From contig CAZHCA010000008.1 of NCBI GenBank assembly GCA_964530825.1, positions 27,229 to 91,228 of the forward strand: 64,000 nt of DNA, read 5' to 3'. Shown in pieces: positions 1 through 64,000 of this stretch; positions within the stretch are counted from its first letter, which is position 1, and each line of letters starts with the position of its first letter. Below the pieces are notes generated by a model, which was given only the letters and a program-made list of their open reading frames with translations, was not told the origin of the DNA and made no database searches. This stretch comes from an uncultured Saprospiraceae bacterium. Its GTDB lineage: Bacteria > Bacteroidota > Bacteroidia > Chitinophagales > Saprospiraceae. A program made the position numbers and the translations under genes.

Positions 1-1
1 C

Positions 2-880
2 ATGGAAGATAGTGAACAGGCGCTGGCGCAGGAAAAGGAAGCCGAGTTGGCGGCGACGAGGCGGCGGCTGCGGGTGGTGCGGGGGCTGCTGGCGGTAGCG
101 GTATTGGGACTGTTGGCAGCGGGGTATTTTTATTGGGATGCGAATGAGCAACGGGCAGAGGCGGAGGTAGCAAAGAAGGAGACACAGCAGGCTTTGGGCA
201 AGGCAAATACACTGATTGATGCCTTTTATTTTTATGCGGGGCGGTTTGCTTTGGCATATGGGGAGAAAGATGGCAATGAAGCCTTCTATTTCATTGACAA
301 AAACGGAAATGAAGTTAAGAAACTAGGACGCTGGCAGAAAGCAGAGCAATTCGATGACTCCGGCTTTGCCAAAGTGGTAAATCGAGGAACAAACTACCTA
401 CTGGACACCATAGGGCACACCTACCACGTCGCTTACCGCCTAGAGGACTTGAACGCAGATGTAAGTGCTTTGGACCTGCGAGACATAGAGTTGAATGCCT
501 TCCCCAAAGAAGCATTAGCGCATCCGCAACTGCAGGTGTTGTTGCTGGAAGGGAATCTTTTTCACCAAAACAATTTTCGTACTTTACCATCTGCCATTCA
601 ACGCCTTTCCAGCCTGCACGTGCTTTACTTGAGAGACTGCCAAATTCGCAGTCTGCCCCCAGAAATCGGGCAACTCACCAGCTTAACTGCGCTGGATTTG
701 GAGAGCAATGACCTGACGAGCCTGCCCCCAGAAATCGGACAACTCACCAGCTTAACTACGCTGGATTTGGAGAGCAATGACCTGACGAGCCTGCCCCCAG
801 AAATCACCCAGTTGACCAACCTTAGCAAGCTGATTTTGGATGGCAATGACCTGACGAGCTTACCCTCCGAAATCGGGTAA
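2..880 (+). CDS. Leucine-rich-repeat (LRR) protein, upstream segment (5' end off-window); frame closed by an in-frame TAA at 878-880
   Basis: Open from the window edge. Hydrophobic helix LLAVAVLGLLAAGYFYW, then WG-type repeats (FYFIDKNGNEVKKLGRWQKAEQF), then 23-aa LRR units NDLTSLPPEIGQLTSLTxLDL. Same reading frame as ORF 905-2908. Confidence 0.8.
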   Translation: MEDSEQALAQEKEAELAATRRRLRVVRGLLAVAVLGLLAAGYFYWDANEQRAEAEVAKKETQQALGKANTLIDAFYFYAGRFALAYGEKDGNEAFYFIDKNGNEVKKLGRWQKAEQFDDSGFAKVVNRGTNYLLDTIGHTYHVAYRLEDLNADVSALDLRDIELNAFPKEALAHPQLQVLLLEGNLFHQNNFRTLPSAIQRLSSLHVLYLRDCQIRSLPPEIGQLTSLTALDLESNDLTSLPPEIGQLTSLTTLDLESNDLTSLPPEITQLTNLSKLILDGNDLTSLPSEIG

Positions 881-2830
881 CTCACCAGCTTAACTACGCT
901 GGATTTGGATGGCAATGACCTGACGAGCCTGCCCCCAGAAATCACCCAGTTGACCAACTTGACCGAGTTGAATTTGGGGAGTTATCTTTTCACTCATTTG
1001 CAGTTGACAAGCCTACCCCCCGAAATCGGGCAACTCAAGAACTTAACCACTCTAACACTGAATTTTAGTAACCTCATGAGCCTGCCCCCAGAAATCGGGC
1101 AACTCAAGAACTTAACCACTCTAACACTGAATTTCAGTAACCTCACGAGCCTGCCCCCAGAAATCGGGCAGTTGACCAACTTGACCGAGCTGGAGTTGGC
1201 TGTCAACGGTCTGAGCAGCCTGCCCCCAGAAATCACCCAGTTGACCAACTTAACCAAGTTGCTTTTAGGGGGTAACCATCTGAGCAGCCTACCCCCCGAA
1301 ATCACCCAGTTGACCAACTTGACCGAGTTGTTTCTGGAGTCCGGTCGGATGAGGAGTTTACCGCCCGATATCGGGCAGTTGACTAACTTGACCGGGCTGG
1401 TTTTACATGAAAACGAACTGAAAGACCTGCCCCCCGAAATCGGGCAGTTGAACAACTTGGTCGTGCTGTCTTTGAGGGGCAATCAACTGAGGAGCCTGCC
1501 CCCCGAAATCGGGCAGTTGACTAACTTGACCGGGCTACTTTTGAGGGGCAACCAACTGAGGAGCCTGCCCTCCGAAATCGGGCAGTTGAACAACTTGACC
1601 GAGTTGAATTTGAAAGACAATGACCTGACGAGCCTAACCCCCGAAATCGGGCAGTTGAACAACTTGGTCGAGCTAGATTTGAGGGGCAACCAACTGAGGA
1701 GCCTGCCCCCCGAAATCGGGCAGTTGGTAAACCTCGCGGAGCTAGATCTGCGTAATACTTTAATTCCGCCTTCGGAACATGAAAAAGTGAAAGCCCTATT
1801 GCCAAATTGTACTATTGAATATGACTCAACCAGCTTGGATTTGTCGTACAAAGGCCTGACGAGCCTGCCCCCCGAAATCGGGCAACTCAACAACTTGATC
1901 AGGCTGAATTTGAGCGGCAACCAATTGAGGAGCCTGCCACCCGAAATTGGGCAGTTGGTAAACCTTGCGGAGCTAGATCTGCGTAATACTTTAATTCCGC
2001 CTGCGGAACATGAAAAAGTGAAAGCCCTATTGCCAAATTGTACTATTGAATATGACTCAACCAACTTGGGTTTACCAAGCAACCAACTGAGGAGTCTGTC
2101 CCCAGAAATCACGCAACTCACTTACTTAGCGGAGCTGAATTTGAGAGGCAATGACCTGACGAGCCTGCCCCCCGAAATCGGGCAACTCAAGAACTTGACC
2201 AGGCTGAATTTGAGCGGCAACCAATTGAGGAGCCTGCCCCCCGAAATCGGGCAGTTGAACAACTTGACCGAACTGAGGTTGGAGGTCAACCAACTGACAA
2301 GCCTACCCCCAGAAATCGGGCAGATAAACAACTTGGCCGAGCTGGATTTGAGAGGCAATGAACTGAGGAGCCTGCCCCCCGAAATCGGGCAATTGAAAAA
2401 CTTGACCGAACTAGATTTGAGGTACAATCAACTGAGGAGCCTGCCCCCCGAAATCGGGCAATTGAAAAACTTGACCGAACTAGATTTGAGGTACAATCAA
2501 CTGACGAGCCTGCCCCCCGAAATCGGGCAGTTGAAAAACTTGACCGAACTGGGATTGGAGGTCAACCAACTGACAAGCCTACCCCCAGAAATCGGGCAGA
2601 TGAACAACTTGGCCGAACTGGATTTGAGAGGCAATGACCTGAGGAGCCTGCCCCCCGAAATCGGGCAATTGAAAAACTTGACCGAGCTGGGGTTGGAGGT
2701 CAACCAACTGACGAGCCTGCCACCCGAAATCGGGCAGTTGAAAAACCTGACCGAGCTGGATTTGAGGCACAACCAACTGAGGAGCCTGCCACCCGAAATC
2801 GGGCAGTTGAAAAAGTTGGAAGAGCTGAAC
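470..2830 (+). repeat. Tandem 69-bp (23-codon) LRR coding repeats, roughly 30 units, with some neighbouring units almost identical at DNA level
   Basis: For example 1021-1089 vs 1090-1158 and 2385-2453 vs 2454-2522 differ by only a few bases. The GAAATCGGGCA(A/G)(C/T)T core recurs every 69 bp. Confidence 0.9.
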
Positions 2831-2908
2831 TTGGAGGACAACAACTTCTCCAAAGTCGAAAAAGCCCGTATCCTAGAGTGGCTACCGGATTGCAAAGTTA
2901 GATTCTAA
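905..2908 (+). CDS. LRR protein, downstream segment. Probably the 3' two-thirds of one ~970-codon LRR gene split by the nonsense codon at 878-880
   Basis: Same frame as 2-880. No ATG at the start, only TTG at 905. Continuous 23-aa LRR units xLxxLPPEIGQLxNLxxLxLxxN and a C-terminal cap KVEKARILEWLPDCKVRF. Confidence 0.75.
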   Translation: MDGNDLTSLPPEITQLTNLTELNLGSYLFTHLQLTSLPPEIGQLKNLTTLTLNFSNLMSLPPEIGQLKNLTTLTLNFSNLTSLPPEIGQLTNLTELELAVNGLSSLPPEITQLTNLTKLLLGGNHLSSLPPEITQLTNLTELFLESGRMRSLPPDIGQLTNLTGLVLHENELKDLPPEIGQLNNLVVLSLRGNQLRSLPPEIGQLTNLTGLLLRGNQLRSLPSEIGQLNNLTELNLKDNDLTSLTPEIGQLNNLVELDLRGNQLRSLPPEIGQLVNLAELDLRNTLIPPSEHEKVKALLPNCTIEYDSTSLDLSYKGLTSLPPEIGQLNNLIRLNLSGNQLRSLPPEIGQLVNLAELDLRNTLIPPAEHEKVKALLPNCTIEYDSTNLGLPSNQLRSLSPEITQLTYLAELNLRGNDLTSLPPEIGQLKNLTRLNLSGNQLRSLPPEIGQLNNLTELRLEVNQLTSLPPEIGQINNLAELDLRGNELRSLPPEIGQLKNLTELDLRYNQLRSLPPEIGQLKNLTELDLRYNQLTSLPPEIGQLKNLTELGLEVNQLTSLPPEIGQMNNLAELDLRGNDLRSLPPEIGQLKNLTELGLEVNQLTSLPPEIGQLKNLTELDLRHNQLRSLPPEIGQLKKLEELNLEDNNFSKVEKARILEWLPDCKVRF

Positions 2909-3089
2909 CCCCGATCCCCCCATCGGACGGGCATCCATTCCCTTCATCAACCGCCAAATCGCACTCACTAAACTCAATAATTCCATATTTTACCCGAACA
3001 GCCAGAATACGCAAAATAGGCAGCTCCAGTACACCACCATTGCAATCTGCCCGCCGAAGCCAGCAGGCGAAGGAGGGCGCGCCCTAAAC

Positions 3090-3368
3090 AAAGCCTACCG
3101 CAAAGAAAAAGTCCTGCGGGAAGACCTGGATAACTTCAAATCCCAGCTCCACACCCTCTTGGACCGCATCAATACCGACGAGAGCGAGGAAAACGCCAAA
3201 AACCACCTGCGCGACTTCCTCAATGATACCGGCTACAAAGGCCGGCACCTCATCGCCACCAAGGGGCGGGCGGATTTGGTCATCCACAGCGAGCAGAAAG
3301 CGAGCAGCCCGGTGAGCATGCTCTTTGAGGTGAAGCGGCCGCGGGGGAAGGGCAATGCCAAATCGGTG
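3090..3368 (+). pseudogene. 5' remnant of a type IIG restriction-modification enzyme (N-terminal PD-(D/E)xK nuclease domain only)
   Basis: Translation ...LDRINTDESEENAKNHLRDFLNDTGYKGRHLIATKGRADLVIHSEQKASSPVSMLFEVKRP matches the remembered N-terminus of Eco57I/TaqI-like fused RM enzymes (D...E-x-K). Similarity stops at about 3368, and no methylase domain follows. Confidence 0.55.
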
Positions 3369-3682
3369 AGTGTTGACTTGCCATTTTGTCCCACCGCTAC
3401 TGACGCTGCGGTTAGCATAGGTGGGGTCGGAACAAGTTGAAAAAATAGCGCTATTTAATTGTCATCTGTTCCGTTTTCAGGAATTTCTGGACTTGACATT
3501 GTAATAACCCCGCCAATGATTGGAGTCAGAAAAACACATACAAAAAACTTCCAAAATATCCAATCTTCCGTTTTTGACCAGCTTTTGCGATGAGATAGCA
3601 AATAACAAGGTAGACTCCTGTATAGACCCCTATAAGTGGTAATTTCATGCTGTTTGTATTTATTGAAGAAATAAGTCCAATT

Positions 3683-4807
3683 GGCTTTGTTACATGAATC
3701 AGCCTTAGAATAAGAATGGGCTGGAGAGTTGTATCTTTAGTTTCACCTCAAACAAAAGGTCCAATCACCCAGCCCATGTTAAAGATAACAAAGGAAAAGC
3801 AGACCCATGGCGATCAGCCCAAAGAAAAGTATCGGCCCACGAACTGGGCGGCCTACAATCAGGCCTTGGTCAACCGCGGAAGCATCACGATTTAACTTTC
3901 GAAAGAGGCCATCGAAGGCTGGTATGATGACCGCCCGGTACAACGAGGCGGATAATATGTCTACAGCGATCTTTGCATAGAGACCCTATTGATACTAAAA
4001 GTAGTTTTCAAGTTGGCATATCGACAGACGCAAGGCTTTGCCCAGGGTTTATTGAAATCGATGGGATTGGAACTGGAAGTTCCCTGCTACACGTAGATCC
4101 AGCGCCGTTCCAAGACACTGAATATAGAGGCTTTCAACATCCCTCCCGGCGGATCGATCAATACCGTTATCGACTCCACCGGACTGAAAGTATACGGTGA
4201 AGGTGAATGTAAAGTGCATAAGCATGGCTATAGCAAGCGGCGGACCTGGCGCAAATTCCATTTGGGATGTGATCCCCAAACGAGCTTTATCCACTGCTTC
4301 ACCTTGACCGATAGTGCCAGCGATGATGCTTCTCAGTTGGCGCCGCTGCTGGATCAGGTAGAGCCTCAGATCGACGATACTTGTCTGGACGGCGCCTATG
4401 ACACGGAATATTGCTGGGACGAACTCATTGAAAGAGGTATCTGCCCAGTTATTCCGCCTCGCAGGAATGCAGTGGAGTGATATATCGAACAAGAAGGTGA
4501 TTTGAAAGATTATCCGAGGAATAAAGCGATCCGTGAAATTGAAGGCCTGGGCCGCAAGGAATGGAAGGTGCAAAATGGATATCACCGACGAAGTTGATCC
4601 GAAGCAGCCATGTTCCGTTTCAAGACTATCCATGGAAGAATGCTTTACTCGCGAACGATGAAAACTCAACAGACGGAAACCAAAATTAAAGTAAAAACGC
4701 TCAATATAATTACAGCCCAAGGTATGCCTGTGTCAGTGAAAGTGGAGGCTGCCTGAACTAAGAGTTCAATAGCAATTTTGTTTGGAATGTATTCATGCAA
4801 CAAAGCC
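3683..4807 (+). mobile_element. IS5-family (IS903-group) insertion sequence, decayed
   Basis: Terminal inverted repeats GGCTTTGTTACATGAAT (3683-3699) and ATTCATGCAACAAAGCC (4791-4807) match at 16/17. They resemble the IS903 end GGCTTTGTTGAATAAATC. Encloses a transposase frame with in-frame stops. The flanking 9-mers (AGTCCAATT / AGGAATTAC) are not a target-site duplication. Confidence 0.85.
3776..4756 (+). pseudogene. IS903-like DDE transposase with five in-frame stop codons
   Basis: A single frame reads ...RPTNWAAYNQALVNRGSITI*LSKEAIEGWY...VIDSTGLKVYGEGECKVHKHGYSKRRTWRKFHLGCD...DGAYDTEYCWDELIERGICPVIPPRRNAVE*...YHRRS*SEAAMFRFK...AQGMPVSVKVEAA. Stops at 3893-3895, 3953-3955, 4094-4096, 4478-4480 and 4595-4597. 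Collinear with the remembered IS903 transposase. Confidence 0.85.
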
Positions 4808-5034
4808 AGGAATTACCAATAGCCTCAAATGAAAAAATTAATGATCCAATAGTCATCCTAGTCGACCAAATCCTCCACCAAAAGCAGCAAGACCCCACCG
4901 CCGACACCACCGCATTAGAAGCCCAGATCGACCTCCTCGTCTACCGCCTCTACGGGCTGAGCTGGGCGGAGGTGAAGCTGGTGGACCCGGAATTTGAGAT
5001 GAGTGAAGAGGAATATGAGGCGGTTGAGGTTTAA
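4808..5034 (+). pseudogene. 3' remnant of a type IIG RM enzyme (extreme C-terminus)
   Basis: ...ILVDQILHQKQQDPTADTTALEAQIDLLVYRLYGLSWAEVKLVDPEF is the characteristic C-terminal helix pair (ADTxxLExxID-LVYxLYGL) of TaqI/Eco57I-like enzymes. It begins exactly at the right end of the IS. Confidence 0.55.
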
Positions 5035-5045
5035 AACAATAAGAC

Positions 5046-5945
5046 ATGGCCAAAAAGCAATCAAAGACAAAGCAGGTGGCCCTCAAGACGCTGGATGCCG
5101 GTATGCGATACCTGGCCGAGAACGAAGGCGAAGCGCTCGGGCGGGATGTGATCGACCACATCGGAGCAACGGTGGAATTCAACGAGTGGGAAAGCGGGCG
5201 GTATGAAAAGACCGGCTACATCCGCTGGCAGTCGATTATGCACTTCTACACTATCGACCTGGTCAAAGCCGGTTTTTTGCGCAAATCAAAAGGCGTCTGG
5301 ACCCTTACCTCGGAAGGGGAAGAAGTCTATCAGCAAGGTGTAGAAGTCATGCTCGACGAGGCCATCAAGCGCTACCGGGCCTGGAAAGAACAACAGGAAA
5401 AGAATGACGGTTCTGCGGAGGAGAGCAACGATGAGACGCAGGAAAGCTCTTCCCTCCGATTGGAAAAATACGAAGAGGAAGCGGTAGCCGATATACAGGC
5501 TTATATCAAGACCCTTACGCCTTGTGAGTTTCAAGACCTCTGTGGCACCCTGCTGCGGGCGATGGGTTACTACATCCCGCATATTGCTCCGAAAGGCAAA
5601 GACGGCGGCATCGACTTGATTGCCTATTCCGATCCGCTCGGCACCCGTCCGCCGCGCATTAAAGTACAGGTCAAGCATAAGCCGGAGACCGCCATTTCTG
5701 TGGATGTTATCCGGCAGTTGGTCGCTGTACTGAATAAAGAGGGAGATGTGGGGCTGTTTATTACCAGCGGGCGCTTTACTTCCGAATCCGAGCGCTACGC
5801 CCGGGAGTCGCACAAACATGTCGAGTTGATTGACTTCGCTCGCTTAATTGAACTGTGGCAGCAGTTTTATGATAAGATGACGGATCAGGAGAAGGATCAG
5901 CTGCCGCTGCAGCCGGTGTATTTTTTGGGTCCGGTGTCTAAATAA
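5046..5945 (+). CDS. mrr: Mrr-family type IV restriction endonuclease (Mrr_N winged helix + Mrr_cat)
   Basis: C-terminal PD-(D/E)xK core LTPCEFQDLCGTLLRAMGY...GKDGGIDLIAY...IKVQVKHK...GLFITSGRFTSES. N-terminal wHTH GYIRWQSIMHFYTIDLVKAGFL. Confidence 0.85.
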   Translation: MAKKQSKTKQVALKTLDAGMRYLAENEGEALGRDVIDHIGATVEFNEWESGRYEKTGYIRWQSIMHFYTIDLVKAGFLRKSKGVWTLTSEGEEVYQQGVEVMLDEAIKRYRAWKEQQEKNDGSAEESNDETQESSSLRLEKYEEEAVADIQAYIKTLTPCEFQDLCGTLLRAMGYYIPHIAPKGKDGGIDLIAYSDPLGTRPPRIKVQVKHKPETAISVDVIRQLVAVLNKEGDVGLFITSGRFTSESERYARESHKHVELIDFARLIELWQQFYDKMTDQEKDQLPLQPVYFLGPVSK

Positions 5946-6075
5946 AAAGAGCAGTCAGCGACTGCCCGGGGGAATCCTACTTTGGGGGCTGGCTCCATTT
6001 CAAATTCGGTACAGACATAACAAATAATTTGTGACTTCTGTTTCTTGTTTTTTTGGGTTCTATGCTTTTAGTGGT

Positions 6076-6119
6076 TAGTAACTGATCTTTCGCACGCGAA
6101 AGCGAAAGATCAGTTACTA
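6076..6119. repeat. Perfect 18-bp-stem hairpin (TAGTAACTGATCTTTCGC / GCGAAAGATCAGTTACTA, 8-nt loop) lying 1 nt from the IS left end at 6121
   Basis: Arms at 6076-6093 and 6102-6119 are exact reverse complements. Confidence 0.8.
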
Positions 6120-6120
6120 C

Positions 6121-7100
6121 GCAGCTTCCGCACATCGTATATCCCAAAAAGGATAATTAAATTTAGGGCATGGATCCTCAAACCTACTCCAGCAAAAACC
6201 TTGACCATCTGGGCCTGGTGGCCGGGATGCGCCGGGAGATCGGGGTCAGTGAAGTCATCGATCGTTACTGCTATTCCGAGCGGGAAGATCAGATAGTCCC
6301 AACTGGCAAAGCGCTTGAGGCTATGATTCTCAACGGTCTGGGCTTTGTCAATAAACCATTCCTCGGTTTTTCAGCGATAAACCCGTTGAGCGGCTGCTCG
6401 GCCCCGGCATTGAAGCCGAACACCTAAATGATGATCGCCTGGGTCGGGCCCTGGACCAGTTCTACGACACAGGACTGACCACCCTATTCACCCATTTGAG
6501 CCGCCGTACGTTGCAGACTCTGGATTATTTTCCTACTCAGGGCCATCTGGACACCACATCTTTGAGTATTTATGGTCGCTACAACTCCGAGGAAGAAGCG
6601 GTAGCCGAATTGCATGTATAGCAAAGATCACCGGCCGGATCTACCCCAGGTAACCCTGCAGTTGATCGGTGAGCAGCTCAGTGGTATTCCACTGCACCTG
6701 GAAGTGCTCAGCGGCAATAGCAGCGATAGCGACTCCTTTCGCCAGACCATAAAGCCCCTAATATTGTCGCCTCCTCCTTCTTTGTCAAAAAGCCCGAACG
6801 GGTAGCCGCCCTGGTATTTGTCATGGCGGCCGGTCTGTTGGTCTACAGCGCCCTGGAATACCGCACCCGCCAGACCCTAAGCCATGAAGATAAATCCGTG
6901 CCGGATCAAAAGGGCAAGCCCACGCAGCAACCTACGGCGCGTTGGATCTTCCAATTGTTCATAGGCTTGCACGTGCTAAACTTACCGGATGGACAGATCA
7001 TCCTAGTGAATCTCAAGGAAGTACATCGGGATATCCTGTCGCTGTTATCCTACTGGAATTTTTATTCTTGATTTTTGGATATACGATGTGCGGAAGCTGC
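6121..7100 (+). mobile_element. IS1634-family element, internally deleted non-autonomous derivative
   Basis: Perfect 24-bp terminal inverted repeats: GCAGCTTCCGCACATCGTATATCC (6121-6144) and its exact reverse complement (7077-7100). Only 980 bp long, with the transposase N- and C-termini present and the middle missing. Confidence 0.8.
6170..7071 (+). pseudogene. IS1634-family transposase, frameshifted and missing the central DDE region
   Basis: N-terminus KNLDHLGLVAGMRREIGVSEVIDRY...KALEAMILNGLGFVNKP (DUF4277-like). A shifted frame gives ...ERLLGPGIEAEHLNDDRLGRALDQFYDTGLTTLF. C-terminus SFFVKKPERVAALVFVMAAGLLVYSALEYRTRQTL...PTARWIFQLFIGLHVLN. Confidence 0.75.
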
Positions 7101-7111
7101 GAATTAACACA

Positions 7112-7145
7112 CAAAAGTCCTTGAAAATCAAGAACTTTTGTTTTT
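7112..7145 (+). terminator. Intrinsic-terminator-like hairpin plus T-run
   Basis: CAAAAGTCCTTGA-AAA-TCAAGAACTTTTG (12/13 bp paired) followed by TTTTT. Confidence 0.55.
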
Positions 7146-7539
7146 CACCCCCTTCTAACTCGTTTTTCTAACTTATTGATTATCAGCACATAAGCAAATT
7201 GTTTACTTTCAAAATGTGTTCAATTTAGGGGGTCTTACTTTCAAAAGGGAGAGGGTTCAATCCCAGACGAAAAACCTCCTATTTTCCTGATTACCAGTCA
7301 ATAACAAAGACCTTTATGCATCTCACCAAACAATTCCTGTAAAAATGGAGTCCGACTAAGCTTTTTGCAATTCCTCGATTCCAGTCGCCAATGTGTTTTA
7401 ATGTGTTATTTGGTGTTTTGCTGAGGAATATTGAAATTCTCCGGTATATACAAGAAATACTGCTTAGGGCCATCATCGCCGAAAAGCTCCTATCCCTACG
7501 GGGAAGGGGCGTCGACTTTATTTACCCACCAAACCCACC

Positions 7540-7758
7540 TTATGATCCTCCCTTGACCAAATTTACCGTGCCCCCAGGATGATTGTAGGTGTAGCGGTAC
7601 GCCTGGAAGACTCCCGTACCCAACTGCCAGGTAATGGCCCCAATATTACCGTTATATTGCGGGATTAAGCCGCTGATGGCGCAATACTGCCGAATCAGGT
7701 GTTCCTGCTGCCTGTCGATGGTCTGGAAAAAAGGAAGTACATCAAAGCTATTGTTCAC
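7540..7758 (-). pseudogene. Possible N-terminal fragment of an AbiEii/nucleotidyltransferase toxin (truncated after ~72 codons)
   Basis: GTG start. ...DRQQEHLIRQYCAISGLIPQ...VNLVKGGS* resembles the start of DUF1814/AbiEii proteins (...GlxPQ...LKGG...), then stops. No remainder downstream. Confidence 0.35.
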
Positions 7759-7804
7759 TTATTTTATTTGTTCACGAATCGTGAACATCGTATATTTGTG
7801 AACA
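7752..7804. promoter_or_regulatory. Symmetric operator-like array in a divergent promoter: TGTTCAC-N10-TGTTCACGA-A-TCGTGAACA-N10-GTGAACA
   Basis: Half-sites at 7752-7758, 7769-7775, 7781-7787 and 7798-7804. The central 19 bp is a perfect palindrome. Lies between the start codons at 7758 (-) and 7818 (+). Confidence 0.6.
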
Positions 7805-7817
7805 ACCATGTTACGAA

Positions 7818-8786
7818 ATGGAGCAACAAATTGTAAATACCGCCCTCGAAAAGCTGCACCGTATCCCCGGAATTCGGTCGCACTGGGAACAGAAAGGTGT
7901 TTTAGATGGGCTATTACATTTAACAATAGCTGGTAGGCAATATTTTTTTACGGTAAAAGTACAAACGGAGCCAAGAGCATACCAATTACCCCTAATAGGA
8001 AATTATCATCAGCGCTACGAAAACTTTCTACTGATAGCCGGGCATTTATTTCCAAAAATAAAGGAGCAACTCCAGCAAAGTGGAATTGCCTACCTGGAAG
8101 CCAATGGAAACATCTTTTTACGTAAGAACGGATTGTTCCTACTGGTAGACACCCATAGCCCCCTCAAGCCTAACAAGAACAACAGCAACCGGGCATTTAC
8201 TAAAACGGGCCTGAAAGTCGTATTTTATTTGTTGCAACACCAGGATGCTATCAATCTTACCCAACGCGAGCTGGCAAGAAAAACCCATGTAGGATTAGGC
8301 ACTATTCCCCAAGTCATCGAAGGCCTAAAAAAAACCGGATATCTGATTCTGCTGAACAATAAAACCTATGAATGGGAAAACAGAACGTCACTACTAGAAA
8401 GGTGGATAGCCGAATATGCCACTACCCTGAAGCCTAAGCTCCAAAAAGAACGCTATACGTTCAAGGATGATTGGCGGAATATCCCATTCGATACGGCAAA
8501 AACAGTTTGGGGAGGCGAGCCTGCTGCCGATCTACTCACCAACCATCTACGACCCGAAAAGTTCTTGATCTATACCCAGGAAAGCCGTGTGGAATTGATC
8601 AAAAACTACCGGCTTATGCCGGATAAAAATGGAGAAATTGAAGTCCTCGATATGTTTTGGCCTAAGAATGAGTATGTAACAGCTCCCCCATTATTGGTGT
8701 ATGCTGATTTGAGGTTAGCGGGAGGTAAACGGAATGAAGAAACCGCAGAAAAAATTTACGATGAGTATATCCAGCCAAACCTATAA
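7818..8786 (+). CDS. wHTH-containing protein, AbiEi-like antitoxin/regulator (tentative)
   Basis: Central HTH LTQRELARKTHVGLGTIPQVIEGLKKTGYL. C-terminal region (WGGEPAADLL...VYADLRLAGGKRNEETAEKIY) is reminiscent of AbiEi C-domains. AT-rich relative to core genes. Confidence 0.45.
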   Translation: MEQQIVNTALEKLHRIPGIRSHWEQKGVLDGLLHLTIAGRQYFFTVKVQTEPRAYQLPLIGNYHQRYENFLLIAGHLFPKIKEQLQQSGIAYLEANGNIFLRKNGLFLLVDTHSPLKPNKNNSNRAFTKTGLKVVFYLLQHQDAINLTQRELARKTHVGLGTIPQVIEGLKKTGYLILLNNKTYEWENRTSLLERWIAEYATTLKPKLQKERYTFKDDWRNIPFDTAKTVWGGEPAADLLTNHLRPEKFLIYTQESRVELIKNYRLMPDKNGEIEVLDMFWPKNEYVTAPPLLVYADLRLAGGKRNEETAEKIYDEYIQPNL

Positions 8787-8847
8787 AGAACTATACCCCT
8801 CACGAAGTGGTTTGGGCTTTGCCCAGCCACTTCCAGCGAGTATAAGT

Positions 8848-8908
8848 ATGAAGCCAGCGGTTAGAGGTCAGAAGTAACTGACCTGTCTTCTCTGGCTTCA
8901 TTTTTTTT
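8848..8908 (+). terminator. Intrinsic terminator (compound hairpin + T8)
   Basis: ATGAAGCCAG (8848-8857) pairs with CTGGCTTCAT (8892-8901). Inner stem AGGTCAG/CTGACCT. Followed by TTTTTTTT. Confidence 0.6.
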
Positions 8909-8974
8909 GGCGAAAGCCGTATACCAATTCCAGGTGAAATTTATCGGGGTTTACGTCAAACTTTTGACCTCCCA

Positions 8975-10132
8975 TCATTCCTCAATCACGACAAAAGACC
9001 TAAAGTTATCCCGGGTGATTACCTCACCGATTGCCTGGTATTTATCCAGGAATGTCTTAGGCAGCTTCGGTTTCTTTTTTGGGTCCCATTTAAATTCGAA
9101 ACCATACAATTGTTGGCTTTTTTCCTCCACGTAATCCACTTCCTGCTGTTGGGTCGTACGCCAAAAGTACGGTTTGGCTAGCGTGAATTTGTAGCTGTTC
9201 TGTTTCATGCGCTCCGCTACCAGGAAGTTTTCCCAGAGGGCACCTTTATCCAGCCTGGCATCCATGCTTTTGAAATCACCGATGATGGTATTTCGGATAC
9301 CGTTATCGTAGAAATAAATTTTCCGGCCCTTTTTAATTTCATTGCGGACATTTCGGCTATAGCTGCGCAATCGAAAAATAACATAACCCTTTTCCAGGAC
9401 GTCAATATAGTTGATGACCGTCTGACGGTCGACACCTACCAATTGACTCAATTCATTGTAATTGACCTCATTTCCCACCTGAAGAGCAAGTGCCTGCACG
9501 AGTTCATCCAGTACCTGGGGTTTTCTGATATCGGCATATGCCAGAATATCGCGATACAAATAGCTGTTGACAAGGTTCTTAAGGATCTCCACCTCTTCTC
9601 CCTGGTTGTTGATCACATCCGGATAGAATCCGTACAGCAGTCTCGTTTCCAGTTGTTGTTGTGCCTTGAGGTAGCCTGTATGGTTTTCGTATTCTTCCCA
9701 GCTTATCGGATACAGTTCATATTCCCACTTTCTGCCGGTCAGTGGCTCATTCAATTCGTCAAAAAGCGTGAAAGAAGAAGAACCGCTTACCCACAACTGA
9801 ACATCCCTTAGTTGATCGACAATGATTTTCAAAGTCAGCCCAATTCCGGGAATACGCTGGCCTTCGTCAATGAAAACCACCTTCTTCTTACCGATTAATC
9901 GCTTAATCTCTTCTGTATTAGGGGTGTTAAGCTCATTCCTGACCAATGGATCATCACCATCGAAAAACTGATAATCTACTCCATTGAGTAGTTCCTTAAT
10001 CAGGGTGGTCTTACCCACTTGCCTCGGTCCTACAATAATAATGGCCTTTCCCCGGCCAATTTTGGCGGTTATCCTCGATGTAATGGTTCTGTCGATCACA
10101 TCATAAATGTGATGAAAAAGGGTTGTAATCAC
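8975..10132 (-). CDS. AAA+ ATPase with C-terminal DUF4143 (COG1373 family)
   Basis: Walker A GPRQVGKTTL, Walker B VVFIDEGQ, and the typical C-terminal YFYDNGIRN...WENFL region. Confidence 0.85.
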   Translation of the reverse strand: MITTLFHHIYDVIDRTITSRITAKIGRGKAIIIVGPRQVGKTTLIKELLNGVDYQFFDGDDPLVRNELNTPNTEEIKRLIGKKKVVFIDEGQRIPGIGLTLKIIVDQLRDVQLWVSGSSSFTLFDELNEPLTGRKWEYELYPISWEEYENHTGYLKAQQQLETRLLYGFYPDVINNQGEEVEILKNLVNSYLYRDILAYADIRKPQVLDELVQALALQVGNEVNYNELSQLVGVDRQTVINYIDVLEKGYVIFRLRSYSRNVRNEIKKGRKIYFYDNGIRNTIIGDFKSMDARLDKGALWENFLVAERMKQNSYKFTLAKPYFWRTTQQQEVDYVEEKSQQLYGFEFKWDPKKKPKLPKTFLDKYQAIGEVITRDNFRSFVVIEE

Positions 10133-10345
10133 AAATTATTATACTATTTTAAGATTATGATCTTTTCTTATTAGTAGATAACGACGTAAACGACCACAAC
10201 CTTCTGATGGTACAGAATAGCAACACTTCCCTCTGAGTATTTTCTTCCCAAGAATCTACGACCTTCAGTTTTTGTTACCATAGTATAAAGACACCTCAAC
10301 AATCGTCGCTTTATGTCCGCTGAAGATCGTCTGGTTCTTAATTAA

Positions 10346-10567
10346 ATGGCAATACTCCGCCATTTGCTTAGCGAAGAGGCCTTCGAGGACCTGCTGGGAA
10401 AAATGAAAACACTCGGAGAAACGTGCTTGCAAATTTTGTTGGATTCCGAGTACTGGGGATATTCCTCCGACGAGATTGCCCAGCGTATCGGTTACCGCAA
10501 CGTCCTGGAACAACACGCCCAGGAACTGCTGCGCCGCCAATCGCAACAACGACAACCCGACGAATAG
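10346..10567 (+). pseudogene. Possible sigma-70 region-4-like HTH fragment (gene remnant)
   Basis: LGETCLQILLDSEYWGYSSDEIAQRIGYRN resembles the ECF sigma region 4 (LPxxCRxIFxLSxxEGLSxxEIAxxLG). No region 2, and a stop lies immediately upstream of the ATG. Confidence 0.3.
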
Positions 10568-10721
10568 TAACAACAACATAGGGTTTCGGCTTTCCCTCTC
10601 TGTGGAGTAGGAACAAATGTTAAAAGTTAGCTTTAATATAGATTACGAAGTTCAAATGAGGTATAATCGATGTGTTCCACTCCACAGAGTAAACAGTTTA
10701 ACCTGTGAAATAACATAGCCT

Positions 10722-10985
10722 ATGGATGAAGGTTTTTATTTCGTATACGTGTTGTATAGTGAGAAAGATGGTCGTTTTTATACAGGGTATACCTCTGACC
10801 TTAGTCAACGAATAGAGGCGCATCAGGCAGGAAAGGTCACATCAACTAAGTACAGGCTCCCTCTGGTACTGGTCTATTATGAAGCCTGTTTGCACCAACA
10901 GGATGCTACTCACAGAGAACAGTATCTGAAAACGACCTATGGAAAACGCTACTTGAGGAATCGACTTAAAAGATACTTGGAATGA
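10722..10985 (+). CDS. GIY-YIG nuclease family protein (small stand-alone type)
   Basis: FYFVYVLYSEKDGRFYTGYTSDLSQRIEAHQAGK... Confidence 0.85.
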   Translation: MDEGFYFVYVLYSEKDGRFYTGYTSDLSQRIEAHQAGKVTSTKYRLPLVLVYYEACLHQQDATHREQYLKTTYGKRYLRNRLKRYLE

Positions 10986-11168
10986 ATATTTCACAGGTCT
11001 CACTGGAAAGCCGGATGGCTACTATTGAACAGATGTCTGTACTGTCCCGTATGGGCAAAAAGCAGCCACAACCTGCCCGAATCAGTGGGGCTAGTAATCC
11101 CAGGTCGGTGAACGTCCTGCTGATTCAACCCCTGCGTTGGAGGGATGCTTTCGGAAAAAGAGTGTCCT

Positions 11169-12080
11169 CTACACCCACACCAACTTCCCCCCACTCAGCT
11201 CTTCCTCCCCATCAAAGCGATACGCCGTGAGGACGCCGCCTTTGGCGACGCTGTAGTCGAGACAACAGGCATTGGCTGTGAGCAGCTGGGGACGGCCCTG
11301 CAGCCAGTAATAACCAAAGAAGGCCGACCGCTCGGTGGGCCTATAATGACTGGCGTCTGCCCCGGCGAAAGAGAGATGATCAAGCCCCAGATCGGGCACC
11401 ACACTCATCGCCTGGAACGACTGCTCGGACGGATTCACCCACCACTTGGTGCGGATCTCCCGGCGCTCGTGACCATCTTTGTCGTGGAAGCTGTAGCCCT
11501 CGGGTAGGGGGACTTCTTTCCCCTTACAGGCCACCTCCACCGATTTGTACAGTCGGCTGCCTTTTTCCGCTGCTGCCGGCAGCAGCTCGGCGGGGATGGT
11601 GGCATTGGGCAGTACTTCCCGCAGATGGTTGATGACCTCCACGTCCCAGCAGGCGTGTACCGCCCGCAGATGGGGCGTCTCCAGGTAGAGGGGCAACGTC
11701 TTGAACCATTCGATGGCCGAGGCATAGTCGCCCTGACGGCTACCGTACTGCTCCAGGGTAGCCGCGTGCTGATGGATGTTCTTCCTGGTGTGCGGACGCA
11801 GATACCCGCCTCCTTCCCAGGGTGTATTAAAACAGATGGCATTGAATTCGTGGTTGCCGCACAAAGCTACCGCACTCCCGGCATCGACCATGGCCCGCAC
11901 CAGCTCCACCACCCGCAGACTATCCGGACCCCGATCAATATAATCACCCACAAAGACTACCTGCCGCTCCGGATGCCGGTAGGCACCGGCTCGCCGTGCG
12001 TAGCCCAGCTTGCGCAGCAGGGCTTCCAGGCGGCCGGCGTGGCCGTGGATGTCGCCGATGAGGTCGAGGAGGGGTGTCAT
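11169..12080 (-). CDS. Metallophosphoesterase (PrpE/ApaH-like Ser/Thr phosphatase or diadenosine tetraphosphatase family)
   Basis: Motifs GDIHGH, GDYIDRGPDS, GNHE. Confidence 0.8.
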   Translation of the reverse strand: MTPLLDLIGDIHGHAGRLEALLRKLGYARRAGAYRHPERQVVFVGDYIDRGPDSLRVVELVRAMVDAGSAVALCGNHEFNAICFNTPWEGGGYLRPHTRKNIHQHAATLEQYGSRQGDYASAIEWFKTLPLYLETPHLRAVHACWDVEVINHLREVLPNATIPAELLPAAAEKGSRLYKSVEVACKGKEVPLPEGYSFHDKDGHERREIRTKWWVNPSEQSFQAMSVVPDLGLDHLSFAGADASHYRPTERSAFFGYYWLQGRPQLLTANACCLDYSVAKGGVLTAYRFDGEEELSGGKLVWV

Positions 12081-12112
12081 AGCTTCCAGGTTGTTCTAGG
12101 GGGTGATCGCAG

Positions 12113-13999
12113 TTAGTCTTCAACTTCTTCTACAAAGTGGTGTAACCCCCAGATAGACTCACATATAGTCTGATATAGTTGTTGACGATTAACGACATCC
12201 TGCTTTTTAAAGTTCTTATGCGGCTCAAAGGGTAATCCCAGCCTTTCTTTCATCTTGATAAAGTTGGGATTATTCCGATAGGTTAGTTCACAGAGCGTTT
12301 GAGCCAACAAGTTTTCCTTGATGTAGTGTTCCAGCTTTTCATCATAAGGCTTGGCACTAAACGATTGATTTGTTCCTCTCGGAAGCAAGATCAAAGCACC
12401 TAAACGGTTTCGATATTCTTGAAAGTCGGTTTCTTGCTCGAATTCATCCCTGTGCTCCAAGAATTTATCGGCCCAGATATGCTCCACCTCAAAGGGCTTG
12501 CCACCGGGGTTAGAGAAGTATTTCTCAAAACTGGAATTCAATCCCGTTTCACGCTCAACATAACCCGTCATACGGGCCAGCAAGAATTTTACAAACCGCC
12601 TATTTTGCCCATGCAGCCTAAAGCGTTGTATCCCACTCCAGTCTTCCTCCATTTCGGCCAGTTTTTTATAGAGAATATCCTTTAAGGTCCGCAAATCTTT
12701 TCGCCTAATTTCTTTAACCAGGGTATACATGGTGTAGCGAATTGAACTGGAGGCGAACTTGCGGAAGTTGACGGAGCGCCTTACCACAAACGTTTCGATG
12801 AACCGCGCGACCGCATTCATTTTCTGAAAAATGACCTGATCATGGTCTTCTTTTCGGAGAGGAGACACAAGTAGTGGGTAACTTAATGAGTTGGCGATAC
12901 CCCAGCGCTTGATATAATACACATGCTCTAAGCCTCCGATCAGCTCTTTTTCTGCCCTGAGAATGGATAGGTATGCTTTTAGAAAGAACTTGAAGTCCTC
13001 GTCAATAAATCTTTGAAAATCCCCACTTTTTTCGGAATCCAGAGGGATTTTAAGCAGGTTTTCCCGAAACCAATTGTGGAAGCGGGTACCTATTTTCTCG
13101 AAGTCCTCATTCTTAGAGCCAGCTCGTCCAGGACGAATAGTCTCCGCATACTGTGCTCTCAGCCAGGCCTGAATAAAGCGTTGATCCTCATCTTTATCGT
13201 AAGCATGAAGTTTTTGCATGGAGCGTTTCCAAAGTTCATTGGCCTTTTGTCTCTTTTGATCTTCGCCAAATCTGGATAGGATGAATCCTTTCAGCATTTC
13301 GGTAGGAGTCAGGTTTAACCCCCGATCATTCATCGTTTCAAAAATGGTATAGGCATTTTCATCAGAATAAGCCATAATCTCTACCAATATCACATTGTAC
13401 TTCAACCAATCTATAAAGTATGGTAATGTTTCGCTTTTGATTTCTTCTGGAAAAGCGTTTTCGATGTCTACATAACGGGCTGCCATGTTTTTAGTAGACT
13501 CATCATCATATTCGGTTACTTCATAGTCCCCTTCTTTGAATAAAGCTTCCAGACAGGGCGTTCGCTCTTCTACTTGAATATTAAAGGACTTCTTGCCAAA
13601 TTTCTCAGAGAAGATGTAGGACTCTAACTTCTCTTCGTGCCCCAACTTCTTTTGCAAGTTGTTCAAGTAAATGAGTAGAAGTGTAAGTGATGTAAGACGC
13701 TGCTGACCATCAATAATACTCCGCTGACCATTCTTAACACTAACGACAAATGGCCCTAAATAGTAAGAATTATAGTTCTCAATCTCCGGCCTTTCGTGCT
13801 CCTCTTTATACTCATTTAAGAATGAAGAGGTGAGGTCTGAGACCAACTGCTCAATATGTCGTTCTTCCCATTTATACTCACGCTGAAAGAAATCGACCGT
13901 ATATTTTTTATCATCCAAAACCTCAGCAATAGATCGGTCGTGGGCCTCAATTTTGTTGGTTAGTTTGCTCATACAATGACTTAGCTGAATTTTTTCCAT
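12113..13999 (-). CDS. DUF262 (ParB-like NTPase) + DUF1524 (His-Me finger) protein, GmrSD/BrxU-like type IV restriction nuclease
   Basis: FFQREYKWEERHIEQLVSDL and IIDGQQRLTSLTLLL (the DGQQR motif). C-terminal FEVEHIWADKF. Start set at the ATG at 13999; the ORF is open to 14122 but would overlap the upstream gene. About 40% GC. Confidence 0.8.
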   Translation of the reverse strand: MEKIQLSHCMSKLTNKIEAHDRSIAEVLDDKKYTVDFFQREYKWEERHIEQLVSDLTSSFLNEYKEEHERPEIENYNSYYLGPFVVSVKNGQRSIIDGQQRLTSLTLLLIYLNNLQKKLGHEEKLESYIFSEKFGKKSFNIQVEERTPCLEALFKEGDYEVTEYDDESTKNMAARYVDIENAFPEEIKSETLPYFIDWLKYNVILVEIMAYSDENAYTIFETMNDRGLNLTPTEMLKGFILSRFGEDQKRQKANELWKRSMQKLHAYDKDEDQRFIQAWLRAQYAETIRPGRAGSKNEDFEKIGTRFHNWFRENLLKIPLDSEKSGDFQRFIDEDFKFFLKAYLSILRAEKELIGGLEHVYYIKRWGIANSLSYPLLVSPLRKEDHDQVIFQKMNAVARFIETFVVRRSVNFRKFASSSIRYTMYTLVKEIRRKDLRTLKDILYKKLAEMEEDWSGIQRFRLHGQNRRFVKFLLARMTGYVERETGLNSSFEKYFSNPGGKPFEVEHIWADKFLEHRDEFEQETDFQEYRNRLGALILLPRGTNQSFSAKPYDEKLEHYIKENLLAQTLCELTYRNNPNFIKMKERLGLPFEPHKNFKKQDVVNRQQLYQTICESIWGLHHFVEEVED

Positions 14000-14081
14000 T
14001 AAAAACGGTTCTATACCGGCAATGAGGAGGTTTGGAGGCCCATACCACTTCGTGAGCGGTATAATAACCTGAGATTCCTCC

Positions 14082-16775
14082 TCACCACCCCTTCCCCAAC
14101 AACTCCCGTACATCGACCTCATTCAATACCTCCTGGTACGATTCAAAATCGGTAGCATCAATGCGGTCGTAGCGAATCTCAAAGGCACTGCGGGTCTCAA
14201 CCTGCCGAATGCGCTCCTGTGCTTTCTCTTTCTCTCCCAGGGCGACGTCCACCCAGACGTCTTGCAAGATGTCCGGTATTTGCCCGAAGATGCTGAAGAT
14301 ATTTTCCAACCGATCACTCAGCAATTCATGGACCCGGTCTTCTACCGTACCCCGGTAGCGCATGTTGTAGACCTTGACAGTATCTAACCGCTGCCCGATG
14401 CGTTGAATGCGGCCTTTGCGCTGCTCCAGGCGGGTCGGATTCCACGGTAAGTCTAAATTGATGAGGGTGCCGAGGCGCTGTAGGTTGAGGCCCTCACTGG
14501 CACTGTCGGTGCCAAAGAGGATACGGATGTCATCGGATTGTACCGCTCGCTTGATCGTTTCTTTTTCTACCCGCTGATACCGGCCCTTTAGCCAAACACC
14601 TGATTTACCGGAGCCCGCGTATACCCCAATCTTCTTATCGGGATGTGCCCGGGCTACCCGCTCGGCAAAGTAGTGGACTGTATCGTAATATTGGCTGAAG
14701 ATGATGCACCCCAGATCAGCCCAGCCGCTCTGAAAAAGAAGTTCGTTGAGTCGTTCCAGCTTGGGATCGGCATCGGTGTATTCGTCCAATTGCCGGATCA
14801 GGCGTTGCAGGATCTCTTCCTGCTCCGGACCGATCCGGGCGGCAATACCGGTAGGGGCTTCTTCTACCACATCGTCTTCTTCCTCTTCCTCCATCCATTC
14901 TGGATCGTGGCCCAGCATTTTGATCGCCGTTTTGCGGCCGGCTTCCATACTACTGCCAATGCGGCGCAACAGCAGGGTTTTGATAAATCCAGCCCCCTTC
15001 ATGACTTCTCCCAGAGACGTACTAAACTCTTCCGCCGTGTGGTAGGCATCTTCCAGATACCCCTTCAAAGGAATGGCATCTTTGGGCGCTTCGCCGTACA
15101 GAACTACTTCGACCTTTTTCAGGAAAGGCTCTCCGGTTTCTTCATTGATGGTTTCTTCCAGAAATTTGCGGGTGCGGCGGACAATATGACGCACATAAGG
15201 ATTGTACTTCTCGAACAGCCCATCTTCCCGCTCAATCGACCGTTTATAGCCGGGATTGAGCCGATCGACTGTTTCGGGCTTCAGTACAAAATCGCGTGGA
15301 GTCATCTCCAGGGCCCGCCGAATGCGTCCAAATAAGCGGTCGTTTTCATAAGCCGGTGGAAACGGGTGGCGCAGCCATTCCCACAGGCGGTGTTTGTCTT
15401 GAAAGGTGCGTGCGGTGCCATCGACCAGCTTGAAGCTTGTTTCTTTGGATTGGGTACGCCACCAGGAAAAGTCATTCCCCAGTACATGGGGAGCTCCTGC
15501 ACCTAAGACACACAGCAGGTCGTAGGCCTCGATCGGATATAATTGTACCGGTGTAGCCGTTCCCAACATCATGCTTTTGGTGCGGGGAGATAGCTGCAGC
15601 AGAAAGGCCATCATATTATTGGGCTCAGCGGGCTCCTCCTGTCCGTTTTCCTTCAGGTTCCTTCGTCTTGATCGGTGAGCCTCATCCACGATGACACATT
15701 CGTATTCTTTTTCCAGTAAACGCTGCACGACGTCCGAACCCCGAATTACTAATCCCTGACTAATGATACCAAAGCGGCGTGGACATTTGAGAATAGCTTT
15801 CTTTGGATTGTTATTTTCGTGTACGTGGCCGGTTTCATCGATCCAGGTGTTCTTATCCCAAACTGCCGAAGGTAGTCCCAGTAGCTTCAGGAGTTCATCT
15901 TGCCACTGATAGACTAGCGTTTTAGGCGCAATGACCAGGACCGGCTTATCGCTTTGCAAGGCCATGAGCATAGCCGCCATAGCTAATTGGACCGTTTTGC
16001 CCAGGCCCACCTGATCGGCTAAGACAAAGCGGGCCCCTCTCCCACAGCGATGTTCTTCATAGGCTAGCTTGACAAAAAATTTCTGGTGACCCCACAAACC
16101 AAAATGCTCCCGGTAAATGGGATTTTCTACTACCGCCGCTTCGGGTTCCGGCTTTTCCCGCCATTTATCCAGGGGGACTACTTTGCGCCCACTCAAACGC
16201 TTGATATCCGTGATAATCGCCTCAGAGAGCGAACAGGCACGGGCGTCATTCCACAGCGTATCAAACTCTTCCTGCACCCAGGTGACCGCTTCTGGCGAAG
16301 GGTCTTCCCAGATCAGCTCGTAGTTCAACTGCCAGCCCGATTTGCTCTCGTTGGCACTGCCTAAAAAAGCCGTTTGACTGCCATCTTCGAATGTTAACAC
16401 CCCGGCCTTGCCGTGGACCAGCCCAAAGGCTTGATCGGGCAGCACGCGGATTTCCAGCTTTTCAGAAACGAGTAATTGATATAAACGAGATAGGCGCTCC
16501 TGCAGACCGTCGTTATAGCGTTGGTCGATTTCTTTTTTCCACTCCTGCGTCAATGCCAGGTGGGCAGCCTTGGCTGTTTGCACATCGAGCGGATCGAGGG
16601 ACGAATTGGCAACCATGCGTACCTTTCCCGGCATCTGGGCGATAGCCTCTCCCGCAATCTCCAGCATGGAGGAACTGAAGTAACCCGCGATACGGTCGTA
16701 TCGTACAGCCTTTTCCAACCGGTCCCGAAAAAAATGCTTGCCTAATGATTGCCGACGGGAGGAGTAGCGTTGCAT
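14082..16775 (-). CDS. PLD-nuclease-domain / SNF2-family helicase fusion
   Basis: N-terminal single HKD motif (LVHGKAGVLTF...FLGSANESKSGW). Helicase motifs DQVGLGKT, VIVDEAHRSR, MLGTATPVQ and LNLQ...DLPWNPTRLEQRKGRIQRIGQ. Confidence 0.9.
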   Translation of the reverse strand: MQRYSSRRQSLGKHFFRDRLEKAVRYDRIAGYFSSSMLEIAGEAIAQMPGKVRMVANSSLDPLDVQTAKAAHLALTQEWKKEIDQRYNDGLQERLSRLYQLLVSEKLEIRVLPDQAFGLVHGKAGVLTFEDGSQTAFLGSANESKSGWQLNYELIWEDPSPEAVTWVQEEFDTLWNDARACSLSEAIITDIKRLSGRKVVPLDKWREKPEPEAAVVENPIYREHFGLWGHQKFFVKLAYEEHRCGRGARFVLADQVGLGKTVQLAMAAMLMALQSDKPVLVIAPKTLVYQWQDELLKLLGLPSAVWDKNTWIDETGHVHENNNPKKAILKCPRRFGIISQGLVIRGSDVVQRLLEKEYECVIVDEAHRSRRRNLKENGQEEPAEPNNMMAFLLQLSPRTKSMMLGTATPVQLYPIEAYDLLCVLGAGAPHVLGNDFSWWRTQSKETSFKLVDGTARTFQDKHRLWEWLRHPFPPAYENDRLFGRIRRALEMTPRDFVLKPETVDRLNPGYKRSIEREDGLFEKYNPYVRHIVRRTRKFLEETINEETGEPFLKKVEVVLYGEAPKDAIPLKGYLEDAYHTAEEFSTSLGEVMKGAGFIKTLLLRRIGSSMEAGRKTAIKMLGHDPEWMEEEEEDDVVEEAPTGIAARIGPEQEEILQRLIRQLDEYTDADPKLERLNELLFQSGWADLGCIIFSQYYDTVHYFAERVARAHPDKKIGVYAGSGKSGVWLKGRYQRVEKETIKRAVQSDDIRILFGTDSASEGLNLQRLGTLINLDLPWNPTRLEQRKGRIQRIGQRLDTVKVYNMRYRGTVEDRVHELLSDRLENIFSIFGQIPDILQDVWVDVALGEKEKAQERIRQVETRSAFEIRYDRIDATDFESYQEVLNEVDVRELLGKGW

Positions 16776-16787
16776 GGGGATTAGGGT

Positions 16788-17282
16788 TTATTCTTCCACT
16801 CGAGGGCTTTGCTCCAATATTTTATACGGACTGACTACTGGCAGCAATACACTGCGAAATAAGGTCCCCTGAAGGCGTTCTAAGATAATTCCGCGGGAAG
16901 TAGAATACGCAATACCAATCATTGTTGCAGCCAAGTGCTGGTCTATCATGGGATTTTCTTCCTTATCGTACTGTACGAAATCAGAAAAGTTATCCATGTG
17001 AAAATGAAATTCGATCCCGTATTCGGCTTCTAATCCAATCTCTTCCTGTGTATCTTTTTCTAGTGCAACCAACTTAAAAAAAAGTCTGATACGGGTTAAA
17101 CCAGCTTCAAGGTTGTGCGCAATCTCTCGCTCAACCCCCATATTGAAATTAGCCGGGGCATCTACATCCAATACGGGCTTTTCTAACAATTCTGGAGCTG
17201 TTTCCAAACTGCCCTGAAATACATTGATACTGAATAAATGGATCTTATTGGGATCGATAGTCGGCCTCTTGCGCTTACTCAT
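16788..17282 (-). CDS. SecB-like chaperone candidate (third gene of a TAC-type module)
   Basis: 164 aa, SecB-sized. The by-eye strand/helix pattern parallels E. coli SecB: IHLFSINVF~FQIQRIYTK, TRIRLFFKLVA~YEVVLRVTVTA, LEAEYGIEFHF~LCEVQQGGIFSI, LAATMIGIAYSTSRGIILERL...LLPVVSP~[21 protein letters not shown]...NLAPVNF. ATGA overlap with the upstream HTH gene. Confidence 0.45.
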   Translation of the reverse strand: MSKRKRPTIDPNKIHLFSINVFQGSLETAPELLEKPVLDVDAPANFNMGVEREIAHNLEAGLTRIRLFFKLVALEKDTQEEIGLEAEYGIEFHFHMDNFSDFVQYDKEENPMIDQHLAATMIGIAYSTSRGIILERLQGTLFRSVLLPVVSPYKILEQSPRVEE

Positions 17283-17701
17283 GCGACGCTGATTTTAAGC
17301 TGAGAAGAGCGCTTCCCCTTATCTGAGGCAACTTCGCCCGTTGAATATTTAAGGTCTTTATGGCTTAGCTTATTCTGGACAGCGTGGTACCGCATGGTCG
17401 CAAAATGAACCTTGCTATAGGTACGACGTGCCTTCTGTGGTGTCATAATAATATCTTCCTCCAGTATAGCTTCCATTTTGGCAATACTGCGCAATGTGAG
17501 GTTGTGCGAACCACTGAGCCATTTACTAATTTCAGCACTAGTTTTTCCCAGCTTTTTGGCCAGGTCACTCTGTGTCCATCCTTTTTCCTTCAACAAAGCA
17601 AAAACTTGCTGAGAAATATCCAGGTTTTTATCCACAAAGCGTTCTACATCTGCCGGGCCTGGCTCGGCGAAAAACTGCTCAATGCTTTCGTACTTTTTCA
17701 T
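17279..17701 (-). CDS. XRE-family HTH protein (HigA-like antitoxin candidate) with a ~55-aa C-terminal tail
   Basis: HTH LKEKGWTQSDLAKKLGKTSAEISKWLSGSHNLTLRSIAKMEAIL. Tail ...RRTYSKVHFATMRYHAVQNKL.... ATGA overlaps at both ends. Confidence 0.75.
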   Translation of the reverse strand: MKKYESIEQFFAEPGPADVERFVDKNLDISQQVFALLKEKGWTQSDLAKKLGKTSAEISKWLSGSHNLTLRSIAKMEAILEEDIIMTPQKARRTYSKVHFATMRYHAVQNKLSHKDLKYSTGEVASDKGKRSSQLKISVA

Positions 17702-18201
17702 AGATAGATTGGTAATTCTGGATCGTAAACCAATAAATCAGTTTCCGGATCCAATGAAATGTCTTTATCGTATTGTGCTTGGCTAATAGCCTTGGTTAGT
17801 TTGTTGGCTAGACGGAAATGACTCGAAACATTAGGACAATCTTGTGCAGAATTGGCTGTTTTTTCTGCTCCATCAAATAAAATAACGGCCGATCGACTCA
17901 TCCACATACAATACAATCGAAGAGAACAATCCATGTTCAGGTACCTGGCCGGGGGTGGAAAAGCTTTAGCCTCTCCATCACCGGCACCTTCTACACGAAA
18001 ATATCGGCGATCCGCTCCAATTTCATTTCCGAGCTTCTGCAGCCATTTTCTGATTACAAATAATTCTTCTCTGTATTCCTCCTGACTATGTTTTTGTATG
18101 AAGTTTAAAAACATAGAAACGGGTTCGCCATCAAACTGGACCGAATAATACGTGATCCGCTTGAATTGAATTGCTTTCGTTATGTAGACAAAATTACTCA
18201 C
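17698..18201 (-). CDS. Putative toxin (RelE/HigB/Gp49-like core) upstream of the XRE gene
   Basis: GTG start. ...RYFRVEG...AFPPP...LRLYCMWMSRSAVILFDGAEKT resembles the remembered Gp49/HigB-like 'LRLYCxRxxxxxxILxxGGxK' core. Toxin-first order as in higBA. Confidence 0.45.
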   Translation of the reverse strand: MSNFVYITKAIQFKRITYYSVQFDGEPVSMFLNFIQKHSQEEYREELFVIRKWLQKLGNEIGADRRYFRVEGAGDGEAKAFPPPARYLNMDCSLRLYCMWMSRSAVILFDGAEKTANSAQDCPNVSSHFRLANKLTKAISQAQYDKDISLDPETDLLVYDPELPIYL

Positions 18202-18236
18202 TTATAAGTTCATTTCAAAGCTTTTTAACTTAAAAG

Positions 18237-21212
18237 TTAACCCACCGCATCGTTCTCCACGTACCCGCGCAGCAACTTCGCGGCTTCCACATCCTTGCTC
18301 CAGTGGGGGATGCTCTCCGTTTTCTTGATCATATAGCCCAGGATGGCCAGAATGAGCGACCGGCTGTTCCAGTAGTCGGGCCACTCGTGGTAGAGCCAGT
18401 TGCGGCCCTCTACCGGGTCTTCGGTGCGGTGTACTTCGTGGATGGCGAAGAGGATCTGACGGGTGAGGCTGCCGCCAAAATCCTCCCCGCTCAGGTCTTT
18501 GTTTTTGTACTCGATGGGGGTGATCAGCCGGGTGTGGTTGGCTTTTACCTTCAGCAGGTGGCGGTACTCTCGCAGGCCGTAGCCCCGGGCCATTTCCGTG
18601 TAGACGCCGCTGCGGTACTCGCCGCCCTGCTCTACTTCCAGCCCCTTGAGGTAGAAGCGCTCAAGGGGACTGAGCTTGCGCCATTCCGCTTCCGCAAAAC
18701 CGTTGGGCACCAGGGCGTCCATGGCGACGCGCACGGCGGAGTCGATGATCTTCACGATCTCGCTTTCGTCGCCGCTCTGCCGCTCTTTGCTGAGCTCGTA
18801 CTCGACATCGATCTCGCCCAGACGCTTGTACTTGGTGAGCTCGCGTAGGGCCGCTGCGTAGGCCGCCAGCTGATAGTCGGCATCGCCGAAGTTGGGGTCG
18901 TCTTTATCGTCGATCTGCTGCATGAAGGCGATCTGCTCCTTCACGCCGTACTCCACGTCCATTTGTACATCCGAGAGGAAGCCGATCTCCTCGGAGTCTT
19001 GCTTGCGCAGCACCATGATCACGGTGCCCTGCACGTAGTTGCCTTTTTTGATGCCCCCGGCATCGGTCTCGGTCTGTATGGTCCAGGCGGCGGTGACGCG
19101 CAGGCCCGAGGCCCAGAGGATGAGCGCCAGGTCGGCCCAGACCGCCGAGTCCTGATGGGTGAACATCACCACCTGCGCCCCGGCATCGGGCATGTGCCGG
19201 GTGAGGTTGCGGTACACCTCCACCATGGAGCGATTGAAGGATTGGCCCTTGCCTTTGACGGCCAGGGCGGACTTGCTGTTGGTGTGCCATTCCGGGAAGA
19301 GTTGTTCGAGGTGTTTTTGATGCCACGCTAGAAAAAAGTCTCCTAATTCATGATAATTAATGGCGTCGGCGTAGGGTGGATCAGTTATCCAGAAAGAACA
19401 TTCAAAATTAACACTTCTTGCATCTAATGTTCTTAATTTAAAGTTTGCATCAAATTTATTATCAGAAGGAACATTAAATAGGAAATTTTCCTCCATTGCT
19501 TTAAAGCCTTTGGCAGGAGGATTGAAAATTGTATTTAGGGCTTGATTCGAAAAAGTATCTCCAGTAGAACCTATACCGCCTGATCTTGACATTGTAGCCC
19601 GCCACCTGATTAATCTAGAATTTAAATTCGCCAAGTTTCCAAGTGAAAGAAGAGAGGCTATTTTTCCATTTGTCTTACTTTTTTCAAGTCTCTCAGAAAT
19701 TGATCCTAGGTAAAATAGTTGCCTAGGATTAAACAAATGATGCCAGTAGGTCCAGCCGCGCTCGCGTATGGGCTGTTCGGTATTGTATCCTCTGGGAATT
19801 TTAGTCGAAGGGATGTAGCCTTTCTCCTGCCATTCGGCAAAGCGTTCCTGCAGCAGCGCCAACACCTGCGCTTCCCGGGCCAGGTCTTCGGAATTAGGCG
19901 CGATATAGTGGCGTTGGGTTTTCTTTTTGATGGCTTTGCGGTCCAGCTTGTCTTGAAAATCCGGCCAGGCCTCGGCTTCCGCTTGTGTCCAGGTGATCTC
20001 TGGATTGTTGGCGTCCTCGTACCAGGTTTCCAGGTAGCGAATGCAGTAGAGGCGCTCCTGAAAGGTATCGTCGGGCCGGGGCACGAGGTCCTCGTTTTCC
20101 CACATGCGCAAGCCATAGCGGGTTTCGCCCTCCACCCGCCGGTCGCCCCGGATGGTGGAGATGTTGTGCTCGGTGTCCGTTTCCGGACAGACCAGGCGGC
20201 CGTTTTGCACCGTACCCGTTTTAGCGGCAGCGAAGGTGGCCGCATCGGCCCCTTCGATGATGTCAATATGGTAGCGCTGATTAGCGTGGTCGGGACGCAG
20301 CACGGCACAGACTTTATATTTTTCCGAGATCACCCAGCTGGGCGCCAGGGGCACCCAATAGCCGGTGGCCGGACTTTTGGCCTCCACGCAGTACAGGTAA
20401 GCATCGGCCCGCCAGCCAGCTTCATTGTGCTCGATGCCCCAGGCGGTGATTTGCTGATCCACGGCCTCGAATACTTCTCGTTGGGCTTCCTCAATCTCGG
20501 CTTTCACCTCCGGGCCGCCGCCCACAATATTGATCGAGGCCCAGGTAAGCAGGGCCGCTACCGGGTTGAGGTCACTGCCGTAGGCCTGACAGCCCAGGCG
20601 AGCCGCCTCAAAGGGAATGGAGCCGCCCCCACAGAAGGCGTCGCCTACCCGCGGAGTATGGCCAAATTGTTGCTGGCCCATCTGTTCGACCCATTCGGTC
20701 AGGCTGTTTGCCGTGGTGCCGCAGTGGGCATTGATCACCTCCCAGGATGCCGGCGAAGGCCCTTCGATCTGCTCGGGACGGTCGCAGAGGCGCAGCTTTT
20801 CGTCGTACGACAGGCGCTCGAAAGCCAGTTCCTGGACCTCCGCCTTCTGCTCGCGCGACAGCTCATTTTGCCAGGCCCAGCTTCCTTTGGCGTTTTCCGT
20901 AAGGTATTGAGCACGCTCTCCATCGGTCAATTGTGCCGCCAGGTCCTTGGCGGAAAGATTCTTACTGCGGCGGCGGCGCAGGCCCTCTTCGTCCATGGTC
21001 ATCAGGCGCAAAAAGACCTCCTGATCTTTGTCGGGATCATCGGTAGCCGGCAGCAGGAGGCCGATAAGGGTCGCCCGCACCAGCACCAGCGGCTTGCGCC
21101 CCCACCACTTGCCCAGGCCGGTCAGGGTCTGACCAGAACCGGCTTTACGCTCCTTATAGCTTTCCTTGGAGACCTTGGAGACCGGAAACTGTTGTTCAAT
21201 AAAAGCGGGCAT
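18237..21212 (-). CDS. DUF1156-domain DNA methyltransferase (COG1743-type N6A/N4C MTase)
   Basis: N-terminus FIEQQFPVSKVSKESYKERKAGSGQTLTGLGKWWGRKPL is the DUF1156 hallmark. SAM motif I DAFCGGGSIPFEAARLG and catalytic motif IV DPPYADAINY. Confidence 0.9.
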   Translation of the reverse strand: MPAFIEQQFPVSKVSKESYKERKAGSGQTLTGLGKWWGRKPLVLVRATLIGLLLPATDDPDKDQEVFLRLMTMDEEGLRRRRSKNLSAKDLAAQLTDGERAQYLTENAKGSWAWQNELSREQKAEVQELAFERLSYDEKLRLCDRPEQIEGPSPASWEVINAHCGTTANSLTEWVEQMGQQQFGHTPRVGDAFCGGGSIPFEAARLGCQAYGSDLNPVAALLTWASINIVGGGPEVKAEIEEAQREVFEAVDQQITAWGIEHNEAGWRADAYLYCVEAKSPATGYWVPLAPSWVISEKYKVCAVLRPDHANQRYHIDIIEGADAATFAAAKTGTVQNGRLVCPETDTEHNISTIRGDRRVEGETRYGLRMWENEDLVPRPDDTFQERLYCIRYLETWYEDANNPEITWTQAEAEAWPDFQDKLDRKAIKKKTQRHYIAPNSEDLAREAQVLALLQERFAEWQEKGYIPSTKIPRGYNTEQPIRERGWTYWHHLFNPRQLFYLGSISERLEKSKTNGKIASLLSLGNLANLNSRLIRWRATMSRSGGIGSTGDTFSNQALNTIFNPPAKGFKAMEENFLFNVPSDNKFDANFKLRTLDARSVNFECSFWITDPPYADAINYHELGDFFLAWHQKHLEQLFPEWHTNSKSALAVKGKGQSFNRSMVEVYRNLTRHMPDAGAQVVMFTHQDSAVWADLALILWASGLRVTAAWTIQTETDAGGIKKGNYVQGTVIMVLRKQDSEEIGFLSDVQMDVEYGVKEQIAFMQQIDDKDDPNFGDADYQLAAYAAALRELTKYKRLGEIDVEYELSKERQSGDESEIVKIIDSAVRVAMDALVPNGFAEAEWRKLSPLERFYLKGLEVEQGGEYRSGVYTEMARGYGLREYRHLLKVKANHTRLITPIEYKNKDLSGEDFGGSLTRQILFAIHEVHRTEDPVEGRNWLYHEWPDYWNSRSLILAILGYMIKKTESIPHWSKDVEAAKLLRGYVENDAVG

Positions 21213-21218
21213 GGGGTA

Positions 21219-21911
21219 TTATTTTTTAGCGGGGTAATCGTTTTCTTCTTCAAAAAGCAGAAGTTTTTCCTCGTCGAGCAGGGCCTGCGTGTAGGTACCT
21301 TCCGGGATGGGGTTCTCGGTGAGGGCAAAGCGCAGGGCTTTGCGCCAGCCGCGGCCACGGCCGTTCTCCGGATGGCCGGTGGCGGCATTGGTGATGGTAT
21401 AGAGCCACCACCGCTCTTCGGGGCGCAGGCCCAGCCAGTTTTCCACGGCCTGATTGGCACGGTTGGGGTCGGCCTCTTCCATGGCCCACAGCAGCACCAT
21501 CAGTTCCTTGCCGAAGAGGCGATGCACATAATTGAGCCCCTGCTTCCAGGATACGCTTTTTTTAGTCGCCTTGGAGGCCCGCAGGCGTTGGTTGAACTCA
21601 CTGCGCAGGTAGCGTTCCAGCAGGTCCCAGCGGGTGCGACTGAGGCGCACCTTGCCGGTATAGCCGGGTCCCAGGAAACGCATTTGCAGTCCCTCCACCG
21701 TCATCTCCGGGTCGTACTGATACAGCTCGTGTACCGTCACCTCCTGTTTTTTGGAGCGCGGAATCACCACCACAAAGTGGTGCTCACTTTGGGCCGGTAC
21801 AAAGCCGAAGTCGATCAGCTGCTTATGCTTCGATGCGTTGCTCAATATCTTGTGGTTTGTATTCCAGATTGGTATCGCGTACAAAATCGAGAAAGTTTTG
21901 GCCGCTGGCAA
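21219..21911 (-). CDS. DUF3780-like small protein of the DUF499/DUF1156 module (start uncertain)
   Basis: Sits between the DUF499 and DUF1156 genes, as remembered for this module. The conserved-looking start region is LIDFGFVPAQSEHHFVVVIP. The ATG at 21911 overlaps the upstream gene by 89 nt, and an alternative TTG lies at 21845. Confidence 0.5.
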   Translation of the reverse strand: MPAAKTFSILYAIPIWNTNHKILSNASKHKQLIDFGFVPAQSEHHFVVVIPRSKKQEVTVHELYQYDPEMTVEGLQMRFLGPGYTGKVRLSRTRWDLLERYLRSEFNQRLRASKATKKSVSWKQGLNYVHRLFGKELMVLLWAMEEADPNRANQAVENWLGLRPEERWWLYTITNAATGHPENGRGRGWRKALRFALTENPIPEGTYTQALLDEEKLLLFEEENDYPAKK

Positions 21912-24900
21912 ATTGGAGGCGGGAAAGCGCCAGGCTCAGCTCGCCAGTATGCAAAAGCTTATCCCAGACGAAATTCACAGCTTCCTCTATTTGTGCAGCT
22001 GTATATTTCACGGCTCCGTCCACTTCCATAGTCAGCCATTGATCACCATCTACATTGATCGCCAGTCCATAGCCTTCCACCTCATGCTTTTCGAGTTGCT
22101 TCAGGAATTGAAAGGTTTCGGCCGTGGTGGTCATGGCTGTGCGTTTTTTATAGGTCAGCGGAATCACCGGATTGATTTCCTTATTGGGGTTTGCTCCCCG
22201 GTTCGGCAGGTCGAACTGCTTGATATCCGACAAAAGGTCATCCTTTTTCGCTGCGGCGAGGATTTTGGTTTTGGGTTCCGCTACAAAAGAAGCTTCGTAA
22301 ACAGCGCCGTATTCCAGGGGTTCGCTCCCATCGGTAGAATAGTAAATATCGGTATTGCGCGGAGCCACGGTAAACTCGACGCGAAAAGCATCACCCTGCG
22401 GATAAAAATCGTATTTCAGGTCGATGGTATTTTGCCAGACTACCGGATCGCCTACTTCGTGCTCGCCCTCGGGGTCCACACAAAGGAAAGACACGTAGAG
22501 CTCATCGGTAACTAGGTCCTTCTTGGTATCCCATTGAGGATCATTGGTAGTCACCTTTTGGCCGTAGGCGTAGTGGACGATGGCGCCACGTACCGGTTGG
22601 ATGCGCAGGCGCATTTTGCCGGTATCGGTATCGCGTCCCATTTCCTGTACCCGCACACTGGTGGGAGGCTTGGGAAAAGGTCCGATCTTGATCCAGTTCC
22701 CATCCTCGCGCCAGTGGTCTTTGGTGACTTGTTCGCGCTTCACCTGCTGCAGTGCGTTGGGTTTGTGCCACACCCAGGCGGTATCGGTAGCCGCTGATTC
22801 GACCACTTCGTTCCAGGGCCGCTCTTTCTGCCCCTGAAACAGTTTTTGCTCCAGCTGCTGCAAAAAAGAGTCCTTTTCGATCTCGGTAGTAAACTTGCGT
22901 TTATCGATCATCGCCTGCCGGATCTGTTCTTCTCCGTCAAATTTATTCTGTATGTACTGCAGGTTGATGTTTGAGTCCATCAATCCCCGCCTGGTTGGAA
23001 AAGTCAGCTTGGTAAAGATATTGGTCGTCGCCGAATAGAAGCGAAAGCGGTAGGTACTGAGCAGCTCCTCTACTTCCTGGTATTGAGGGTCGTTGGTAGG
23101 CACTTTGTCGCTCTCAAATTCGGCCTTGACATCCTGCGCTGCCCGAATACTTTTGGCATTATCAAATACCGTATCGATCGATTGCTGATCGCCGGTCAGG
23201 AAAAACACGCGGTTTTTGTAGCGTAGGTTGTCGTACCAGGCCTGGAGCTCCGGGTGCAGTCCGCCCTGGGCATAGGGCTGGAAGATAACGAGGGAGACGG
23301 TATCTTTTTCCACGTCAATTTCATCCAGGGCGGGCAACACATACAGGCGCTGATAGAGGTCTTTCATTTTGGGCTCAAAAAGCTCTTGCAGCAGGGTGCG
23401 CATTTCTTTCCGGATCGCCTCCGGATTGTATCCTTTGCGGTAGCTATTCACTTTGGCCGATACGTTGGCTACATCCTTGTAGAGCAGGGCACCGCTTTTG
23501 TCCACGTGCAGGTACCAGGAGCGTTCGCGCAAGGCCGGGATGACGGCGGTCTTCAGCTGCGTGATATCCACCCCCGGGGCAGCCAGCATAGCGGTGATCT
23601 CATTCATTTTGAGGCCCTTCAGTCCGCCCTGCACCATACTGAGGGAAGACATAAAGAGGAGCCTGGCCGCTTTGACGGGTAGATCAGTCTGCAGCTCTTC
23701 TGCGATCTTTTCCGCCGCCGCATCCCCTCCGGAGGCGATGTCATTCGAGATGGCATTAATGAGCTTATTATTGATCTCGTTGAGCTGGGCATTGACGCTA
23801 TCGTCGTTCGGGTCGATATCGTATGGGTGGATCAGGTAGCTCCGGTCGGCCCAGCCGTGTTGGGGATCAAACATGCGGGCCGTAATAGCCCGCATCAGGC
23901 GGATAAGGCCCCGCGTCTGCATAAAGCCGGGATTTTCCTTAAAGCGAGCGTAGAGTTCCCGCATAGCCGGGTGGAAAGGATAGCTTTCGCGAATGGCGGC
24001 TTCGATTTGCCGGGGCGATTCGTTCGTCAGCTCCATCTTTGCTGCCTGCTCCACCTCTTTGCTGTAGGCGGCGGCCGTCTCTTTTATCACTTCTTCCGGT
24101 ACTTCCTCCGTAAAGAGGCGCTTGCGCAAAATGTGGTAGATCTCATTTGTATTTTGCCGTACCGGGGTAAAGTTTTTCGCAACACGTTTAGTCTCTTTCT
24201 CAAAATCACCAAGCAACTGATCGATCTGCCCTGACCCTTTGGCGTAGGCATTCTGCAGATCGGAAATGACTAGCGCTACGTTGGAAAGTTCCTCTTTACC
24301 GATGGCGTTCAGTAAGGTCGTCAGGGCACGGGCCGTTTTGTCGGCCAGGGTACCGAGGCCACTTTGCACCGTAGCCGAATAATTGAGGTAATCGGGCAGC
24401 TCATCCAGGAGAATGAGCGTGGGCTCTCCTTGCAGCAGCCGAATCCAATCGGATTGGCCGGGTGGTTCGCCCTCCTTATTGAGTTCCTGGAAGACGTCCT
24501 TCTTGCCGATGCTGTCGGCGATAAAGGTCCAGATACCATTCTTGGGTTTTTCTCGTCCGGAAAAAGCAACGACCCGCGCTGATCCACGAAAGGAAGTATC
24601 GTACACCGCACTCATGACCGGCTTGCGGTATTCCGGGAATTTGGCCAGCAGCCCCACCGCGATCATGCTGTGGGTTTTACCCCCACCCATCGCCTGGGTT
24701 AGCTTAAAGACACCATCATCCATGGAGCCCTCCATGCGGCGAAATACGCTGGTGTAGAGCTGTTCCATGCCTTTAGTGATGTAGTTTTCGGCGAAGAAGC
24801 GATCTGGATCGATTTTGTCCTCATTCAGGTCGGTAAGATCGAGGACCACGTCTTTATAGCTTTGGTCAAACACCGACTGCCGCGGTGTAAGCAAGGAGCT

Positions 24901-24912
24901 GAGGTTTTGCAT
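21823..24912 (-). CDS. DUF499-family P-loop ATPase (COG1483)
   Basis: Walker A AMGGGKTHSM, Walker B PTLILLDELPDY. About 1030 aa, as typical for DUF499 proteins adjacent to DUF1156 methylases. Confidence 0.85.
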   Translation of the reverse strand: MQNLSSLLTPRQSVFDQSYKDVVLDLTDLNEDKIDPDRFFAENYITKGMEQLYTSVFRRMEGSMDDGVFKLTQAMGGGKTHSMIAVGLLAKFPEYRKPVMSAVYDTSFRGSARVVAFSGREKPKNGIWTFIADSIGKKDVFQELNKEGEPPGQSDWIRLLQGEPTLILLDELPDYLNYSATVQSGLGTLADKTARALTTLLNAIGKEELSNVALVISDLQNAYAKGSGQIDQLLGDFEKETKRVAKNFTPVRQNTNEIYHILRKRLFTEEVPEEVIKETAAAYSKEVEQAAKMELTNESPRQIEAAIRESYPFHPAMRELYARFKENPGFMQTRGLIRLMRAITARMFDPQHGWADRSYLIHPYDIDPNDDSVNAQLNEINNKLINAISNDIASGGDAAAEKIAEELQTDLPVKAARLLFMSSLSMVQGGLKGLKMNEITAMLAAPGVDITQLKTAVIPALRERSWYLHVDKSGALLYKDVANVSAKVNSYRKGYNPEAIRKEMRTLLQELFEPKMKDLYQRLYVLPALDEIDVEKDTVSLVIFQPYAQGGLHPELQAWYDNLRYKNRVFFLTGDQQSIDTVFDNAKSIRAAQDVKAEFESDKVPTNDPQYQEVEELLSTYRFRFYSATTNIFTKLTFPTRRGLMDSNINLQYIQNKFDGEEQIRQAMIDKRKFTTEIEKDSFLQQLEQKLFQGQKERPWNEVVESAATDTAWVWHKPNALQQVKREQVTKDHWREDGNWIKIGPFPKPPTSVRVQEMGRDTDTGKMRLRIQPVRGAIVHYAYGQKVTTNDPQWDTKKDLVTDELYVSFLCVDPEGEHEVGDPVVWQNTIDLKYDFYPQGDAFRVEFTVAPRNTDIYYSTDGSEPLEYGAVYEASFVAEPKTKILAAAKKDDLLSDIKQFDLPNRGANPNKEINPVIPLTYKKRTAMTTTAETFQFLKQLEKHEVEGYGLAINVDGDQWLTMEVDGAVKYTAAQIEEAVNFVWDKLLHTGELSLALSRLQFASGQNFLDFVRDTNLEYKPQDIEQRIEA

Positions 24913-25205
24913 ATGGATTAGTCGTGTTCGTTTAGCATGAGGTTCACTTGCAACCTGTAATGTACATATTCGTATCCTTTTTACGGACCCGGAGAAGGAA
25001 AGTTATGGTGGTCATACGGGGCGGACCACTCGGAGGTACTGTTCAGCATCTGAAAGTACTTGTATTCGGAAGGATCAAGCACCAGGAGGACGATCCCCGC
25101 CTTCCGGTTGGGCTGCAGAAAAGTGACTGGTATGGTAAACGCTTGATTTTTTGTAGAAAAGGTTTTTGCAGGAAAGGAAATTTCTACCTTAAGGTAAAAA
25201 CCACC

Positions 25206-26006
25206 ATGACCGCCACCCTCTACACCGAATCCCCCACCCTAAAGCGCCGCCTGCGTACCTACACCGCCAATGGCTATACTTTCCAGATGGTGCAGGTGGA
25301 AAAGGGGCGGTTCCGGATGGGGGACGATGACTCGAAGTACAACGATGAAAAACCCGCCCGTTGGGTAGACATCGCACAGGACTTCGAGCTAGGGCAGTAC
25401 CCCGTCACCCAGGGGCTCTGGGAGGCGGTGATGGGGGAGAACCCCTCTGATTTCAGAGGCGCCGAGCGCCCGGTGGAACAGGTGAGTTGGAACGATATTA
25501 TGGGGACCAAAGCAGGCTTTTTGGACCGCCTAAACGCCCTGCCGGAGATAGCGGAGCTCAATGCCGCCGACGGCTGCCGCTTTGGCCTGCCGAGTGAGGC
25601 GCAGTGGGAATACGCGGCGAGCGGTGGTCGCTATGGGCAGACTTTGGGCTACGCGTATGCCGGGAGTAATTATTTGCCAGAGGTGGGCTGGTATGGTGAA
25701 AACAGCCGAAGACAAACCCATCCGGTGGGTTGTAAGCACCCCAATGCGCTGGGGCTGTACGATATGAGTGGCAATGTACGAGAGTGGTGCGAAGACGTAT
25801 GGTACAAAAACTACAAAGACGCGCTGGTGGATGGCTCAGCGCGGATTAACGGAGGTACCGGAGGTACCGGAGATCTCCGCGTGGTTCGTGGCGGGTCCTG
25901 GTACGACGATGGCTGCGGCCGCGTCGCTTTCCGCGTCAGGGTCGATGCCCTCGGCCGGTACGACGGCGTAGGGTTTCGGCTTTCCCGGTACTGGGTTACC
26001 CCGTGA
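25206..26006 (+). CDS. Formylglycine-generating-enzyme (SUMF1/FGE-sulfatase, DUF323) domain protein, stand-alone, no signal peptide
   Basis: FRMGDDD...EKPARWV..., YPVTQGLWEAVMG, FGLPSEAQWEYAASGG, GLYDMSGNVREWCED, VVRGGSW, GFRLSR. Start set at the ATG at 25206. Confidence 0.85.
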   Translation: MTATLYTESPTLKRRLRTYTANGYTFQMVQVEKGRFRMGDDDSKYNDEKPARWVDIAQDFELGQYPVTQGLWEAVMGENPSDFRGAERPVEQVSWNDIMGTKAGFLDRLNALPEIAELNAADGCRFGLPSEAQWEYAASGGRYGQTLGYAYAGSNYLPEVGWYGENSRRQTHPVGCKHPNALGLYDMSGNVREWCEDVWYKNYKDALVDGSARINGGTGGTGDLRVVRGGSWYDDGCGRVAFRVRVDALGRYDGVGFRLSRYWVTP

Positions 26007-26031
26007 AATAGCTGCGCCTGATTTCACGGGG
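25999..26031. terminator. Hairpin between convergent genes (11-bp perfect stem CCCCGTGAAAT/ATTTCACGGGG)
   Basis: Arms at 25999-26009 and 26021-26031. No clear T-run. Confidence 0.4.
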
Positions 26032-26185
26032 CAGGCCCTTTAGCGCTTTTACCCTGTGGAATGCCTCCGGCAAAATTTCGAAAGAAATTTTATTCCATAG
26101 GGTGAACCCTTTTTCTTCTTCTGCGAAGCGGAAAATTTTTGAAAAAATGAAGGTGTGTATCCCTCGACTAACAGATCTCTCACCT

Positions 26186-26809
26186 TTAATCCACATACAA
26201 CTCTCCCAGCGTAATCGTTCCGTAAGGCAAAGCCAGTTGATCGCTTTTGTCCGTATAGATGCCCTCCAGCCACAGGCCATCTTCCCGGCGGTGAAAATGG
26301 AAGACCTTGACGTTGTCCGTTTCCAGGTAGATGATGTGCTGCAGGCTGGGGATCTGCTTGTAGCAAGGCAGTTTCTCGCCAAAGTCCCTTATGCGGGTGC
26401 TGGGCGAGAGGACTTCGAAGAGCAACACAGGGGTGCGTTCCGCATCCATACCCGGTTGGAATTCGTAAGGGTCGAGGGGCAACTGCAGCACAGAACCATC
26501 GGGGATGAAGATGGCGTTGTCGCAGGCCGCTATGCAGATGGGTCGGTTGCTGGTTCCGAAGCGATAGGGCTTATTGCGAAACATCGTTTTCAATTGGAAT
26601 ATCATCTCGCTTACTAATTCAGAGTGGAGCGCATTTTCGTATCCCATAGTCGCAACGATTTCCCCGTTGGCGTACTCTGCCTTGTAGGCCGCATGTTGCA
26701 GCAACGCCCAGTACTGCGCTTCCGAGGCTTCGAAGCGCACGGGGGCTTCACGGGCGCCCAGCTCGAGGAGTTCCTGGTCGGTAGTAGGCAGCTTGGCTAT
26801 ATCGGGCAT
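26186..26809 (-). CDS. Uma2-family (DUF820) endonuclease
   Basis: ...YKAEYANGEIV...HSELVSEM...PDGSVL...PVLLFEVLSPST...KLPCYKQIPSLQHIIYLE... is the typical Uma2 PD-(D/E)xK layout. Confidence 0.75.
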   Translation of the reverse strand: MPDIAKLPTTDQELLELGAREAPVRFEASEAQYWALLQHAAYKAEYANGEIVATMGYENALHSELVSEMIFQLKTMFRNKPYRFGTSNRPICIAACDNAIFIPDGSVLQLPLDPYEFQPGMDAERTPVLLFEVLSPSTRIRDFGEKLPCYKQIPSLQHIIYLETDNVKVFHFHRREDGLWLEGIYTDKSDQLALPYGTITLGELYVD

Positions 26810-26967
26810 GATGGAATAGGATATTGAATTTACGCTAAAATATAGGCCTTTGAGGGTAAAAAAGCAATGCAGGCATCTTTCGTTTCGCCCCCACCGGCTT
26901 ACGGCAATAATGCATCCACCACTACAAAGTACCGCCCGGCGGTAAAGAGCAAGCCTATCCCCATAGT

Positions 26968-27321
26968 CTACCGCAGCAAAGTTAAATCGCCCTTTAAAAT
27001 CAGTCCGCTACTGACGTCCTTCCCGGCGACTACCGTGACCGGGTCGTATCTGGGGAGCGCCTGGCCATTGGCAGGTTGGAAACCCGCACATCGCAAAAGA
27101 TGGTTGTCTATCAGCAGGAGGGCGTACCGGTGCGGGGCGACTAACCGCTGTAACCCAATACTGCTTTTTCGATCGAACTCAACACCAAGGTATTTCTGGA
27201 GGAAAGGAATAAGGAAATCCGCATGATGATGGAGGAAGGTGCCTTCTTTAATGGGCAAGCGGGTCGCTATATCGACGGACGGCAAATCCGCTTGTTGTTG
27301 ATCCCGAGGTAGCCGGTGCAT
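26968..27321 (-). CDS. Hypothetical protein
   Basis: The only plausible-looking translation in this gap. Divergent from the MFS gene. No motif recognised. Confidence 0.3.
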   Translation of the reverse strand: MHRLPRDQQQADLPSVDIATRLPIKEGTFLHHHADFLIPFLQKYLGVEFDRKSSIGLQRLVAPHRYALLLIDNHLLRCAGFQPANGQALPRYDPVTVVAGKDVSSGLILKGDLTLLR

Positions 27322-27392
27322 TTGGGCAAGTGAAATTTGGCACTCCGGAACTCTATCTGCTCACCCGCGGTTATTGCTCGAAATCGCGCGTC

Positions 27393-28622
27393 ATGTTCCA
27401 ACTCTACCGCCGTTCGTTTGCCGGTCTATCCCGGGAAATCTGGCTTTTGTCGCTGGTTACTTTCATCAATCGCTCGGGTACGATGGTCATTCCGTTTATG
27501 ACGGTTTACCTGACGGCCGGGCTGGGTTTCACCGCCACCCGCGCAGGCCTGGTGATGAGCGCCTTTGGGTTGGGCTCCATCCTGGGCTCGATCCTGGGTG
27601 GGCGAGCCACTGATCGCTTTGGATTTTACCGGGTACAGTTCTGGACCCTGCTGCTGAGCGGGGCAATGTTTATGGCTCTTACACCGGTGCGCGGGTTTTG
27701 GCCTTTGTGCGGGGCGATCTTTATTCTCAGCACCATCGCCGAGGCGTTCCGCCCGGCGACCCACGTGGCCATCTCAGCCTACAGCAAACCGGAAAACCTG
27801 ACGCGTTCTTATTCCCTCTTGCGGCTGGCGATCAACTTGGGGTTCTCCTTCGGTCCGGCCGTAGGCGGCCTGTTGGCGCACCGCTACGGGTTCCACGCGC
27901 TCTTTTGGGTCGACGGGATCACCTGCATGGCGGCGGCCCTGCTGCTACAGGTGTGGCTGCCCGAGCGCAAACAGCGCAACTCCGAAGCGGCACCCGCAGC
28001 AGAATCGCAGCGTCCGGTCCGGTCGGCCTACCGCGACCCGTCCTTTCTGTGGTTTTTTGGATTTCGCATTTTGGCCGCCATGGCTTTCATTCAGTTGTTC
28101 TATGCCGTGCCCGTTTTTTACAAGGAGGGCTATTCAATGACCGAAGATCAAATCGGTTTTTTCCTGGGCGCTAACGGTCTGCTGATCGCGATCCTGGAGA
28201 TGCCCCTGGTGTACAAGGTGGAACAGGTAATACGCCCGCTGCGCTCGGTCAGCATCGGCATTTTCCTCATGGGGTTGTCTTATCTGGCCTTTAATGTATT
28301 CAGTCCGTGGTGGCTGGCCGCATCGCTGGCCGTGGTGCTGATCACGGTAGGGGAGATGATGGACTTGCCCTTCGCCAGCTCCTGGGCCGTTTCGCGCAGC
28401 GACCCGCATAACCGGGGCCAGTACATGGGCTTGTACACGCTCTCGTTTAGCATTGCACAGGTGGTGGGGCCCAGCATCGGATTGGGCATAGCTGAAAATT
28501 ACACTTTTGCAACGCTCTGGTATATCACTTTTACCTGGTGTATAGTGAGTATGCTCGGCCTCGGATGGTTGGACCGGCGTGAAGCGGCCCGGCCACAACC
28601 CGTGGCTGCCTCTGGGGTGTAA
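27393..28622 (+). CDS. MFS transporter
   Basis: About 12 hydrophobic segments and an MFS motif GRATDRFG. Start set at the ATG at 27393. Confidence 0.85.
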   Translation: MFQLYRRSFAGLSREIWLLSLVTFINRSGTMVIPFMTVYLTAGLGFTATRAGLVMSAFGLGSILGSILGGRATDRFGFYRVQFWTLLLSGAMFMALTPVRGFWPLCGAIFILSTIAEAFRPATHVAISAYSKPENLTRSYSLLRLAINLGFSFGPAVGGLLAHRYGFHALFWVDGITCMAAALLLQVWLPERKQRNSEAAPAAESQRPVRSAYRDPSFLWFFGFRILAAMAFIQLFYAVPVFYKEGYSMTEDQIGFFLGANGLLIAILEMPLVYKVEQVIRPLRSVSIGIFLMGLSYLAFNVFSPWWLAASLAVVLITVGEMMDLPFASSWAVSRSDPHNRGQYMGLYTLSFSIAQVVGPSIGLGIAENYTFATLWYITFTWCIVSMLGLGWLDRREAARPQPVAASGV

Positions 28623-28737
28623 AAGGACGAAGAGCGGATTAGCAGACGAGCTGGTTTGCGAATCCGCCCACAGCCTGGTGAACATCAACCCTGGGGTGGT
28701 GTTCGTAAGGATAATAATCATCAAATTCAAAAATCTT

Positions 28738-28944
28738 ATGGCTAACGAAACCCAAAATTGGCCTGACTTGGCGATTGGTCTGTACGACAAGTTAACCGGT
28801 CGCAATGCAGAGATCACCTACGAATTCGAAAATTTCGAACTCTATGTTCCCAGTGGTACTTCTGACAATGCGAGCCACGCACAGTGGAAAATGAATGGTA
28901 CCCTGAAAATCCGCACAAAAGACAATGCCAACAGCCAATCCTAA
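28738..28944 (+). CDS. Small hypothetical protein
   Basis: 68-codon ORF from the ATG at 28738. Clean, protein-like composition. Confidence 0.5.
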   Translation: MANETQNWPDLAIGLYDKLTGRNAEITYEFENFELYVPSGTSDNASHAQWKMNGTLKIRTKDNANSQS

Positions 28945-28986
28945 AAGCAATGCCATCTACCACCAGTAGGTGGCAAACTTTTTTCT

Positions 28987-29310
28987 ATGCAACAAGCTAT
29001 CAAAACCATGATGCAGGGTATTGAATTTGGCGGTTCGGTAACGATGGATTCCTCGTCCGGCAAAGTTCACCTGCGATCCGAAGAGGCTTCCAATCAGTTC
29101 TTGATCGACATTGAGAATGAAGAGACTCTGCAGTTTCTACTACACACCTTGCGCCAAGCCGGCTTTTCCCGCTGGAAATTATTTGGTATACTGCGCAAAT
29201 ACCGCCAACCCTTTCGCGTGCGCGTCGGTGATCAACCGGTGATTGCGCGGGAGCCGAATGGAAAATTGAACATCAACTACCGCAACGCCCTGCAGATCTT
29301 ACTCCGCTAA
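28987..29310 (+). CDS. Hypothetical protein
   Basis: 107-aa ORF, co-directional with the preceding small ORF. Confidence 0.5.
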   Translation: MQQAIKTMMQGIEFGGSVTMDSSSGKVHLRSEEASNQFLIDIENEETLQFLLHTLRQAGFSRWKLFGILRKYRQPFRVRVGDQPVIAREPNGKLNINYRNALQILLR

Positions 29311-29347
29311 GCGAACGAAGATCCTTATTTTTGCCGCAAAAGTACGG

Positions 29348-30310
29348 ATGATCGGCACCGACATAGCAGAGGCCGTCCGTCTTTTACGGGCTGGACAACT
29401 GGTAGCCATTCCAACGGAAACGGTTTACGGATTGGCTGGTAATACGCTGGATGAAAAAGCAGTAAGTCATATTTTTGCCGTCAAAAACCGACCCAGGTTC
29501 GATCCGGTCATCATTCACTTACCAGTCGTTGAGCATATTTTTACCTACGTTACGGCGTTTCCCGAACCGCTCCGCAAGCTGGCCGGTCACTTTATGCCGG
29601 GCCCGCTTACGCTTCTGCTTCCCCGCAAAGCCATCATCCCCGATCTGGTTACGGCGGGCGCTTCGCTGGTGGCAGTGCGCATTCCCCGCCATCCGCTGAC
29701 CCAACAACTATTGCAGGAAATCGATTTTCCGCTGGCAGCACCCAGCGCCAATCCCTTCGGGTACATTAGTCCGACCCGGGCCGAACACGTGGACCGGCAA
29801 CTTGGCGACCAGGTGCCCTACATTCTGGACGGCGGGCCCTGTGCAGTCGGGTTAGAAAGTACGATTGTCGGTATGGAAAACGGCGTTCCAACGGTTTTTC
29901 GTAAGGGTGGAGTGGCGGTAGAAGCGCTGGAGGCCATAGCAGGTCCGATACAAGTCAAAGCGCAATCGACATCCAACCCCCGGGCCCCCGGCATGCTACA
30001 AAGCCATTATGCCCCGCGGGTACCCCTGGTCATGGGTGCCTTGGAGACACTCCTGCCCAGGTATGCGGGCCGGCGAATAGGGCTGTTGCGTTTCCAGGCA
30101 GGCCCCGCCTTGGCTAAAGCGGAAAAAGAACTGGTACTTAGTCCCGGGGGTAACCTGGAGGAGGCCGCACGCCGTCTTTTTGCTCACTTGCGGGAACTCG
30201 ATGAGTTGTCCTTGGATATTATTTTGGCCGAACCTGCGCCAGAGACCGGGCTGGGGCGCGCCATCAACGACCGGTTGCGGCGTGCTTCGGCCGCAACCCC
30301 GTCGATTTAA
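29348..30310 (+). CDS. tsaC: L-threonylcarbamoyladenylate synthase (Sua5/YwlC type: YrdC + Sua5 C-terminal domain)
   Basis: IPTETVYGLAGN, KNRP, AAPSANPFG. Confidence 0.9.
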   Translation: MIGTDIAEAVRLLRAGQLVAIPTETVYGLAGNTLDEKAVSHIFAVKNRPRFDPVIIHLPVVEHIFTYVTAFPEPLRKLAGHFMPGPLTLLLPRKAIIPDLVTAGASLVAVRIPRHPLTQQLLQEIDFPLAAPSANPFGYISPTRAEHVDRQLGDQVPYILDGGPCAVGLESTIVGMENGVPTVFRKGGVAVEALEAIAGPIQVKAQSTSNPRAPGMLQSHYAPRVPLVMGALETLLPRYAGRRIGLLRFQAGPALAKAEKELVLSPGGNLEEAARRLFAHLRELDELSLDIILAEPAPETGLGRAINDRLRRASAATPSI

Positions 30311-30380
30311 CACCTTTGGCAACAACATTAAAATTTATAAAGCAGTTAGTAAGGTAGTTTTCATCAATTCAAAAAACAAT

Positions 30381-30920
30381 ATGCAAATCAAGAAAAGCTT
30401 ACTGCCCTTGCTGTTCCTTTTGGCTGGTTTGGGGCTCACCATTGACCTTTCCGCTCAGGACGATCCTTCGAAGCGTAAGAGTCCACTCAAGACTGCCGAA
30501 GCTACTACCACCGACGGCGTAACCATCACGATCAACTACGGAGCACCCTCCGTGCGCGGTCGCAAAGTTTTCGGAGGTCTGGAAGAATTCGGCAAAGTCT
30601 GGCGCACCGGAGCTAACGAGGCTACTACCCTTGAAATCGACAAAGATGTCACCGTCAATGGCGAAGCATTGTCGGCCGGCAAGTACGCCCTATTTACCAT
30701 TCCGCGCGATGACAAAGACTGGACCGTCATCTTCAATGAAGAAGCGGAGCAGTGGGGCGCTTACAATTACAAGGAGTCAAAAGACGCGCTGCGCGTCATG
30801 GCTACCCCCAAGATGATGGATGAAAACCAAGAACAGATGGTATTCGAAATCGCTCAAGACGGTACGGTCACGTTGAAGTGGGCGAAAACCGCCGTGCCTT
30901 TCACCGTGAAGGCTCAATAA
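30381..30920 (+). CDS. DUF2911-domain secreted protein
   Basis: Signal peptide. ITINYGAPSVRGRKVFGGL...WRTGANEAT...GKYALFTIP...WTVIFN. Confidence 0.8.
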   Translation: MQIKKSLLPLLFLLAGLGLTIDLSAQDDPSKRKSPLKTAEATTTDGVTITINYGAPSVRGRKVFGGLEEFGKVWRTGANEATTLEIDKDVTVNGEALSAGKYALFTIPRDDKDWTVIFNEEAEQWGAYNYKESKDALRVMATPKMMDENQEQMVFEIAQDGTVTLKWAKTAVPFTVKAQ

Positions 30921-30944
30921 GCTATCCCACATTCACCATACTTG

Positions 30945-30977
30945 CGCTTTCTCCTTTTTTGGGAGAAAGCGTTTTTT
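30945..30977 (+). terminator. Intrinsic terminator
   Basis: CGCTTTCTCC-TTTTTTG-GGAGAAAGCG followed by TTTTTT. Confidence 0.75.
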
Positions 30978-31096
30978 ATTTTTGAAAGGCATGAACTATC
31001 GGTTCAGCCCTTCGGATGCTAGTAAAAAATCCTACTTTTACTTTAACCAATACGGGCAATCGCCCTTTCATAAAATCGGAAAAAAGCGAATACAGT

Positions 31097-31501
31097 ATGA
31101 GATTATATCATTGGCGATGGACGAGGGTAGGGCTTTGGACAATCTTGCTGGGCAGCTTAGTGGCCTGTACGCCGGATCCCAGTCCGGAGCAGGAGATGAT
31201 CGTAGGCCGTTGGGACCTGAGAGAAGCTACTCGAAACGGGAAGCCCACTACGTCACTCGACGAGCTCTACTTCGAGTTTTACGCCGATGGGACCATCAGG
31301 ACCAACTTCTCGGGCGCCACCGAATCGGCCCAATACCGGCTGGAAGAAAACCGCATCATTCAGCGGGAAAGCAGCCTGGATACCGAATACGAAATCGAAT
31401 CGATCAATGATAGCCTCATGGTTATGACCACCGCTCTGGAGCGCAACGACATCAATTACAAATTCCGATTTATTCTGGGCCGTACCGTGCAAGAAGAGTA
31501 G
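31097..31501 (+). CDS. Lipoprotein with lipocalin-like domain
   Basis: Lipobox LLGSLVAC. IVGRWDLREATRNGKP... resembles small lipocalin-like beta-barrels. Confidence 0.6.
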   Translation: MRLYHWRWTRVGLWTILLGSLVACTPDPSPEQEMIVGRWDLREATRNGKPTTSLDELYFEFYADGTIRTNFSGATESAQYRLEENRIIQRESSLDTEYEIESINDSLMVMTTALERNDINYKFRFILGRTVQEE

Positions 31502-31569
31502 TTGGGGTACTTGGACGGTTGCGCCTTTTCCCGTAAATTTAAAAGGAAGGTTGAATTAAATATTTGGTT

Positions 31570-33027
31570 ATGAGATACTTGTTGGGCTGCGTTTTTGTGC
31601 TTATAGCCACGCTGCCGCGGGCCGGTGCGATTGATGCAAGTGTCGTAACCGCATCTTTCTGGAGTGCGGAGACGCCTTACGTTGAGGTCTACCTTCACAT
31701 TACCGGATCGACCGTACAATTTGAGCCCGCTACCGATTCTACCTTGCAAGCCCGGGTTGAGGTGCTTTTGTTGCTGCGCCGGGGAGATACCGTCGCTCGT
31801 TACGATAAATTTTTACTGACTAGCCCGCTCACTGCCGAGCCCATCGATTTTATCGACATCAAGCGCTACGGTGTGCCTTCCGGGGCTTACGACCTGGAGG
31901 TTCGATTCACCGATCTAGGTGATACGGCCCGTGCGGTCGATACCTACCAGCGCAAAGTGGTTATTCCTTCTGACAAGGGCGAGGTAATGCAATCCGACGT
32001 CCTTCTGCTAAGCCGCTGTGTAAAGGCCAAGCAGGAAGGTAACCCGTTCAACCGCTCAGGGGTGTACATGGAGCCGCTGGCTTATCGTTTTTATCACAAA
32101 AACCTCAGTACGCTCTATTTTTACCAGGAAATCTATCATACCGATACCGTCCTGAGCGAAGATTTTCTCATCACCTATAAAATTGAGCGCGACGGGGCGC
32201 AGGATGGGACCGAGAAAGAGTTGATTATCGGGCATAAGCGGCGCTCGCCGGCGCCGGTAGTGCCACTGCTTATTTCGCAAGATATATCGGAACTCTCCTC
32301 GGGCAATTACCTGCTCACGGTGGAAGTGCGCAGCCGCGACAATCAGCTGCTGGCCCGTAAGCAAACCAATTTTCAGCGCTCCAATCCCTACCTGGACCTG
32401 GAGGAAAACCTGGCGCAAGAAGAAGATGTGAATGCGTCGTTTGCGGCCATGCTCGACTCGGCCGACTTGGACTATATCCTGCGGGCGCTCACGCCCCTTT
32501 TGCCGCAGGCCGACGTCGACTACGTCAATACAGCCCTTAAAGAACACAACTACATGGCGCAGCGGCTCTATCTGTTCAGCTTTTGGGCAAAAGAGTCGCC
32601 GAACGATCCGGCCGGTGCCTACAATAAGTTTTTGAACGTAGCCCGTGCAGTGGACCGAGAATTTAAATCGGGTTTCCGGTACGGTTTTGAAACCGATCGC
32701 GGCTATACCTACCTGAAATACGGTCCGCCCGATGATCTTTTCCACCAAGAGGAAGAGCCCTCGGCTCCGCCCTACGAGATTTGGACTTACTACGACTTTC
32801 CAAAAACAGGGCAGACCAATGTGAAATTCATCTTTTACAATCCGAGTCTGGCACCCGGATCGTTTGATTTGCTGCACTCCACCGCCATTGGGGAGCGGAA
32901 CAATCCGCAGTGGCAAATTATGTTGTACAAAAACTCGCCCAACGAGTTCAACGGCACCTCCATCGATGCCAATAGCCTGGACGATAACTTCAATCGCAAT
33001 GCCGCTCGCATTTTCAACGACAATTGA
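31570..33027 (+). CDS. GWxTD-domain protein
   Basis: GFETDRGYTYLKYGPPDDL...PPYEIWTYY. Confidence 0.85.
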   Translation: MRYLLGCVFVLIATLPRAGAIDASVVTASFWSAETPYVEVYLHITGSTVQFEPATDSTLQARVEVLLLLRRGDTVARYDKFLLTSPLTAEPIDFIDIKRYGVPSGAYDLEVRFTDLGDTARAVDTYQRKVVIPSDKGEVMQSDVLLLSRCVKAKQEGNPFNRSGVYMEPLAYRFYHKNLSTLYFYQEIYHTDTVLSEDFLITYKIERDGAQDGTEKELIIGHKRRSPAPVVPLLISQDISELSSGNYLLTVEVRSRDNQLLARKQTNFQRSNPYLDLEENLAQEEDVNASFAAMLDSADLDYILRALTPLLPQADVDYVNTALKEHNYMAQRLYLFSFWAKESPNDPAGAYNKFLNVARAVDREFKSGFRYGFETDRGYTYLKYGPPDDLFHQEEEPSAPPYEIWTYYDFPKTGQTNVKFIFYNPSLAPGSFDLLHSTAIGERNNPQWQIMLYKNSPNEFNGTSIDANSLDDNFNRNAARIFNDN

Positions 33028-33066
33028 CCGGGTCGCCGGCAAGAGCCCATTCCAAAACCTTACCGC

Positions 33067-33345
33067 ATGGAAAATGTATCGCCAAGGGTAATTCTTTTGG
33101 TTCAGATTGCCTTGTATTTGCTGCTTTGGCTGCTCAACGATTATCTGGCCACTATGCTGAGTTTGATCTTTGGGAGTATTGCCCTGATGGTGTTGTTGAT
33201 CGCTTTGATCGTAGAGTGGATCGAGCGCTCTAAAGTTTCGCGCTGGTTTTTTTGGGTGATGGGCTTTTCTGTAGTGGCGCCGCTAGTGGTAGCCTTGCTG
33301 TTTGGGTTCATCAACGGCGGTATCGAATGGCTGGCGGAACGGTAG
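33067..33345 (+). CDS. Small integral membrane protein
   Basis: Three hydrophobic helices. Confidence 0.6.
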   Translation: MENVSPRVILLVQIALYLLLWLLNDYLATMLSLIFGSIALMVLLIALIVEWIERSKVSRWFFWVMGFSVVAPLVVALLFGFINGGIEWLAER

Positions 33346-33351
33346 TTGCCC

Positions 33352-35394
33352 TTAGCGATAAAAGTCAATCACCCAACGTTGGGTATTCCCGTAATAATCC
33401 GGCATAGCGAAAGATAAGCGCATACTGTTGTTGTCCAGGCGCTCGATGGTGCCGTTGTTGTCGTAGTTGCCCGAGCGCAAGGTAATGGCATTGCCGCTCA
33501 CAAAGTACTGATAGGTTTGCCGAGTGCCGAAGTTATCGGTGTAATACAAGTAGCCATTGTTGTTGAACTGCCAAGTCATATTGGCCGAAAACATCGTCTG
33601 CTCTCCCCCCAGTTGCGACATGGATACGCCGTTCATAGAAAAGTCGCGCACCCGCCAGGTGCCGGCAATTTTTGGGGTATTACTCGGAGCAGTGGGGGAA
33701 GGTTGTTCATAAACATTTGCCGAAGAAGCCGGCGGATCGGGGAAGGTGGCATCCATATTAGCGATCACGGCAACAACGCCCAGACCTACCGCTGCCACCA
33801 ATGCAATGATCAAAAAGGCTCGGATACCGAAAGAACTCCGCCGTTTTTTCTTCTTGGCGCTGGTGGTGGGTTGAGGATCCCGGGCGATCTTTGGTTTCTT
33901 CGTTTTGGGGAGGTTGGGCATCTTTTCCATCTTGGCCTCCATATCCGGTGGCAGGGGCGGGGGCGAACCCATCTGGGAAAAGTCGACGTAGTTGGGGGTC
34001 GATTTATGCTTGAGGCGCATCCGGCACTCCTTTATGAGCTCGTCCATCTTTGGGTTGTGATCGATCTTGCGCGCCTCATTGAAATATTCAAGTGCAAGCC
34101 GGTAATTGCCCGAGTCCATTGCTTTTACACCTTCATTATAATATTTGAGGAAGGTAATGCCATTGCTGCAAAAATTGATTTTTTCCTGCACGTAGTCGGG
34201 CTTGGGCGCGAAAGGCTCCATGTAGTACTCCAGGCTCTCGCGGTACTTATTACGCGCCTCCAGTAATTTGCCGCCATTGAAAAGGCGGTCGGCCTCGCCG
34301 ATGAACTCTAAGTATGTTTTCTTGATACTTTCCCGCTGCTCGGCCTCCTGGGCCATTCTGAGTAACTCTTGGCGGCGGCCTGCTGCCTGCTGCTGTATTT
34401 CCGTCAGCCGCTGTTTAGCCTCTTCGACATATTTTCCGGTCATGATGTACTTCTGCAGGTAGTTCTCATAGGCCATGGCGTTGTTTTTGACCTTGGCGCT
34501 TTCCCACATATCATCCTCCTGCAGCTCCAGAATCCGGCGGTTGGCAATTTCGGCGAATTGTCCTTCGGGGTAATAGTCGAGGTAGTTTTCGTACGCATTG
34601 AGGGTATCTATCTTGGAGATGTTTTCCCAAAATTCCCTCTCAGAAAGTTTGAGGTGAAAAACAAACTCACCGCCCTCGTCGGCCGAATTTTGTATCCTGC
34701 CTTCCACTGGGGTCTGGCGGGCTTTACCGTAGAGGTAATCTTTCACGTATTGGATCAGGGAGGTCGTATTGACCGATTTGTTGACGTTGCGTTTAAGGTA
34801 GGTCAGGATGCCGGCCGCGAACGGGCTGTTTTCACCCGGCTGTCCGTCGGCCACCGTCTCAGTGCGCCCCGAGGCGATAATCCGGCGGGAGCGGAAGCGC
34901 TCGTCTACGATGGTGCTGCGCTTTTTCACTACCAGTGTGCCTGAGAAGCAGGAGTCGACGACGACCAGGGTGTGGTGGGTGTCGATGGCATTCACCTTCT
35001 TGATGATATTGGAGTTGGAAATGAACCGATCCTCGACGTCGCGGCGGGCATCAACGGGCACCCAGTATCCTTCATCGAATTCTTCGTCGTAGTGGCCGTG
35101 TCCGGAGTAGTAGATGATCAGGTTGTCATGGGGTGTGATTTTGCGCTTCAGCTCCCGCAGCTTTTCGTAAATTTTGCCTTCCGTGGCATCTTCGTCGAGC
35201 AACAGGATCACCTCATCTTTTTCAAACTGGTACTGGCGCGTAAGCACCTCGGCCAAGTCTTTGATATCTTTGACGGCGTTGTGCAACGGGTCCCAGTGCT
35301 GGTAGTGATCGACGCCGATCGCCAGTAGGTAGTTCTTTCCTTTGGGTGCGGAAGTGGTGTCTTGCGGATTCGGCAATTGCACGCCTCTTTCCAT
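33352..35394 (-). CDS. Caspase-family (peptidase C14) protein with helical-repeat region, one TM helix and a C-terminal lipocalin-like domain
   Basis: His/Cys dyad IIYYSGHGH and LVVVDSCFSG. TM FLIIALVAAVGLGVVAVIA. C-terminus IAGTWRVRDFSMNG.... Start set at the ATG at 35394; the ORF is open to 35463. Confidence 0.8.
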   Translation of the reverse strand: MERGVQLPNPQDTTSAPKGKNYLLAIGVDHYQHWDPLHNAVKDIKDLAEVLTRQYQFEKDEVILLLDEDATEGKIYEKLRELKRKITPHDNLIIYYSGHGHYDEEFDEGYWVPVDARRDVEDRFISNSNIIKKVNAIDTHHTLVVVDSCFSGTLVVKKRSTIVDERFRSRRIIASGRTETVADGQPGENSPFAAGILTYLKRNVNKSVNTTSLIQYVKDYLYGKARQTPVEGRIQNSADEGGEFVFHLKLSEREFWENISKIDTLNAYENYLDYYPEGQFAEIANRRILELQEDDMWESAKVKNNAMAYENYLQKYIMTGKYVEEAKQRLTEIQQQAAGRRQELLRMAQEAEQRESIKKTYLEFIGEADRLFNGGKLLEARNKYRESLEYYMEPFAPKPDYVQEKINFCSNGITFLKYYNEGVKAMDSGNYRLALEYFNEARKIDHNPKMDELIKECRMRLKHKSTPNYVDFSQMGSPPPLPPDMEAKMEKMPNLPKTKKPKIARDPQPTTSAKKKKRRSSFGIRAFLIIALVAAVGLGVVAVIANMDATFPDPPASSANVYEQPSPTAPSNTPKIAGTWRVRDFSMNGVSMSQLGGEQTMFSANMTWQFNNNGYLYYTDNFGTRQTYQYFVSGNAITLRSGNYDNNGTIERLDNNSMRLSFAMPDYYGNTQRWVIDFYR

Positions 35395-35470
35395 GAGGTT
35401 GGTTTTTGTAGCCTTCCTCAAGGTAAGCATTTTTGTACAGCGGGTAAACCCCGCCCGGGCCAAGATTCCA

Positions 35471-36487
35471 CTAATTAAAAGACGGCTCGGCGCTGTAGCG
35501 CTCTACAAAAGCTTTCATCTCGTCGACCATTCCCGGTGAGCCGATCGCGATCGTGGATCGCTGGTGCAGATGGGATACATCTTGCTCCAGGATGCGCTTG
35601 AGCTGGCAGGAAATGCTGTGCCCACCAGCTTGCTCAACGATATACGACAAGGGATTACACTCGTAAACCAGGCGCAATTTTCCCAGTGGATACTTGCGCG
35701 TATTGGGATACAGGAAAATCCCGCCCTGGAACAATATCCGGTGGATATCCGAGACCATAGACCCGATGTAGCGCAAACGCAGATTGAGATCGGAGCAATG
35801 GTCGATATAGCGGCGCATTTCTACATCGAATTTCAGGTAGTAGCCCTGATTGACCGAATAGTAATTCCCCCGGTCCGGAATCTGAATATCGGTATGCGAA
35901 AGGCAGAACTCTCCGATAGAGGGGTCAAGGGTGAACCCGTTCACCCCGCGTCCGGTAGTGTAGACCAGCAAGGTGGAGGTACCGTAGAGCACATAGCCGG
36001 CGGCCACCAGTTCGGTGCCTTTTTGAATGAAGTCCTCCAATTGGCAGGGGCCATCCGGTGAGCTTACCCGCCGGTAAATCCCGAAAATGGTACCCACCGA
36101 TACATTTACGTCGATGTTAGACGAACCGTCGAGCGGGTCAAACACAACGACGTATTTCGACGTTTTGGACGCTACCGAAGGTATGGGGATAAAATCTTCG
36201 TTTTCCTCACTGGCCACTCCGCAGCACTCACCGCTATTTTTCAGGCAATCGATAAATTTATCGTTGGCGTACAGGTCGAGCTTCTGCACCTGCTCGCCCG
36301 AGGCATTCTGGTTGGCATCGGCCACGCCGAGGATATTGACCAGGCCGGCTTTGTTGACCTCGCGGTTTACGATCTTGGCAGCTACGCCGATATCGCGCAG
36401 CAGACTCGTGAGCTCCCCGGAGGCGTATGGGAAATCTTTTTGTCGTCGGATAATGAATTCGTCGAGCGTAACGATACGGTTGTTCAT
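35471..36487 (-). CDS. fbp: Fructose-1,6-bisphosphatase class 1
   Basis: DPLDGSSNIDVNVSVGTIFGIY and RYIGSMVSDIHR. ATG at 36487 (TTG at 36496 also in frame). Confidence 0.9.
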   Translation of the reverse strand: MNNRIVTLDEFIIRRQKDFPYASGELTSLLRDIGVAAKIVNREVNKAGLVNILGVADANQNASGEQVQKLDLYANDKFIDCLKNSGECCGVASEENEDFIPIPSVASKTSKYVVVFDPLDGSSNIDVNVSVGTIFGIYRRVSSPDGPCQLEDFIQKGTELVAAGYVLYGTSTLLVYTTGRGVNGFTLDPSIGEFCLSHTDIQIPDRGNYYSVNQGYYLKFDVEMRRYIDHCSDLNLRLRYIGSMVSDIHRILFQGGIFLYPNTRKYPLGKLRLVYECNPLSYIVEQAGGHSISCQLKRILEQDVSHLHQRSTIAIGSPGMVDEMKAFVERYSAEPSFN

Positions 36488-36809
36488 GTCCAGCAATTAA
36501 AGAGCGAATAATTTGGTTTGAATGCTGTTGGATTCGGACAAATAGATGGGAATTTTAACGGTTACATTCAATATAGCGTATTTTACGCATTTGAGAAACC
36601 GTAGCGGGGTGTTCGTTTCGGGTATTTCATACCGGCTTAAACCTAATCTAGAACCACCATCCTGTTTTTAGAGAACAGACGGTAGCTGTATCAGATGGAT
36701 GCGGGGACCGCTGTAATTTGTCAAGCCCGTGATTTTTAGGGACCGTCGGCGGCTAGTACCCAGATGGACTTCTCCGAAACGACCAATATTACGAATCAGG
36801 CTTACGCAC

Positions 36810-38573
36810 CTATTTCGAGAGTTCGAACTCCACCCGACGGTTAATTTCCCGGCCCTGTGGGGTATCGTTTTCGGCAATGGGTTTTTCTTCGCCAAAGCCT
36901 TCGTAGGTAATGCGATCGGGATCGATACCCCGCTCGATCAAGTATTCGTAGCAAGCTTTAGCGCGTTGCTCCGATAACTGTTTATTGTAGCGGGCGCTAC
37001 CCGAATTATCGGTATGACCCATGATGCGCAGGGAGCGGTCCGGGTTTTTTTCCATGATGGTCCGCACCTGATCCAACAAGATAAAAGAGGACTCGTCGAG
37101 CACTGTGCTGTTGGTTTCGAAGAGAATTTTTTGTCCGCGCAGGTCGAGAACGGTACTTTCTTCGGACAGTTCCGGACAGCCGCTGGTCGCCGGTGGGCCG
37201 GCCAGGGTGGGGCATTCATCCTCATTATCGGCTACGCCGTCCTCATCGCGGTCGGGGCAACCCTGGGTCGCTTCGGTACCGCGGAAGTTAGGGCAGCGGT
37301 CGCGGCTGTCGATGATACCGTCGCCATCCGTATCGGTACGGTCGGGGCACCCATTGAGGCTAGGAATGCCCGCCTCATCGGGGCATTCGTCTTCATTATC
37401 GTAAAGGCCATCGCCATCCGTATCGGGGCATCCTTCGGGGCCGGGAGCATCGGGACAAGGGTCATCGCCATCGGGGATGCTATCGCCGTCACGGTCGGGG
37501 CACCCGCCTAGCTCGATCAGGCCGGCTACTGTGGGGCACAAATCATCTTTATCGGCTACACCGTCGTCGTCCTGGTCGGGATAGGGGCATCCCTCGTTTT
37601 CGAGGGGGCCGGCTTTGTCGGCACAGGCGTCGTCGGGGTCGGCAATACCATCGTTATCGCTATCGGGGCATCCTTTGAGTTCAGGCAGGCCGGCGACTTC
37701 GGGGCATTGATCGAATACATCACCTAATCCGTCGCCGTCTGCGTCGGCCGGTAGTACATCGGAGGGCGAGGTCACCCCCAGCGAATAGGTGATAAAGGCG
37801 CCCCCCATAGCATACCAATCATTATTTTCTCCCTGTACGGATCCATCGAGCTCATCCGAATTGGTTGGGCGCACCCCAAAATCAACACCGGCGGTCCAGT
37901 TGCGGTGGAAATCGACTTTTAAACCTACGCCCAGAGGAAAAGCCAGGTAAGAGCCCGGATCTGTCGGTACCGTTTCTGTATTGCCATCGTTATCTACAAT
38001 TTTGACCTCTGGGTCGACCAAGACCCCGCCGAAGCCGGCAAAAACGTAAGGCGACCAGCGCGTACGGAACCGGTCTTCGATCAGCTTGCCGGTCGGATCA
38101 AAAACACTCAGGTTGCCAAATTTATCGTACACCATGCGGTTGCCGGCTGAGTCTAACCCAACGAAGTAGCCCTGCTGAGGGGTCAGTGGATTACCGTATT
38201 GATCGTAAACGGCCTCGGTGGTTCGCTTATTGAAAACAAAAGCCTGAGCCGTTTCATCATAAAGGGTTAGTTTGCGTTGGTTGAAGGGGTGCCACTCTAC
38301 GACCAGAGATAACTCGGTAATGGAGCTTTCGAAGGATTCATTGCCGACCTCACCCTCCAGATTGCCGAAAATAAAGTTGGTTCGGGCTGCAAAAGCAGGG
38401 CTAAACTGGTAGCGACCAATAATGCCGTAAGCCGGGCTGAAGGGGCCAATATCTCCGTCTATGAGGTCGCCACTCAGGCTGGCAGCTCCTAGAAATCCGC
38501 CGACTTCCAGCCGCTGGGCGCAGAGTGATCCCGCCAGCAAAAGGGCAATTAGGATAAACAGTTGTTTCATCAT
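36810..38573 (-). CDS. OmpA-family outer-membrane protein with thrombospondin type-3 (Ca-binding) repeats
   Basis: Signal peptide. Repeated DxDxDGxxDxxDxCP units (about 37160-37730). C-terminal OmpA domain GHTDNSGSARYNKQLSEQRA. Confidence 0.9.
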   Translation of the reverse strand: MMKQLFILIALLLAGSLCAQRLEVGGFLGAASLSGDLIDGDIGPFSPAYGIIGRYQFSPAFAARTNFIFGNLEGEVGNESFESSITELSLVVEWHPFNQRKLTLYDETAQAFVFNKRTTEAVYDQYGNPLTPQQGYFVGLDSAGNRMVYDKFGNLSVFDPTGKLIEDRFRTRWSPYVFAGFGGVLVDPEVKIVDNDGNTETVPTDPGSYLAFPLGVGLKVDFHRNWTAGVDFGVRPTNSDELDGSVQGENNDWYAMGGAFITYSLGVTSPSDVLPADADGDGLGDVFDQCPEVAGLPELKGCPDSDNDGIADPDDACADKAGPLENEGCPYPDQDDDGVADKDDLCPTVAGLIELGGCPDRDGDSIPDGDDPCPDAPGPEGCPDTDGDGLYDNEDECPDEAGIPSLNGCPDRTDTDGDGIIDSRDRCPNFRGTEATQGCPDRDEDGVADNEDECPTLAGPPATSGCPELSEESTVLDLRGQKILFETNSTVLDESSFILLDQVRTIMEKNPDRSLRIMGHTDNSGSARYNKQLSEQRAKACYEYLIERGIDPDRITYEGFGEEKPIAENDTPQGREINRRVEFELSK

Positions 38574-38772
38574 GGCATAAAGGGTTAACGTTTGGTTGAA
38601 TAGGGCCGGAGAAGGCCTAGTGGCAATGAAAAGGGGTAGATCTTATTGCAGGGTAAAATAGCGATAAATTGAGGAGATTCCAAGCAGGTCTTTTTTTGCT
38701 CCTTATGGGAGAAAGGTTACCGGCAAGTGCTTAATGACTTGTTAAACGAAGGATAAAGCGTATTTTTCGGGC

Positions 38773-39504
38773 ATGAAAGTAGATATCCTTGCATTCGGTG
38801 TTCACCCCGACGATATCGAACTGAGTTGCAGCGGTACATTACTGGCGCATATTGCCCAGGGGTATTCCGTGGGCCTCTGCGACCTTACCCGGGGTGAACT
38901 CGGCACGCGCGGCACCCCGGAAATACGCGACCAGGAAGCCGCTGAGGCGGGCCGAATGATGGGGGCGGCTTTTCGAGTAAACCTGGGCATGGCGGATGGT
39001 TTTTTCCGCAATACATCCGAGAACGTCCGGGCAATTGTTCAGGTTATTCGCACCCATCAGCCTACGATTATACTGGCCAATTCTGTGTCGGACCGCCACC
39101 CCGACCATGGCCGGGCCGCTCAATTGGTGCGCGAGGCAGCGTTTTATGCCGGGCTGATAAAAATTGAAACCCAAGGACCCGACGGGAATACCCAGGATCG
39201 CTGGCGACCGGTGGCAGTATATCACTACATTCAGGACTACAACCTTACCCCGGACTTCATTGTCGACATATCCGGCTATATCGATCGCAAGATGGAACTC
39301 GTGCTGGCCTTTCGGAGCCAGTTTTACCAGGATGCCGATGACACCTATGCGCGAGAGTTGGATACGCCTATTTCTTCCAGGGGGTTCCTCGATTTCCTAC
39401 GCGCCAAAGCTGCCACATATGGTCGAACGGCAGGATTTGATTATGGCGAAGGTTTTGTAGCCGCCCGGACGCCCGGAGTGACCGATTTGATGCACCTGGC
39501 CTGA
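38773..39504 (+). CDS. bshB1: Bacillithiol biosynthesis deacetylase BshB1 (LmbE/PIG-L family)
   Basis: ILAFGVHPDDIELSCSGTL...DLTRGELGTRG. Confidence 0.85.
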   Translation: MKVDILAFGVHPDDIELSCSGTLLAHIAQGYSVGLCDLTRGELGTRGTPEIRDQEAAEAGRMMGAAFRVNLGMADGFFRNTSENVRAIVQVIRTHQPTIILANSVSDRHPDHGRAAQLVREAAFYAGLIKIETQGPDGNTQDRWRPVAVYHYIQDYNLTPDFIVDISGYIDRKMELVLAFRSQFYQDADDTYARELDTPISSRGFLDFLRAKAATYGRTAGFDYGEGFVAARTPGVTDLMHLA

Positions 39505-39505
39505 T

Positions 39506-39898
39506 TCATTTACCCTCTAGGGCTTCGGTGTACTGGACTTCGCCAAGGCGGAATTTAATGGGGAAACGGGTCACTTTTTCCAGTTGTATCTCCAGACGGC
39601 AGAAAAAGGCGAGCTGATCGACGTACTGCCGGCTGAACCAGGATGAATCGGTTGCCGATAAAAAACGAGTCGACCCTGCTAAGCGGTCGCTCCCGGTTTG
39701 GTGGAGCCCAGGCAAAGATGCCTGCAGGTAGCGGTTATGGATCATACTCGGGGCGACCGGCAAGAGGGGATCCCTACTTTCGCTTCGCAATTCCGGAATC
39801 GATTTGCCGGTAATTGCCCATGCGGGTTGCTGGGCGAGCAGGCTGGTGCCCAACAGACAAAAGATCGATACGACGAACCATCCCAGCCAATTACCCAT
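39506..39898 (-). CDS. Hypothetical secreted protein
   Basis: Signal-like N-terminus WLGWFVVSIFCLLGTSLLAQ. The ATG at 39898 overlaps the upstream stop by 8 nt. Confidence 0.5.
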   Translation of the reverse strand: MGNWLGWFVVSIFCLLGTSLLAQQPAWAITGKSIPELRSESRDPLLPVAPSMIHNRYLQASLPGLHQTGSDRLAGSTRFLSATDSSWFSRQYVDQLAFFCRLEIQLEKVTRFPIKFRLGEVQYTEALEGK

Positions 39899-41042
39899 TC
39901 GATTGCTTTTTTGCTTTCTTACTTCCCTGATAAAGTTTAAACCCGTGAAATTTACAGGGAATGGCGCCATTGTACAAATGTAGTTTACGGGATGTCCGTA
40001 AGCCGACCTGTTTGAGGGCAGTCTGGTGGCCCGAAAAGATCCAGGCCTGGTAGCCCGCAAAGTGTTGTTTCAACTGGTCGCCAATATGTTGGTAGAAAGC
40101 TTCGATATCCTGCTCTGGCATGCGCTCGTCATAAGGCGGATTCATGATGATCCAACCGGGGGGAACATCCGGTTGCAGATCTTCGAATGCCCGCTGCTCA
40201 ATATTGACCCATTGATCTAATTGGGCGTGGTCCCGATTTTCCCGGGCGATTTGCACAGCGCGTCGGTCGCGATCGTAGCCCAGAATGGGAAAACCCGGGT
40301 CGTGCCGGCGGGCCAGCATATCTTTTCGTACAGTGCTCCAGCGACCGGCATTGTATTCGGGCCATTGCATGAAGCCGAATTTCTTCCATTGCCACTGGGG
40401 CGGGATATTCCGCGCCATCAAAGCAGCTTCGATGAGCAGGGTTCCCGATCCACACATCGGATCAATAAATGTCCGGTCAGCGGGCCATCCGGACAAGGCG
40501 ATCAGGCCGGCCGCCAGTACCTCATTCAACGGTGCGCTAACCTTGCGCTGCCGGTAGCCGCGCTTGTGCAGGGAGTCGCCGGAACTATCGAGCGAAATGG
40601 TGACCTGATCCTCCTGGACGTGTACGTGCAGGCGCAGGTCGGGGTTGTCTACATCAACGCTGGGTCGCTGACCGAAGTGCGCACGAAATTGATCGGCAAT
40701 GGCGTCTTTCGTTTTCAGGGCCACGTATTTGTCATGGTTAAAAAAACGGGAGTTGACGGTGGCGTCGATCGCAAAGGTTTGGCGGAGTCGAAGATAGGGC
40801 CGCCAGTCGACCTCTTGTACGAGGCGATACAGCCCTTTTTCATGGCGGGCTGTTCCGTAGTGCAAAGGACGCAGCACGCGCAAGGCGGTACGAAGCCCCA
40901 AATTGGCGCGGTACACAAAATCCAGATCACCCCGGCACTGGACCATGCGCCGTCCGGGACGGATATCTTTACCCCCCAATCGCCGAATCTCTTCGGCGAG
41001 GACTGGCTCCAGTTGCGCAAAGGTTTTTATCGTAAGTTCCAA
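39891..41042 (-). CDS. THUMP-domain class I SAM-dependent RNA methyltransferase (RlmK/L-like)
   Basis: DPMCGSGTLLIEA and IIMNPPYDERM. Confidence 0.85.
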   Translation of the reverse strand: MELTIKTFAQLEPVLAEEIRRLGGKDIRPGRRMVQCRGDLDFVYRANLGLRTALRVLRPLHYGTARHEKGLYRLVQEVDWRPYLRLRQTFAIDATVNSRFFNHDKYVALKTKDAIADQFRAHFGQRPSVDVDNPDLRLHVHVQEDQVTISLDSSGDSLHKRGYRQRKVSAPLNEVLAAGLIALSGWPADRTFIDPMCGSGTLLIEAALMARNIPPQWQWKKFGFMQWPEYNAGRWSTVRKDMLARRHDPGFPILGYDRDRRAVQIARENRDHAQLDQWVNIEQRAFEDLQPDVPPGWIIMNPPYDERMPEQDIEAFYQHIGDQLKQHFAGYQAWIFSGHQTALKQVGLRTSRKLHLYNGAIPCKFHGFKLYQGSKKAKKQSNG

Positions 41043-41055
41043 AGAGGTTCGTTTT

Positions 41056-42774
41056 TTACGGCATAGTCCAGCCCATCAAGCTTTCAACGATGGCGCGGCT
41101 GTTGGGCCGACGCATGTTCAGGGCAGCGGGTCGGAGTGTTCCGGTTAAGAATCGGATGGCCGGTTCGGTCCAGACCCGGCTCGTATCGTCGCTGTAGTGG
41201 TACATCAGCGCAATCTGGTAGATGCGGGTCAAGTACCCGAACAGGGGCGCTGCCGTAGACTCTGAGACCTCCCGTTCTTGGTCCGGCAATTGAGCGATCA
41301 GGCTCTTTATGTTCTGGAGCAAGGATACGAAGAAATGCCGGTCCTTTTGGTCGGCAGCGGTCAGCATTTGCCGGATGTCCTTAATGATTGCGTCCAGGCC
41401 GTCGGATTTTTGGGTCGCGCGCAGCATGTCGAGGACAATAATGTTGCCAGCTCCTTCCCAGATAGGCAACACCATGGCATCGCGCATGAGTTTAGGGAGT
41501 ACGCCATCTTCAATATAGCCCATGCCCCCCATCAGCTCCATACATTCCCGAATGACATAAACACCGGTTTCAGCGCTCGATTTCTTTACCATGGGTGTCA
41601 GGAGGCGCAGTCGGTGGCGGGCTGTTTCATCACCGCCGTCGGCCTGGTCGAGCGTTTCGATGGTCCGCCAGGTCAGGTAGGTTTCGGCCAGAGAGCGGGC
41701 GCCGATTTCGGTTAGTTTATCCCGGATAAGGGCGTGTTCGAGGGCTGATTTACCGAACGTCCGGCGGTAGGTCAGGAACTGGTAAGCTTCGACCAGCGCA
41801 CGTCGCATGGCCGCAGTGGCCGCCACGGCATTATACAAGCGGGAGAGGTTGATCATGTCGGTCATAATACGGAACCCATTGCCCTCATCGCCCACCCGCT
41901 TACCCAGAGTTTTCTGGAGCAGGATCTCGGCGCTGGCCATAGAGCGCACGCCCAGCTTGTCTTTCAGACGTACGATATGCATCGGGTTGCGCCTACCGTC
42001 GGGGAGGTTCGGCTCGATCAGGAAGATAGAAAGCCCGCGGGTACCCGGTCTGCTGTTTTCGGTGCGCGCCAGTGCAAAAATGATTTCTGCATTAGCGTTA
42101 CTGCAGAACCACTTTTCACCGGTAAGGCGATAATATCCATCGCGATTGGGCGTGGCCATCACCAGGTTGGCGCCCACATCGGAGCCGCCGGCCTTTTCGG
42201 TTAAAAACATGGCGCCGGTGTACAGCTGCCGGTGATCCTGCGTGTAAATGCGGGGCAGCAATCGCTCGCGGTCTGAATCGGTACAGTACCGGTCGATGAG
42301 CCGTGCGGCGCCGTCGGTCATGCAGAGGGGGCAATAGAGGCCGCTTTCGCTCATGGCATAGAGAAAGCCCGGTCCGAACCCCATCCGGTGGCGCTCCTCT
42401 CCGAAGCGCTGGCGCAGCTCTGGGGCCCATTTGACATAAAACATTCCGGAATCTACAGCGATGCGCGTGAGCGCCTCGTAAGCCGGGTGGAAGTGGATCT
42501 CGTCGATGTCTTCGCCCAGCCAGTTGCGCTTCACCAGGGTAGGGCCGTTTTTATCGGCTGCTAAAGAGAGGGCGTTCATCGGCCCGGCAGCTTGTTCGCC
42601 AGTAAAGTGCAAATAGTCCTGCAAAAACGACAGGCCTTCCTGACTGAGGAGGCGCCACAGCAAGTGCTGCAAGATGCGATCGCTCCGGTAAAAGTTGGTG
42701 CTGGGCCGGTAGTCGCCCGACAAGACCTGATTTTTTTGTTGCGTTTGGTATTCGGCTTCCATGGTGGTCGTCAT
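41056..42774 (-). CDS. Acyl-CoA dehydrogenase family protein (AidB-like)
   Basis: TEKAGGSDVG, KWFCSNA, and a C-terminal ACAD helical domain. Confidence 0.85.
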   Translation of the reverse strand: MTTTMEAEYQTQQKNQVLSGDYRPSTNFYRSDRILQHLLWRLLSQEGLSFLQDYLHFTGEQAAGPMNALSLAADKNGPTLVKRNWLGEDIDEIHFHPAYEALTRIAVDSGMFYVKWAPELRQRFGEERHRMGFGPGFLYAMSESGLYCPLCMTDGAARLIDRYCTDSDRERLLPRIYTQDHRQLYTGAMFLTEKAGGSDVGANLVMATPNRDGYYRLTGEKWFCSNANAEIIFALARTENSRPGTRGLSIFLIEPNLPDGRRNPMHIVRLKDKLGVRSMASAEILLQKTLGKRVGDEGNGFRIMTDMINLSRLYNAVAATAAMRRALVEAYQFLTYRRTFGKSALEHALIRDKLTEIGARSLAETYLTWRTIETLDQADGGDETARHRLRLLTPMVKKSSAETGVYVIRECMELMGGMGYIEDGVLPKLMRDAMVLPIWEGAGNIIVLDMLRATQKSDGLDAIIKDIRQMLTAADQKDRHFFVSLLQNIKSLIAQLPDQEREVSESTAAPLFGYLTRIYQIALMYHYSDDTSRVWTEPAIRFLTGTLRPAALNMRRPNSRAIVESLMGWTMP

Positions 42775-42780
42775 TTGTTG

Positions 42781-43815
42781 CTAATCTTGGCTTTGCGCTT
42801 CCTTCCAAGAACCGCGTAATTGGATCTGTATACTGTCTTTGGGTCGGTTTTTTTGCTTTTTTACGCGGGTACGCAGCTGCCAGGAGCGCAGGCCTAAAGC
42901 CGCCAGCTCCTGATTCAATACTTTTTCTATTTGTCTACCCCGATCTTTGTCGTCGGTGTGAATGATCAATTTAGCCTCTAAATTCGGAAAAGCAAAGAGC
43001 GCCTCGGTCAGGGCAAATAAAGCCGGATTGGCGTAGTGCAGCGTGCCCTGTTTGCGGTAGAAGGTTGCTTTTGGAAAAAAGGTCGGAGCGACCAATTCCA
43101 GGTTTTGGAAGAAAGTCTGCAGACTGCTTTCCAACTGTTCTTTTGACTGAGTAAATAATTTGGGTATCTGCTCGACCTGCGGGCGTTGGGCGCTTGGCGG
43201 TAGTTGCAGAATCGGGCTTACGCCATCGACGAGTAGATTGCCGCCGTAGGGCTTTGCGTTTTCTTTGAAATAGGCTTCCAAAAAGAGGTAATCAATTTGC
43301 GTTTGGGGGTGCAGGGTGAATTCGTAGACTTGCCAGTCGGGGTGGTCGACGGTTGGGCTGCGGGCTAGCAGTGCTTCCTCTTCGCAGTGCCGTTGGCCGC
43401 CCCATATTCGCAGGCAGGCCGGCCGGTTGTAGTTCATAGGTTCTTCCGTAATCCGGCTGCGGCTGCGGTAGGTCTCCGACCGCGCCAGCGCCATACTGAT
43501 CCAGTACGTTTTGCCTGCCTCCAGGGGGGCGGCTAACTGCTGGCCAAGCCGCTCCCAGGTACCATTATCGCGAACCACCAGGCCTACGTAAGTGAATCCG
43601 TGGAAAGCACGGGTCCGTACGCCAAAGCTGCCTGCTGGGTGAATGTCCGGAGGCGTTTCCAGCGGCGAGCCGCAAAAATACCACGAAGTCGGCGGGCGGC
43701 CGCTTTGAGGCTCATCCTCAAAGGATGGATTACGCAAAGGGTGGACCTCCTCGTTTTGAACAGCGAGCATCCCGGCCAGCAAAGGCCAGTACCAGCAATA
43801 CCACGGAAAGCACAT
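42781..43815 (-). CDS. Hypothetical secreted protein
   Basis: Long clean ORF. N-terminal jelly-roll-like NPSFEDEP... Confidence 0.55.
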   Translation of the reverse strand: MCFPWYCWYWPLLAGMLAVQNEEVHPLRNPSFEDEPQSGRPPTSWYFCGSPLETPPDIHPAGSFGVRTRAFHGFTYVGLVVRDNGTWERLGQQLAAPLEAGKTYWISMALARSETYRSRSRITEEPMNYNRPACLRIWGGQRHCEEEALLARSPTVDHPDWQVYEFTLHPQTQIDYLFLEAYFKENAKPYGGNLLVDGVSPILQLPPSAQRPQVEQIPKLFTQSKEQLESSLQTFFQNLELVAPTFFPKATFYRKQGTLHYANPALFALTEALFAFPNLEAKLIIHTDDKDRGRQIEKVLNQELAALGLRSWQLRTRVKKQKNRPKDSIQIQLRGSWKEAQSQD

Positions 43816-43860
43816 AGATCAGACGGTTTTCAAAAAAGCAATCAGCGGCGACCGTTCCGG

Positions 43861-45495
43861 CTAGGTCTGCAGGACCCCTACGTTAAAGGGGGCTACTTCG
43901 GCCCGGTTGGCCGCTTCGATACCCATAGTGATCATCTGGCGGGTCGCTAAAGGATCGATAATGGCATCTACCCAGAGGCGTGCGGCGGCGTAGTAAGGTG
44001 TAGTCTGGGTCTCGTACCGGTTCGTGATTTCGTCGAGCAGTTCCTTTTCCTCTTCGGGCGTAATTTCTTTCCCCTTACTCTTGAGGGAAGCGACTTGAAT
44101 CTGCAGCAGTGTCTTTGCGGCCTGCGCGCCCCCCATAACTGCAATTTTAGCTGTAGGCCAGGCGGCAATCAGACGCGGATCGTAGGCCTTGCCGCACATG
44201 GCGTAATTGCCGGCCCCGTAAGAATTACCGATCACGATGCTGAACTTCGGCACAGTAGAATTAGAAACGGCATTAACCATCTTTGCGCCGTCTTTGATGA
44301 TACCGCCGTGCTCAGAACGCGTGCCTACCATAAAGCCGGTAACATCGTGGAGGAAGACCAGCGGAATTTTCTTTTGGTTGCAGTTCATGATGAAACGTGC
44401 CGCCTTATCGGCCGAGTCGGAGTAGATTACGCCGCCGAACTGCATTTCCCCTTTGGCGTTTTTGACCAGCCTGCGATTATTGACGATAATTCCGACCGAC
44501 CAGCCGTCGATGCGGGCATAGGCGCAGATGATAGTCTTGCCGTATCCTTCTTTATAATAAGTCAGTTCGGAGCGGTCGACCAGGCGCTCCAGCAACTCGA
44601 TCGTATCGTAGGGTTTGGTCCGGTCCTCGGGGATGAGACGGTAGATCTCTTGCGGATCCTTCGCAGGCGGTGCGGGCTCGGCACGGTCGAAGCCGGTTTC
44701 CCGGGAGTGCCCGATCTTGTCCATCAGGTCCTTGATGGTGTCCAGGCAGGTAGGGTCGTCCGGTACCTTGTAGTCGGTAATGCCGGAGATTTCCGACTGG
44801 GTGGTGGCCCCGCCCAGCGTTTCTTTATCGACGTCTTCGCCGATGGCGGCTTTGACCAGGTAGGGACCGGCAAGAAAGATGCTACCCGTACCGTCGACGA
44901 TCAGGGACTCGTCGGACATGATCGGCAGGTAGGCGCCCCCGGCGACGCAGCTGCCCATAATGGCTGCAATTTGCGGGATGCCTTTACTGGAAAGCACCGC
45001 ATTGTTGCGGAAAATACGACCGAAGTGTTCTTTATCGGGGAAGATCTCGTCTTGCATGGGTAAGAATACTCCCGCACTGTCGACCAGGTAAATAATTGGG
45101 AGGTGGTTTTCGAGGGCGATCTCCTGGGCCCGCAGGTTTTTCTTGCCGGTAATGGGAAACCAGGCGCCCGCCTTAACGGTTGCATCATTGGCGACTACGA
45201 TGCACTGGCGACCCCGCACGTATCCGATCACCACCACTACGCCGCCCGAGGGGCAACCGCCGTAGTCTTCGTACATGCCGTATCCTGCAAAAGCACCTAC
45301 CTCAAATTGGGCTTTATCCGCATCGAGCAGGTAGGCGATACGCTCGCGGGCCGTCATTTTGCCCTGCCCGTGCAGCTTGGCGATCTTCTTTTCGCCCCCG
45401 CCGAGGTGGATCTTATCGAGGAGTTGCCGTGTACGAGACAACAGCAATTTCATGTTGTCTTCGTTCTTGTTCTTTTCTAGATCCTGCTTGGTCAT
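43861..45495 (-). CDS. Acyl-CoA carboxylase beta subunit / carboxyltransferase (methylcrotonoyl- or propionyl-CoA type)
   Basis: HGQGKMTARERI, GGAYLPIMSD, GNSYGAGNYAM. Confidence 0.9.
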   Translation of the reverse strand: MTKQDLEKNKNEDNMKLLLSRTRQLLDKIHLGGGEKKIAKLHGQGKMTARERIAYLLDADKAQFEVGAFAGYGMYEDYGGCPSGGVVVVIGYVRGRQCIVVANDATVKAGAWFPITGKKNLRAQEIALENHLPIIYLVDSAGVFLPMQDEIFPDKEHFGRIFRNNAVLSSKGIPQIAAIMGSCVAGGAYLPIMSDESLIVDGTGSIFLAGPYLVKAAIGEDVDKETLGGATTQSEISGITDYKVPDDPTCLDTIKDLMDKIGHSRETGFDRAEPAPPAKDPQEIYRLIPEDRTKPYDTIELLERLVDRSELTYYKEGYGKTIICAYARIDGWSVGIIVNNRRLVKNAKGEMQFGGVIYSDSADKAARFIMNCNQKKIPLVFLHDVTGFMVGTRSEHGGIIKDGAKMVNAVSNSTVPKFSIVIGNSYGAGNYAMCGKAYDPRLIAAWPTAKIAVMGGAQAAKTLLQIQVASLKSKGKEITPEEEKELLDEITNRYETQTTPYYAAARLWVDAIIDPLATRQMITMGIEAANRAEVAPFNVGVLQT

Positions 45496-45602
45496 TTTGG
45501 TAAGGGTTTGCTTGGGCGGGAAAATACGAAATTCGCCTGCCAATCCCACGGCCAGCTTATCAGATGGTTTGCGATTTGGTTTGAATTGCGTGCCGGCGCG
45601 TA

Positions 45603-47054
45603 TTATTTGACGCTAAACTCGTAGAAGTATTTGTCATACTCATCCGACTGGTTGTCGTAAATGCCTTCCATGACGACTTTGTCGGGGGCGCTTTGCAAAA
45701 GGTGAATGGCTTCCTCAACGTCTTCCACCGATTGGGCATTGATGTGGGTGATCACAAAGCCCGGCGCCATATTGGTGCGTTCGATACGACTGCCGCGCAG
45801 GATTGATACCACCTTCACGCCCGGTTCGGGGTAGCGGTTGCGCTCCTTCTGGGTAAGGTTGCGCAACTCGAAGCCAAGTTCTACCAACAGGTCATCGTCG
45901 CGTGCATTGTAGAGTTGGGTATTGTTGCTTTTGTTTTTCAGCACGACATTGGCATCGTAGCGCTTGCCCTTTCTGATGTAGGTCACCGTAATGGTATTGC
46001 CGGGGCGGTAGCGCCCTACCAATTCCTGCATTTCCGGCATCGAATAAGTATTGACGCCATTGATGCTTACAATGACATCTCCTTTTTTCAAGCCGGCATC
46101 ATCGGCACCGCTGCCGGGCGTGACCGACTCAATATATACGCCCTGCACTTTTTCGAGGCCAAGGTTTTTGGCACGCCGGTTGTCGATTTCTTTTATGAAG
46201 ACCCCTAAGAGGGCACGTTGCACCATGCCGTAATCGCGCAGATCGCGGATCACTTTGCGCACCAGGTTAGCGGGCACGGCGAAGGAATATCCTTCGTAGC
46301 GGCCGGAGCGGGTAATGATAGCAGTATTGATGCCGACCAGTTCGCCGTTGGTGTTGACCAGCGCACCGCCGCTATTTCCGGGGTTAACGGCAGCATCGGT
46401 CTGAATGAAAGATTCAATGCGGTCCTGCCCTTCGAGGATATCAATGCTGCGACCTTTGGCGCTGACAATACCGGCGGTGACGGTCGATTCTAAGTTGAAG
46501 GGATTGCCTACTGCCAACACCCATTCACCGATACGCAGGGAGTCGGAATCACCGAAGATCAGGTAAGGCAGGTTTTGGGCCTTGATTTTAATGAGCGCTA
46601 AGTCGGTAGAAGGATCCGTGCCGATGATGGAGGCTTTGAATTCGCGTTTGTTGTTGAGCGTTACGTAGATCTCATCGCCTTCAATTACGTGATTGTTGGT
46701 GACGATATAGCCATCGGGCGAAATGACTACCCCAGAACCCGAGTTGGCACCGTAAGAGCTGCCGCCGCCCAGGAAGTCGAAAGCGCCGCCACCTTGTACG
46801 GTTTTGATATTGACCACGGAGGGCGTAACTGCTTCCGCAGCGCTGGTAAATTCGGTGGGAGCAGTAGAAAGGAAGGTTCGTCGCGTCGGAGACAATAGTG
46901 GATCGGGCTCCAGATTAGTGTAACGGGCTGCCGTGGTTTCCCGGATAACTATCTTTTGAGGGGGGACGATCCAGCGGTAGAGGAAAACGGCCAGGACGGC
47001 GCTCAGCAAGGCGCACAGCATCAGGGGACCGAATTGTTTTATGGTGCGTTTCAT
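45603..47054 (-). CDS. HtrA/DegP-family serine protease with PDZ domain
   Basis: Triad context TNNHV, DLALIKI, GNSGGAL. Confidence 0.9.
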   Translation of the reverse strand: MKRTIKQFGPLMLCALLSAVLAVFLYRWIVPPQKIVIRETTAARYTNLEPDPLLSPTRRTFLSTAPTEFTSAAEAVTPSVVNIKTVQGGGAFDFLGGGSSYGANSGSGVVISPDGYIVTNNHVIEGDEIYVTLNNKREFKASIIGTDPSTDLALIKIKAQNLPYLIFGDSDSLRIGEWVLAVGNPFNLESTVTAGIVSAKGRSIDILEGQDRIESFIQTDAAVNPGNSGGALVNTNGELVGINTAIITRSGRYEGYSFAVPANLVRKVIRDLRDYGMVQRALLGVFIKEIDNRRAKNLGLEKVQGVYIESVTPGSGADDAGLKKGDVIVSINGVNTYSMPEMQELVGRYRPGNTITVTYIRKGKRYDANVVLKNKSNNTQLYNARDDDLLVELGFELRNLTQKERNRYPEPGVKVVSILRGSRIERTNMAPGFVITHINAQSVEDVEEAIHLLQSAPDKVVMEGIYDNQSDEYDKYFYEFSVK

Positions 47055-47256
47055 GTGTCTACTAAGTGATGCGGCCGTATCATCTATGCTGTTTGCAACA
47101 ACACAAAGGCGGCCAAGAACAAATCGGGTAACGTTATAACGGGAAAATGCTTTTTTTCACGTTCCCTAATATAACGAAAGCCCCGCAATCAAGCAATCTG
47201 CAGGCCAAGTGCATTGTACGTTAAAAATCCTTACTTTTCCCGGAAAGTTTTTCGAT

Positions 47257-47514
47257 ATGGCTAGAAAAGGGTGGCAAAGGTTGTTTCCCGAACAAGACGA
47301 ATCTTACCCCGGCAATATTTGGGGGTGGAAAGTATCGCTCATCGGCGCTGCGGTCTTGATTTTATTGCTGGGCTTGATGATTTACCGGCATATCACCCTT
47401 GATGTACCATTCGGATCGCCCGATGGGGCCTCAGATGAACCGCGCGATACCACATTAAACCGAACGACAGAGCAAGATGACCATCCCTTTTTTCAAATAC
47501 CAGGGCGCCGGTAA
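47257..47514 (+). CDS. Small single-pass membrane protein (hypothetical)
   Basis: TM LIGAAVLILLLGLMIY. Overlaps the dapF start by 38 nt. Confidence 0.35.
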   Translation: MARKGWQRLFPEQDESYPGNIWGWKVSLIGAAVLILLLGLMIYRHITLDVPFGSPDGASDEPRDTTLNRTTEQDDHPFFQIPGRR

Positions 47515-48322
47515 CGATTTTATTATCGTAGATAACCGGGCGGGGCGTTTCCCGCGGTCCAGCGATGCAAATTTTATAGCCTGGTTGTGCGACCGGCGAT
47601 TTGGTGTCGGGGCCGATGGACTCATGTTGCTGGAGCAGCATGCTGGATACGATTTTTACATGCGTTATTACAATGCCGACGGACGGCCCGGCAGCATGTG
47701 CGGTAATGGCGGGCGGTGTATCGCCGAATTAGCCAAAGATTTGGATATTATCGGTCTGGAGGCTACTTTTCTAGCCGTAGACGGTCCCCATCGGGTGCGG
47801 CTGCCGCGGCGCGGTTGGGTAGAATTGCAAATGCAAGATGTGGAGCAGATCGAAATAGGAGCAGATTACTACTTTCTGGATACCGGATCGCCCCATTATG
47901 TGCGTGTGGTAGACGATCTGTCGACCGTCGATGTCGAAAGGGAAGGGCGAGCTGTTCGCTACAGTCCACGCTTTCGTCAGCTGGGGACTAACGTCAACTT
48001 TATCGAACCATTCGAAAGCGGGTTGCGCATCGCAACCTACGAGCGAGGTGTAGAGGGGGAAACCCTGGCTTGCGGAACCGGTGTCACAGCGGCTGCCCTG
48101 GTAACCCATCTGCGCGAAGGCGGCGGAGCACCGCAGGGCAGGGTTGCCGTAAAGGCGAGAGGCGGAGCGTTAGAAGTTCGGTTTACCTACCGCGACGGCC
48201 GCTTTGAAAATATTTGGCTATGCGGCCCCGCCCGGGCAGTTTACCAAGGAACGGTCAAGGAGGATGCCTACCCGGGGCTGGAAGCCACTGCATTTTTCCA
48301 ACAGCAAGAAAAGACAACCTGA
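47477..48322 (+). CDS. dapF: Diaminopimelate epimerase
   Basis: FKYQGAGNDFIIVD, MCGNGGRC, ACGTG. Confidence 0.9.
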   Translation: MTIPFFKYQGAGNDFIIVDNRAGRFPRSSDANFIAWLCDRRFGVGADGLMLLEQHAGYDFYMRYYNADGRPGSMCGNGGRCIAELAKDLDIIGLEATFLAVDGPHRVRLPRRGWVELQMQDVEQIEIGADYYFLDTGSPHYVRVVDDLSTVDVEREGRAVRYSPRFRQLGTNVNFIEPFESGLRIATYERGVEGETLACGTGVTAAALVTHLREGGGAPQGRVAVKARGGALEVRFTYRDGRFENIWLCGPARAVYQGTVKEDAYPGLEATAFFQQQEKTT

Positions 48323-49380
48323 TGCAAGTAAATCTAATCAGCGATACCGTTACCCGGCCCACACCGGGCATGCTGCAGGCGATGATGGCTGCCGAGGTAG
48401 GCGATGATGTTTTCGGGCAAGATCCAACGGTCAACCGCCTGGAAGCACGTGTGGCAGAAATGTTTGGCAAACCCGCCGCCGTTTTTTGTCCGTCCGGCAC
48501 CATGACCAACCAAATTGCGCTTAAAGTACATACCCAACCGCTCGACGAGGTAATATGTGAGGAAAAATCGCACATTTATCAGTACGAGGCAGCAGGCTAC
48601 GCTTTTAATTCCGGTATCGGGATCAATCTCGTTCGGGGAGAAAACGGCAAGATGCGTGCAGAGCAAGTTGCAGCGGCCATCAAACCGCGATTTGATTGGT
48701 TGCCGCGCACGGCCGTGGTCGTTTTGGAAAACACTTGTAATAAAGGGGGCGGCAGTTATTATACGCTCGACGAGGTACGCCCGATCGCCCGATTGTGCCG
48801 GGAAAATGATTTGAAATTGCACCTCGACGGGGCGCGGTTATTCAATGCCTTAGTGGAGACGGAAGAAAAGACAGCAGAAGTAGGCGAGCTTTTCGATAGC
48901 CTATCTATCTGCTTGTCAAAGGGTTTGGGGGCACCGGTCGGGTCGGTTCTCATTGGGGAGAAGGATTTTATTGCTGAGGCCCGGCGGTTTCGAAAGGTTA
49001 TGGGCGGCGGCATGCGGCAAGCCGGTTACCTGGCAGCTGCTTGTCTGTACGCGCTCGGTAACCACATCGACCGGCTGAAGGAGGACAATGACCGGGCTTT
49101 TCAATTGGGGGATAAGCTTCGGCAGTTGGATTGGATAGAGGCGGTTCGACCGGTGCAGACCAATATCGTGATTTTTGATTTGATGCCTCCGCTCACCGCC
49201 GACGACGTGCTGCATAAGTTGGAAGAGAAAGGGATCAAGGCTGCATCCTTCGGGCCCCGTACTATTCGCTTCGTCACCCACCTTGATGTGGATGACCGGA
49301 TGATCGCGCATTGTTTATCTACCTTGGAGGCCCTTTCGGATCAGCTGTCGCCCATACCGAGTGCTTCGAAAGAAGGATAA
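48322..49380 (+). CDS. ltaE: Low-specificity L-threonine aldolase
   Basis: LISDTVTRPTPGMLQAM...GDDVFGQDPT...PSGTMTNQ. Its ATG shares one base (48322) with the dapF TGA stop (TGATG). Confidence 0.85.
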   Translation: MQVNLISDTVTRPTPGMLQAMMAAEVGDDVFGQDPTVNRLEARVAEMFGKPAAVFCPSGTMTNQIALKVHTQPLDEVICEEKSHIYQYEAAGYAFNSGIGINLVRGENGKMRAEQVAAAIKPRFDWLPRTAVVVLENTCNKGGGSYYTLDEVRPIARLCRENDLKLHLDGARLFNALVETEEKTAEVGELFDSLSICLSKGLGAPVGSVLIGEKDFIAEARRFRKVMGGGMRQAGYLAAACLYALGNHIDRLKEDNDRAFQLGDKLRQLDWIEAVRPVQTNIVIFDLMPPLTADDVLHKLEEKGIKAASFGPRTIRFVTHLDVDDRMIAHCLSTLEALSDQLSPIPSASKEG

Positions 49381-49385
49381 AAAAG

Positions 49386-49976
49386 CTAGGTTTCTCCTTT
49401 GCGTCGGTTGATCTCGTCCCGGATTTCAGCTGCCCGCTCGTAATCCTCTTCGGCCAAGACCTCCTCCAACATACGGTTCAGGTCTTCGACAGAGTAGGTA
49501 GACAGGCTGTTGCCCGATTTTGCCTTGCTCGTTCGGGTAGCCGTAGAAGTGGCTTTTTCTTCGGTTTCCTCCAAAACTACGCCGGCAGCATCGAGGATGA
49601 ATTCGTAGGTGTAAATCGGGCAGTTAAAGCGTACGGCCATGGCCAGCGCATCGGACGTGCGGGAGTCGATCTCAACAATTTCATTGTCTTTGACGCAGAT
49701 CAGTCGAGCGTAGAAAATGCCGTCCAGTAGGTTGTTGATAACGACTTCCTTGAGCTGTACCGTGAAAGTTTCCAGCGTATTTTTGAAGAGATCGTGGGTT
49801 AAAGGGCGGTTGGGCGTCATTTTTTCCATAGCTACAGCAATGGCCTGGGCTTCAAAGCTGCCGATGACAATGGGGAGTCGCCGGGAGCCTTCGGTTTCGC
49901 CTAAAACCACTGCATAATTATGGGATTGGGTGACGCTATGGGAGAGGGCAACTATTTCCAATTCAATCTTTCTCAT
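49386..49976 (-). CDS. Bifunctional nuclease (DUF151/BFN) with C-terminal UVR motif
   Basis: RRLPIVIGSFEAQAIA...RPLTHDL. C-terminus EDYERAAEIRDEI. Confidence 0.8.
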   Translation of the reverse strand: MRKIELEIVALSHSVTQSHNYAVVLGETEGSRRLPIVIGSFEAQAIAVAMEKMTPNRPLTHDLFKNTLETFTVQLKEVVINNLLDGIFYARLICVKDNEIVEIDSRTSDALAMAVRFNCPIYTYEFILDAAGVVLEETEEKATSTATRTSKAKSGNSLSTYSVEDLNRMLEEVLAEEDYERAAEIRDEINRRKGET

Positions 49977-50119
49977 AATCCGTTCAGTAGTGATCCGCAA
50001 ATTTTCAAAAATTCGGCGTCAATCGCCTCTTTTTGCGGAAATTTATAGGAAGATCTTCCTCTGCCGGAGAGAGGAAGTTACGATGAAAAAGCAAAATTCT
50101 CAAACTTGCTCATGGATCC

Positions 50120-50890
50120 TTATTCTGCTTTGGTCAGGGACTTTGCTTCGTTCCAGAGGGCGTCCATTTCTTCCAGGGACATATCCGTCAGGGATCGCGG
50201 GGCGTGCGTTTCGATGTACTCAAACCGCTGCTTAAATTTTTGGTTTACCCGTTCGAGCGCTGTTTCGGGATCGATGCCTTGAAAACGGGCGTAATTTATT
50301 AAAGAAAACAGTACGTCACCAAATTCTTCCTCTTTTTCCACTTGTGCATTCTCCTTTTGCATGGCGCTATGGAGTTCTTCCATTTCTTCTCGTACTTTCT
50401 CCCAGACTTGTTCGGTGTTTTCCCATTCAAAACCCACCTGTTTGGTTTTTTCCTGCATACGGAAAGCCTTAACCATAGCCGGTAGCGAACGGGGTACGCC
50501 GCCCAAGACCGACTTCTTGCCTTCTTTTAACTTAAGCTGCTCCCAGTTGCGCTTTACTTCGTCTTCGTTGGCTACATGCAAGTCGCCGTAGATGTGCGGG
50601 TGCCTCTTAATCAGTTTATCGCAGACCGAATGGAGTGCATCGGCTATGTCGAAGGCGCCCTTTTCGGAGGCGATTTTCGCGTAGAAGACCATGTGCAGCA
50701 TGAGGTCGCCGATTTCTTCCCGGATACCGTCCAGGTCTTCCTGCAGGATAGCGTCGGCCAATTCGTAGGTTTCTTCAATAGTCAGGTTGCGCAGGCTTTG
50801 GAAGGTTTGCTTACGGTCCCAGGGGCATTGTTCGCGGAGTTCATCCATGATGGTGAGCAAGCGTTCAAAAGCAGCTAGTTTTTTCTGCAT
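50120..50890 (-). CDS. mazG: Nucleoside triphosphate pyrophosphohydrolase MazG
   Basis: CPWDRKQTFQSL...EETYEL...EEIGDL, with a duplicated MazG domain. Confidence 0.9.
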   Translation of the reverse strand: MQKKLAAFERLLTIMDELREQCPWDRKQTFQSLRNLTIEETYELADAILQEDLDGIREEIGDLMLHMVFYAKIASEKGAFDIADALHSVCDKLIKRHPHIYGDLHVANEDEVKRNWEQLKLKEGKKSVLGGVPRSLPAMVKAFRMQEKTKQVGFEWENTEQVWEKVREEMEELHSAMQKENAQVEKEEEFGDVLFSLINYARFQGIDPETALERVNQKFKQRFEYIETHAPRSLTDMSLEEMDALWNEAKSLTKAE

Positions 50891-51001
50891 GGGTGGCGGT
50901 TTTTCCTTTACTTTGCCGTTGCGGCTGTAAGGAAGTTAATAACAGGTGTAAACCTCGTTCGATCGGGTATTGTTTGAAAGTAAAGATAGATAAAACGACT
51001 T

Positions 51002-51238
51002 ATGGAGTTCTTATATGTGCTTGCGATTATCTTTGGCGTTTTCGGCGTTTCTTTTGCGTTGATCAATCTGCGCCATATTGTTACCGGCAAGGAGTTTCGC
51101 GGGACTTGCGCTACCAATAATCCCATGCTGAAAAATCAGGTTGGGGAGTGCGGGGTGTGCGGAAAGTCTGCCGACGAAGCCTGCAAAATGCCCGAGCAGG
51201 ACCGCGGTAGTCAGCAGGTTAAGCCTTCTACTGTCTAG
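51002..51238 (+). CDS. Small membrane protein, NqrM-like (Cys-rich tail)
   Basis: An N-terminal TM, then ...GTCATNNP...GECGVCGK...C, which resembles (Na+)-NQR maturation factor NqrM. Confidence 0.45.
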   Translation: MEFLYVLAIIFGVFGVSFALINLRHIVTGKEFRGTCATNNPMLKNQVGECGVCGKSADEACKMPEQDRGSQQVKPSTV

Positions 51239-51601
51239 TCAGTACGATTGCATCGCCAGTCTTACCAAGGTACACGTATTTTCCACCTTAATACCGGCAT
51301 TGCGCAGCGATTCGGCCAGTGCTGGGTTTTCAGTGCCGGGATTGAAAATCACCCTTCGGAGCCCTAAGGTCAGCAAGTAATCCAGATATTCGGCCTGTAA
51401 TTTGGGGTTAATGTAAAGCGTTGCCGTGTCTACCTGGTCAATTTGTGGTTGGCCGGTGCGTATCGGTTGGCCATGGACGGTTCCTTCCCTAGCGCCAATA
51501 AGTACTACTTCGTGTCCGGCCCTGAGTAAGCGATCGACTGCATCGTAGGCGGTGCGGCGTGGATTTGTACTAGCGCCGATGACTACTGTTTTTTTCGACA
51601 T
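51239..51601 (-). CDS. CoA-binding domain protein (YccU-like)
   Basis: VVIGASTNPRRTAY... Confidence 0.8.
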   Translation of the reverse strand: MSKKTVVIGASTNPRRTAYDAVDRLLRAGHEVVLIGAREGTVHGQPIRTGQPQIDQVDTATLYINPKLQAEYLDYLLTLGLRRVIFNPGTENPALAESLRNAGIKVENTCTLVRLAMQSY

Positions 51602-51702
51602 GCTGCTGTTTAAATCATTCCTTTTTCTACCCCGGAAACACTATGAGGCACCAGCAGTTGACCTGTCGAGCACTTCATTAGTTTTCTCATTGCTTCCGTG
51701 TA

Positions 51703-53052
51703 TCAGATCATCAGCCGCACCGGATCTTCCAAAATTTCTTTAAATGTAGCTAGGAACTTAGCACCGGTGGCACCGTCGACGACGCGGTGGTCGCAAGACA
51801 TGGTCACCTTCATGATATTGCCCACGGTCAGTTCACCATTGCGCACTACGGCCTTTTCCATAATACCTCCGACGGCCATGATACAGCTATCCGGTGGGTT
51901 GATGATGGCGGTAAACTCCTCGATACCGAACATTCCCAGGTTGGAAATGGTGAACGTATTGCCCTGCATTTGTTCCGGCTTGAGTTTGCGGTTGCGCGCC
52001 AATCCAGCCAGTTCCTTCACCTCTACATTGATCTGGGAGAGGGTTTTAATGTCGGCATAGCGCACTACAGGAACCATCAGACCTTCGTCGATGGCTACTG
52101 CTACCCCAACGTTGACGTCCTTATTCTCGCGGATGACCTCGCCGGTCCAGGTGGAGTTGACCATCGGATGCTGTCGCAATGCAATTGCAGCTGCTTTGAT
52201 GATGAAATCATTAAATGAGATTTTGGTAGGAGCAACCTCATTGACGCGTTTGCGCGTTTGAATTGCCTTCGCCATATCGATCTCCAGGGTCAGGTAGAAG
52301 TGCGGAGCGGTAAACTTACTCTCACTGAGCCGGCGCGCGATGGTTTTGCGCATTTGAGAGATGGGTTTATCCTCGTACTGGTTTTCGCCCCCGGAAAACA
52401 TAAAAGGGGTCATCGGTGCGGCAGGAGCCTTTTGCTCGGCGGGTAGCTGCTGTGGCTGAGGCTGCTGCGGTTGGGGTGCCGGTTGGGCTTCCGGAGCTGC
52501 TGGCTGGGCCGGTTGGCTGGCCAGGAAGGCTTCGATGTCACGTTTAATGATCCGGCCGTTATCGCCGGTGCCGGTTACTTCGGCTAGGTTAATGCCCGAC
52601 TGCTCGGCCATACTTTTGGCTAAAGGTGATGCTTTGATGCGCTGACTATCTCCGGTCTCGTTGGCAGCCGTTGCGCCCGCTTGCTGCGGAGCAGGACTGG
52701 GGGCCGGTGCTGTTGACTCGGTAGACTCTTCAGAAGGTGGGTTTTCCTTTTCTTGCTCTTCCGCTCCATTGTTCGAGCCGTTATCGGCAGATTCAATAGC
52801 GGCTTTCCAATCTTCACCTTCCTCACCAATGACTGCAATGACACCGTCGATAGGAACGGGCCCTTCTTTGATGGCAATATGCAAGAGCACGCCATCAACG
52901 AAACTATCGAGTTCCATCGTGGCTTTATCGGTTTCTACTTCTGCTAAGGTTTCTCCCGCTTCTACGGTGTCGCCCTCTGACTTCAACCATTCGATAATAT
53001 TTCCTTCTTCCATGGTATCGCTCATGCGGGGCATGCGGATAACTTCAGCCAT
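51703..53052 (-). CDS. Dihydrolipoamide acetyltransferase (2-oxoacid/pyruvate dehydrogenase E2)
   Basis: Lipoyl motif EVETDKATME, PSBD ASPLAKSMA, catalytic DHRVVDG. Confidence 0.9.
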   Translation of the reverse strand: MAEVIRMPRMSDTMEEGNIIEWLKSEGDTVEAGETLAEVETDKATMELDSFVDGVLLHIAIKEGPVPIDGVIAVIGEEGEDWKAAIESADNGSNNGAEEQEKENPPSEESTESTAPAPSPAPQQAGATAANETGDSQRIKASPLAKSMAEQSGINLAEVTGTGDNGRIIKRDIEAFLASQPAQPAAPEAQPAPQPQQPQPQQLPAEQKAPAAPMTPFMFSGGENQYEDKPISQMRKTIARRLSESKFTAPHFYLTLEIDMAKAIQTRKRVNEVAPTKISFNDFIIKAAAIALRQHPMVNSTWTGEVIRENKDVNVGVAVAIDEGLMVPVVRYADIKTLSQINVEVKELAGLARNRKLKPEQMQGNTFTISNLGMFGIEEFTAIINPPDSCIMAVGGIMEKAVVRNGELTVGNIMKVTMSCDHRVVDGATGAKFLATFKEILEDPVRLMI

Positions 53053-53286
53053 AATTATGGTTTTCTTAGGTTTTTAATACCGGCGGGCCGTGCTGCCCTT
53101 CCAGCGACTAATTTGAGGATTTTCGGATTATTTTCCGGGTTATCCATCGAATTTTTTGGATAGCTGCCGGAAGATCCAGAGCGTTTAGCCATCCCAGTGC
53201 GGCGCTTTTCCTTGGGTTTAGTTAGCTGGGTTGGTAGGCGGCAAGCAAAAATTTGAATTTAAGTTTTTTGGAGGAAAGATGCTACA

Positions 53287-53353
53287 GCTGTTAGCGCTTA
53301 AGCGCTAACAGCCCTATAGCGCTAACAGCGCTTAAGCGCTAACAGCTTTTTTT
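53287..53353 (+). promoter_or_regulatory. Cluster of AGCGCT-containing palindromes with 17-bp periodicity, ending in T7 (terminator/attenuator-like)
   Basis: One GCTGTTAGCGCT arm (53287-53298). Three AGCGCTAACAGC arms at 53301, 53318 and 53335. Then TTTTTTT (53347-53353). Confidence 0.5.
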
Positions 53354-53409
53354 ACCAGTTGAGGCATTAAACTTCCCCCACCCTCGCTCCGCATAGAATT
53401 CTTACCTTT

Positions 53410-54030
53410 ATGGGTATGAATTTTTCTTCCAAACTGATCGAAGAGGCCGTAGATGCTTTTACTACCCTGCCGGGTATCGGAAAGAAAACCGCCCTGCGTT
53501 TGGTGTTGCACTTGCTCAAGCAGGAGCCGGAAGTATCGGAAGATTTTGCCTCGGCTATCGTGCGTATGCGTCGCCAGATTAAACATTGTAAGCAATGTCA
53601 TCATCTGGCCGACGACGAATTGTGTGCCATTTGTAAGGACCCACGCCGGGAAAGCGGTCTGGTTTGCGTGGTAGAAAGTATCCGGGATGTGATGGCCATC
53701 GAAGATACCGGCCAGTATCGGGGGCAGTACCACGTGCTGGGCGGGGTCATTGCACCGTTAGAAGACGTCGGTCCCCAGGACTTAAATATCGATACCCTCA
53801 TCGACCGGGTTAAATCGGGCCAGGTCCAGGAGATCATTATGGCTGTGAGCCCCACGATCGAAGGAGAAACAACCATATACTACCTATCCAGGCAGTTGGA
53901 ATCTTATGAAGTAAAAGTAAGTACCATTGCGCGAGGGGTTTCGTTCGGCGGAGAGTTGGAATACGCTGATGAAATCACTTTAGGGCGTAGTATCCTGGCG
54001 CGTACGCCTTACAAAAGCCAAGGGGAATAA
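53410..54030 (+). CDS. recR: Recombination protein RecR
   Basis: LPGIGKKTALRL (HhH), Zn finger CKQCHHLADDELCAIC, Toprim region. Confidence 0.9.
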   Translation: MGMNFSSKLIEEAVDAFTTLPGIGKKTALRLVLHLLKQEPEVSEDFASAIVRMRRQIKHCKQCHHLADDELCAICKDPRRESGLVCVVESIRDVMAIEDTGQYRGQYHVLGGVIAPLEDVGPQDLNIDTLIDRVKSGQVQEIIMAVSPTIEGETTIYYLSRQLESYEVKVSTIARGVSFGGELEYADEITLGRSILARTPYKSQGE

Positions 54031-56081
54031 TGGAGCACCCTGCTAAGACCGTTCAGTTGTCGGTCATTATTGTCAATTACAATGTCCAGTACTTTCTGGA
54101 ACAACTGCTGTTGTCAGTGCGACGTGCGGTCCAGGGCATGGAGGTCGAAATCTTCGTGGTAGACAATAACTCGGTCGATGATTCGGTGGCATTGGTGCAG
54201 CAGAAATTCCCGGAGGTGCGGCTAATTACCAATCACCACAATCCGGGATTTGCCATTGCCAATAACCAGGCCTTGTGCGAGTCGACCGGAAAATACGTGC
54301 TCCTGCTCAATCCCGATACGGTAGTACAGGAGGATACCTTTCGTAAATGCTACGCCTTCATGGAAGCTCACCCCAAAGCTGGCGGCCTGGGGGTGCGGAT
54401 GATCGACGGCTCGGGGAAGTTTCTTCCGGAGTCGAAGCGCGGCTTTCCCACCCCTTGGGTGGCGTTTTGCAAAACCTTCGGTCTGTCGCGTTTATTTCCG
54501 CGATCTCCGCTCTTCAATCGCTACCACCTGGGCTACCTCGACGAATACGAGACCAATCCGGTCGATGTCTTATCGGGCGCTTTCATGTGGATGCGCCGCT
54601 CGGTACTCGATCGGGTTGGGGTGCTTGACGAGGCCTTTTTTATGTACGGCGAAGATATCGACCTATCCTATCGCATCACCCAGGCCGGATACGAGAATTA
54701 CTACTTTCCCGAAACGACAATCATCCATTACAAGGGGGAATCGACTAAAAAGGGCAGCCTCAATTATGTCCGGGTTTTTTATCAGGCCATGCTCATCTTC
54801 GCCCGCAAGCATTTTGAGGGGCGGCAAGGGCGGCTGTTCGTCTCGATGCTGAAGGTGGCGATTTACTTGCGTGCCCTGGTGACTCTGCTGGCGAACGGTT
54901 TGCGAAGGGCTGTTCTACCCGCCATCGATGCACTGCTAATGTTTGCAGGACTGGTGGTCATGAAAAATTTCTGGGCCATTTACCACTTCGGCGACCCGGC
55001 CTACTACCGCCCGGATTTTCTCTACGTGAATGCACCGCTCTATATCGGGATCTGGGTGTTGTCCATCTACCTAAGTGGAGGTTACGATCGCACCATGACG
55101 GGCTGGCGCATCGTGCGCGGCGTCCTTGCCGGCAGTTTACTCATTGCCGCCGTATATGGGTTTTTGGATATGAACTACCGAAGCTCGCGAGCCTTGATCG
55201 TTTTGGGTACGATCTGGACGTTGATCAGCACGCTCTTGGTGCGGATGCTTTTGCACTACCGCCGGTACGGGGAATTGACCGTAGGGGTCGCCCGGCCCAG
55301 AAACCTGGTCATCGCCGGTGAGCGCTCTGAGGCGGAACGCGCCCTGCAACTGCTGCACCAGGCCGGCGTACAACCTAACTACATCGGCACGGTGGCTCCT
55401 CCGGCGTTCCATTCCGAGCCGGAGTATTACTTAAGTCACCTGGACCAACTCGACGAAGTGGTGGCGATTTACCGGGTAGACGAGCTAATTTTTTGTTCGA
55501 AAAACATTCCGGCCCACCAGATTATGCGCTGGATGTCTCGTCTGGGGCCGGGCGTGGATTACAAAATTATTCCTGAGGAGAGCCTGAGCATTATTGGGAG
55601 CAGTTCCAAAAACGCTGCTGGTGAATTGTATACCATCGACATCCGGTTTCGGATTGTCCAACCAGAGCAGCGACGCTTCAAATGGCTGTTGGACAGGTCG
55701 CTGGCCTTGTTTTTGGTAATGACGCTGCCGGTTCAGATGCTGATCGTACGGCAACCCTGGGGGCTGGTGCAAAATCTCTGGGCGGTTTTGCTTGGTCGTA
55801 AATCCTGGGTGGGCTACGCGCCGGTCGACCCCTCCTCCCGGCAGGAGTTGCCCTCAATTCTTCCCGGAGTGCTTTCCCCGGTAGATGCCTTGTCCAGTCG
55901 TTCGCTTCGAAGTGCAACCATTCGAAGGCTGAATTTTCTCTACGCCAAGGATTACTTGCTATCCAGGGATTGGGAAGTCATTTGGCGGGGCTACCGGGAA
56001 TTAGGGCGGAAGCCGCAGCATCCGGATAATGCGATCCCGGCTTCCGCATTGCATAAATCAACACACTACCAGTCCAAATAA
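54030..56081 (+). CDS. Family-2 glycosyltransferase fused to a multi-TM / sugar-transferase-like C-terminal region
   Basis: LSVIIVNYNV...VVDNNSVDDS, GAFMWMRR, YGEDIDL. Hydrophobic segments follow, ending ...LGRKSWVGYAP. Confidence 0.8.
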   Translation: MEHPAKTVQLSVIIVNYNVQYFLEQLLLSVRRAVQGMEVEIFVVDNNSVDDSVALVQQKFPEVRLITNHHNPGFAIANNQALCESTGKYVLLLNPDTVVQEDTFRKCYAFMEAHPKAGGLGVRMIDGSGKFLPESKRGFPTPWVAFCKTFGLSRLFPRSPLFNRYHLGYLDEYETNPVDVLSGAFMWMRRSVLDRVGVLDEAFFMYGEDIDLSYRITQAGYENYYFPETTIIHYKGESTKKGSLNYVRVFYQAMLIFARKHFEGRQGRLFVSMLKVAIYLRALVTLLANGLRRAVLPAIDALLMFAGLVVMKNFWAIYHFGDPAYYRPDFLYVNAPLYIGIWVLSIYLSGGYDRTMTGWRIVRGVLAGSLLIAAVYGFLDMNYRSSRALIVLGTIWTLISTLLVRMLLHYRRYGELTVGVARPRNLVIAGERSEAERALQLLHQAGVQPNYIGTVAPPAFHSEPEYYLSHLDQLDEVVAIYRVDELIFCSKNIPAHQIMRWMSRLGPGVDYKIIPEESLSIIGSSSKNAAGELYTIDIRFRIVQPEQRRFKWLLDRSLALFLVMTLPVQMLIVRQPWGLVQNLWAVLLGRKSWVGYAPVDPSSRQELPSILPGVLSPVDALSSRSLRSATIRRLNFLYAKDYLLSRDWEVIWRGYRELGRKPQHPDNAIPASALHKSTHYQSK

Positions 56082-56495
56082 CTATTCACCTCCGCTACCG
56101 ATCTCCTGTCGTTTTTCGGAAACGAATGACTTCTTGACCTTTTGGTAGGTTTTAAACTGTTCTTTTGTGAAGAGATCGGCCAGTTTTTGATCTTTCTCCC
56201 GGTGCAGGCGCATTAGCCGATTGTACTTGGTAAGTCTGTTGGTCGGGGCATCAATAACGCTGTCCTGGACCAATTGCGCGTAGTGTAAATTGAGTTTGGC
56301 CGCCGCTTGGAATTGTTCGTCGGTAAGATCGAGTTCCGTTTGCATCATCTCATTGAGTTGTGCTGCTCGCTCTTCGGGAGTTCCGTGAGCAATAGCATCG
56401 GTTTGTGCGCTCGCCGCCAAAGGTAGGCTCATGATGAACAGAACCGCGAAAGCAAGCAATCCTTGTCGGAGGAGGGAAAAGAAAACGTTAACCAT
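56082..56495 (-). CDS. Hypothetical periplasmic protein
   Basis: Signal peptide, helical, Spy/CpxP-like LTDEQ motif. Confidence 0.5.
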   Translation of the reverse strand: MVNVFFSLLRQGLLAFAVLFIMSLPLAASAQTDAIAHGTPEERAAQLNEMMQTELDLTDEQFQAAAKLNLHYAQLVQDSVIDAPTNRLTKYNRLMRLHREKDQKLADLFTKEQFKTYQKVKKSFVSEKRQEIGSGGE

Positions 56496-56498
56496 GAT

Positions 56499-57302
56499 TT
56501 ATGTTTTTTGAGTTATTGCTGAAGACTCCTGGCGTTGATGAATCGCTTCGAAGGTCGCACGGTACTCCGGATGGTTGGTACTCATCCAGGTATCCCAGAA
56601 ATTGAAATACAGACCGTAGTTGGATTTGCCCCTGGCGTGGTGCATGTTGTGGTGAGTGGAGGTGTTAAACCACCGCCCGACCGGATGGCGAACAAAACCT
56701 TTGGGAAATATCTCGTAGCCCAAATGACCGATAACGTTCCACAGCAACGAGAGCGAGGCAAATACCAGGAGTGCTGCCGGATGGATGGGTACCAATACGA
56801 TCCAGAGCGGCAAAAAGCCGATTTCCAGTATGCTTTCCACTGGGTGAAACGAAAAAGCGGCCAGTGGAGTAGGGTTAAAGCTTTGATGATGTATCCGGTG
56901 TACCCGCCGGAATAAACGCGGGTGGTGCAAGGCCCGGTGCAACCAATAAAAGTAGGTGTCATGGATGAAGAGGGTCATCAGGATCGAAATGATGAAGTAG
57001 CTATACCCGTACTGATCGATTGCATTGTAAATCTTTGTCCAGCCCAATTGGCCCATACCATAGATGACTAATCCTATCGTAGCAAAAGCAAATGCCGTAC
57101 TGAGTGAATGTAGCAACTCCTGCAGTAGCATGCGCTTGGCCGGCTGCTGCGGCTGAATCTTGCGTCTACTCCACGGGGATGACCGCCAGCGGTAAAAAAG
57201 ATAAAACGCCAAGCCGGCAAATAGTAAGTAGCGCAGGTAAATAAAACCACTGCTGAGTAGCCATCCTAGGCCCAAGCCGGCACGCTCGATTAAATAATGC
57301 AT
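56499..57302 (-). CDS. Fatty-acid hydroxylase / sterol desaturase family membrane protein
   Basis: His boxes HRALHH, HRIHHQS, HHNMHH. Confidence 0.85.
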   Translation of the reverse strand: MHYLIERAGLGLGWLLSSGFIYLRYLLFAGLAFYLFYRWRSSPWSRRKIQPQQPAKRMLLQELLHSLSTAFAFATIGLVIYGMGQLGWTKIYNAIDQYGYSYFIISILMTLFIHDTYFYWLHRALHHPRLFRRVHRIHHQSFNPTPLAAFSFHPVESILEIGFLPLWIVLVPIHPAALLVFASLSLLWNVIGHLGYEIFPKGFVRHPVGRWFNTSTHHNMHHARGKSNYGLYFNFWDTWMSTNHPEYRATFEAIHQRQESSAITQKT

Positions 57303-57375
57303 AATTATGGGGTTAAATTGGAAGGGGGCGGTTGAGCCGGGTGAAGTTCTCCGGATCGACCGCCTTACCTTGGGT

Positions 57376-58113
57376 TTACCATTCGATGATATACTCTTCG
57401 CCGTTGATCGTTACGGTGATGGTGCCATTGCCGTTGTAGACCAAGTCACCCTCAATGCGGAAGCTTTCCCCTCCGGTCGTTTGTCCGGTAACCAGATAGC
57501 TGCCCGAACCCGAGAGGATATCTCGCGTCCCTTTCTGGACGGTAATTTCGTCGATGGTAACGGAAATTATGGACGTGAATGCATTCTGGTCGCGGACCTT
57601 AGAGTTTTGGCTACCTTCGCGCACGTAGCTTCCGGAGACGATGTAGTTGGCACCGGTGATCAGGTTTTCGACTATCCAGTCGCCATTTGCCTGGTCGTCC
57701 GAGAGTAGGCGATTGGTTTCGTAGGTGCCTTGTGAGTTGGTAATGAAAGTAACCGAGGTCGGAATATTATTTTCATTGCAATTAACAGACCAGGAATAGG
57801 CATAGGCGTAATTGGCCGTAATTCTAGGCCGGTTGATTTCCCAGGTTAGGGTCGTATCAAATGACTCATCGCAGATAACCGTTGTGTTTTTTTCCAGGTA
57901 TTCATCGGCAATGGCTGCCGCGGATTCTAATTCCTGGGTGAAACCGGCCGACTCGGGGCTTACCGCGCCTTCGACAAGTGCAACGGCCTCCTCGTTGGTG
58001 AGCGCATCGCTGTTGTTGTCTTCTCCATCCTCATCGCAGGAGGTGAAAACAAATGCTGAAAGGCTGACAAGTAAGAGGAAAGTACGCGGGTGAAAATGAA
58101 ATGCGTTTTTCAT
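57376..58113 (-). CDS. Hypothetical lipoprotein
   Basis: Lipobox FVFTSC. Confidence 0.55.
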   Translation of the reverse strand: MKNAFHFHPRTFLLLVSLSAFVFTSCDEDGEDNNSDALTNEEAVALVEGAVSPESAGFTQELESAAAIADEYLEKNTTVICDESFDTTLTWEINRPRITANYAYAYSWSVNCNENNIPTSVTFITNSQGTYETNRLLSDDQANGDWIVENLITGANYIVSGSYVREGSQNSKVRDQNAFTSIISVTIDEITVQKGTRDILSGSGSYLVTGQTTGGESFRIEGDLVYNGNGTITVTINGEEYIIEW

Positions 58114-58186
58114 GGTTTAATTTTTTGTGATGTTGGGAAAATGATTCTGTTTACAAAAGAAAGGGGTTGGACAATGCGGGTAAACT

Positions 58187-58276
58187 CTTTTCAATCAACG
58201 GCCAGTTTTTTTCAACCATTGGGTTATCGATCGATCTTAACGCTTGGTTGATAGCTTGGCGCCGTTGATTGAAAAG
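58187..58276. promoter_or_regulatory. Nested 90-bp palindrome upstream of the LytS-type kinase
   Basis: Outer perfect 16-bp arms CTTTTCAATCAACGGC (58187-58202) / GCCGTTGATTGAAAAG (58261-58276). Inner TCAACCA (58212-58218) / TGGTTGA (58245-58251). Centre ATCGATCGAT. Confidence 0.5.
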
Positions 58277-58314
58277 CGGGGGTGGCAAACCGGGAGAAAA
58301 GGTAAATTTGGGTA

Positions 58315-59367
58315 ATGGGATGGGATCTACAGCAAGAAGAAATCCGGTTGAAGGTCGGATTGCACGTCGCATTCTGGCTCATTTTTTTACTGAGCTACAT
58401 CGCCGTGTTTACCCGGTTTTTTGATTGGTCGACCAGTACGCTGCGGGCTTTCGGCAACGTAACGCCCATGGCCGTGCTTTTTTACGTCAATTTGTACCTG
58501 GTCGACTTTTTTCTGGAAAAACGAAAATACCTGCTGTACGCTTTTTTGGTGGCCTTGCTGGTTTTTGCCCTAGTGATTCTACGGGTGCGCATCAATATGC
58601 TGTTCCCGGAAATGGATGAACGCTTTGCACTGATGGACGAAGTTTCCAGCTGGAGATTCGGGGCAGCAGCCACCAACTTTTTGATTTTATTACTCAGCAC
58701 TTTTTACCAGTTATTGATGAATCGCTTTGATGCCGAACGGCGCAATATGTCGATCATCAATGAGCAGCGCGAGGCGCAACTGCAGTTCCTGCGCGGTCAG
58801 ATCAATCCGCATTTTTTGTTTAATACCCTCAATAATATTTACTCCCTAGCAGTTATCCAATCGCAAAAAACCGCACCCATGGTTTTGCAACTGTCCAGTT
58901 TGTTGCGCTACGTCATTTACGAAAGCCGGGAGGAAACCGTTCCCCTGAACCGCGAAATCCGCCACCTCGAAGCATTTGTCCAGCTTTTCCAGATGCGGAG
59001 TGAAGGACCCAGGGATATCCGCTGGGTGCAACGGGGCAACCCGGAAGGCCTCTGGATTGAACCCATGATTCTCATTCCTCTGGTCGAGAACAGCTTCAAG
59101 CACTGCGATTTTGAAACCAATCCGGAGGCCTACATTCATTTGCAGCTGACCGTCGAAGAACAGATCTTGCACTTTTCTACGGAAAACACCTACAACACAG
59201 CCGATCAGCAAAAAGACCGGGTGGGCGGAATTGGTCTTGAAAACATCCGCAAGCGATTGGCGCTGAAGTATCCCCAAAGCAGTCACCTGCATATCGACCA
59301 CCATCCCGGTATTTTCCGGGTGGAGCTGGAGCTTACACTTACCAAAAAAGTAGCTTATGCCGATTAA
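58315..59367 (+). CDS. LytS/YehU-type sensor histidine kinase
   Basis: TM segments. LQFLRGQINPHFLFNTLNNIYSL (His_kinase PF06580). C-terminal GGIGLENIRKRL. Confidence 0.85.
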   Translation: MGWDLQQEEIRLKVGLHVAFWLIFLLSYIAVFTRFFDWSTSTLRAFGNVTPMAVLFYVNLYLVDFFLEKRKYLLYAFLVALLVFALVILRVRINMLFPEMDERFALMDEVSSWRFGAAATNFLILLLSTFYQLLMNRFDAERRNMSIINEQREAQLQFLRGQINPHFLFNTLNNIYSLAVIQSQKTAPMVLQLSSLLRYVIYESREETVPLNREIRHLEAFVQLFQMRSEGPRDIRWVQRGNPEGLWIEPMILIPLVENSFKHCDFETNPEAYIHLQLTVEEQILHFSTENTYNTADQQKDRVGGIGLENIRKRLALKYPQSSHLHIDHHPGIFRVELELTLTKKVAYAD

Positions 59368-60085
59368 AATCCTGCTTGTCGATGATGAATACCTGGCATT
59401 AAACCTCCTGGAAAACTACATTCAGCAATTACCCGACTTGGAGATAGTGAGAAAGGTGAAGTCCCCGCTGGAAGCCCTTGAGGTTTTAAATGGCCAACCC
59501 GTCGATTTGCTGTTTCTGGATATTCAGATGCCGATGCTCAGCGGGAACAACCTGCTGAAGAGCTTACCCGATCCGCCTCTGACCATCTTCACGACGGCCT
59601 ACGATTCTTACGCACTGGAGGCTTTCGACCTCAACGTCGTGGATTATTTACTCAAACCCTTTTCTTTTGAACGCTTTGTGCAGGCCGTCCAGAAAGCGCG
59701 GCCTTTGTTGCAAAAAACCGCAAACGAAGTGCCGGAGCCGATCTCAAACTCGGACCCGGACTTTTTTACCATAAAAGTCGATGGCGCAATTCGCAAAGTC
59801 CATTACGATGACATATTATATATAGAAGGGTTGAAGGAATACGTGCGCATTGTATGTACGCAGGAACGTCTGGTTACACTGGAGCGACTAAAAAACCTGG
59901 AGACGGCCTTACCACCCGGTCGCTTTTTGCGGGTGCATAAATCATTTATTGTTGCCGTCGATAAGGTGCGTGCCCTGGAGGGCAACCAGTTGGAAATCGG
60001 TACGCAAAAGATTCCCATCAGCCGGAATCGGCGAGACGAAGTGGTCCGGCTGATCTTTTATGACTCGGGCCCTCAGGACCGTTGA
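59357..60085 (+). CDS. LytTR-family response regulator
   Basis: Receiver ILLVDDE...DLLFLDIQMP. C-terminal LytTR domain ...FLRVHKSFIV. Confidence 0.9.
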   Translation: MPIKILLVDDEYLALNLLENYIQQLPDLEIVRKVKSPLEALEVLNGQPVDLLFLDIQMPMLSGNNLLKSLPDPPLTIFTTAYDSYALEAFDLNVVDYLLKPFSFERFVQAVQKARPLLQKTANEVPEPISNSDPDFFTIKVDGAIRKVHYDDILYIEGLKEYVRIVCTQERLVTLERLKNLETALPPGRFLRVHKSFIVAVDKVRALEGNQLEIGTQKIPISRNRRDEVVRLIFYDSGPQDR

Positions 60086-60993
60086 CTCACAATAGCTACG
60101 TATTTTTCATTCGGGCTCACGGCAATACGGGTGATGTTTTCGATGCCGAAGCCGCGAAGGTTTCCGAGCAGTACCCAGTAGTCGTCTTTCAGCGGATCAA
60201 ATTTATAGAGGTCGGAGCCCTGTCCCATCAGGAAAGTACCGTTGCGAAGAACGGCAAAGTCTTCTGAACCTTGTAAGGTGCTGATGATCATATCTTTGTT
60301 GCCATTCCGGTAGTTGTACTGTATGATTTGCCAGGGGCGGCTGGCCGATTTTTGAACGTAGGCCAAGTTACCATTGGGCAACTTGCGAAAGCAACGTCCT
60401 ACATCAGTTGCAATGGGGGGTTCGGGCTTTTCGGTGGCCACATCGACCAGGGCTAATTCACTGGGTTCTCGTACTCGGAATATAGCCAGGCGGCTGGACG
60501 AAAGCCATTCGTAATAACCAATATCACCGATGTAGCGAAAGACAGGGCGTCCGGTTCCCGGCGGGCGGCGGGGCAACTCCCACAAGCGCAGTAGATCTGA
60601 GCCGTCGGTGCTCTTTTCGCGGCGCACACAGGAAAAAAAACGATAATCAGGGGCCGGAGCGGGTGAGAACTCGCCCTCCGGCGTACGGGTGCGGGTGAGC
60701 AGGCGCTGTTCGCTCAGGTTGAGTTCTATAATTTCCGGCTGTTGCTGGTCCGGGTTGGCCGAAGAAATGTAGAGCAGTTCATCGGTCATGAAGGCCGGAT
60801 GATTGTTGTAGCCGTCGGGATTGAAACCGGTCAACAAGCGCGGATTGTTGAACTGCAGATTGCCCTCTTCGGCAAAATCCAATTTAAAAAGGTAGATGTT
60901 GCATACGGGCAACTCCTGCGCCTGCAAGGTCGTCCAACAAATGCAAATACTGATAAGCACGCGAAGTGCCGTCGGGTAAGGTGTAGCTTTCAT
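60073..60993 (-). CDS. Hypothetical secreted protein (beta-propeller-like)
   Basis: Signal peptide and a long clean ORF. Confidence 0.55.
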   Translation of the reverse strand: MKATPYPTALRVLISICICWTTLQAQELPVCNIYLFKLDFAEEGNLQFNNPRLLTGFNPDGYNNHPAFMTDELLYISSANPDQQQPEIIELNLSEQRLLTRTRTPEGEFSPAPAPDYRFFSCVRREKSTDGSDLLRLWELPRRPPGTGRPVFRYIGDIGYYEWLSSSRLAIFRVREPSELALVDVATEKPEPPIATDVGRCFRKLPNGNLAYVQKSASRPWQIIQYNYRNGNKDMIISTLQGSEDFAVLRNGTFLMGQGSDLYKFDPLKDDYWVLLGNLRGFGIENITRIAVSPNEKYVAIVSQRS

Positions 60994-61054
60994 GGCAGAC
61001 GGTTGATTTGCGTGCTTAAAATAAAAGAAAAAACCGGGCTACCGAAATGGTTAA

Positions 61055-61762
61055 TCAGGCCCGGCGGCCCGCATCGCGCTGCTTGCGCTCGCACAGGCGC
61101 GCAAAGAGCCATTTCTCGACATCGTGCACGACCTCCCGGGGCAGTTCATGGCCGTGCGGGTAGACCTGGTAGTCGACCCGGGCGCCGAGTTCGAGGAACT
61201 CATTGCGCGCGCAGATGGCGTGGATGACCGGGCGGAGGCGGTCCATCCGGCCATGGAGGATGAAAAGCCTCAGGTGATCGTAGGCGCCAGGGACCGTTTT
61301 GGGTGAATTGTACTCGTCGGGGATCCGGCTGTTGATGCTCACTAACCCCGCCAACAGTTCCGGGTGCTGGAGCCCTAGGATATGTCCGATATTGCCGCCC
61401 TGACCGAATCCCACCAAGTAGATCGCTCGGTGGTCGATCGGGTAGCGGTGGGGTAGTTTATCGACGAAGTCCCTCACCTGGTCGAGGCTCTGTCGGGATT
61501 GCAGCAGGTTAATAACCGGGTCGGGTCGATTGTGGTCTACCTCGTACCAGGCACGCTGATTGGTGAGGAGCTCAAAAGGCGCCCGCAAAGCAAAAAGATA
61601 TGCTTCCGGCGCTAAATCCTTAAAGTGGCCGAGCATCGTCTGATCGGTATCGGCTAAATCATGCAACAAAATGATAGCCGGCATTTTATCCCGCTTGGCA
61701 GTAGGGGGTTTGTGTACGCTATAATGCAATTGGGCGGTTTGTCGGATCGTATCGGTTACCAT
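61055..61762 (-). CDS. Phospholipase/carboxylesterase-family alpha/beta hydrolase with Ser->Gly at the nucleophile position
   Basis: IILLHD...; LVGFGQGGN where the family has GFSQGG. Asp/His region LHGRMD...HGH retained. Confidence 0.7.
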   Translation of the reverse strand: MVTDTIRQTAQLHYSVHKPPTAKRDKMPAIILLHDLADTDQTMLGHFKDLAPEAYLFALRAPFELLTNQRAWYEVDHNRPDPVINLLQSRQSLDQVRDFVDKLPHRYPIDHRAIYLVGFGQGGNIGHILGLQHPELLAGLVSINSRIPDEYNSPKTVPGAYDHLRLFILHGRMDRLRPVIHAICARNEFLELGARVDYQVYPHGHELPREVVHDVEKWLFARLCERKQRDAGRRA

Positions 61763-61855
61763 GGATGTATCTTATTTAAAAAGCCGAGTAAGCAATAGGG
61801 CTTACTCGACTCAACACTCGGGTGATTTTACACAGCCAGCTAGAACCGGCTGGAT

Positions 61856-62218
61856 TTAACCTTCCGGATAGTAGAATTTTTTCTTAACAATCTTTCCATC
61901 TTTCCAGTTCTGTACGGCGACCTGCTCCCGCTTAACGTACGTGCCGTCCTGCAGTTCAAAATCGAGCAACCATTCAACGGTTGCCACACCGTTGTCTTCG
62001 TCGGTTGCTACCGACTTGACCTCGGCGTTATTCCACTGGGCAACCGCTCTCAAGAAATTTTGCTCGTATTCGCGGTTCGCTTCTTTGCCCACGCGCGGAT
62101 CGTTCTGGTTTTCCTGCATAACGCAGTCTTCGGCATAGTACTTTTCGAAAGCTTCCAGTGCTTTTCCGGTTTGGATTTTTTGGTTCAGGTCGTTGACCAT
62201 GTCTTTAATCGTTGTCAT
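61856..62218 (-). CDS. SnoaL-like / NTF2-fold protein
   Basis: Start set at the ATG at 62218. ...ALEAFEKYYAEDCVMQEN... is typical of SnoaL-like proteins. Confidence 0.65.
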   Translation of the reverse strand: MTTIKDMVNDLNQKIQTGKALEAFEKYYAEDCVMQENQNDPRVGKEANREYEQNFLRAVAQWNNAEVKSVATDEDNGVATVEWLLDFELQDGTYVKREQVAVQNWKDGKIVKKKFYYPEG

Positions 62219-62274
62219 GTCGGATGATTTTATGGTTTCGAAATTTATGATGACGTGATTAGGGTCACAATGCG

Positions 62275-62772
62275 TTAAGTATTGTGGGGGCCGCCAAAAC
62301 AACCACCCTCTGCTAATTCTTTGCCCTCGCGGAGCTTATCGAGCAAATCACTCAACAACGTAGCGTCCTCGTCGGTCAGATTGTTTAGCATCGCGTCTAG
62401 CCTTTCGTCCAGGTGGTCTATTTCTTTTAGTATGCGGTGTCCAGCATCGGTAAGGGAGATGTCGACCAACCGCTTGTCGTGCTTGCAGGGCTTGCGATAA
62501 ACCAGGCCTTTTTGCGCTAAGCGCTCTACCAATCGAGAGGTATCGGCCATTTTGTCGAGCAAGCGCTGGCGAATCACCGAGGTGGAAATGGGTTCTCCGG
62601 CACCACGCAACACCCGCAAGACGTTGTACTGCTGCAAAGTGATCCCGTGAGGTTTCAGGACCAACCGGATCTGGTCCGTGAGCCAGTTGTAAGTGTAAAT
62701 GAGATTTACGGCTACCCGGTGCTGGGGGGACCGGAACGGGGCCTGTTGTTGGATCGCTTTTTCAATTTTCAT
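62275..62772 (-). CDS. MarR-family transcriptional regulator
   Basis: LQQYNVLRVLRG...ISTSVIRQRLLDKMADTSRLVERLAQKGLV. Confidence 0.85.
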   Translation of the reverse strand: MKIEKAIQQQAPFRSPQHRVAVNLIYTYNWLTDQIRLVLKPHGITLQQYNVLRVLRGAGEPISTSVIRQRLLDKMADTSRLVERLAQKGLVYRKPCKHDKRLVDISLTDAGHRILKEIDHLDERLDAMLNNLTDEDATLLSDLLDKLREGKELAEGGCFGGPHNT

Positions 62773-62914
62773 AGTATCCAGGCTTTGCTAAACCTCTCAG
62801 TGTTTAAACTTTAATGTTACAACACTGATATGATTTTTTGGTTGAATAGAAAAAAAATAAAGTGACTTTGGCGTTTCCGGGATATTTAGCTAGTATTGTA
62901 GTGAAACGATTACG

Positions 62915-62995
62915 ATGTACGCCAATTCAGCCACATACTGCGCTTATTTTTTTAGCTTTTATTATTTCCAACGAACCGCACGGATTGCTGGCTGA
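62915..62995 (+). promoter_or_regulatory. Candidate leader peptide (26 codons) rich in Phe/Tyr, upstream of pheA
   Basis: ATG at 62915. MYANSATYCAYFFSFYYFQRTARIAG*, with 4 Phe and 3 Tyr within 8 consecutive codons (62945-62968). Confidence 0.55.
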
Positions 62996-63022
62996 ACCTT
63001 GGTGTTTAAGATACAACGAAAA

Positions 63023-63050
63023 AGTCCTGCCAGCGCGGGACTTTTTTTTT
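63023..63050 (+). terminator. Intrinsic terminator (attenuator candidate) downstream of the leader ORF
   Basis: AGTCCTGC-CAGC-GCGGGACT (8-bp stem including one G-U) followed by a 9-T run. Confidence 0.7.
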
Positions 63051-63162
63051 GCCCACACCTGATCGAACTGAATTATATCTACAACACTATTGCTGGTTGA
63101 CAGCTATTTTTTTCTGACCGGGTTTTTCAGGGATGTCAAAGCATATCAGCCGTATGAATTGG

Positions 63163-63185
63163 AATCCTGCCCCGGCGGGATTTTT
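63163..63185 (+). terminator. Second, near-identical hairpin plus short T-run just upstream of the pheA start
   Basis: AATCCTGC-CCCG-GCGGGATT followed by TTT (five consecutive T in total). Confidence 0.4.
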
Positions 63186-63206
63186 ACACAGGTTATACGC
63201 ATTACC

Positions 63207-64000
63207 ATGCAACAATCTTTTCGAGAGCATTCTACTGTTCCGGTCGGGCTGTCCCCACCCATTCGCGTTTTAATCCAGGGGGAGCGGGGCGCTTTTCATC
63301 ACCTGGCGGCTCGCGAATTATTTGGCAGCCAGCCATTGGAGATCATTCCGCAGGACACATTCGGCCGTTTAGTCCACTCACTGGAGGGCGACCCCTCCAT
63401 TGATTACGCGCTGATGGCCATTGAGAACACCCTGGGCGGTAGCCTGATGCACAATTTCAATTTGCTGGAGTCATCGACTCTGCAGATTTGCGGCGAGGTC
63501 TACTTGCAGATCAGTCAACACTTGATGGCATTGCCAGGTACGCGTATTTGTCAATTGCGCGAGGTGCGTTCTCACCCGATGGCCATTGCCCAATGCCGGG
63601 CCTTTTTTGCGGATAAGCCGCACATCCGCCTCGTCGAAGCTGAAGATACAGCAAAAAGCGCCAGGCAGATTCGCGATGAGCAACTGGAGGGAGTAGGTGC
63701 CATTGCCAGTGCACTAGCCGCAGAGATCTACCACTTGGATGTTCTGGCCGCAAGGATAGAAACGCACCACGAGAATCACACTCGGTTCTTATTGTTAAGC
63801 CGGGCCGATCGGAATCCGGCAGTGTTGCAATCCGATAAGGTGTCGCTGTGCTTTACGACCTCGCACAGCGTAGGTAGTTTGCATCAGGTGTTGGCGGTGC
63901 TGGCGGCTTACCGCGCCAACCTGACCAAAATCGAGTCGGCGCCCATTATCGGAAGACCATTCGAGTACCGGTTTTTTGTGGACTTACTACCCGACCCGGA
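63207..64000 (+). CDS. pheA: Prephenate dehydratase (3' end off-window)
   Basis: RVLIQGERGAFHHLAA..., AIENTLGGS, HENHTRFLLL, ACT-domain start KVSLCF...GSLHQVL. The frame stays open to the window edge. Confidence 0.85.
   Translation, partial: MQQSFREHSTVPVGLSPPIRVLIQGERGAFHHLAARELFGSQPLEIIPQDTFGRLVHSLEGDPSIDYALMAIENTLGGSLMHNFNLLESSTLQICGEVYLQISQHLMALPGTRICQLREVRSHPMAIAQCRAFFADKPHIRLVEAEDTAKSARQIRDEQLEGVGAIASALAAEIYHLDVLAARIETHHENHTRFLLLSRADRNPAVLQSDKVSLCFTTSHSVGSLHQVLAVLAAYRANLTKIESAPIIGRPFEYRFFVDLLPDP

Follow-up and report, generated by a model that had tools for sequence, protein, structure and literature searches.

The closest described relative of the locus analysed here is MANTIS, a system that hemimethylates an asymmetric 6-bp site and restricts unmodified DNA in an ATP-dependent manner, for which four proteins suffice in Pseudomonas and whose specificity is altered by a TRD swap (bioRxiv 10.64898/2026.09.23.753747). 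Among BREX-related systems, type 2 is recognised by a standalone DUF3780 protein and by a helicase whose N-terminus carries a PLD in place of TUDOR, while type 1 corresponds to Hma, a three-gene core without DUF3780 whose helicase carries a C-terminal REase (DUF3883-type) instead of the N-terminal PLD (PMC12839542). Embedded defence genes are found in 62.7% of Hma loci (bioRxiv 10.1101/2024.01.29.577857), and defence modules lodged within methylation-based systems have been published (Payne et al. 2024, bioRxiv 10.1101/2024.01.29.577857; Rakesh & Krishnan 2026). In particular, the 'guilt-by-embedding' study of Payne et al. catalogued both the PADLOC candidate PDC-M64, which was listed without a function and lies inside loci of the BREX, DISARM-like and type I R-M kinds, and HEC-06, a GmrSD-family protein that needs its DGQQR and E-H residues, as determined by mutagenesis (bioRxiv 10.1101/2024.01.29.577857). 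A further point of comparison is provided by the toxin-antitoxin-chaperone (TAC) systems of the HigBAC type, described in M. tuberculosis (Rv1955-1957) and in E. coli NT1F31. In M. tuberculosis HigA1 the tail finishes with the ClpXP degron -VA, and CmdA has -AA at its C-terminus.

The window, that is the whole 64-kb stretch of DNA analysed, carries the locus on its minus strand. An ORF check recovered the eight co-directional genes with short spacers that had been described in an initial annotation, with the same coordinates and spacings. The genes of the four-protein core are separated by 6 nt between the DUF3780 and methyltransferase genes, and a three-gene insert lies 35 nt after mtsC and 12 nt before mtsD, its own genes being joined by two ATGA overlaps of 4 nt each. 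A terminator scan of the minus strand found no terminator-like site between the genes of the array. The first one past it lies at 11176, behind a ninth co-directional gene that the count of eight had left out, which encodes a metallophosphoesterase (11169..12080, minus strand; Pfam Metallophos). This gene marks the conserved right-hand flank and lies outside the system: it is homologous in the relatives L008-L011 and does not adjoin MANTIS in the 80 other loci surveyed, and is thus a local flank only. All the domains and motifs that had been assigned by eye were located by profile and motif searches (Pfam, NCBIfam, PADLOC), including the assignment of DUF499, DUF1156, SNF2 and DUF262 to these ORFs.

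The first gene of the core, mtsA (21823..24912, minus strand), encodes a DUF499 AAA+ ATPase of 1029 aa with intact Walker A (GGGKTH, residue 76) and Walker B (LILLDELP, residue 166) motifs. It matches Pfam DUF499 (1e-25) and Fn3_assoc, with an Fn3-like region near residues 844-899, and the PADLOC DUF499 model over its full length (1.8e-193), while its NCBIfam DUF499_antiphage score of 785 bits falls under the 1200-bit equivalog cut-off. It is followed by mtsB (21219..21911, minus strand), a standalone DUF3780 protein (Pfam 9.6e-47; NCBIfam DUF3780_antiphage 151.7 bits, under the 200-bit equivalog cut-off) whose start is uncertain. In relatives, mtsB starts with GTG or ATG 7 nt past the DUF499 stop, as seen by comparison with L008, and in the window these codons are replaced by CTG and ATC at 21818 and 21815. 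Judging from the reading frame, translation might begin at an upstream in-frame TTG (21845, 21884 or 21911) or at the non-canonical CTG/ATC. The overlap with the DUF499 gene that had been proposed would hold for the TTG codons (23-89 nt) and not for CTG/ATC. As mtsB no longer has the initiation codon that its relatives employ, MANTIS function could be compromised in this genome.

The third gene, mtsC (18237..21212, minus strand), encodes a DUF1156 DNA methyltransferase of 991 aa, predicted to be N6-adenine-specific, with the motifs FCGGGS (residue 193) and DPPY (residue 611) and matches to Pfam DUF1156, PADLOC DUF1156_MTase (1.4e-282) and NCBIfam DUF1156_antiphage (1343 bits, over the 1000-bit cut-off). 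Within it, blastn alignment with the close relatives L008-L011 breaks off in a single place, a segment of 326 nt and 33% GC (19392..19717, minus strand) that is a putative target-recognition region. The last core gene, mtsD (14082..16775, minus strand), encodes an 897-aa PLD(HKD)-SNF2/SF2 helicase-nuclease with an N-terminal PLDc_2 domain (residues 19-175) containing HGK (121) and GSAN (139), followed by a DEAH box (364) and by SNF2-rel_dom and Helicase_C domains (Pfam); it matches PADLOC PLD_Helicase (5.5e-240) and NCBIfam phospholipD_antiphage (1214.6 bits, over the 1100-bit cut-off). The sequence features of type 2 are present: a DUF499 AAA+ ATPase of the ORC/Cdc6-like kind, standalone DUF3780, DUF1156 methyltransferase and a helicase with an N-terminal HKD/PLD. 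By its profile matches, the four-gene core is Gao_RL/Gao_29, the DUF499-centred BREX-related type 2 system, namely MANTIS: the protein set and the gene order agree, the matches are full-length and the ATPase has an Fn3-like region. The identification with PADLOC Hma made in the initial annotation has to be rejected. Although the ATPase, methyltransferase and helicase cores are homologous and Hma also often carries embedded defence genes, DUF3780 is present here, the helicase has an N-terminal PLD, and the Hma models match weakly (1e-27 to 1e-40) as compared with the type 2 models (1e-193 to 1e-282). The mechanism, described as uncharacterised in the initial annotation, has since been worked out in the 2026 MANTIS preprint (bioRxiv 10.64898/2026.09.23.753747). 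The locus differs from MANTIS in that a three-gene cassette splits mtsC and mtsD, mutation has removed the customary start codon of mtsB, the putative MtsC recognition segment is unlike even that of close relatives, and the MtsR (Arc/CopG) repressor gene known from MANTIS is not seen at this locus.

All three proteins of the insert match the PADLOC models PDC-M64A, B and C (1e-40 to 1e-51). The first gene, tacT (17698..18201, minus strand), has a GTG start and encodes a putative toxin of 167 aa (PDC-M64A, 5e-51) with no sequence match in Pfam, NCBIfam or PDB. Its AF2 model (pLDDT 92.5) has HigB, YoeB, HigB2, BrnT and ParE as top Foldseek matches, with probabilities of 0.96-0.98 and weak E-values (0.06-0.9). 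Nearly all the top matches are toxins of the RelE/ParE superfamily, thus predicting a RelE/HigB-like fold, onto which no catalytic residues could be mapped. The second gene, tacA (17279..17701, minus strand), encodes a putative antitoxin of 140 aa (Pfam HTH_3, 3e-10; PDC-M64B, 4e-40), in which a conserved aromatic/hydrophobic segment comes after HTH_3 and leads into a variable tail; about 55 residues extend past HTH_3 and the last two are Val-Ala. In an alignment of tacA homologues, 24 of 39 end in Val, Ala or Ile followed by Ala. The third gene, tacC (16788..17282, minus strand; PDC-M64C, 8e-40), encodes a putative SecB-like chaperone of 164 aa whose AF2 model (pLDDT 86.4) matches SecB (1ozb, 1qyn, 1fx3) and M. 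tuberculosis Rv1957 (5mtw) in Foldseek, with E-values of 8e-6 to 6e-5, probability 1.0 and target-normalised TM (TMt) of 0.61-0.73. The tacC sequence itself matched SecB neither in Pfam nor in a profile search of the PDB, nor when compared with the E. coli protein by hhalign, so that the link to SecB rests on the predicted structure. A profile search places the chaperone in a family of at least 611 clusters, all unannotated.

Two palindromes accompany the cassette as putative operators. O1, TTAACTTTTAAGTTAA (18225..18240, no strand assigned), overlaps the mtsC stop codon, while O2, the imperfect palindrome TGAACTTATAAGTGAG (18197..18212, no strand assigned), overlaps the GTG start of tacT at 28 nt from O1. 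Apart from O1 and O2, their core ACTTnnAAGT is absent from the 64-kb window. Of 29 cassette loci, 21 have it upstream of the toxin gene; two cores are present in 9 loci, and in 7 of these they are spaced by 28-30 nt. Because only 35 nt lie upstream of the cassette, its promoter may be incomplete here. The order toxin-antitoxin-chaperone is kept in all of the approximately 45 loci having upstream sequence. The proposal that the insert is TAC-like is supported: the predicted SecB and RelE/HigB-like folds of the third and first genes, the HTH protein with a Val-Ala tail and the two conserved palindromes support its reading as a HigBAC-like TAC cassette. The likeness to HigBAC extends from the gene order and the predicted folds of toxin and chaperone to the C-terminal extension of the putative HTH antitoxin, which ends in Val-Ala as in M. 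tuberculosis HigA1. In contrast with HigBAC, the cassette has no detectable sequence similarity to the HigB, Gp49 or SecB Pfam families, belongs to a Bacteroidota-centred and unannotated family and has a tail of only some 55 residues. As compared with PDC-M64 as catalogued, what differs is the TAC reading and the host, since MANTIS lay outside the survey of Payne et al. 2024.

The last gene of the array (12113..14122, minus strand) encodes a GmrSD-like type IV restriction nuclease, as had been suggested, with matches to Pfam GmrSD_N (3e-31) and GmrSD_C (5e-10) and, as the best PADLOC match, HEC-06 (1.6e-42), where the best-scoring stretch covers the N-terminal half only. It shares with HEC-06, BrxU and SspE a DUF262 domain with DGQQR (residue 138) and a DUF1524 His-Me domain with an E-H motif (EVEH, residue 545), and it adjoins a methylation-based system as BrxU does in pEFER BREX. 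It differs from these proteins in being appended past the last MANTIS gene and not placed between core genes. The probable start codon is Met42 or Met51 within the longest ORF (at 13999 or 13972), which would leave a gap of 82-109 nt after the helicase stop. Of the two arrangements proposed earlier, a gap of about 80 nt or an overlap, the former is thus favoured and the latter applies only to the longest ORF.

The way in which these parts came together can be followed by comparison with other loci. The relatives L008-L011 have the same backbone and both flanks at 80-89% DNA identity, and in close relatives MtsA, MtsB and MtsD are 90-96% identical and MtsC 85%. Homology with the window breaks at stop and start codons, and the cassette fits precisely into the interval bounded by the stop of mtsC and the start of mtsD. 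In the same slot, L008-L011 carry SLFN_AlbA_2/HATPase_c_4 (Schlafen) and ParA-like ATPase genes in place of the cassette, and blastn finds no GmrSD gene in them. GC content is 42.3% in the insert and 41.8% in the GmrSD gene, as compared with 53-60% in the MANTIS core. The value of about 42% estimated by hand for both extra modules was accurate, while the conserved methyltransferase body is at about 60% and not 64%. Stepwise assembly, which had been deduced from the GC contrast, is strongly supported by these relatives with the same backbone, different cargo and no GmrSD gene. In a survey of 80 other MANTIS loci, the mtsC-mtsD gap exceeded 400 nt in 32 of the 74 in which it was counted (43%), and the cargo found there includes ABC ATPase/RloB, Schlafen, Fic, PIN, HigBA, TacAT and GmrSD genes, hence also ordinary toxin-antitoxin pairs. 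As a PDC-M64-type cassette is present in none of the 80 loci and a GmrSD homologue lies nearby in one, there is no sign that the combination has been selected as a unit. Outside MANTIS, type 1 BREX and type 3 BREX loci contain the cassette, and it also adjoins DISARM-like genes and follows a type I HsdR gene, while in other genomes it stands alone, complete and conserved, with no such systems nearby. About half of the informative cassette loci are in or beside defence genes, seven of them methylation-based systems, and some adjoin integrases and recombinases.

Collectively, the evidence points to three autonomous modules rather than one eight-protein machine, and a stack of three immunity modules sharing one transcription direction is, in our judgement, the probable nature of the locus. 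The analysis establishes the gene content, predicted folds, motifs, putative operators and exact insertion boundaries, together with the independent occurrence of each module; the activities that follow, the trigger of the cassette and any cooperation between modules are inferences. By homology with the Pseudomonas system, MtsA would load MtsC, the methyltransferase, onto its short asymmetric target and MtsB would stimulate hemimethylation of host DNA, while MtsABC would recognise unmodified foreign DNA to be cut by the helicase-PLD nuclease MtsD. In the cassette, the HTH antitoxin would neutralise the RelE/HigB-fold toxin and probably repress the cassette via the two palindromic operators, with the SecB-fold chaperone shielding its unstable C-terminal tail. 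If it behaves like HigBAC of E. coli, competition of a phage protein for the chaperone would release the toxin and so abort the infection. Phage DNA with modified bases that escapes MANTIS might in turn be attacked by the GmrSD/HEC-06-like nuclease.

Other explanations have been weighed against the three-module reading. The cassette could be a selfish addiction module whose loss kills the cell, stabilising the island with no phage protection of its own. Its overlapping genes, HTH antitoxin and putative autoregulatory operators are classical type II toxin-antitoxin features, it recurs in many unrelated contexts including the vicinity of integrases and recombinases, PDC-M64 has no assigned function, and 'genomic sink' and hitch-hiking ideas were discussed by Payne et al. 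(bioRxiv 10.1101/2024.01.29.577857). We nevertheless regard pure addiction as unlikely, given the share of cassette loci in or beside defence genes, the seven methylation-based ones included, and the fact that characterised TAC systems outside Mycobacterium all serve phage defence; the two roles are, in addition, not mutually exclusive. Less probable again is a guard wired to MANTIS that would fire when a phage anti-restriction protein disables it, much as EcoprrI keeps PrrC in check or PARIS senses Ocr. Such a role would agree with the cassette being embedded repeatedly in methylation-based loci, namely MANTIS here and elsewhere BREX of types 1 and 3, DISARM-like and type I R-M systems, and with backup effectors in BREX-related loci being a published theme. 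On the other hand, the cassette stays complete and conserved where no such system is nearby, the proteins of the host systems differ, so that a specific physical partnership is unlikely, and the chaperones of known TAC systems respond to structural proteins of the phage. We give slightly less weight still to the insert being a small HTH regulator with two accessory proteins of unrelated role whose predicted folds merely resemble RelE and SecB. The absence of a sequence-level link to any toxin or SecB, the E-value of 0.06 for the toxin fold and a family annotated only as 'hypothetical' would fit this idea, which has against it the coincidence of the TAC hallmarks (gene order, 4-nt overlaps, predicted SecB fold, degron-like antitoxin C-terminus and paired putative operators) and the near-uniform RelE/ParE-superfamily matches of the first gene. 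Finally, one integrated restriction system with the small proteins and GmrSD as MANTIS subunits or regulators is very improbable: co-directional genes, very short spacers and the lack of predicted internal terminators speak for it, whereas close relatives lack both modules and carry other cargo, the cassette is missing from all 80 other MANTIS loci surveyed, four proteins suffice in Pseudomonas and GC marks both modules as foreign.

Returning to the three-module reading, the locus is a modular composite of known parts and an example of an already described pattern. The earlier suggestion of an undescribed architecture was overstated, as embedding is published and both extra modules are catalogued (PDC-M64, HEC-06), and current concepts are unchanged because the core mechanism and the embedding phenomenon were already in the literature. 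A modest new point, based on predicted models, is the resemblance of PDC-M64 to a divergent TAC system of Bacteroidota. More tentatively, and with somewhat less than even confidence, PDC-M64 may constitute an unrecognised Bacteroidota-wide clade of SecB-chaperone-dependent HigBA-like (TAC) abortive-infection systems with a conserved two-operator control region of their own, which would lodge preferentially in methylation-based operons (MANTIS, type 1/3 BREX, DISARM-like, type I R-M) as a second line when these are evaded; the mtsC-mtsD junction would then be a cargo-exchange slot between near-identical MANTIS backbones.

The locus thus provides a natural case of layered immunity, with modules against unmodified DNA, against modified DNA and, probably, for abortive infection. 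The different cargo in the identical slot of close relatives offers a ready comparison between a benefit of embedding and hitch-hiking, and PDC-M64 gains a concrete and easily tested mechanism made of a toxin, a labile antitoxin, a SecB-like chaperone and two operators. In the TAC preprint, SecB is presented as a chaperone of Pseudomonadota; if the proposed reading is true, TAC systems would extend into Bacteroidota, a phylum for which no housekeeping role of SecB is described.

The initial annotation had placed eight minus-strand open reading frames between 12113 and 24912, and the coordinates of all of them were borne out. The array encodes, in order, a DUF499 ATPase (mtsA), a DUF3780 protein (mtsB), a DUF1156 methyltransferase (mtsC), the three proteins of an insert (tacT, tacA and tacC; putative toxin, helix-turn-helix (HTH) antitoxin and SecB-like chaperone), a PLD-SNF2 helicase (mtsD) and a GmrSD-like protein. 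The domain calls hold in Pfam (DUF499, DUF3780, DUF1156, PLDc_2 with SNF2-rel_dom and Helicase_C, HTH_3, and GmrSD_N with GmrSD_C), and the claimed motifs were all located (GGGKTH, LILLDELP, FCGGGS, DPPY, HGK...GSAN, DEAH, DGQQR and EVEH). The spacings also stand: 6 nt between the DUF3780 and methyltransferase genes, 35 nt between the latter and the first insert gene, two ATGA overlaps within the insert, and 12 nt between the last insert gene and the SNF2 gene. Other details required correction. The low GC content claimed for the insert (42.3%) and the GmrSD gene (41.8%) was found, but the methyltransferase body is about 60% GC rather than 64%. The proposed overlap of the DUF3780 and DUF499 genes exists only if an upstream in-frame TTG is used, and the start of mtsB is uncertain. 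Indeed, close relatives start the DUF3780 gene at GTG/ATG codons 7 nt past the DUF499 stop, and the same codons at the mtsA/mtsB junction of the window (21815-21825) are replaced by CTG/ATC, so that the window would rely on the upstream TTG inside mtsA, use a non-canonical start or express MtsB poorly. For the longest GmrSD reading frame, profile alignments start only at residue ~51, which makes 13999 or 13972 the probable start of the gene; of the suggested "about 80 nt, or overlapping", this favours the former, with a gap of 82-109 nt after the helicase stop.

The four-gene core was originally believed to be the Hma type of PADLOC. However, Hma models match it weakly (1e-27 to 1e-40), whereas the PADLOC DUF499, DUF3780, DUF1156_MTase and PLD_Helicase models give full-length matches (1e-43 to 1e-282). 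In addition, the NCBIfam "anti-phage-associated" DUF499, DUF3780, DUF1156 and phospholipase-D models name all four proteins, two of which score above the equivalog cut-off and two below. BREX-related type 2 systems are recognized by a standalone DUF3780 protein, a helicase with an N-terminal HKD nuclease and an ATPase that often contains FnIII-like domains, while Hma corresponds to BREX-related type 1 (PMC12839542). On sequence grounds, the core is thus assigned to MANTIS (BREX-related type 2) and not to Hma. MANTIS is the new name given to Gao_RL/Gao_29 in a September 2026 preprint, which makes the earlier statement that the mechanism is uncharacterised outdated (10.64898/2026.09.23.753747). 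According to this work, MtsA puts the methyltransferase MtsC onto asymmetric 6-bp sites, hemimethylation is boosted by MtsB, and restriction depends on each of the four proteins and on both ATPase activities, working best on unmodified sites arranged as inverted pairs; MtsD was likened to the SauUSI helicase-PLD nuclease (10.64898/2026.09.23.753747).

No terminator-like site was seen on the minus strand between the array genes, which makes their co-transcription plausible. A metallophosphoesterase gene (11169-12080, minus strand) follows the array as a ninth co-directional gene. Its candidacy as a ninth component was rejected as it does not lie beside MANTIS in any of 80 other loci, and it can be considered local flank. 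The first minus-strand terminator-like hairpin past the array (11160-11176) lies directly behind this gene, so that read-through into it from the defence genes is possible. Farther out (2-10985 and 26186-26809), the surroundings resemble a defence island, with two leucine-rich-repeat proteins (2-2908), Mrr (5046-5945), an AbiEi-like regulator with no obvious AbiEii partner (7818-8786), a DUF4143 AAA ATPase (8975-10132), a small GIY-YIG protein (10722-10985) and a Uma2 endonuclease (26186-26809). A 703-aa caspase (Peptidase_C14) and TPR-repeat protein is encoded amid housekeeping genes at 33352-35463.

In PADLOC, the insert corresponds to the candidate PDC-M64, whose A, B and C models recover the three proteins at 1e-40 to 1e-51. 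The products of tacT and tacC gave no meaningful sequence match in Pfam (E up to 10), NCBIfam, or phmmer and profile searches against the PDB. AlphaFold2 with family alignments nevertheless produced confident models, with pLDDT of 92.5 for the first protein and 86.4 for the third. The only structure matches of the third protein are SecB and the Mycobacterium tuberculosis chaperone Rv1957 of a toxin-antitoxin-chaperone (TAC) system (E 8e-6 to 6e-5, probability 1.0, target-normalised TM 0.61-0.73). The top matches of the first protein are almost all toxins of the RelE/ParE superfamily (S. pneumoniae HigB, YoeB, HigB2, BrnT and ParE), in a fold match that is statistically weak (E 0.06, probability 0.96-0.98). 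Comparison of the chaperone family with E. coli SecB by hhalign, using an approximate SecB sequence, was negative. A profile built from 32 family members retrieved at least 611 clusters; the 120 matches listed carry no Pfam domain and hence provide no sequence link to SecB, and it is the predicted structure that points from tacC to SecB. The middle protein consists of an HTH_3 domain and a tail of about 55 residues, which in 39 homologues opens with a conserved aromatic/hydrophobic segment and ends in VA (11), AA (10) or IA (3); the window protein ends in ...ISVA. In the TAC literature, the tail of M. tuberculosis HigA1 is described as carrying a C-terminal Val-Ala that serves as a ClpXP degron, and the last two residues of CmdA are Ala-Ala.

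The 35-nt "spacer" between mtsC and the toxin gene is the putative control region of the cassette. It contains the perfect palindrome TTAACTTTTAAGTTAA (O1, 18225-18240), which overlaps the mtsC stop codon, and a second, imperfect copy 28 nt away (O2, 18197-18212), which overlaps the GTG start of the toxin gene. Their core, ACTTnnAAGT, occurs within the 64-kb window at these two palindromes only. Of 29 other cassette loci, 21 also have this core ahead of the toxin gene, with a usual spacing of 28-30 nt when paired; its background frequency is 0.15 per kb. TAnnTTTG-like strings at the start of the toxin gene were evaluated as a Bacteroidota -7 promoter box and rejected, as they are conserved Asn-x-Phe-Ala codons. 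In one cassette locus (L157, 8001-8060), the called start of the toxin (protein P0026, 181 aa) reads through the O1 palindrome, so its 17-residue N-terminal extension is probably an annotation artefact.

The clusters of the chaperone family are all unannotated, and the named ones belong to Bacteroidota. The chaperone gene had no phage match and one plasmid match, on a Hymenobacter megaplasmid, whose RefSeq copy is annotated as hypothetical protein, HTH regulator and hypothetical protein. The toxin-antitoxin-chaperone order is constant in 50 non-redundant metagenomic copies, found in different contexts: stand-alone; in a type 1 BREX arrangement, BrxC-PglX-...-cassette, where the closest relative is found (67% toxin identity); between BrxC and PglXI of type 3 BREX; adjoining DrmD or a type IIG/DrmMI-like methyltransferase; after a type I HsdR gene; after PDC-S68; beside ABC ATPase, TOTE or STAND genes; and next to several non-defence neighbours. 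PDC-M64 was itself defined from cassettes lying within BREX, DISARM or type I R-M loci, in agreement with these contexts (10.1101/2024.01.29.577857). In L037 (1289-3535), the cassette is directly followed, with an overlap, by a gene for a 748-aa PLD-like and asparagine-synthase fusion and then by several co-directional genes, which may represent an uncharacterised DNA-modification or defence operon. L055 has a complete cassette and, about 2 kb upstream of it, a second, solitary copy of the antitoxin-like HTH gene (6928-7179).

The last gene of the array is GmrSD-like, as proposed, with both Pfam domains and both motifs, and its top PADLOC match is HEC-06. HEC-06 is a GmrSD-like system originally found embedded in Hma loci, which protects E. 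coli and needs its DGQQR and E-H residues (10.1101/2024.01.29.577857); both are present in the window gene.

Four metagenomic contigs (L008-L011) have the same flanks and share 90-96% protein identity with the window in MtsA, MtsB and MtsD, and 85% in MtsC. By blastn, DNA identity is 80-89% over mtsA, mtsB, most of mtsC, mtsD and the metallophosphoesterase gene, with three sharp breaks. The first (19392-19717) is the only stretch of mtsC left unaligned against these relatives of 84-89% DNA identity; it has 326 nt and 33% GC, within a gene of about 60%, and probably represents a swapped target-recognition region, in which case the methylated motif would differ from that of the relatives. The second spans the interval between the stop of mtsC and the start of mtsD, where the exact slot of the cassette is occupied by unrelated genes, a Schlafen/AlbA_2-HATPase_c_4 gene and a ParA/CbiA-like ATPase gene (L008, 7794-9993, for example). 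At the third, the relatives have 95 nt instead of the GmrSD gene. No direct or inverted repeats were found at the junctions of either insert, and there is thus no sign of transposition or site-specific integration. The simplest explanation would be cargo exchange via homologous recombination in the conserved mts genes. Such a precise swap between near-identical MANTIS backbones appears to be undocumented.

Junction gaps longer than 400 nt were counted in 80 MANTIS loci from different species. They are found between mtsC and mtsD in 32 of 74 loci, between mtsB and mtsC in 17 of 72 and between mtsA and mtsB in 6 of 70. The mtsC-mtsD cargo is mostly co-directional and includes ABC ATPases with RloB, Schlafen, Fic, PIN and DUF4276 genes, a canonical HigB-HigA pair, TacA-GNAT, VapBC-like genes and one GmrSD. 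The mtsB-mtsC junction is a second insertion slot; in several species, it holds co-directional cargo of 2-4 kb (L076, L077, L082 and L143). The TAC cassette occurs in none of the 80 loci; tblastn retrieved one close GmrSD homologue, 2 kb downstream of mtsD, and Pfam one GmrSD_N reading frame, in the mtsC-mtsD slot. The exact gene combination of the window was not found in other loci, and there is no sign that it represents a selected unit.

The architecture cannot be regarded as undescribed, as had been supposed: the core, its mechanism and the embedding of defence modules are all published, and both extra modules are already in PADLOC. In particular, "guilt-by-embedding" refers to defence modules embedded in methylation-based systems (10.1101/2024.01.29.577857), and BREX-related systems with auxiliary and backup effectors have been reported (PMC12839542). 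SecB, HigB and chaperones are not mentioned in the searchable text and supplements of either source, and the view of PDC-M64 as a divergent TAC whose operator pair is conserved appears to be new.

Different readings of the locus were considered. The cassette could be a purely selfish addiction module, or a guard coupled to MANTIS. It could also not be a toxin-antitoxin system at all; the TAC-like nature first proposed is supported by several independent features, namely the folds, the antitoxin tail and the operators, and toxicity and chaperone dependence are what we infer for it. That all eight proteins form a single machine is contradicted by both the relatives and the survey of MANTIS loci. 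The best-supported reading is that the co-directional array comprises three autonomous layers. MANTIS would act on unmodified DNA and the GmrSD-like protein on modified DNA, while the TAC cassette would provide an abortive-infection backup, in which, by analogy with E. coli HigBAC, a phage protein would titrate the chaperone.

Follow-up and report, generated by a model that had tools for sequence, protein, structure and literature searches.

The three-gene cassette described here lies in a 64,000-nt stretch of DNA from an uncultured Saprospiraceae bacterium (the window, meaning this whole stretch) and is best explained as an autonomous module resembling toxin-antitoxin-chaperone (TAC) systems. 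On this reading, to which we assign a probability of about 0.65, it would be the three-gene form of the PADLOC candidate PDC-M64, which would have entered a Type-2 BREX-related operon in one piece and brought along operators and a promoter of its own. Taking the triad for a TAC is a reading by fold and architecture only, and at that level it is largely supported.

The cassette, its operators and its insertion site

The cassette consists of three coupled genes on the minus strand: g1 (17698..18201), which starts with GTG and encodes a putative toxin of 167 aa; g2 (17279..17701), encoding a putative antitoxin and autorepressor of 140 aa; and g3 (16788..17282), encoding a SecB-fold protein of 164 aa, a putative dedicated chaperone. 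Successive genes share 4-nt ATGA overlaps, at 17698-17701 for g1/g2 and at 17279-17282 for g2/g3. The upstream flank is a DUF1156 methyltransferase gene whose stop, at 18237, is separated from g1 by 35 nt, and the downstream flank is a PLD-SNF2 helicase gene starting at 16775, after a gap of 12 nt. These coordinates confirm what an earlier note on this DNA, made from the sequence alone, had described: three coupled genes with a GTG-started first gene of 167 aa, a third of 164 aa and two ATGA overlaps, placed between a methyltransferase and a helicase.

Both Pfam and PADLOC identified the four genes of the surrounding operon, namely a DUF499 ATPase, a standalone DUF3780, a DUF1156 N6-methyltransferase and an HKD(PLD)-helicase, which together make it Type-2 BREX-related, a DUF499-centred system defined in PMC12839542. 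A GmrSD gene is also found downstream of the cassette. As for the rest of the window, it encodes a DUF6089-OmpA protein, and a tRNA scan of its full length returned no tRNA genes. The DUF6089-OmpA protein and the relatives found point to a host in the Bacteroidota, possibly in the Saprospiraceae.

The order of the operon genes is shared with 14 related loci. In 14 related operons devoid of the cassette, the distance from methyltransferase stop to helicase start ranges from -1 to +20 nt. Since the two genes abut in these operons, the cassette is a clean 1.46-kb insertion; the inserted segment, from methyltransferase stop to helicase start, measures 1461 bp (16776..18236, minus strand). In the window the methyltransferase C-terminus and the helicase N-terminus are both full length. 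The triad was absent from all related operons inspected (30/30). Other cargo does occur at this junction in related operons: ParE, PIN, DUF433, AAA_15/21 together with GmrSD, or UvrD. The comparison is of use for annotation, in that Type-2 BREX-related operons have, between methyltransferase and helicase, a recurrent landing site for toxin-antitoxin (TA) and other defence cargo.

Base composition points in the same direction. The GC content of the cassette is 42.3%, against 57.0% for the methyltransferase as a whole (~61% in the adjoining 1 kb), 53% for the helicase and 51.8% for the window. Later insertion, as suggested in the earlier note, is therefore supported by the 14 related operons and by composition; its figure for the cassette agrees with ours, while the 64% it gave for the methyltransferase does not. 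Terminator-like sites occurred at chance level in the region, with none at either end of the cassette.

We then considered the control elements in front of g1. An operator-like palindrome, O1 (TTAACTTTTAAGTTAA; 18225..18240, minus strand), is located 39 nt ahead of the start of g1 and shares sequence with the stop codon of the methyltransferase gene (18237-18239). With up to 2 mismatches allowed, the palindrome matches nowhere else in the window. A degenerate copy, O2 (TGAACTTATAAGTGAG; 18197..18212, minus strand), has 3 mismatches to the palindrome and overlaps the GTG start codon of g1. Both positions recur in the family: the O1-type palindrome is found at -38 to -41 in many loci, and an equivalent of O2 at -11 in most of them (TTAACTTnTAAGTGAA, with GTG as start codon), the conserved consensus being TTAACTT-NN-AAGTTAA. 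With up to 3 mismatches and within 100 nt upstream of g1, the palindrome was detected in 26 of 30 loci, compared with a background of 0.011 per 100 nt. Between the two copies we noticed a putative promoter element, AAGCTTTG (18216..18223, minus strand). The -7 promoter box of Bacteroidota is TAnnTTTG, and we take AAGCTTTG to resemble it, at 7 of 8 positions; T-rich TTTG elements stand at the equivalent place in other family loci. A scan of the region with a sigma-70 model, which is unsuited to Bacteroidota, found no promoter. Judged by this sequence conservation, the cassette brings its own operators, and we infer that it also brings a promoter.

Predicted properties of the three proteins

All three proteins matched PADLOC models over nearly their full length: g1 PDC-M64A (PDLC04752, 5.3e-51), g2 PDC-M64B (PDLC04757, 4.2e-40) and g3 PDC-M64C (PDLC04763, 7.9e-40). 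By these profile matches the cassette is assigned to the three-gene form of PDC-M64.

The clearest structural result was obtained with g3. Its AF2 model (pLDDT 84, pTM 0.78) shows four antiparallel strands, a long helix (residues 115-137) and, after a crossover segment, a short helix at the C-terminus. When it was compared with the PDB by Foldseek, the top 19 matches were all SecB or Rv1957, with E from 1.6e-5 to 5e-4 and TM up to 0.62/0.74. The best was 5mtw (Rv1957 with a ChAD peptide, E 1.6e-5), and E. coli SecB (1qyn) gave TM 0.62/0.73. SecB chaperones scored at E 1e-5 to 1e-4 and the remaining matches at 1e-3 or worse; 2o2a and 2hng, SecB-like folds whose function is not known, are also among the matches. 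The modelled structure thus has the SecB fold, which bears out the SecB-like character claimed for g3 in the earlier note.

At sequence level the picture was different. The Pfam SecB model PF02556 gave no match at E <= 1 among 148 diverse g3 members, nor at E <= 10 among 24 members, and a profile search of the PDB with g3 provided no sequence-level link to SecB. The g3 family HMM scored SecB no better than shuffled sequences (151/2000). Similarly, hhalign of g3 with E. coli SecB and with a 14-sequence SecB alignment yielded probabilities below 1%; as this alignment is shallow (sequences 83-100% identical, plus H. influenzae), a deep profile-profile homology between g3 and SecB may still exist. 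The by-eye match of LLPVVSP with NLAPVNF, cited in the earlier note as part of the resemblance, was not confirmed, profile methods showing no significant similarity to SecB. The g3 family itself is large (2289 representatives at 50% identity, E <= 1e-3), and the relatives found are confined to Bacteroidota.

The layout of g2 comprises an N-terminal segment (residues 1-27), an XRE HTH (about 28-85) and a C-terminal tail of 59 aa. Pfam HTH_3 matched residues 35-81 with E 3e-10, so that the XRE HTH protein with a tail of ~55 aa announced earlier holds up. PADLOC also matched g2 weakly with an RM control protein (E 0.003) and with mad1. Alignment of 28 family members revealed a conserved tail motif at residues 94-110, K-[YF]-x4-[YF]-[VI]-x-[LF]-x-V-x-A-x2-N, with a third aromatic position at Y119; positions 95, 100 and 119 are Y or F in 75%, 82% and 50% of the members, respectively. 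The family alignment also displays a basic patch and alternating hydrophobic residues in a strand-like pattern. Comparable features are the SecB-binding motifs in the ChAD of M. tuberculosis HigA1 (PMC5105189) and the aromatic pattern in the ChAD of E. coli HigA (bioRxiv 10.1101/2024.02.24.581848). By its aromatic motifs the tail of g2 can be classed as a ChAD-like extension, and by analogy we propose that it makes g2 dependent on a chaperone.

The C-terminus of g2 is also of interest: the protein ends in ...KISVA, that is, with Val-Ala. Antitoxins of the family carry [VAI]A or A[SM] as C-terminal dipeptide in 25 of 28 members (26 when one Ala-Val is counted), and 27/28 have Ala within the last two residues. 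Where the genes overlap (GCATGA/TCATGA), part of this Ala/Ser signal coincides with the junction sequence. However, the terminal Ala is encoded by differing Ala codons and across differing types of gene junction; because loci lacking the overlap, or using other Ala codons, retain Ala, we rejected the ATGA overlap as its sole source.

For g1, an AF2 model of high confidence (pLDDT 92.5) displays a RelE/HigB-like core in the order beta-beta-alpha-alpha-beta-beta-beta-alpha. The best 11 Foldseek matches in the PDB are all RelE/ParE-superfamily toxins (HigB, YoeB, HigB2), with BrnT and ParE lower in the list. Scores were weak (E 0.06-1; TM 0.3-0.5 normalised to the query and 0.4-0.69 to the target), S. 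pneumoniae HigB (6af4) reaching TM 0.50/0.69 with probability 0.98; M. tuberculosis HigB1 is absent among the matches listed, and the viral structure library gave nothing informative. The family alignment singled out invariant residues that include R69, E71, R95, Y97, K114, T115 and N124, with H128 nearly invariant. They contain the pattern R-x-Y ... G-x-x-K-T, in which R, Y and K are invariant and H nearly so.

Sequence profiles did not reach known toxins. No Pfam, NCBIfam or PHROG family was assigned to g1, and none of 16 family members matched the ParE_toxin, HigB-like or Gp49 models of Pfam. The family profile retrieved four chance-level matches from the PDB, none of them a toxin (E >= 1.1), and hhalign with M. 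tuberculosis HigB1 and E. coli RelE was not significant; the RelE alignment does fall on the expected R-x-Y strand. Hence the RelE/HigB/Gp49-like core proposed in the earlier note stands in part: LRLYCMWMSRSAVILFDGAEK, which it had cited, is present in g1 and the best, although weak, structural matches are RelE/ParE toxins, but no match was made by the family profile. In three loci g1 is truncated, frameshifted or internally deleted next to intact g2 and g3, and the opposite pattern was never seen; this asymmetry concerns three loci only, in which MAG sequencing errors are possible. On the basis of its model, g1 may be a RelE/HigB-type toxin.

The triad in other genomes and the readings it allows

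The arrangement is not due to chance: the three families occur again in this order, and mostly with these overlaps, in ~35 independent Bacteroidota loci. The triad has no fixed neighbour across loci and is found alone or beside unrelated systems: it often adjoins RM, ATPase or helicase defence genes, and many copies sit amid unrelated metabolic genes with no RM system nearby. Directly upstream of it we found HsdM in one locus (L040), HsdM-HsdS in another (L077) and a type IIG enzyme in a third (L075). A DUF1156 methyltransferase is beside the triad in 1/29 distinct loci of the genome collection, the window's own contig. No homologue of the triad was detected in IMG/VR, searched with family motifs, or in GenBank phages.

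A mechanism can be proposed for such a module, with all steps drawn by analogy from the HigBAC systems of M. tuberculosis and E. coli. g1 would be a RelE/HigB-fold RNase that targets translation, and g2 would neutralise it. The HTH of g2, as a dimer, may bind the two TTAACTT-NN-AAGTTAA sites and so repress the cassette promoter, while its aromatic and basic, strand-like tail would render it dependent on g3 and its Val-Ala end would destine it for ClpXP-type degradation. If g3 were titrated, as a phage structural protein might do, or if expression were shut off, g2 would be lost, upon which g1 would arrest translation, leading to abortive infection or addiction. In the case of HigBAC, a major tail protein acted as the trigger. 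Toxicity, neutralisation, chaperone dependence, trigger and defence function are all inferred from that analogy.

Another possibility is a functional integration of the cassette with the BREX-related system. It might serve as a backup abortive-infection layer that fires once the primary system has been inhibited, like PrrC for EcoprrI, or as a regulatory switch in which loss of the antitoxin during infection would raise expression of the helicase-nuclease and GmrSD. Co-orientation with the operon, gaps of just 35 and 12 nt and the lack of a terminator-like site are in line with it: with no terminator ahead of the helicase-nuclease and GmrSD genes, transcription from the promoter under antitoxin control would run on into them. 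In addition, several types of methyltransferase or RM gene are directly followed by a triad (L040, L077 and L075 above), TA-type cargo (ParE, PIN, DUF433) recurs at the methyltransferase-helicase junction of related operons, and backup effectors of the embedded kind have been described as a theme (PMC12839542; bioRxiv 10.1101/2024.01.29.577857). A specific partner is missing, however, given the single DUF1156 methyltransferase among 29 loci and the triad in 0/30 related operons. Many triads are surrounded by metabolic genes, the cassette has its own operators, and defence loci acting as insertion sinks would explain the co-location equally well. We thus consider integration unlikely, and for the sensor or coupling layer wired into the operon that was suggested earlier we found no evidence, the cassette having its own operators, occurring elsewhere and being absent from related operons. 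More speculative still would be that the insertion created a regulatory coupling, in which helicase and GmrSD, whose genes directly follow the methyltransferase gene in relatives, now depend on a promoter controlled by an antitoxin that is labile and guarded by a chaperone; by titrating g3 or shutting off expression, a phage would then release the RNase toxin and derepress the DNA-targeting effectors at the same time. Recurrent placement of triads and TA modules right after methyltransferases of unrelated RM-like systems could in that case reflect selection for two-layer circuits instead of neutral insertion.

The division of labour within a tripartite defence module might also differ from that of a TAC, g3 being an effector or structural mimic, or g1 a sensor or inactive RelE-like domain with toxicity residing elsewhere. 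This would agree with the lack of detectable sequence homology of g1 and g3 to characterised proteins, with the weak structural matches of g1 and with the existence of SecB-like folds of no known function (2o2a, 2hng). It seems rather improbable to us when the closest structures to g3 are, by a wide margin, bona fide SecB chaperones and the architecture agrees with HigBAC in every point, down to the tail of the antitoxin and its Val-Ala end. Least credible, in our view, is a transcriptional control module that is not a TA system at all, composed of an XRE regulator and two accessory proteins and comparable to the C-proteins or BrxR-type regulators that time restriction-like systems. Its HTH protein with conserved operators, the weak similarity to an RM control protein and mad1 in PADLOC, and the recurrent placement beside methyltransferase genes could be read in that way. 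Yet the operators precede the triad itself and not the neighbouring genes, many loci preserve all three genes together with no RM system nearby, and neither a SecB fold nor a RelE-like fold is a feature of known control modules; the degron-like C-terminus of g2 and the selective decay of g1 fit a TA logic.

If the autonomous TAC-like module is the true reading, PDC-M64 would gain a mechanism, that of a chaperone-addicted TA system in which chaperone and toxin have diverged so far that sequence no longer reveals them. TAC systems would also extend to Bacteroidota, a phylum from which housekeeping SecB is essentially absent (PMC4361572) and where the g3 family counts ~2,300 clusters at 50% identity. 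Since known TAC chaperones directly sense phage structural proteins, environmental and gut Bacteroidota might, through this family, hold a wealth of new phage sensors.

Comparison with known systems

PDC-M64 goes back to the 'guilt-by-embedding' study of Payne et al., where it was defined on cassettes lying within BREX, DISARM or type I RM systems, as is the case here. It differs in being an entry in a candidate list with no proposed mechanism, neither SecB nor TAC being mentioned in the paper or its supplements. PDC-M64 also exists in a two-gene form, FAM_00144>>FAM_00055, devoid of the third gene; three look-ups seeded with g1 for two-gene relatives lacking the chaperone all led to triads again.

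Defence cassettes embedded in RM or BREX-like operons have already been described (bioRxiv 10.1101/2024.01.29.577857; PMC12839542). PrrC in EcoprrI, BrxU in BREX and the HEPN, PIN or Schlafen RNases in BR loci resemble the present cassette as small modules located between core genes in the same orientation. PrrC, however, is physically held inactive by the host RM complex, and the cassette shows no such partner specificity. TACs for their part are established phage-defence modules (bioRxiv 10.1101/2024.02.24.581848; PMC11618068) and known abortive-infection defences (bioRxiv 10.1101/2024.02.24.581848; PMC9519451). The novelty initially claimed for a TAC inside an RM-like operon is weakened accordingly, TAC defence, embedding and the triad itself (as PDC-M64) having all been published. 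No TAC is reported among the embedded BREX/BR effectors of PMC12839542, in which SecB occurs 0 times.

TACs were defined by homology of the third protein to SecB, either through Pfam PF02556 or by PSI-BLAST from Rv1957 (PMC3581621), a homology that PF02556, hhalign and HMM tests did not detect for g3. CmdTAC and MqsRAC share with the cassette the combination of a TA 'warhead', a SecB-like chaperone and a ChAD-bearing antitoxin. Their toxins are an ADP-ribosyltransferase and MqsR, and their chaperones, unlike g3, are recognisable SecB homologues by sequence. CmdA ends with Ala-Ala, which is recognised by ClpX, and the same end is found in 5/28 antitoxins of the g2 family.

A close parallel is M. 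tuberculosis HigB1-HigA1-SecB(TA) (Rv1955-1957), together with E. coli HigBAC. In contrast to these systems, g1 and g3 have no detectable sequence similarity to HigB/Gp49/RelE models or to PF02556, respectively, and g1, with 167 aa, is longer than HigB toxins (~92-125 aa). The characterised E. coli TACs are prophage-borne, whereas the g1-g2-g3 family was not found in the phage collections searched. E. coli HigA does not need ClpXP, and a C-terminal aliphatic degron is thus not universal in TACs. The likeness lies in the tricistronic arrangement of a toxin, an XRE-HTH antitoxin and a SecB-fold protein, for which the gene order bears out the toxin-antitoxin-chaperone succession of the mycobacterial TAC proposed in the earlier note. 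It extends to the antitoxin: in g2 (140 aa) as in M. tuberculosis HigA1 (149 aa), the HTH is preceded by an N-terminal segment and followed by a C-terminal extension with many aromatic and basic residues, and both proteins terminate with Val-Ala, the ClpXP degron of HigA1.

Gene layout and predicted folds of the triad

Three small ORFs follow one another on the minus strand from 18201 to 16788: g1, the putative toxin (17698–18201, 167 aa, GTG start), g2, the putative antitoxin (17279–17701, 140 aa) and g3, the putative chaperone (16788–17282, 164 aa). As the earlier note had it, stop and start codons overlap in ATGA at both junctions (g1/g2 at 17698–17701, g2/g3 at 17279–17282). The XRE helix-turn-helix (HTH) claimed for g2 was borne out by a Pfam match to HTH_3 (E 3e-10, residues 35–81), the only curated family matched by any of the three proteins in Pfam, NCBIfam and PHROGs. 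The PADLOC HMMs of the phage defence candidate PDC-M64 were matched end to end by g1, g2 and g3 (5e-51, 4e-40 and 8e-40 respectively). PDC-M64 comes from a list of 145 experimentally unverified candidates, listed because their genes occur nested within BREX, DISARM or type I RM systems; the supplement gives it as a two-gene and a three-gene cassette with the first family common to both, and neither paper nor supplements mention SecB (Payne et al., bioRxiv 10.1101/2024.01.29.577857).

The AlphaFold2 model of g3 (24-sequence alignment, pLDDT 84, pTM 0.78) showed four long antiparallel strands, then a long helix and a short C-terminal one. Its best 19 Foldseek matches in the PDB were all SecB, headed by Rv1957, the M. 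tuberculosis (Mtb) toxin-antitoxin-chaperone (TAC) chaperone with the peptide of ChAD, the chaperone-addicting tail of HigA1 (5mtw, E 1.6e-5), and with TM 0.62/0.73 to E. coli SecB (1qyn); SecB-like proteins without assigned function came next (E ~1e-3), all others lying above 0.02. The model of g1 was very confident (pLDDT 92.5) and its best 11 PDB matches were all RelE/ParE-superfamily toxins, among them YoeB, V. cholerae HigB2 and S. pneumoniae HigB (6af4, TM 0.50/0.69, prob 0.98), but with E-values of just 0.06–1; BrnT and ParE appeared further down the list.

At the sequence level, neither a 148-sequence diverse g3 alignment nor a 16-sequence g1 alignment matched the Pfam SecB, ParE_toxin, HigB-like or Gp49 models. 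Profile searches of PDB sequences returned no SecB for g3 (none or chance matches) and no toxin for g1 (four chance-level matches, E >= 1.1). With hhalign, the g3 family gave a probability below 1% against E. coli SecB or a shallow SecB alignment, and the SecB score of the g3 HMM was no better than that of 151 of 2000 shuffles. Similarly, hhalign of the g1 family with Mtb HigB1 and E. coli RelE was not significant; the RelE alignment, itself not significant, falls on the expected R-x-Y strand. The proposed SecB likeness of g3 held for the fold but not for the sequence, and the RelE/HigB/Gp49 likeness of g1 showed weakly in its best structural matches but not in its sequence. Membership of g3 and g1 in the SecB and HigB sequence families, tested by Pfam, PDB profiles, hhalign and (for g3) HMM-versus-shuffle comparison, was not supported and, because the fold similarities are not visible in sequence, what is reasonably supported is that the triad works like a TAC.

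Insertion into a DUF499-centred operon

The operon around the cassette has the composition of the DUF499-centred 'Type-2 BREX-related' system described and defined in PMC12839542. DUF3780 and DUF499 genes precede the gene for a DUF1156 N6-methyltransferase (991 aa), which ends upstream of g1 across a 35-nt gap; a PLD(HKD)-SNF2 helicase (897 aa) starts 12 nt downstream of g3, and a GmrSD-type enzyme gene comes after it. GC content is 42.3% for the cassette, 57.0% for the methyltransferase, 53.0% for the helicase and 51.8% for the window; the 42% given earlier for the cassette agrees with this, but the 64% for the methyltransferase was too high (~61% in its adjacent 1 kb).

The methyltransferase C-terminus (...LLRGYVENDAVG) and the helicase N-terminus (MQRYSSRR...) both align to full-length relatives, so that 1461 bp (18236–16776) represent a clean insertion. 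The triad was absent from all 30 helicase relatives taken from metagenomes (L045–L074), 14 of which have the order DUF499, DUF3780, methyltransferase, helicase, with -1 to +20 nt from methyltransferase stop to helicase start. Later insertion, as had been proposed, is supported by the full-length flanks and these 14 cassette-less relatives and, judging by the sequence, it brought its own putative operators. Other cargo occupies the junction elsewhere: an antitoxin-like gene and a ParE toxin (PF05016, 2e-18) in L045, a PIN protein in L048, an AAA_15/21 ATPase and GmrSD in L049, a UvrD helicase in L063, and DUF433 with an IS1595 transposase in L067. From these gene orders, the DUF1156 methyltransferase–HKD-helicase junction looks like an insertion hot spot.

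The GmrSD-type (DUF262/DUF1524) gene (12113–14122, minus strand), which as listed has a 41-nt overlap with the helicase stop, has a cassette-like 42% GC versus 53% for the helicase, and could be another accessory effector that was acquired separately; among the helicase relatives, GmrSD is found after the helicase in L054 and before it in L049. A sharp GC dip to 38% within the methyltransferase gene (19250–19749), against ~60% elsewhere in it, would fit a swapped target-recognition insert of the kind described for such methyltransferases (PMC12839542). At a distance of 6.7 kb from the cassette there is an AAA_14 + DUF4143 ATPase (PADLOC candidate PDC-S01; 8975–10132, minus strand), separated from GmrSD by genes for a GIY-YIG protein (87 aa, 10722–10985) and a calcineurin-like phosphoesterase (62% GC, 11169–12080). 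Over 8–25 kb of the window, GC varies from one gene to the next within a range of 40% to 62%, suggestive of a mosaic island. Elsewhere lie a caspase-domain (Peptidase_C14) + TPR protein (33352–35463) and a 667-aa leucine-rich-repeat protein (905–2908).

Family range and genomic neighbours

A HMMER scan of all 1.84 billion cluster representatives yielded 2289 relatives of g3 at E <= 1e-3, of which 699 reached E <= 1e-10. A one-genome-per-species scan gave 31 loci, almost all in Bacteroidota MAGs (Saprospiraceae, Chitinophagales, Cyclobacteriaceae, Bacteroidales and Flavobacteriales). These loci, and others traced from single proteins, preserve the gene order and tight coupling; of the 28 listed (27 without the window's own contig), 17 have the 4-nt g1/g2 overlap and 20 the ATGA g2/g3 junction. 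In three loci g1 was decayed, being 5′-truncated (L009), frameshifted (L011) or deprived of its core by internal deletion (L036), with g2 and g3 intact; the reverse, in which g1 is intact but g2 or g3 is broken, was seen at no locus. In this small sample, drawn from MAGs, such selective decay is what one would predict if it is g1 that does harm. Only cassette remnants were left in L037, L038 and L039. A distant triad (L078, g3 27% identity) resides on the 299-kb mobilizable Hymenobacter swuensis plasmid pHsw1 (NZ_CP007144.1, 228751–230251), directly after a DEAD/DEAH helicase gene; in RefSeq, its middle gene is annotated as an HTH regulator and the outer two as hypothetical.

No partner accompanies the triad consistently. 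A DUF1156 methyltransferase occurs in just one of the loci found via g3, that on the window's own contig. The 91 nearest neighbours in 29 loci comprise AAA_14/DUF4143 ATPases (PDC-S01) as the most frequent family (6–7), a handful of type I, type IIG or DISARM-type methyltransferase/specificity genes, RmrA, mad5 and helicases, and many ordinary metabolic genes; the frequency of PDC-S01 may reflect a functional association or a common preference for defence islands. The triad directly follows HsdM in L040, HsdM-HsdS in L077 and an MmeI-like type IIG enzyme in L075, lies beside an AAA_15/21 ATPase and large helicases in L042, and has no defence gene nearby in L001, L004 and L076. Most simply, the triad can be read as a mobile module with its own regulation that tends to land or be retained in defence loci, a general pattern described by Payne et al. 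(bioRxiv 10.1101/2024.01.29.577857). The earlier suggestion that the TAC is wired into the operon fared worst, given the changing partners, the own operators and the 30 helicase relatives lacking the triad. Read-through from the putative cassette promoter would be the one concrete route to functional coupling, conceivable because no terminator-like site was found on either side of the cassette and the gaps are 35 and 12 nt; that the helicase and GmrSD genes are partly read in this way is nevertheless unlikely.

Putative operators, g2 tail and comparison with known TAC systems

In the family loci, a palindrome TTAACTT-NN-AAGTTAA lies ~39 nt upstream of g1 and a second, degenerate copy at -11 overlaps the g1 start codon (TTAACTTnTAAGTGAA, GTG being the start). 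The upstream copy is exact in the window, occurs there once (18225–18240) and overlaps the methyltransferase stop codon; the paired region (18197–18240) has counterparts upstream of g1 in L001, L004, L009–L036, L040 and L042. With <=3 mismatches, the palindrome was present within 100 nt upstream of g1 in 26 of 30 loci, against a background of 0.011 per 100 nt in the same loci. The pair is conserved across a protein family of just 30–60% identity, as is the GTG start under the second copy, and could serve to find further members; the XRE protein g2 probably binds there. Between the two window copies sits AAGCTTTG, which comes near the Bacteroidetes -7 box TAnnTTTG and is a putative promoter element. 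Autorepressed TA operons classically have paired operators that cover the promoter and the start codon.

After the HTH, g2 members have in common T-P-x2-A, a basic patch and Y/F at 95 (75%) and at 100 (82%). Alternating hydrophobic residues come next (101, 103, 105; 86–100% hydrophobic), then A107, N110 and a further aromatic at 119 (50%); the end varies. The Mtb HigA1 ChAD, likewise a C-terminal extension, measures ~45 aa and has aromatic/basic motifs that bind SecB (PMC5105189); conserved aromatics of E. coli HigA enter chaperone pockets, and its tail contributes strands to the sheet of SecB (bioRxiv 10.1101/2024.02.24.581848). Window g2 terminates in Val-Ala, and 28 members include VA (9), AS (7), AA (5), AM (3), AI, AV and IA (1 each), the penultimate residue being A, V or I in all 28. 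Most g2/g3 junctions read GCATGA or TCATGA, and the terminal-region Ala persists without overlap and with other Ala codons. Terminal Val-Ala is a ClpXP degron in Mtb HigA1, and terminal Ala-Ala has the same role in CmdA.

The present analysis establishes the predicted SecB fold of g3, the HTH, the conserved tail, the dipeptide, the operators, the triad and its insertion. By analogy with HigBAC, g1 would be a translation-dependent RNase neutralised by the N-terminal segment of g2, and g2 would also act as the operon's repressor at both palindromes. Because of its tail, g2 would be aggregation-prone and protease-sensitive unless held by a tetramer of g3. If g3 were lost or titrated, or synthesis were blocked, g1 would be freed and the infected cell arrested.

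A 2013 TAC census did not mention Bacteroidetes. Among 3813 SecB sequences, only nine came from this phylum. Known since 2011, TAC systems are established defences against phages, namely MqsRAC, CmdTAC and HigBAC, the last sensing lambda gpV (PMC9519451, PMC11618068, bioRxiv 10.1101/2024.02.24.581848). Defence cassettes that sit embedded in RM/BREX-like operons have already been published as well, and the triad itself is a named, uncharacterised candidate. Against the literature searched, what appears new is the putative TAC architecture of PDC-M64 with a third protein of predicted SecB fold, its toxin and chaperone outside recognised sequence families, and its large Bacteroidota family, in which the operators are conserved and the antitoxin has a degron-like end.

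Follow-up and report, generated by a model that had tools for sequence, protein, structure and literature searches.

A hypervariable, AT-rich module exchanged within the mtsC methyltransferase gene of a predicted MANTIS defence operon

Why should a GC-rich methyltransferase gene carry a short, sharply AT-rich patch over its catalytic motif while its reading frame stays open? The gene in question, mtsC (18237–21212), lies in the window, the 64-kb stretch of DNA that was analysed as a whole, on the minus strand like all other genes and gene segments described below. It encodes a 991-aa DUF1156 N6-adenine DNA methyltransferase with motif I, FCGGG, at aa 193–197 and motif IV, DPPY, at aa 611–614. 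A first-pass annotation had suggested that the patch was swapped in by recombination from a low-GC donor instead of arising by ordinary drift, and that the swap may have changed specificity or restored activity. We consider it probable that the patch is an allele, of AT-rich origin, of a hypervariable MtsC module that has been recombined in repeatedly and that helps to set the methylated site.

The genes around mtsC were examined for the system to which it belongs. MtsC matched Pfam DUF1156 (E = 8e-22) and PADLOC DUF1156_MTase (E = 1e-282), with a weak PADLOC match to PglXI, and its homologues are annotated as 'anti-phage-associated DUF1156 domain-containing protein'. The DUF499 AAA+ ATPase encoded by mtsA (21823–24912) matched Pfam DUF499 (E = 1e-25) and, over its full length, PADLOC DUF499 (E = 2e-193). 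Between mtsA and mtsC, mtsB (21219–21911) encodes a stand-alone DUF3780 protein (Pfam DUF3780, E = 1e-46), a feature specific to type 2; since its orthologue at L001, a related locus, is 198 aa long, the real start of mtsB is probably downstream of 21911. The PLD(HKD)-SNF2 helicase-nuclease effector encoded by mtsD (14082–16775) matched Pfam PLDc_2, SNF2-rel_dom and Helicase_C as well as PADLOC PLD_Helicase (E = 6e-240). DUF499, DUF3780, DUF1156 and PLD-helicase are thus a complete set and in order, and the same gene architecture is that of BR type-2 or MANTIS (PMC12839542; bioRxiv 10.64898/2026.09.23.753747). With all four proteins present, the operon is, by gene content, a MANTIS / Gao_RL / BREX-related type-2 defence system, a class that is also defined by hemimethylation of an asymmetric 6-bp site and by restriction that depends on all four proteins. 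An accessory slot between mtsC and mtsD holds three small low-GC genes, PDC-M64A/B/C (16788–18201), and other genes in L001; these three genes are separate from the patch and are a second mosaic piece of the operon. The host genome, in 111 contigs, has one mtsC copy. The system was present in 1 of 150 other genomes of the host family, the carrier being the same MAG as that of a second related locus, L010, so MANTIS-type systems are sporadic in this family.

The composition of mtsC changes abruptly at the patch. Within 19310–19745, a low-GC tract of 435 bp inside the open, GC-rich gene, GC is 35% (0.355) and GC3 is 0.24, compared with 61% and 0.77 in the rest of mtsC. The interval 19328–19740 has a GC of 0.346, and the 413-bp minimum of the window starts at 19331 (GC 0.349; 6359 sampled windows, mean 0.518, sd 0.053). 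The GC values counted by hand in the first-pass annotation, 0.25 for 19381–19480 and 0.64 for 19141–19240, were exact, and the frame is uninterrupted as it had said, with a single 991-aa ORF whose translation includes the peptide it quoted. It had also suggested a GC, GC3 and codon-usage comparison, and this confirmed the sharp low-GC step. As GC3 drops from about 0.8 to 0.1–0.3 across codons ~490–634, the step lies in synonymous sites and not in amino-acid composition alone. The limits of the tract were set by codon usage: in a codon-by-codon comparison with L010 and L001, AT-ending codons extend from W490 to about H634.

The imported tract is made up of distinct parts. At its upstream side lies a 41-nt anchor (19720–19760) that encodes R-G-W-T-Y-W-H-H-L-F-N-P-R-Q, is identical in the window and L010, and is likely the upstream crossover zone. 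The hypervariable core (19392–19718, aa 499–607), delimited by maximum-chi-square breakpoints at 19718 and 19391, comprises in an AlphaFold2 model the helices 496–509 and 514–530, a loop/hairpin region and strand beta3 with motif III (D597). The 3' part (19293–19391, aa 608–640) contains strand beta4, DPPY (19371–19382) and the helix AINYHELGDFFLAW; it is conserved as protein with saturated synonymous sites (dN 0.07, pS 0.97 against L010). This part is the downstream crossover zone, and the 3' ends of the tract are not alike in the window, L001 and L010. The patch had been described as running from the NPRQ motif through motif IV, which is correct but incomplete, as it also includes the most variable part of the protein, motif III and the first half of the helix after DPPY. 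Upstream of the anchor is a mini-motif (19761–19796, aa 473–484) that reads GYNTEQPIRE in the window and GDKTEEPKRT in both L010 and L001. This element occurs in several discrete states and lies within that part of the target-recognition region (TRD) for which a swap experiment has been done in P. aeruginosa.

Two CCTAGG sites at the 5' junction of the core, found where the first-pass annotation had placed them, belong to an imperfect 14-nt inverted repeat (19700–19732; arms 19700–19713 and 19719–19732, 86% complementary). We rejected this repeat as a recombination site. Since one arm consists of the codons AAT CCT AGG for N-P-R of the NPRQ motif, and the repeat is missing from L010 and L001, it is probably incidental.

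Comparison with the two close relatives revealed a mosaic gene. The mtsC flanks of L010 and L001 are 87–100% identical in DNA to those of the window, with a flank dS of 0.24–0.30 for L010, the nearest, and 0.4–1.0 for L001. At the position of the patch, each has its own, equally AT-rich allele with a protein identity to the window of 37–46% (about 40%). Synonymous sites in the patch are saturated against both (pS 0.77–0.97) and the three alleles differ by indels, such that three near-identical backbones carry three unrelated alleles. The maximum-chi-square statistic for the two breaks was 513.8, and in AU tests the patch tree and the flank tree rejected each other (p = 4e-31 and 2e-4). Low flank dS beside a saturated patch, together with these two tests, bears out the proposal of a recombinational replacement from a low-GC origin as opposed to drift.

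Such replacement recurs throughout the MtsC family. In 90% of 86 protein pairs with 90–97% identical backbones, module identity was below 50%; module identity correlated with backbone identity at only 0.27, and it was clearly above backbone identity in only a few pairs. Across 297 close pairs there was one deep trough at aa 501–610 (identity 0.19–0.58), protein identity falling from 0.96 at aa 491–500 to 0.34 at aa 501–510. The Pseudomonas clade varies in the same zone. Clustering gave 127 groups of modules at 60% identity and 65 groups of backbones at 80% identity; module turnover outpaces backbone divergence, across phyla. An unusual AGG codon encodes R497 in 32 of 75 genes. Homologues with a low-GC segment at the same place and a congruent phylogeny had been named as the finding that would speak against a swap. 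The homologues are indeed low in GC at that place, but they have unrelated sequences in the patch and an incongruent phylogeny, and the swap stands for this reason despite the common low GC. On these comparisons, swapping is a recurrent, family-wide property of MtsC rather than something that happened once.

The AT bias of the module is likewise family-wide. A GC3 trough centred on aa 501–610 was seen in 65 of 75 genes (Wilcoxon p = 3e-12), including every one of the 45 that are GC-rich, and among 19 IMG/VR contigs GC3 was lower in the patch in 17, equal in one and higher in one. The bias extends to conserved codons within the variable zone. Even AT-rich genes are biased toward AT (mean −0.07; 67% of genes); because AT-ending codons are common in such genes, this argues against a cluster of rare codons, which we rejected as the cause of the trough. 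There is almost no trough in several GC-rich genes, for example L057, L064 and L054. The GC3 deficit of alleles common to diverged backbones (n = 5) was about 0 to −0.21, and that of the most extreme alleles, including those of the window and L001, was −0.37 to −0.53. Swapping alone does not account for this persistent and consistent bias. For annotation, the practical consequence is that a DUF1156 gene normally shows a sharp drop in GC3 shortly before DPPY, which is not a sign of an assembly error or a pseudogene.

To relate the module to DNA recognition, we considered its position in the protein fold. All BR methyltransferases have their TRD inserted between strands 2 and 3 (PMC12839542). 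No solved structure of an MtsC relative was found in the PDB. The AlphaFold2 model was built from 142 sequences (pLDDT 89.3) and used only for secondary structure, a 35-sequence run having scored below 50 across the patch; it has beta2 at 209–213, beta3 at 591–594 and an insert at 215–590 between them. These strand positions place aa 499–590 inside the nested insert, while aa 591–640, with motifs III and IV, are catalytic core outside the TRD. By this model, the module probably combines motifs III and IV with the last third, at the C-terminal end, of the target-recognition insert. As expected of a TRD module, it lies, as far as aa 590, in the strand 2–3 insert and is hypervariable and phylogenetically decoupled from otherwise near-identical enzymes. 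MtsC alone determines specificity for both methylation and restriction, and swapping aa 445–527 of the P. aeruginosa protein changed CAACAC to CAACAG (bioRxiv 10.64898/2026.09.23.753747). With the proteins matched to the preprint's numbering by F241AGGG and D621PPY, Pae 445–527 aligns to aa 393–503 of the window protein. It adjoins the patch (Pae ~520–645) with an overlap of about 7 residues, so the two are adjacent segments and the patch is not the one swapped in P. aeruginosa. Since the module adjoins an experimentally proven specificity segment of MtsC, it likely has a role in DNA specificity. For the same reason, the earlier suggestion that the swap changed specificity is plausible; nothing in our results favors restored activity.

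The module allele occupies the stretch from the conserved NPRQ motif to the helix that follows DPPY, and it came onto the GC-rich backbone by homologous recombination, the partner probably being a divergent mtsC allele whose origin was AT-rich. We propose that the crossovers fell where the flanking motifs are encoded by conserved nucleotides; the same replacement has been repeated within the MtsC family. The exchanged module would set, or help to set, the 6-bp site methylated by MtsC. As MtsD too is directed by MtsC, the module would in this way also determine the target of restriction, and its exchange may be favored because a new specificity would escape phages adapted to the old one. A broader version, which we put forward only tentatively, is that the NPRQ-to-DPPY module, beyond the upstream segment examined in P. 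aeruginosa, is the main natural specificity cassette of MANTIS methyltransferases. It would come from a very large inter-phylum pool that is AT-rich because it is perpetually mobile, and would be inserted at nucleotide-similar anchors such as the 41 nt in which the window matches L010 exactly, or the AGG codon at R497. If this were true, the anchors would offer a natural and portable site for reprogramming the system.

Other explanations were weighed against the exchange of a specificity module. The module could be exchanged and yet be selected for escape from anti-MANTIS inhibitors, or for a changed interface with MtsA and MtsB in MtsC loading or activation. Hypervariable surfaces of defence proteins are frequent targets of arms races, and the segment with a proven effect on specificity lies on the upstream side of the patch. 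The contacts by which MtsA and MtsB act on MtsC are reported to be transient and unmapped (bioRxiv 10.64898/2026.09.23.753747), which would also fit. However, no hypervariable low-GC patch was found in mtsA, no hypervariable patch in mtsD and no co-varying patch in MtsA, MtsB or MtsD between the window and L001, and in both clades the variable zone adjoins the proven TRD segment without a gap and is inside the strand 2–3 insert, which is the TRD; we consider selection of this kind unlikely. In-place divergence toward AT, by local hypermutation or strong positive selection as with a diversity-generating retroelement, would agree with a trough at the same position in every lineage and with the lack of a donor: the best patch-only match among 5.8 billion proteins was 60% identical, no allele among the 19 IMG/VR contigs exceeded 37% identity, and no near-identical window allele was found in another backbone. 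It is nevertheless very unlikely, since synonymous saturation extends to the DPPY segment, where the protein is conserved, next to flanks of low dS, the alleles differ by indels, the ends of the tract vary among relatives, and identities between close backbones are bimodal, near 0.25–0.5 or at least 0.8. Moreover, neither DNA nor protein searches of the whole host genome found a second patch copy, silent cassette, template repeat or paralogue. The patch was on that account not assigned as a retroelement target; a shufflon or phase-variable switch was also set aside, there being a single mtsC, a single patch copy and only short, chance-level repeats around the patch.

The low GC could alternatively be a selected feature of the DNA or RNA, for example a pause at rare codons between domains, a promoter inside the gene or an element of the RNA, and not a foreign mark. 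The family-wide trough is compatible with this, as is the location in the patch of the only two sigma-70-like matches of the 3.4-kb region. Two matches are not above chance (1.6 expected from shuffled sequence), and the only Rfam match, outside the patch and far below the gathering score, is not credible. This reading is highly improbable given also the AT bias of AT-rich genes and the near absence of a trough in the GC-rich L057, L064 and L054, and it leaves unrelated sequences in near-identical backbones unaccounted for. Finally, the gene could be an assembly chimera, made from two mtsC alleles that occurred together and were merged across the conserved 41-nt anchor, as the genome is in 111 contigs and the anchors are long enough for a k-mer graph to collapse. 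We find this scarcely credible: the same low-GC module in a GC-rich backbone is present in four independent assemblies with the L001 allele, in the 6.75-Mb single-chromosome assembly of L007 and at dozens of other loci, the host genome has a single mtsC, and the frame and all motifs are intact.

The exchange of a specificity module thus remains our preferred reading, and it matters since in MANTIS the choice of what to protect and what to destroy lies with the methyltransferase. The window, L010 and L001 are a natural experiment in which three backbones, whose DNA outside the module is 87–100% identical, each have a module unrelated to the other two, and their comparison yields precise chimera boundaries for specificity determinants. 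The naturally exchanged segment is delimited to aa ~499–607, with motifs III and IV carried along, and differs from the segment tested so far.

Exchange of TRD alleles is in itself a known kind of event. In Type III mod genes, one methyltransferase directs modification as well as restriction by a helicase-nuclease partner, and in phasevarions the central variable DNA-recognition domain, between conserved ends, is exchanged horizontally between strains and species. MtsC similarly directs both activities and has a variable center between conserved ends. However, Mod belongs to another methyltransferase class and architecture, has no DUF499/DUF3780 partner and is typically phase-variable through repeats, which are absent from the window mtsC. 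In the Type I hsdS genes of Xylella fastidiosa, conserved recombination anchors flank variable modules while the rest is conserved, each system has many alleles, and allele and strain phylogenies are incongruent (bioRxiv 10.1101/2022.09.01.506293). A variable recognition module between conserved anchors, many alleles and incongruent phylogenies are all found in MtsC too. Type I systems have a separate specificity subunit with two TRDs, whereas MtsC has a single module nested in a catalytic methyltransferase, and its imported tract also carries motifs III and IV. BrxXI (PglXI) of BREX type 3 is homologous to MtsC and has the same TRD insert nested between Rossmann strands 2 and 3, but acts in a six-gene BREX system with PglZ and not in a DUF499/DUF3780 system (PMC12839542). 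A further counterpart is MtsC of the MANTIS, a system characterised only in 2026, of P. aeruginosa AZPAE15024 and Pae6684I, which shares the four-gene system, methyltransferase family, motif I and DPPY; divergence between close MANTIS systems is concentrated in the central TRD, and the main text of that study makes no mention of GC content or recombination (bioRxiv 10.64898/2026.09.23.753747). Compared with it, the window MtsC is only about 40% identical, the operon has a three-gene insert between mtsC and mtsD, and the deepest variability in the window's clade lies not in the segment swapped in P. aeruginosa but between NPRQ and DPPY.

We examined the base composition of the AT-rich patch in mtsC by sliding 413-bp windows and codon usage. 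The first-pass annotation had counted by hand 25% GC for 19381-19480 and 64% GC for 19141-19240 and had described an uninterrupted reading frame; the counts are exact, and the patch lies within a single 991-codon ORF on the minus strand (18237-21212). The GC content of 19328-19740 is 34.6%, and the minimum among 6359 sampled 413-bp windows of the 64 kb (mean 51.8%, sd 5.3) starts at 19331 (34.9%). GC3 is ~0.8 on both flanks versus 0.1-0.3 over codons ~490-634, which places the drop at synonymous sites; GC3 of other host ORFs in the 64 kb is 0.63 ± 0.04. Codon usage delimits the tract to about 19310-19745. GC falls below 0.37 in just one other 413-bp stretch of the window, at ~7021-7480 in an AbiE-like region upstream of the operon.

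The N-terminus of MtsC is a DUF1156 domain (Pfam, E = 8e-22) and the PADLOC DUF1156_MTase model matches the protein over its full length (E = 1e-282). Pfam and PADLOC matches identify, on the same strand, genes for MtsA (DUF499 AAA+ ATPase, 21823-24912), MtsB (DUF3780 protein, 21219-21911), MtsD (PLD-SNF2 helicase, 14082-16775) and a neighbouring GmrSD-type nuclease (12113-14122). The four-gene core is the 'type-2 BREX-related' system (PMC12839542), or Gao_RL, lately renamed MANTIS with MtsA for DUF499, MtsB for DUF3780, MtsC for the methyltransferase and MtsD for the PLD-helicase; MtsC hemimethylates an asymmetric 6-bp site and is the sole determinant of specificity in methylation as well as restriction, and exchanging residues 445-527 of P. 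aeruginosa MtsC for another's changed CAACAC to CAACAG without toxicity (bioRxiv 10.64898/2026.09.23.753747). Within the host family the system occurs sporadically, in 2 of 151 genomes. It is carried by plasmids of many phyla, and 21 predicted viral or proviral contigs (IMG/VR, L098-L118) contain full-length mtsC homologues 37-50% identical; the system therefore moves with mobile elements. Gene content between mtsC and mtsD varies. In the window this slot holds three small low-GC genes on the minus strand (16788-18201; PADLOC PDC-M64A/B/C, including an HTH protein), while in the otherwise ~90% identical operon of metagenome contig L001 their place is taken by genes for a SLFN_AlbA_2/HATPase_c_4 protein and a ParA-like ATPase (9187-11386 of L001). 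As listed, the DUF3780 ORF (230 aa, TTG start) exceeds its L001 orthologue (198 aa) by 32 residues; since similarity between the two starts at about residue 31, the true start is probably downstream.

The best full-length homologue, P0002, is encoded on metagenome contigs L001-L004 and is 90-96% identical to the window's MtsC outside the patch versus 46% inside. The flanks of L010, a Saprospiraceae MAG contig, are closer still, with 95-100% nucleotide identity in many 60-nt blocks, and its patch is a third allele distinct from those of the window and L001. Each of the alleles is AT-rich, with a GC3 of about 0.1-0.5, and their mutual DNA identity of ~30-50% is the chance level for such composition. 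By the Nei-Gojobori method, the flanks of the window and L010 have dS of 0.24 and 0.30 with dN of 0.02-0.03. Over aa 499-607, pS is saturated at 0.77 with dN about 1; over aa 608-640, which covers the conserved WITDPPYADAINYHELGDFFLAW, pS reaches 0.97 with dN of just 0.07. Synonymous saturation beneath a conserved protein segment shows that this DNA has a separate history and excludes positive selection in place. A two-breakpoint maximum chi-square scan (513.8) placed the breakpoints at 19718 and 19391. At the upstream junction, the window and L010 are identical over a 41-nt segment (19720-19760) encoding RGWTYWHHLFNPRQ; directly past it their sequences are unrelated. The downstream ends are unequal, with L010 regaining GC-rich backbone codons just after DPPY and the window and L001 only at about codon 634-640. 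Such variable ends within conserved stretches are the product of homologous recombination, as a site-specific reaction would yield fixed ends. The CCTAGG inverted repeat noted earlier at the patch edge is made of two copies of this hexamer 17 bp apart and extends to 14 nt with 86% complementarity; the hexamer itself is under-represented in the 64 kb (4 sites versus 12.7 ± 3.7 in dinucleotide-preserving shuffles). One arm is the codons AAT CCT AGG (N-P-R), also present in L010, and the other is TAC CTA GGA of the window-specific allele. The inverted repeat is absent from both L010 and L001, and we regard it as incidental.

In an alignment of 282 homologous sequences, core identity (aa 500-607) was set against backbone identity. 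The two correlate at 0.27, and cores are less than 50% identical in 90% of the 86 pairs with 90-97% identical backbones. Core identity in close backbones is either near 0.25-0.5 or at least 0.8, and the alleles are therefore discrete. Examined per position in 297 pairs with 85-98.5% identical backbones, identity has a single deep trough at aa 501-610, with minima of 0.19 at 511-520 and 581-590 and 0.24 at 571-580, and identity is 0.96 just before it (491-500) and 0.97 just after (611-620); shallower, secondary dips occur at 401-420 and 471-480. The 206 non-redundant proteins form 127 core clusters at 60% identity versus 65 backbone clusters at 80%. In the proteobacterial clade, which includes the experimentally studied enzymes, the variable zone is Pae 451-620 (P. 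aeruginosa numbering) with a minimum at 591-600. Maximum-likelihood trees were built separately from patch and flanks of 45 sequences: each alignment rejects the other's tree, that of the patch with delta lnL 742 and AU p = 4e-31, that of the flanks with AU p = 2e-4. The first-pass annotation had reasoned that low GC at the same place in homologues, together with congruent phylogenies for patch and flanks, would argue against a cassette swap; the low GC does recur in homologues, but the phylogenies are not congruent. With saturated synonymous sites, unrelated alleles and mutually rejecting trees, its reading was right in substance. Recombination at this place has recurred, and variability of the module is a feature of the MtsC family beyond the window's gene.

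To place the patch relative to the segment swapped experimentally, we used homologues P0226-P0235, which carry the preprint's exact numbering (F241AGGG, D621PPY). In this alignment Pae 444-527 corresponds to window aa 393-503 and the patch to Pae ~520-645, which rules out that the two are the same; they adjoin, with an overlap of about seven residues. Divergence between P0226 and P0228 is 38% in 444-527, 22% in 528-620 and 3% elsewhere, and natural variation in the Pseudomonas set takes in the patch-homologous part too. According to PMC12839542, the target-recognition domain of these enzymes is a large insertion that separates Rossmann strand 2 from strand 3. An AlphaFold2 model from 142 sequences (mean pLDDT 89.3, pTM 0.85) predicts beta1 at 188-191, beta2 at 209-213, beta3 at 591-594 and beta4 at 607-610, followed by DPPY and a helix at 620-638. 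Given these strand positions, aa 499-590 are the C-terminal part of the insert, with predicted helices 496-509 and 514-530 and a loop or hairpin region with short strands. The tract further takes in motifs III (D597) and IV, along with half of the helix that follows. Its variable islands are 501-531, 538-552 and 561-590, and the conserved ones, SRLxRW (532-537) and TFxNQALN (553-560), are presumably scaffold.

A 12-residue element at aa 473-484 (19761-19796) occurs in a few discrete states, G-YNT[DE]QPIRER, G-[DAV]KT[DE]EP[IK]RTR and G-[AD]ET[DT]RL[FG]RER, which recur in the window's clade and in a ~40% identical Pseudomonas clade; the first is that of the window, the second that of L010 and L001. 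The element lies within the segment whose swap altered a single base of the P. aeruginosa site, and so may be a base-reading loop that admits a restricted set of solutions. In MtsA, MtsB and MtsD, comparison of the window with L001 revealed no patch like that of MtsC, the lowest block being 63-67% identical in the C-terminal region of MtsA. This fits a determinant without need of a co-adapted partner, as expected if MtsC alone reads DNA. The MtsA block (aa 871-930, 22123-22302; about 90-100% identity elsewhere) has normal GC3, falls in the region of Fn3_assoc and CHB_HEX_C_1 Pfam matches (aa 844-899) and is upstream of the C-terminal RRM, called hypervariable in PMC12839542.

We considered whether the patch could have arisen without exchange. 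Hypermutation in place or a DGR is contradicted by the synonymous saturation beneath a conserved protein segment, by indels between alleles, by the discreteness of the alleles and by the lack of a second patch copy in the gene's own genome. A selected DNA or RNA feature is contradicted as well, since allele sequences are unrelated, no Rfam match was found and the promoter count is at chance level. Chimeric assembly is unlikely, as four independent assemblies of the L001 allele and a 6.75-Mb single-chromosome assembly share the architecture. The serious rival accepts the exchange but sees its benefit outside DNA specificity, for instance in escape from an inhibitor or in the interface with a partner; we consider this unlikely, and favor exchange of a recognition module.

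The AT bias extends across the family. Among 75 genes from many phyla, the 110-codon window with the lowest GC3 relative to the gene mean is aa 501-610, with a deficit of -0.145 overall and -0.19 in genes with GC3 >0.5. Patch GC3 is under the gene mean in 45/45 GC-rich genes and 67% of AT-rich genes (Wilcoxon p = 3e-12), and in 43 of the 75 the lowest window of the gene starts within aa 491-551. Patch GC3 regressed on gene GC3 with a slope of 0.64 (r 0.75), the window's gene being the most extreme case (0.24 versus 0.77). In an independent set of 19 IMG/VR contigs, patch GC3 was lower in 17, equal in one and higher in one. Amino-acid composition is not the cause, since conserved codons are also lower in GC3 inside the zone (0.27-0.46 versus 0.58 ± 0.09 elsewhere); nor is a rare-codon pause, since the bias stays towards AT even in genes that commonly use AT-ending codons. 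The trough is nearly absent in several GC-rich genes (L057, L064 and L054). Five loci sharing an allele with a diverged relative (L062, L063, L048, L039 and L059) have deficits of about 0 to -0.21, and the most extreme alleles, including those of the window and L001, -0.37 to -0.53; in this small sample, the deficits fit import followed by amelioration. Mobile DNA is generally AT-richer than resident genes, and the AT-richness of the allele pool may stem from the module behaving as perpetually mobile DNA. The invariant Arg of NPRQ (R497, codon 19722-19724) is AGG in 32/75 genes and AGA in 13/75, across many phyla, when other invariant Arg positions in those genes are mostly CGN; this is either a relic of AT-rich ancestry or a sign that the anchor is conserved at the nucleotide level.

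We propose that a divergent incoming mtsC allele, of a kind that spreads widely, recombined with the resident gene through one crossover in the NPRQ anchor and a second between motif IV and the FPEWHTNSK-coding region, which left an intact enzyme bearing a new recognition module. As MtsD follows MtsC, modification and restriction would shift together. We infer that specificity changes in this way and that the change has selective value. Exchange of recognition-domain alleles is of a kind known from restriction-like systems, here in a newly characterised family. Beyond PMC12839542 and bioRxiv 10.64898/2026.09.23.753747, our analysis adds where the module exchanged in nature lies with respect to the tested one, how fast it turns over and that it is consistently AT-biased.
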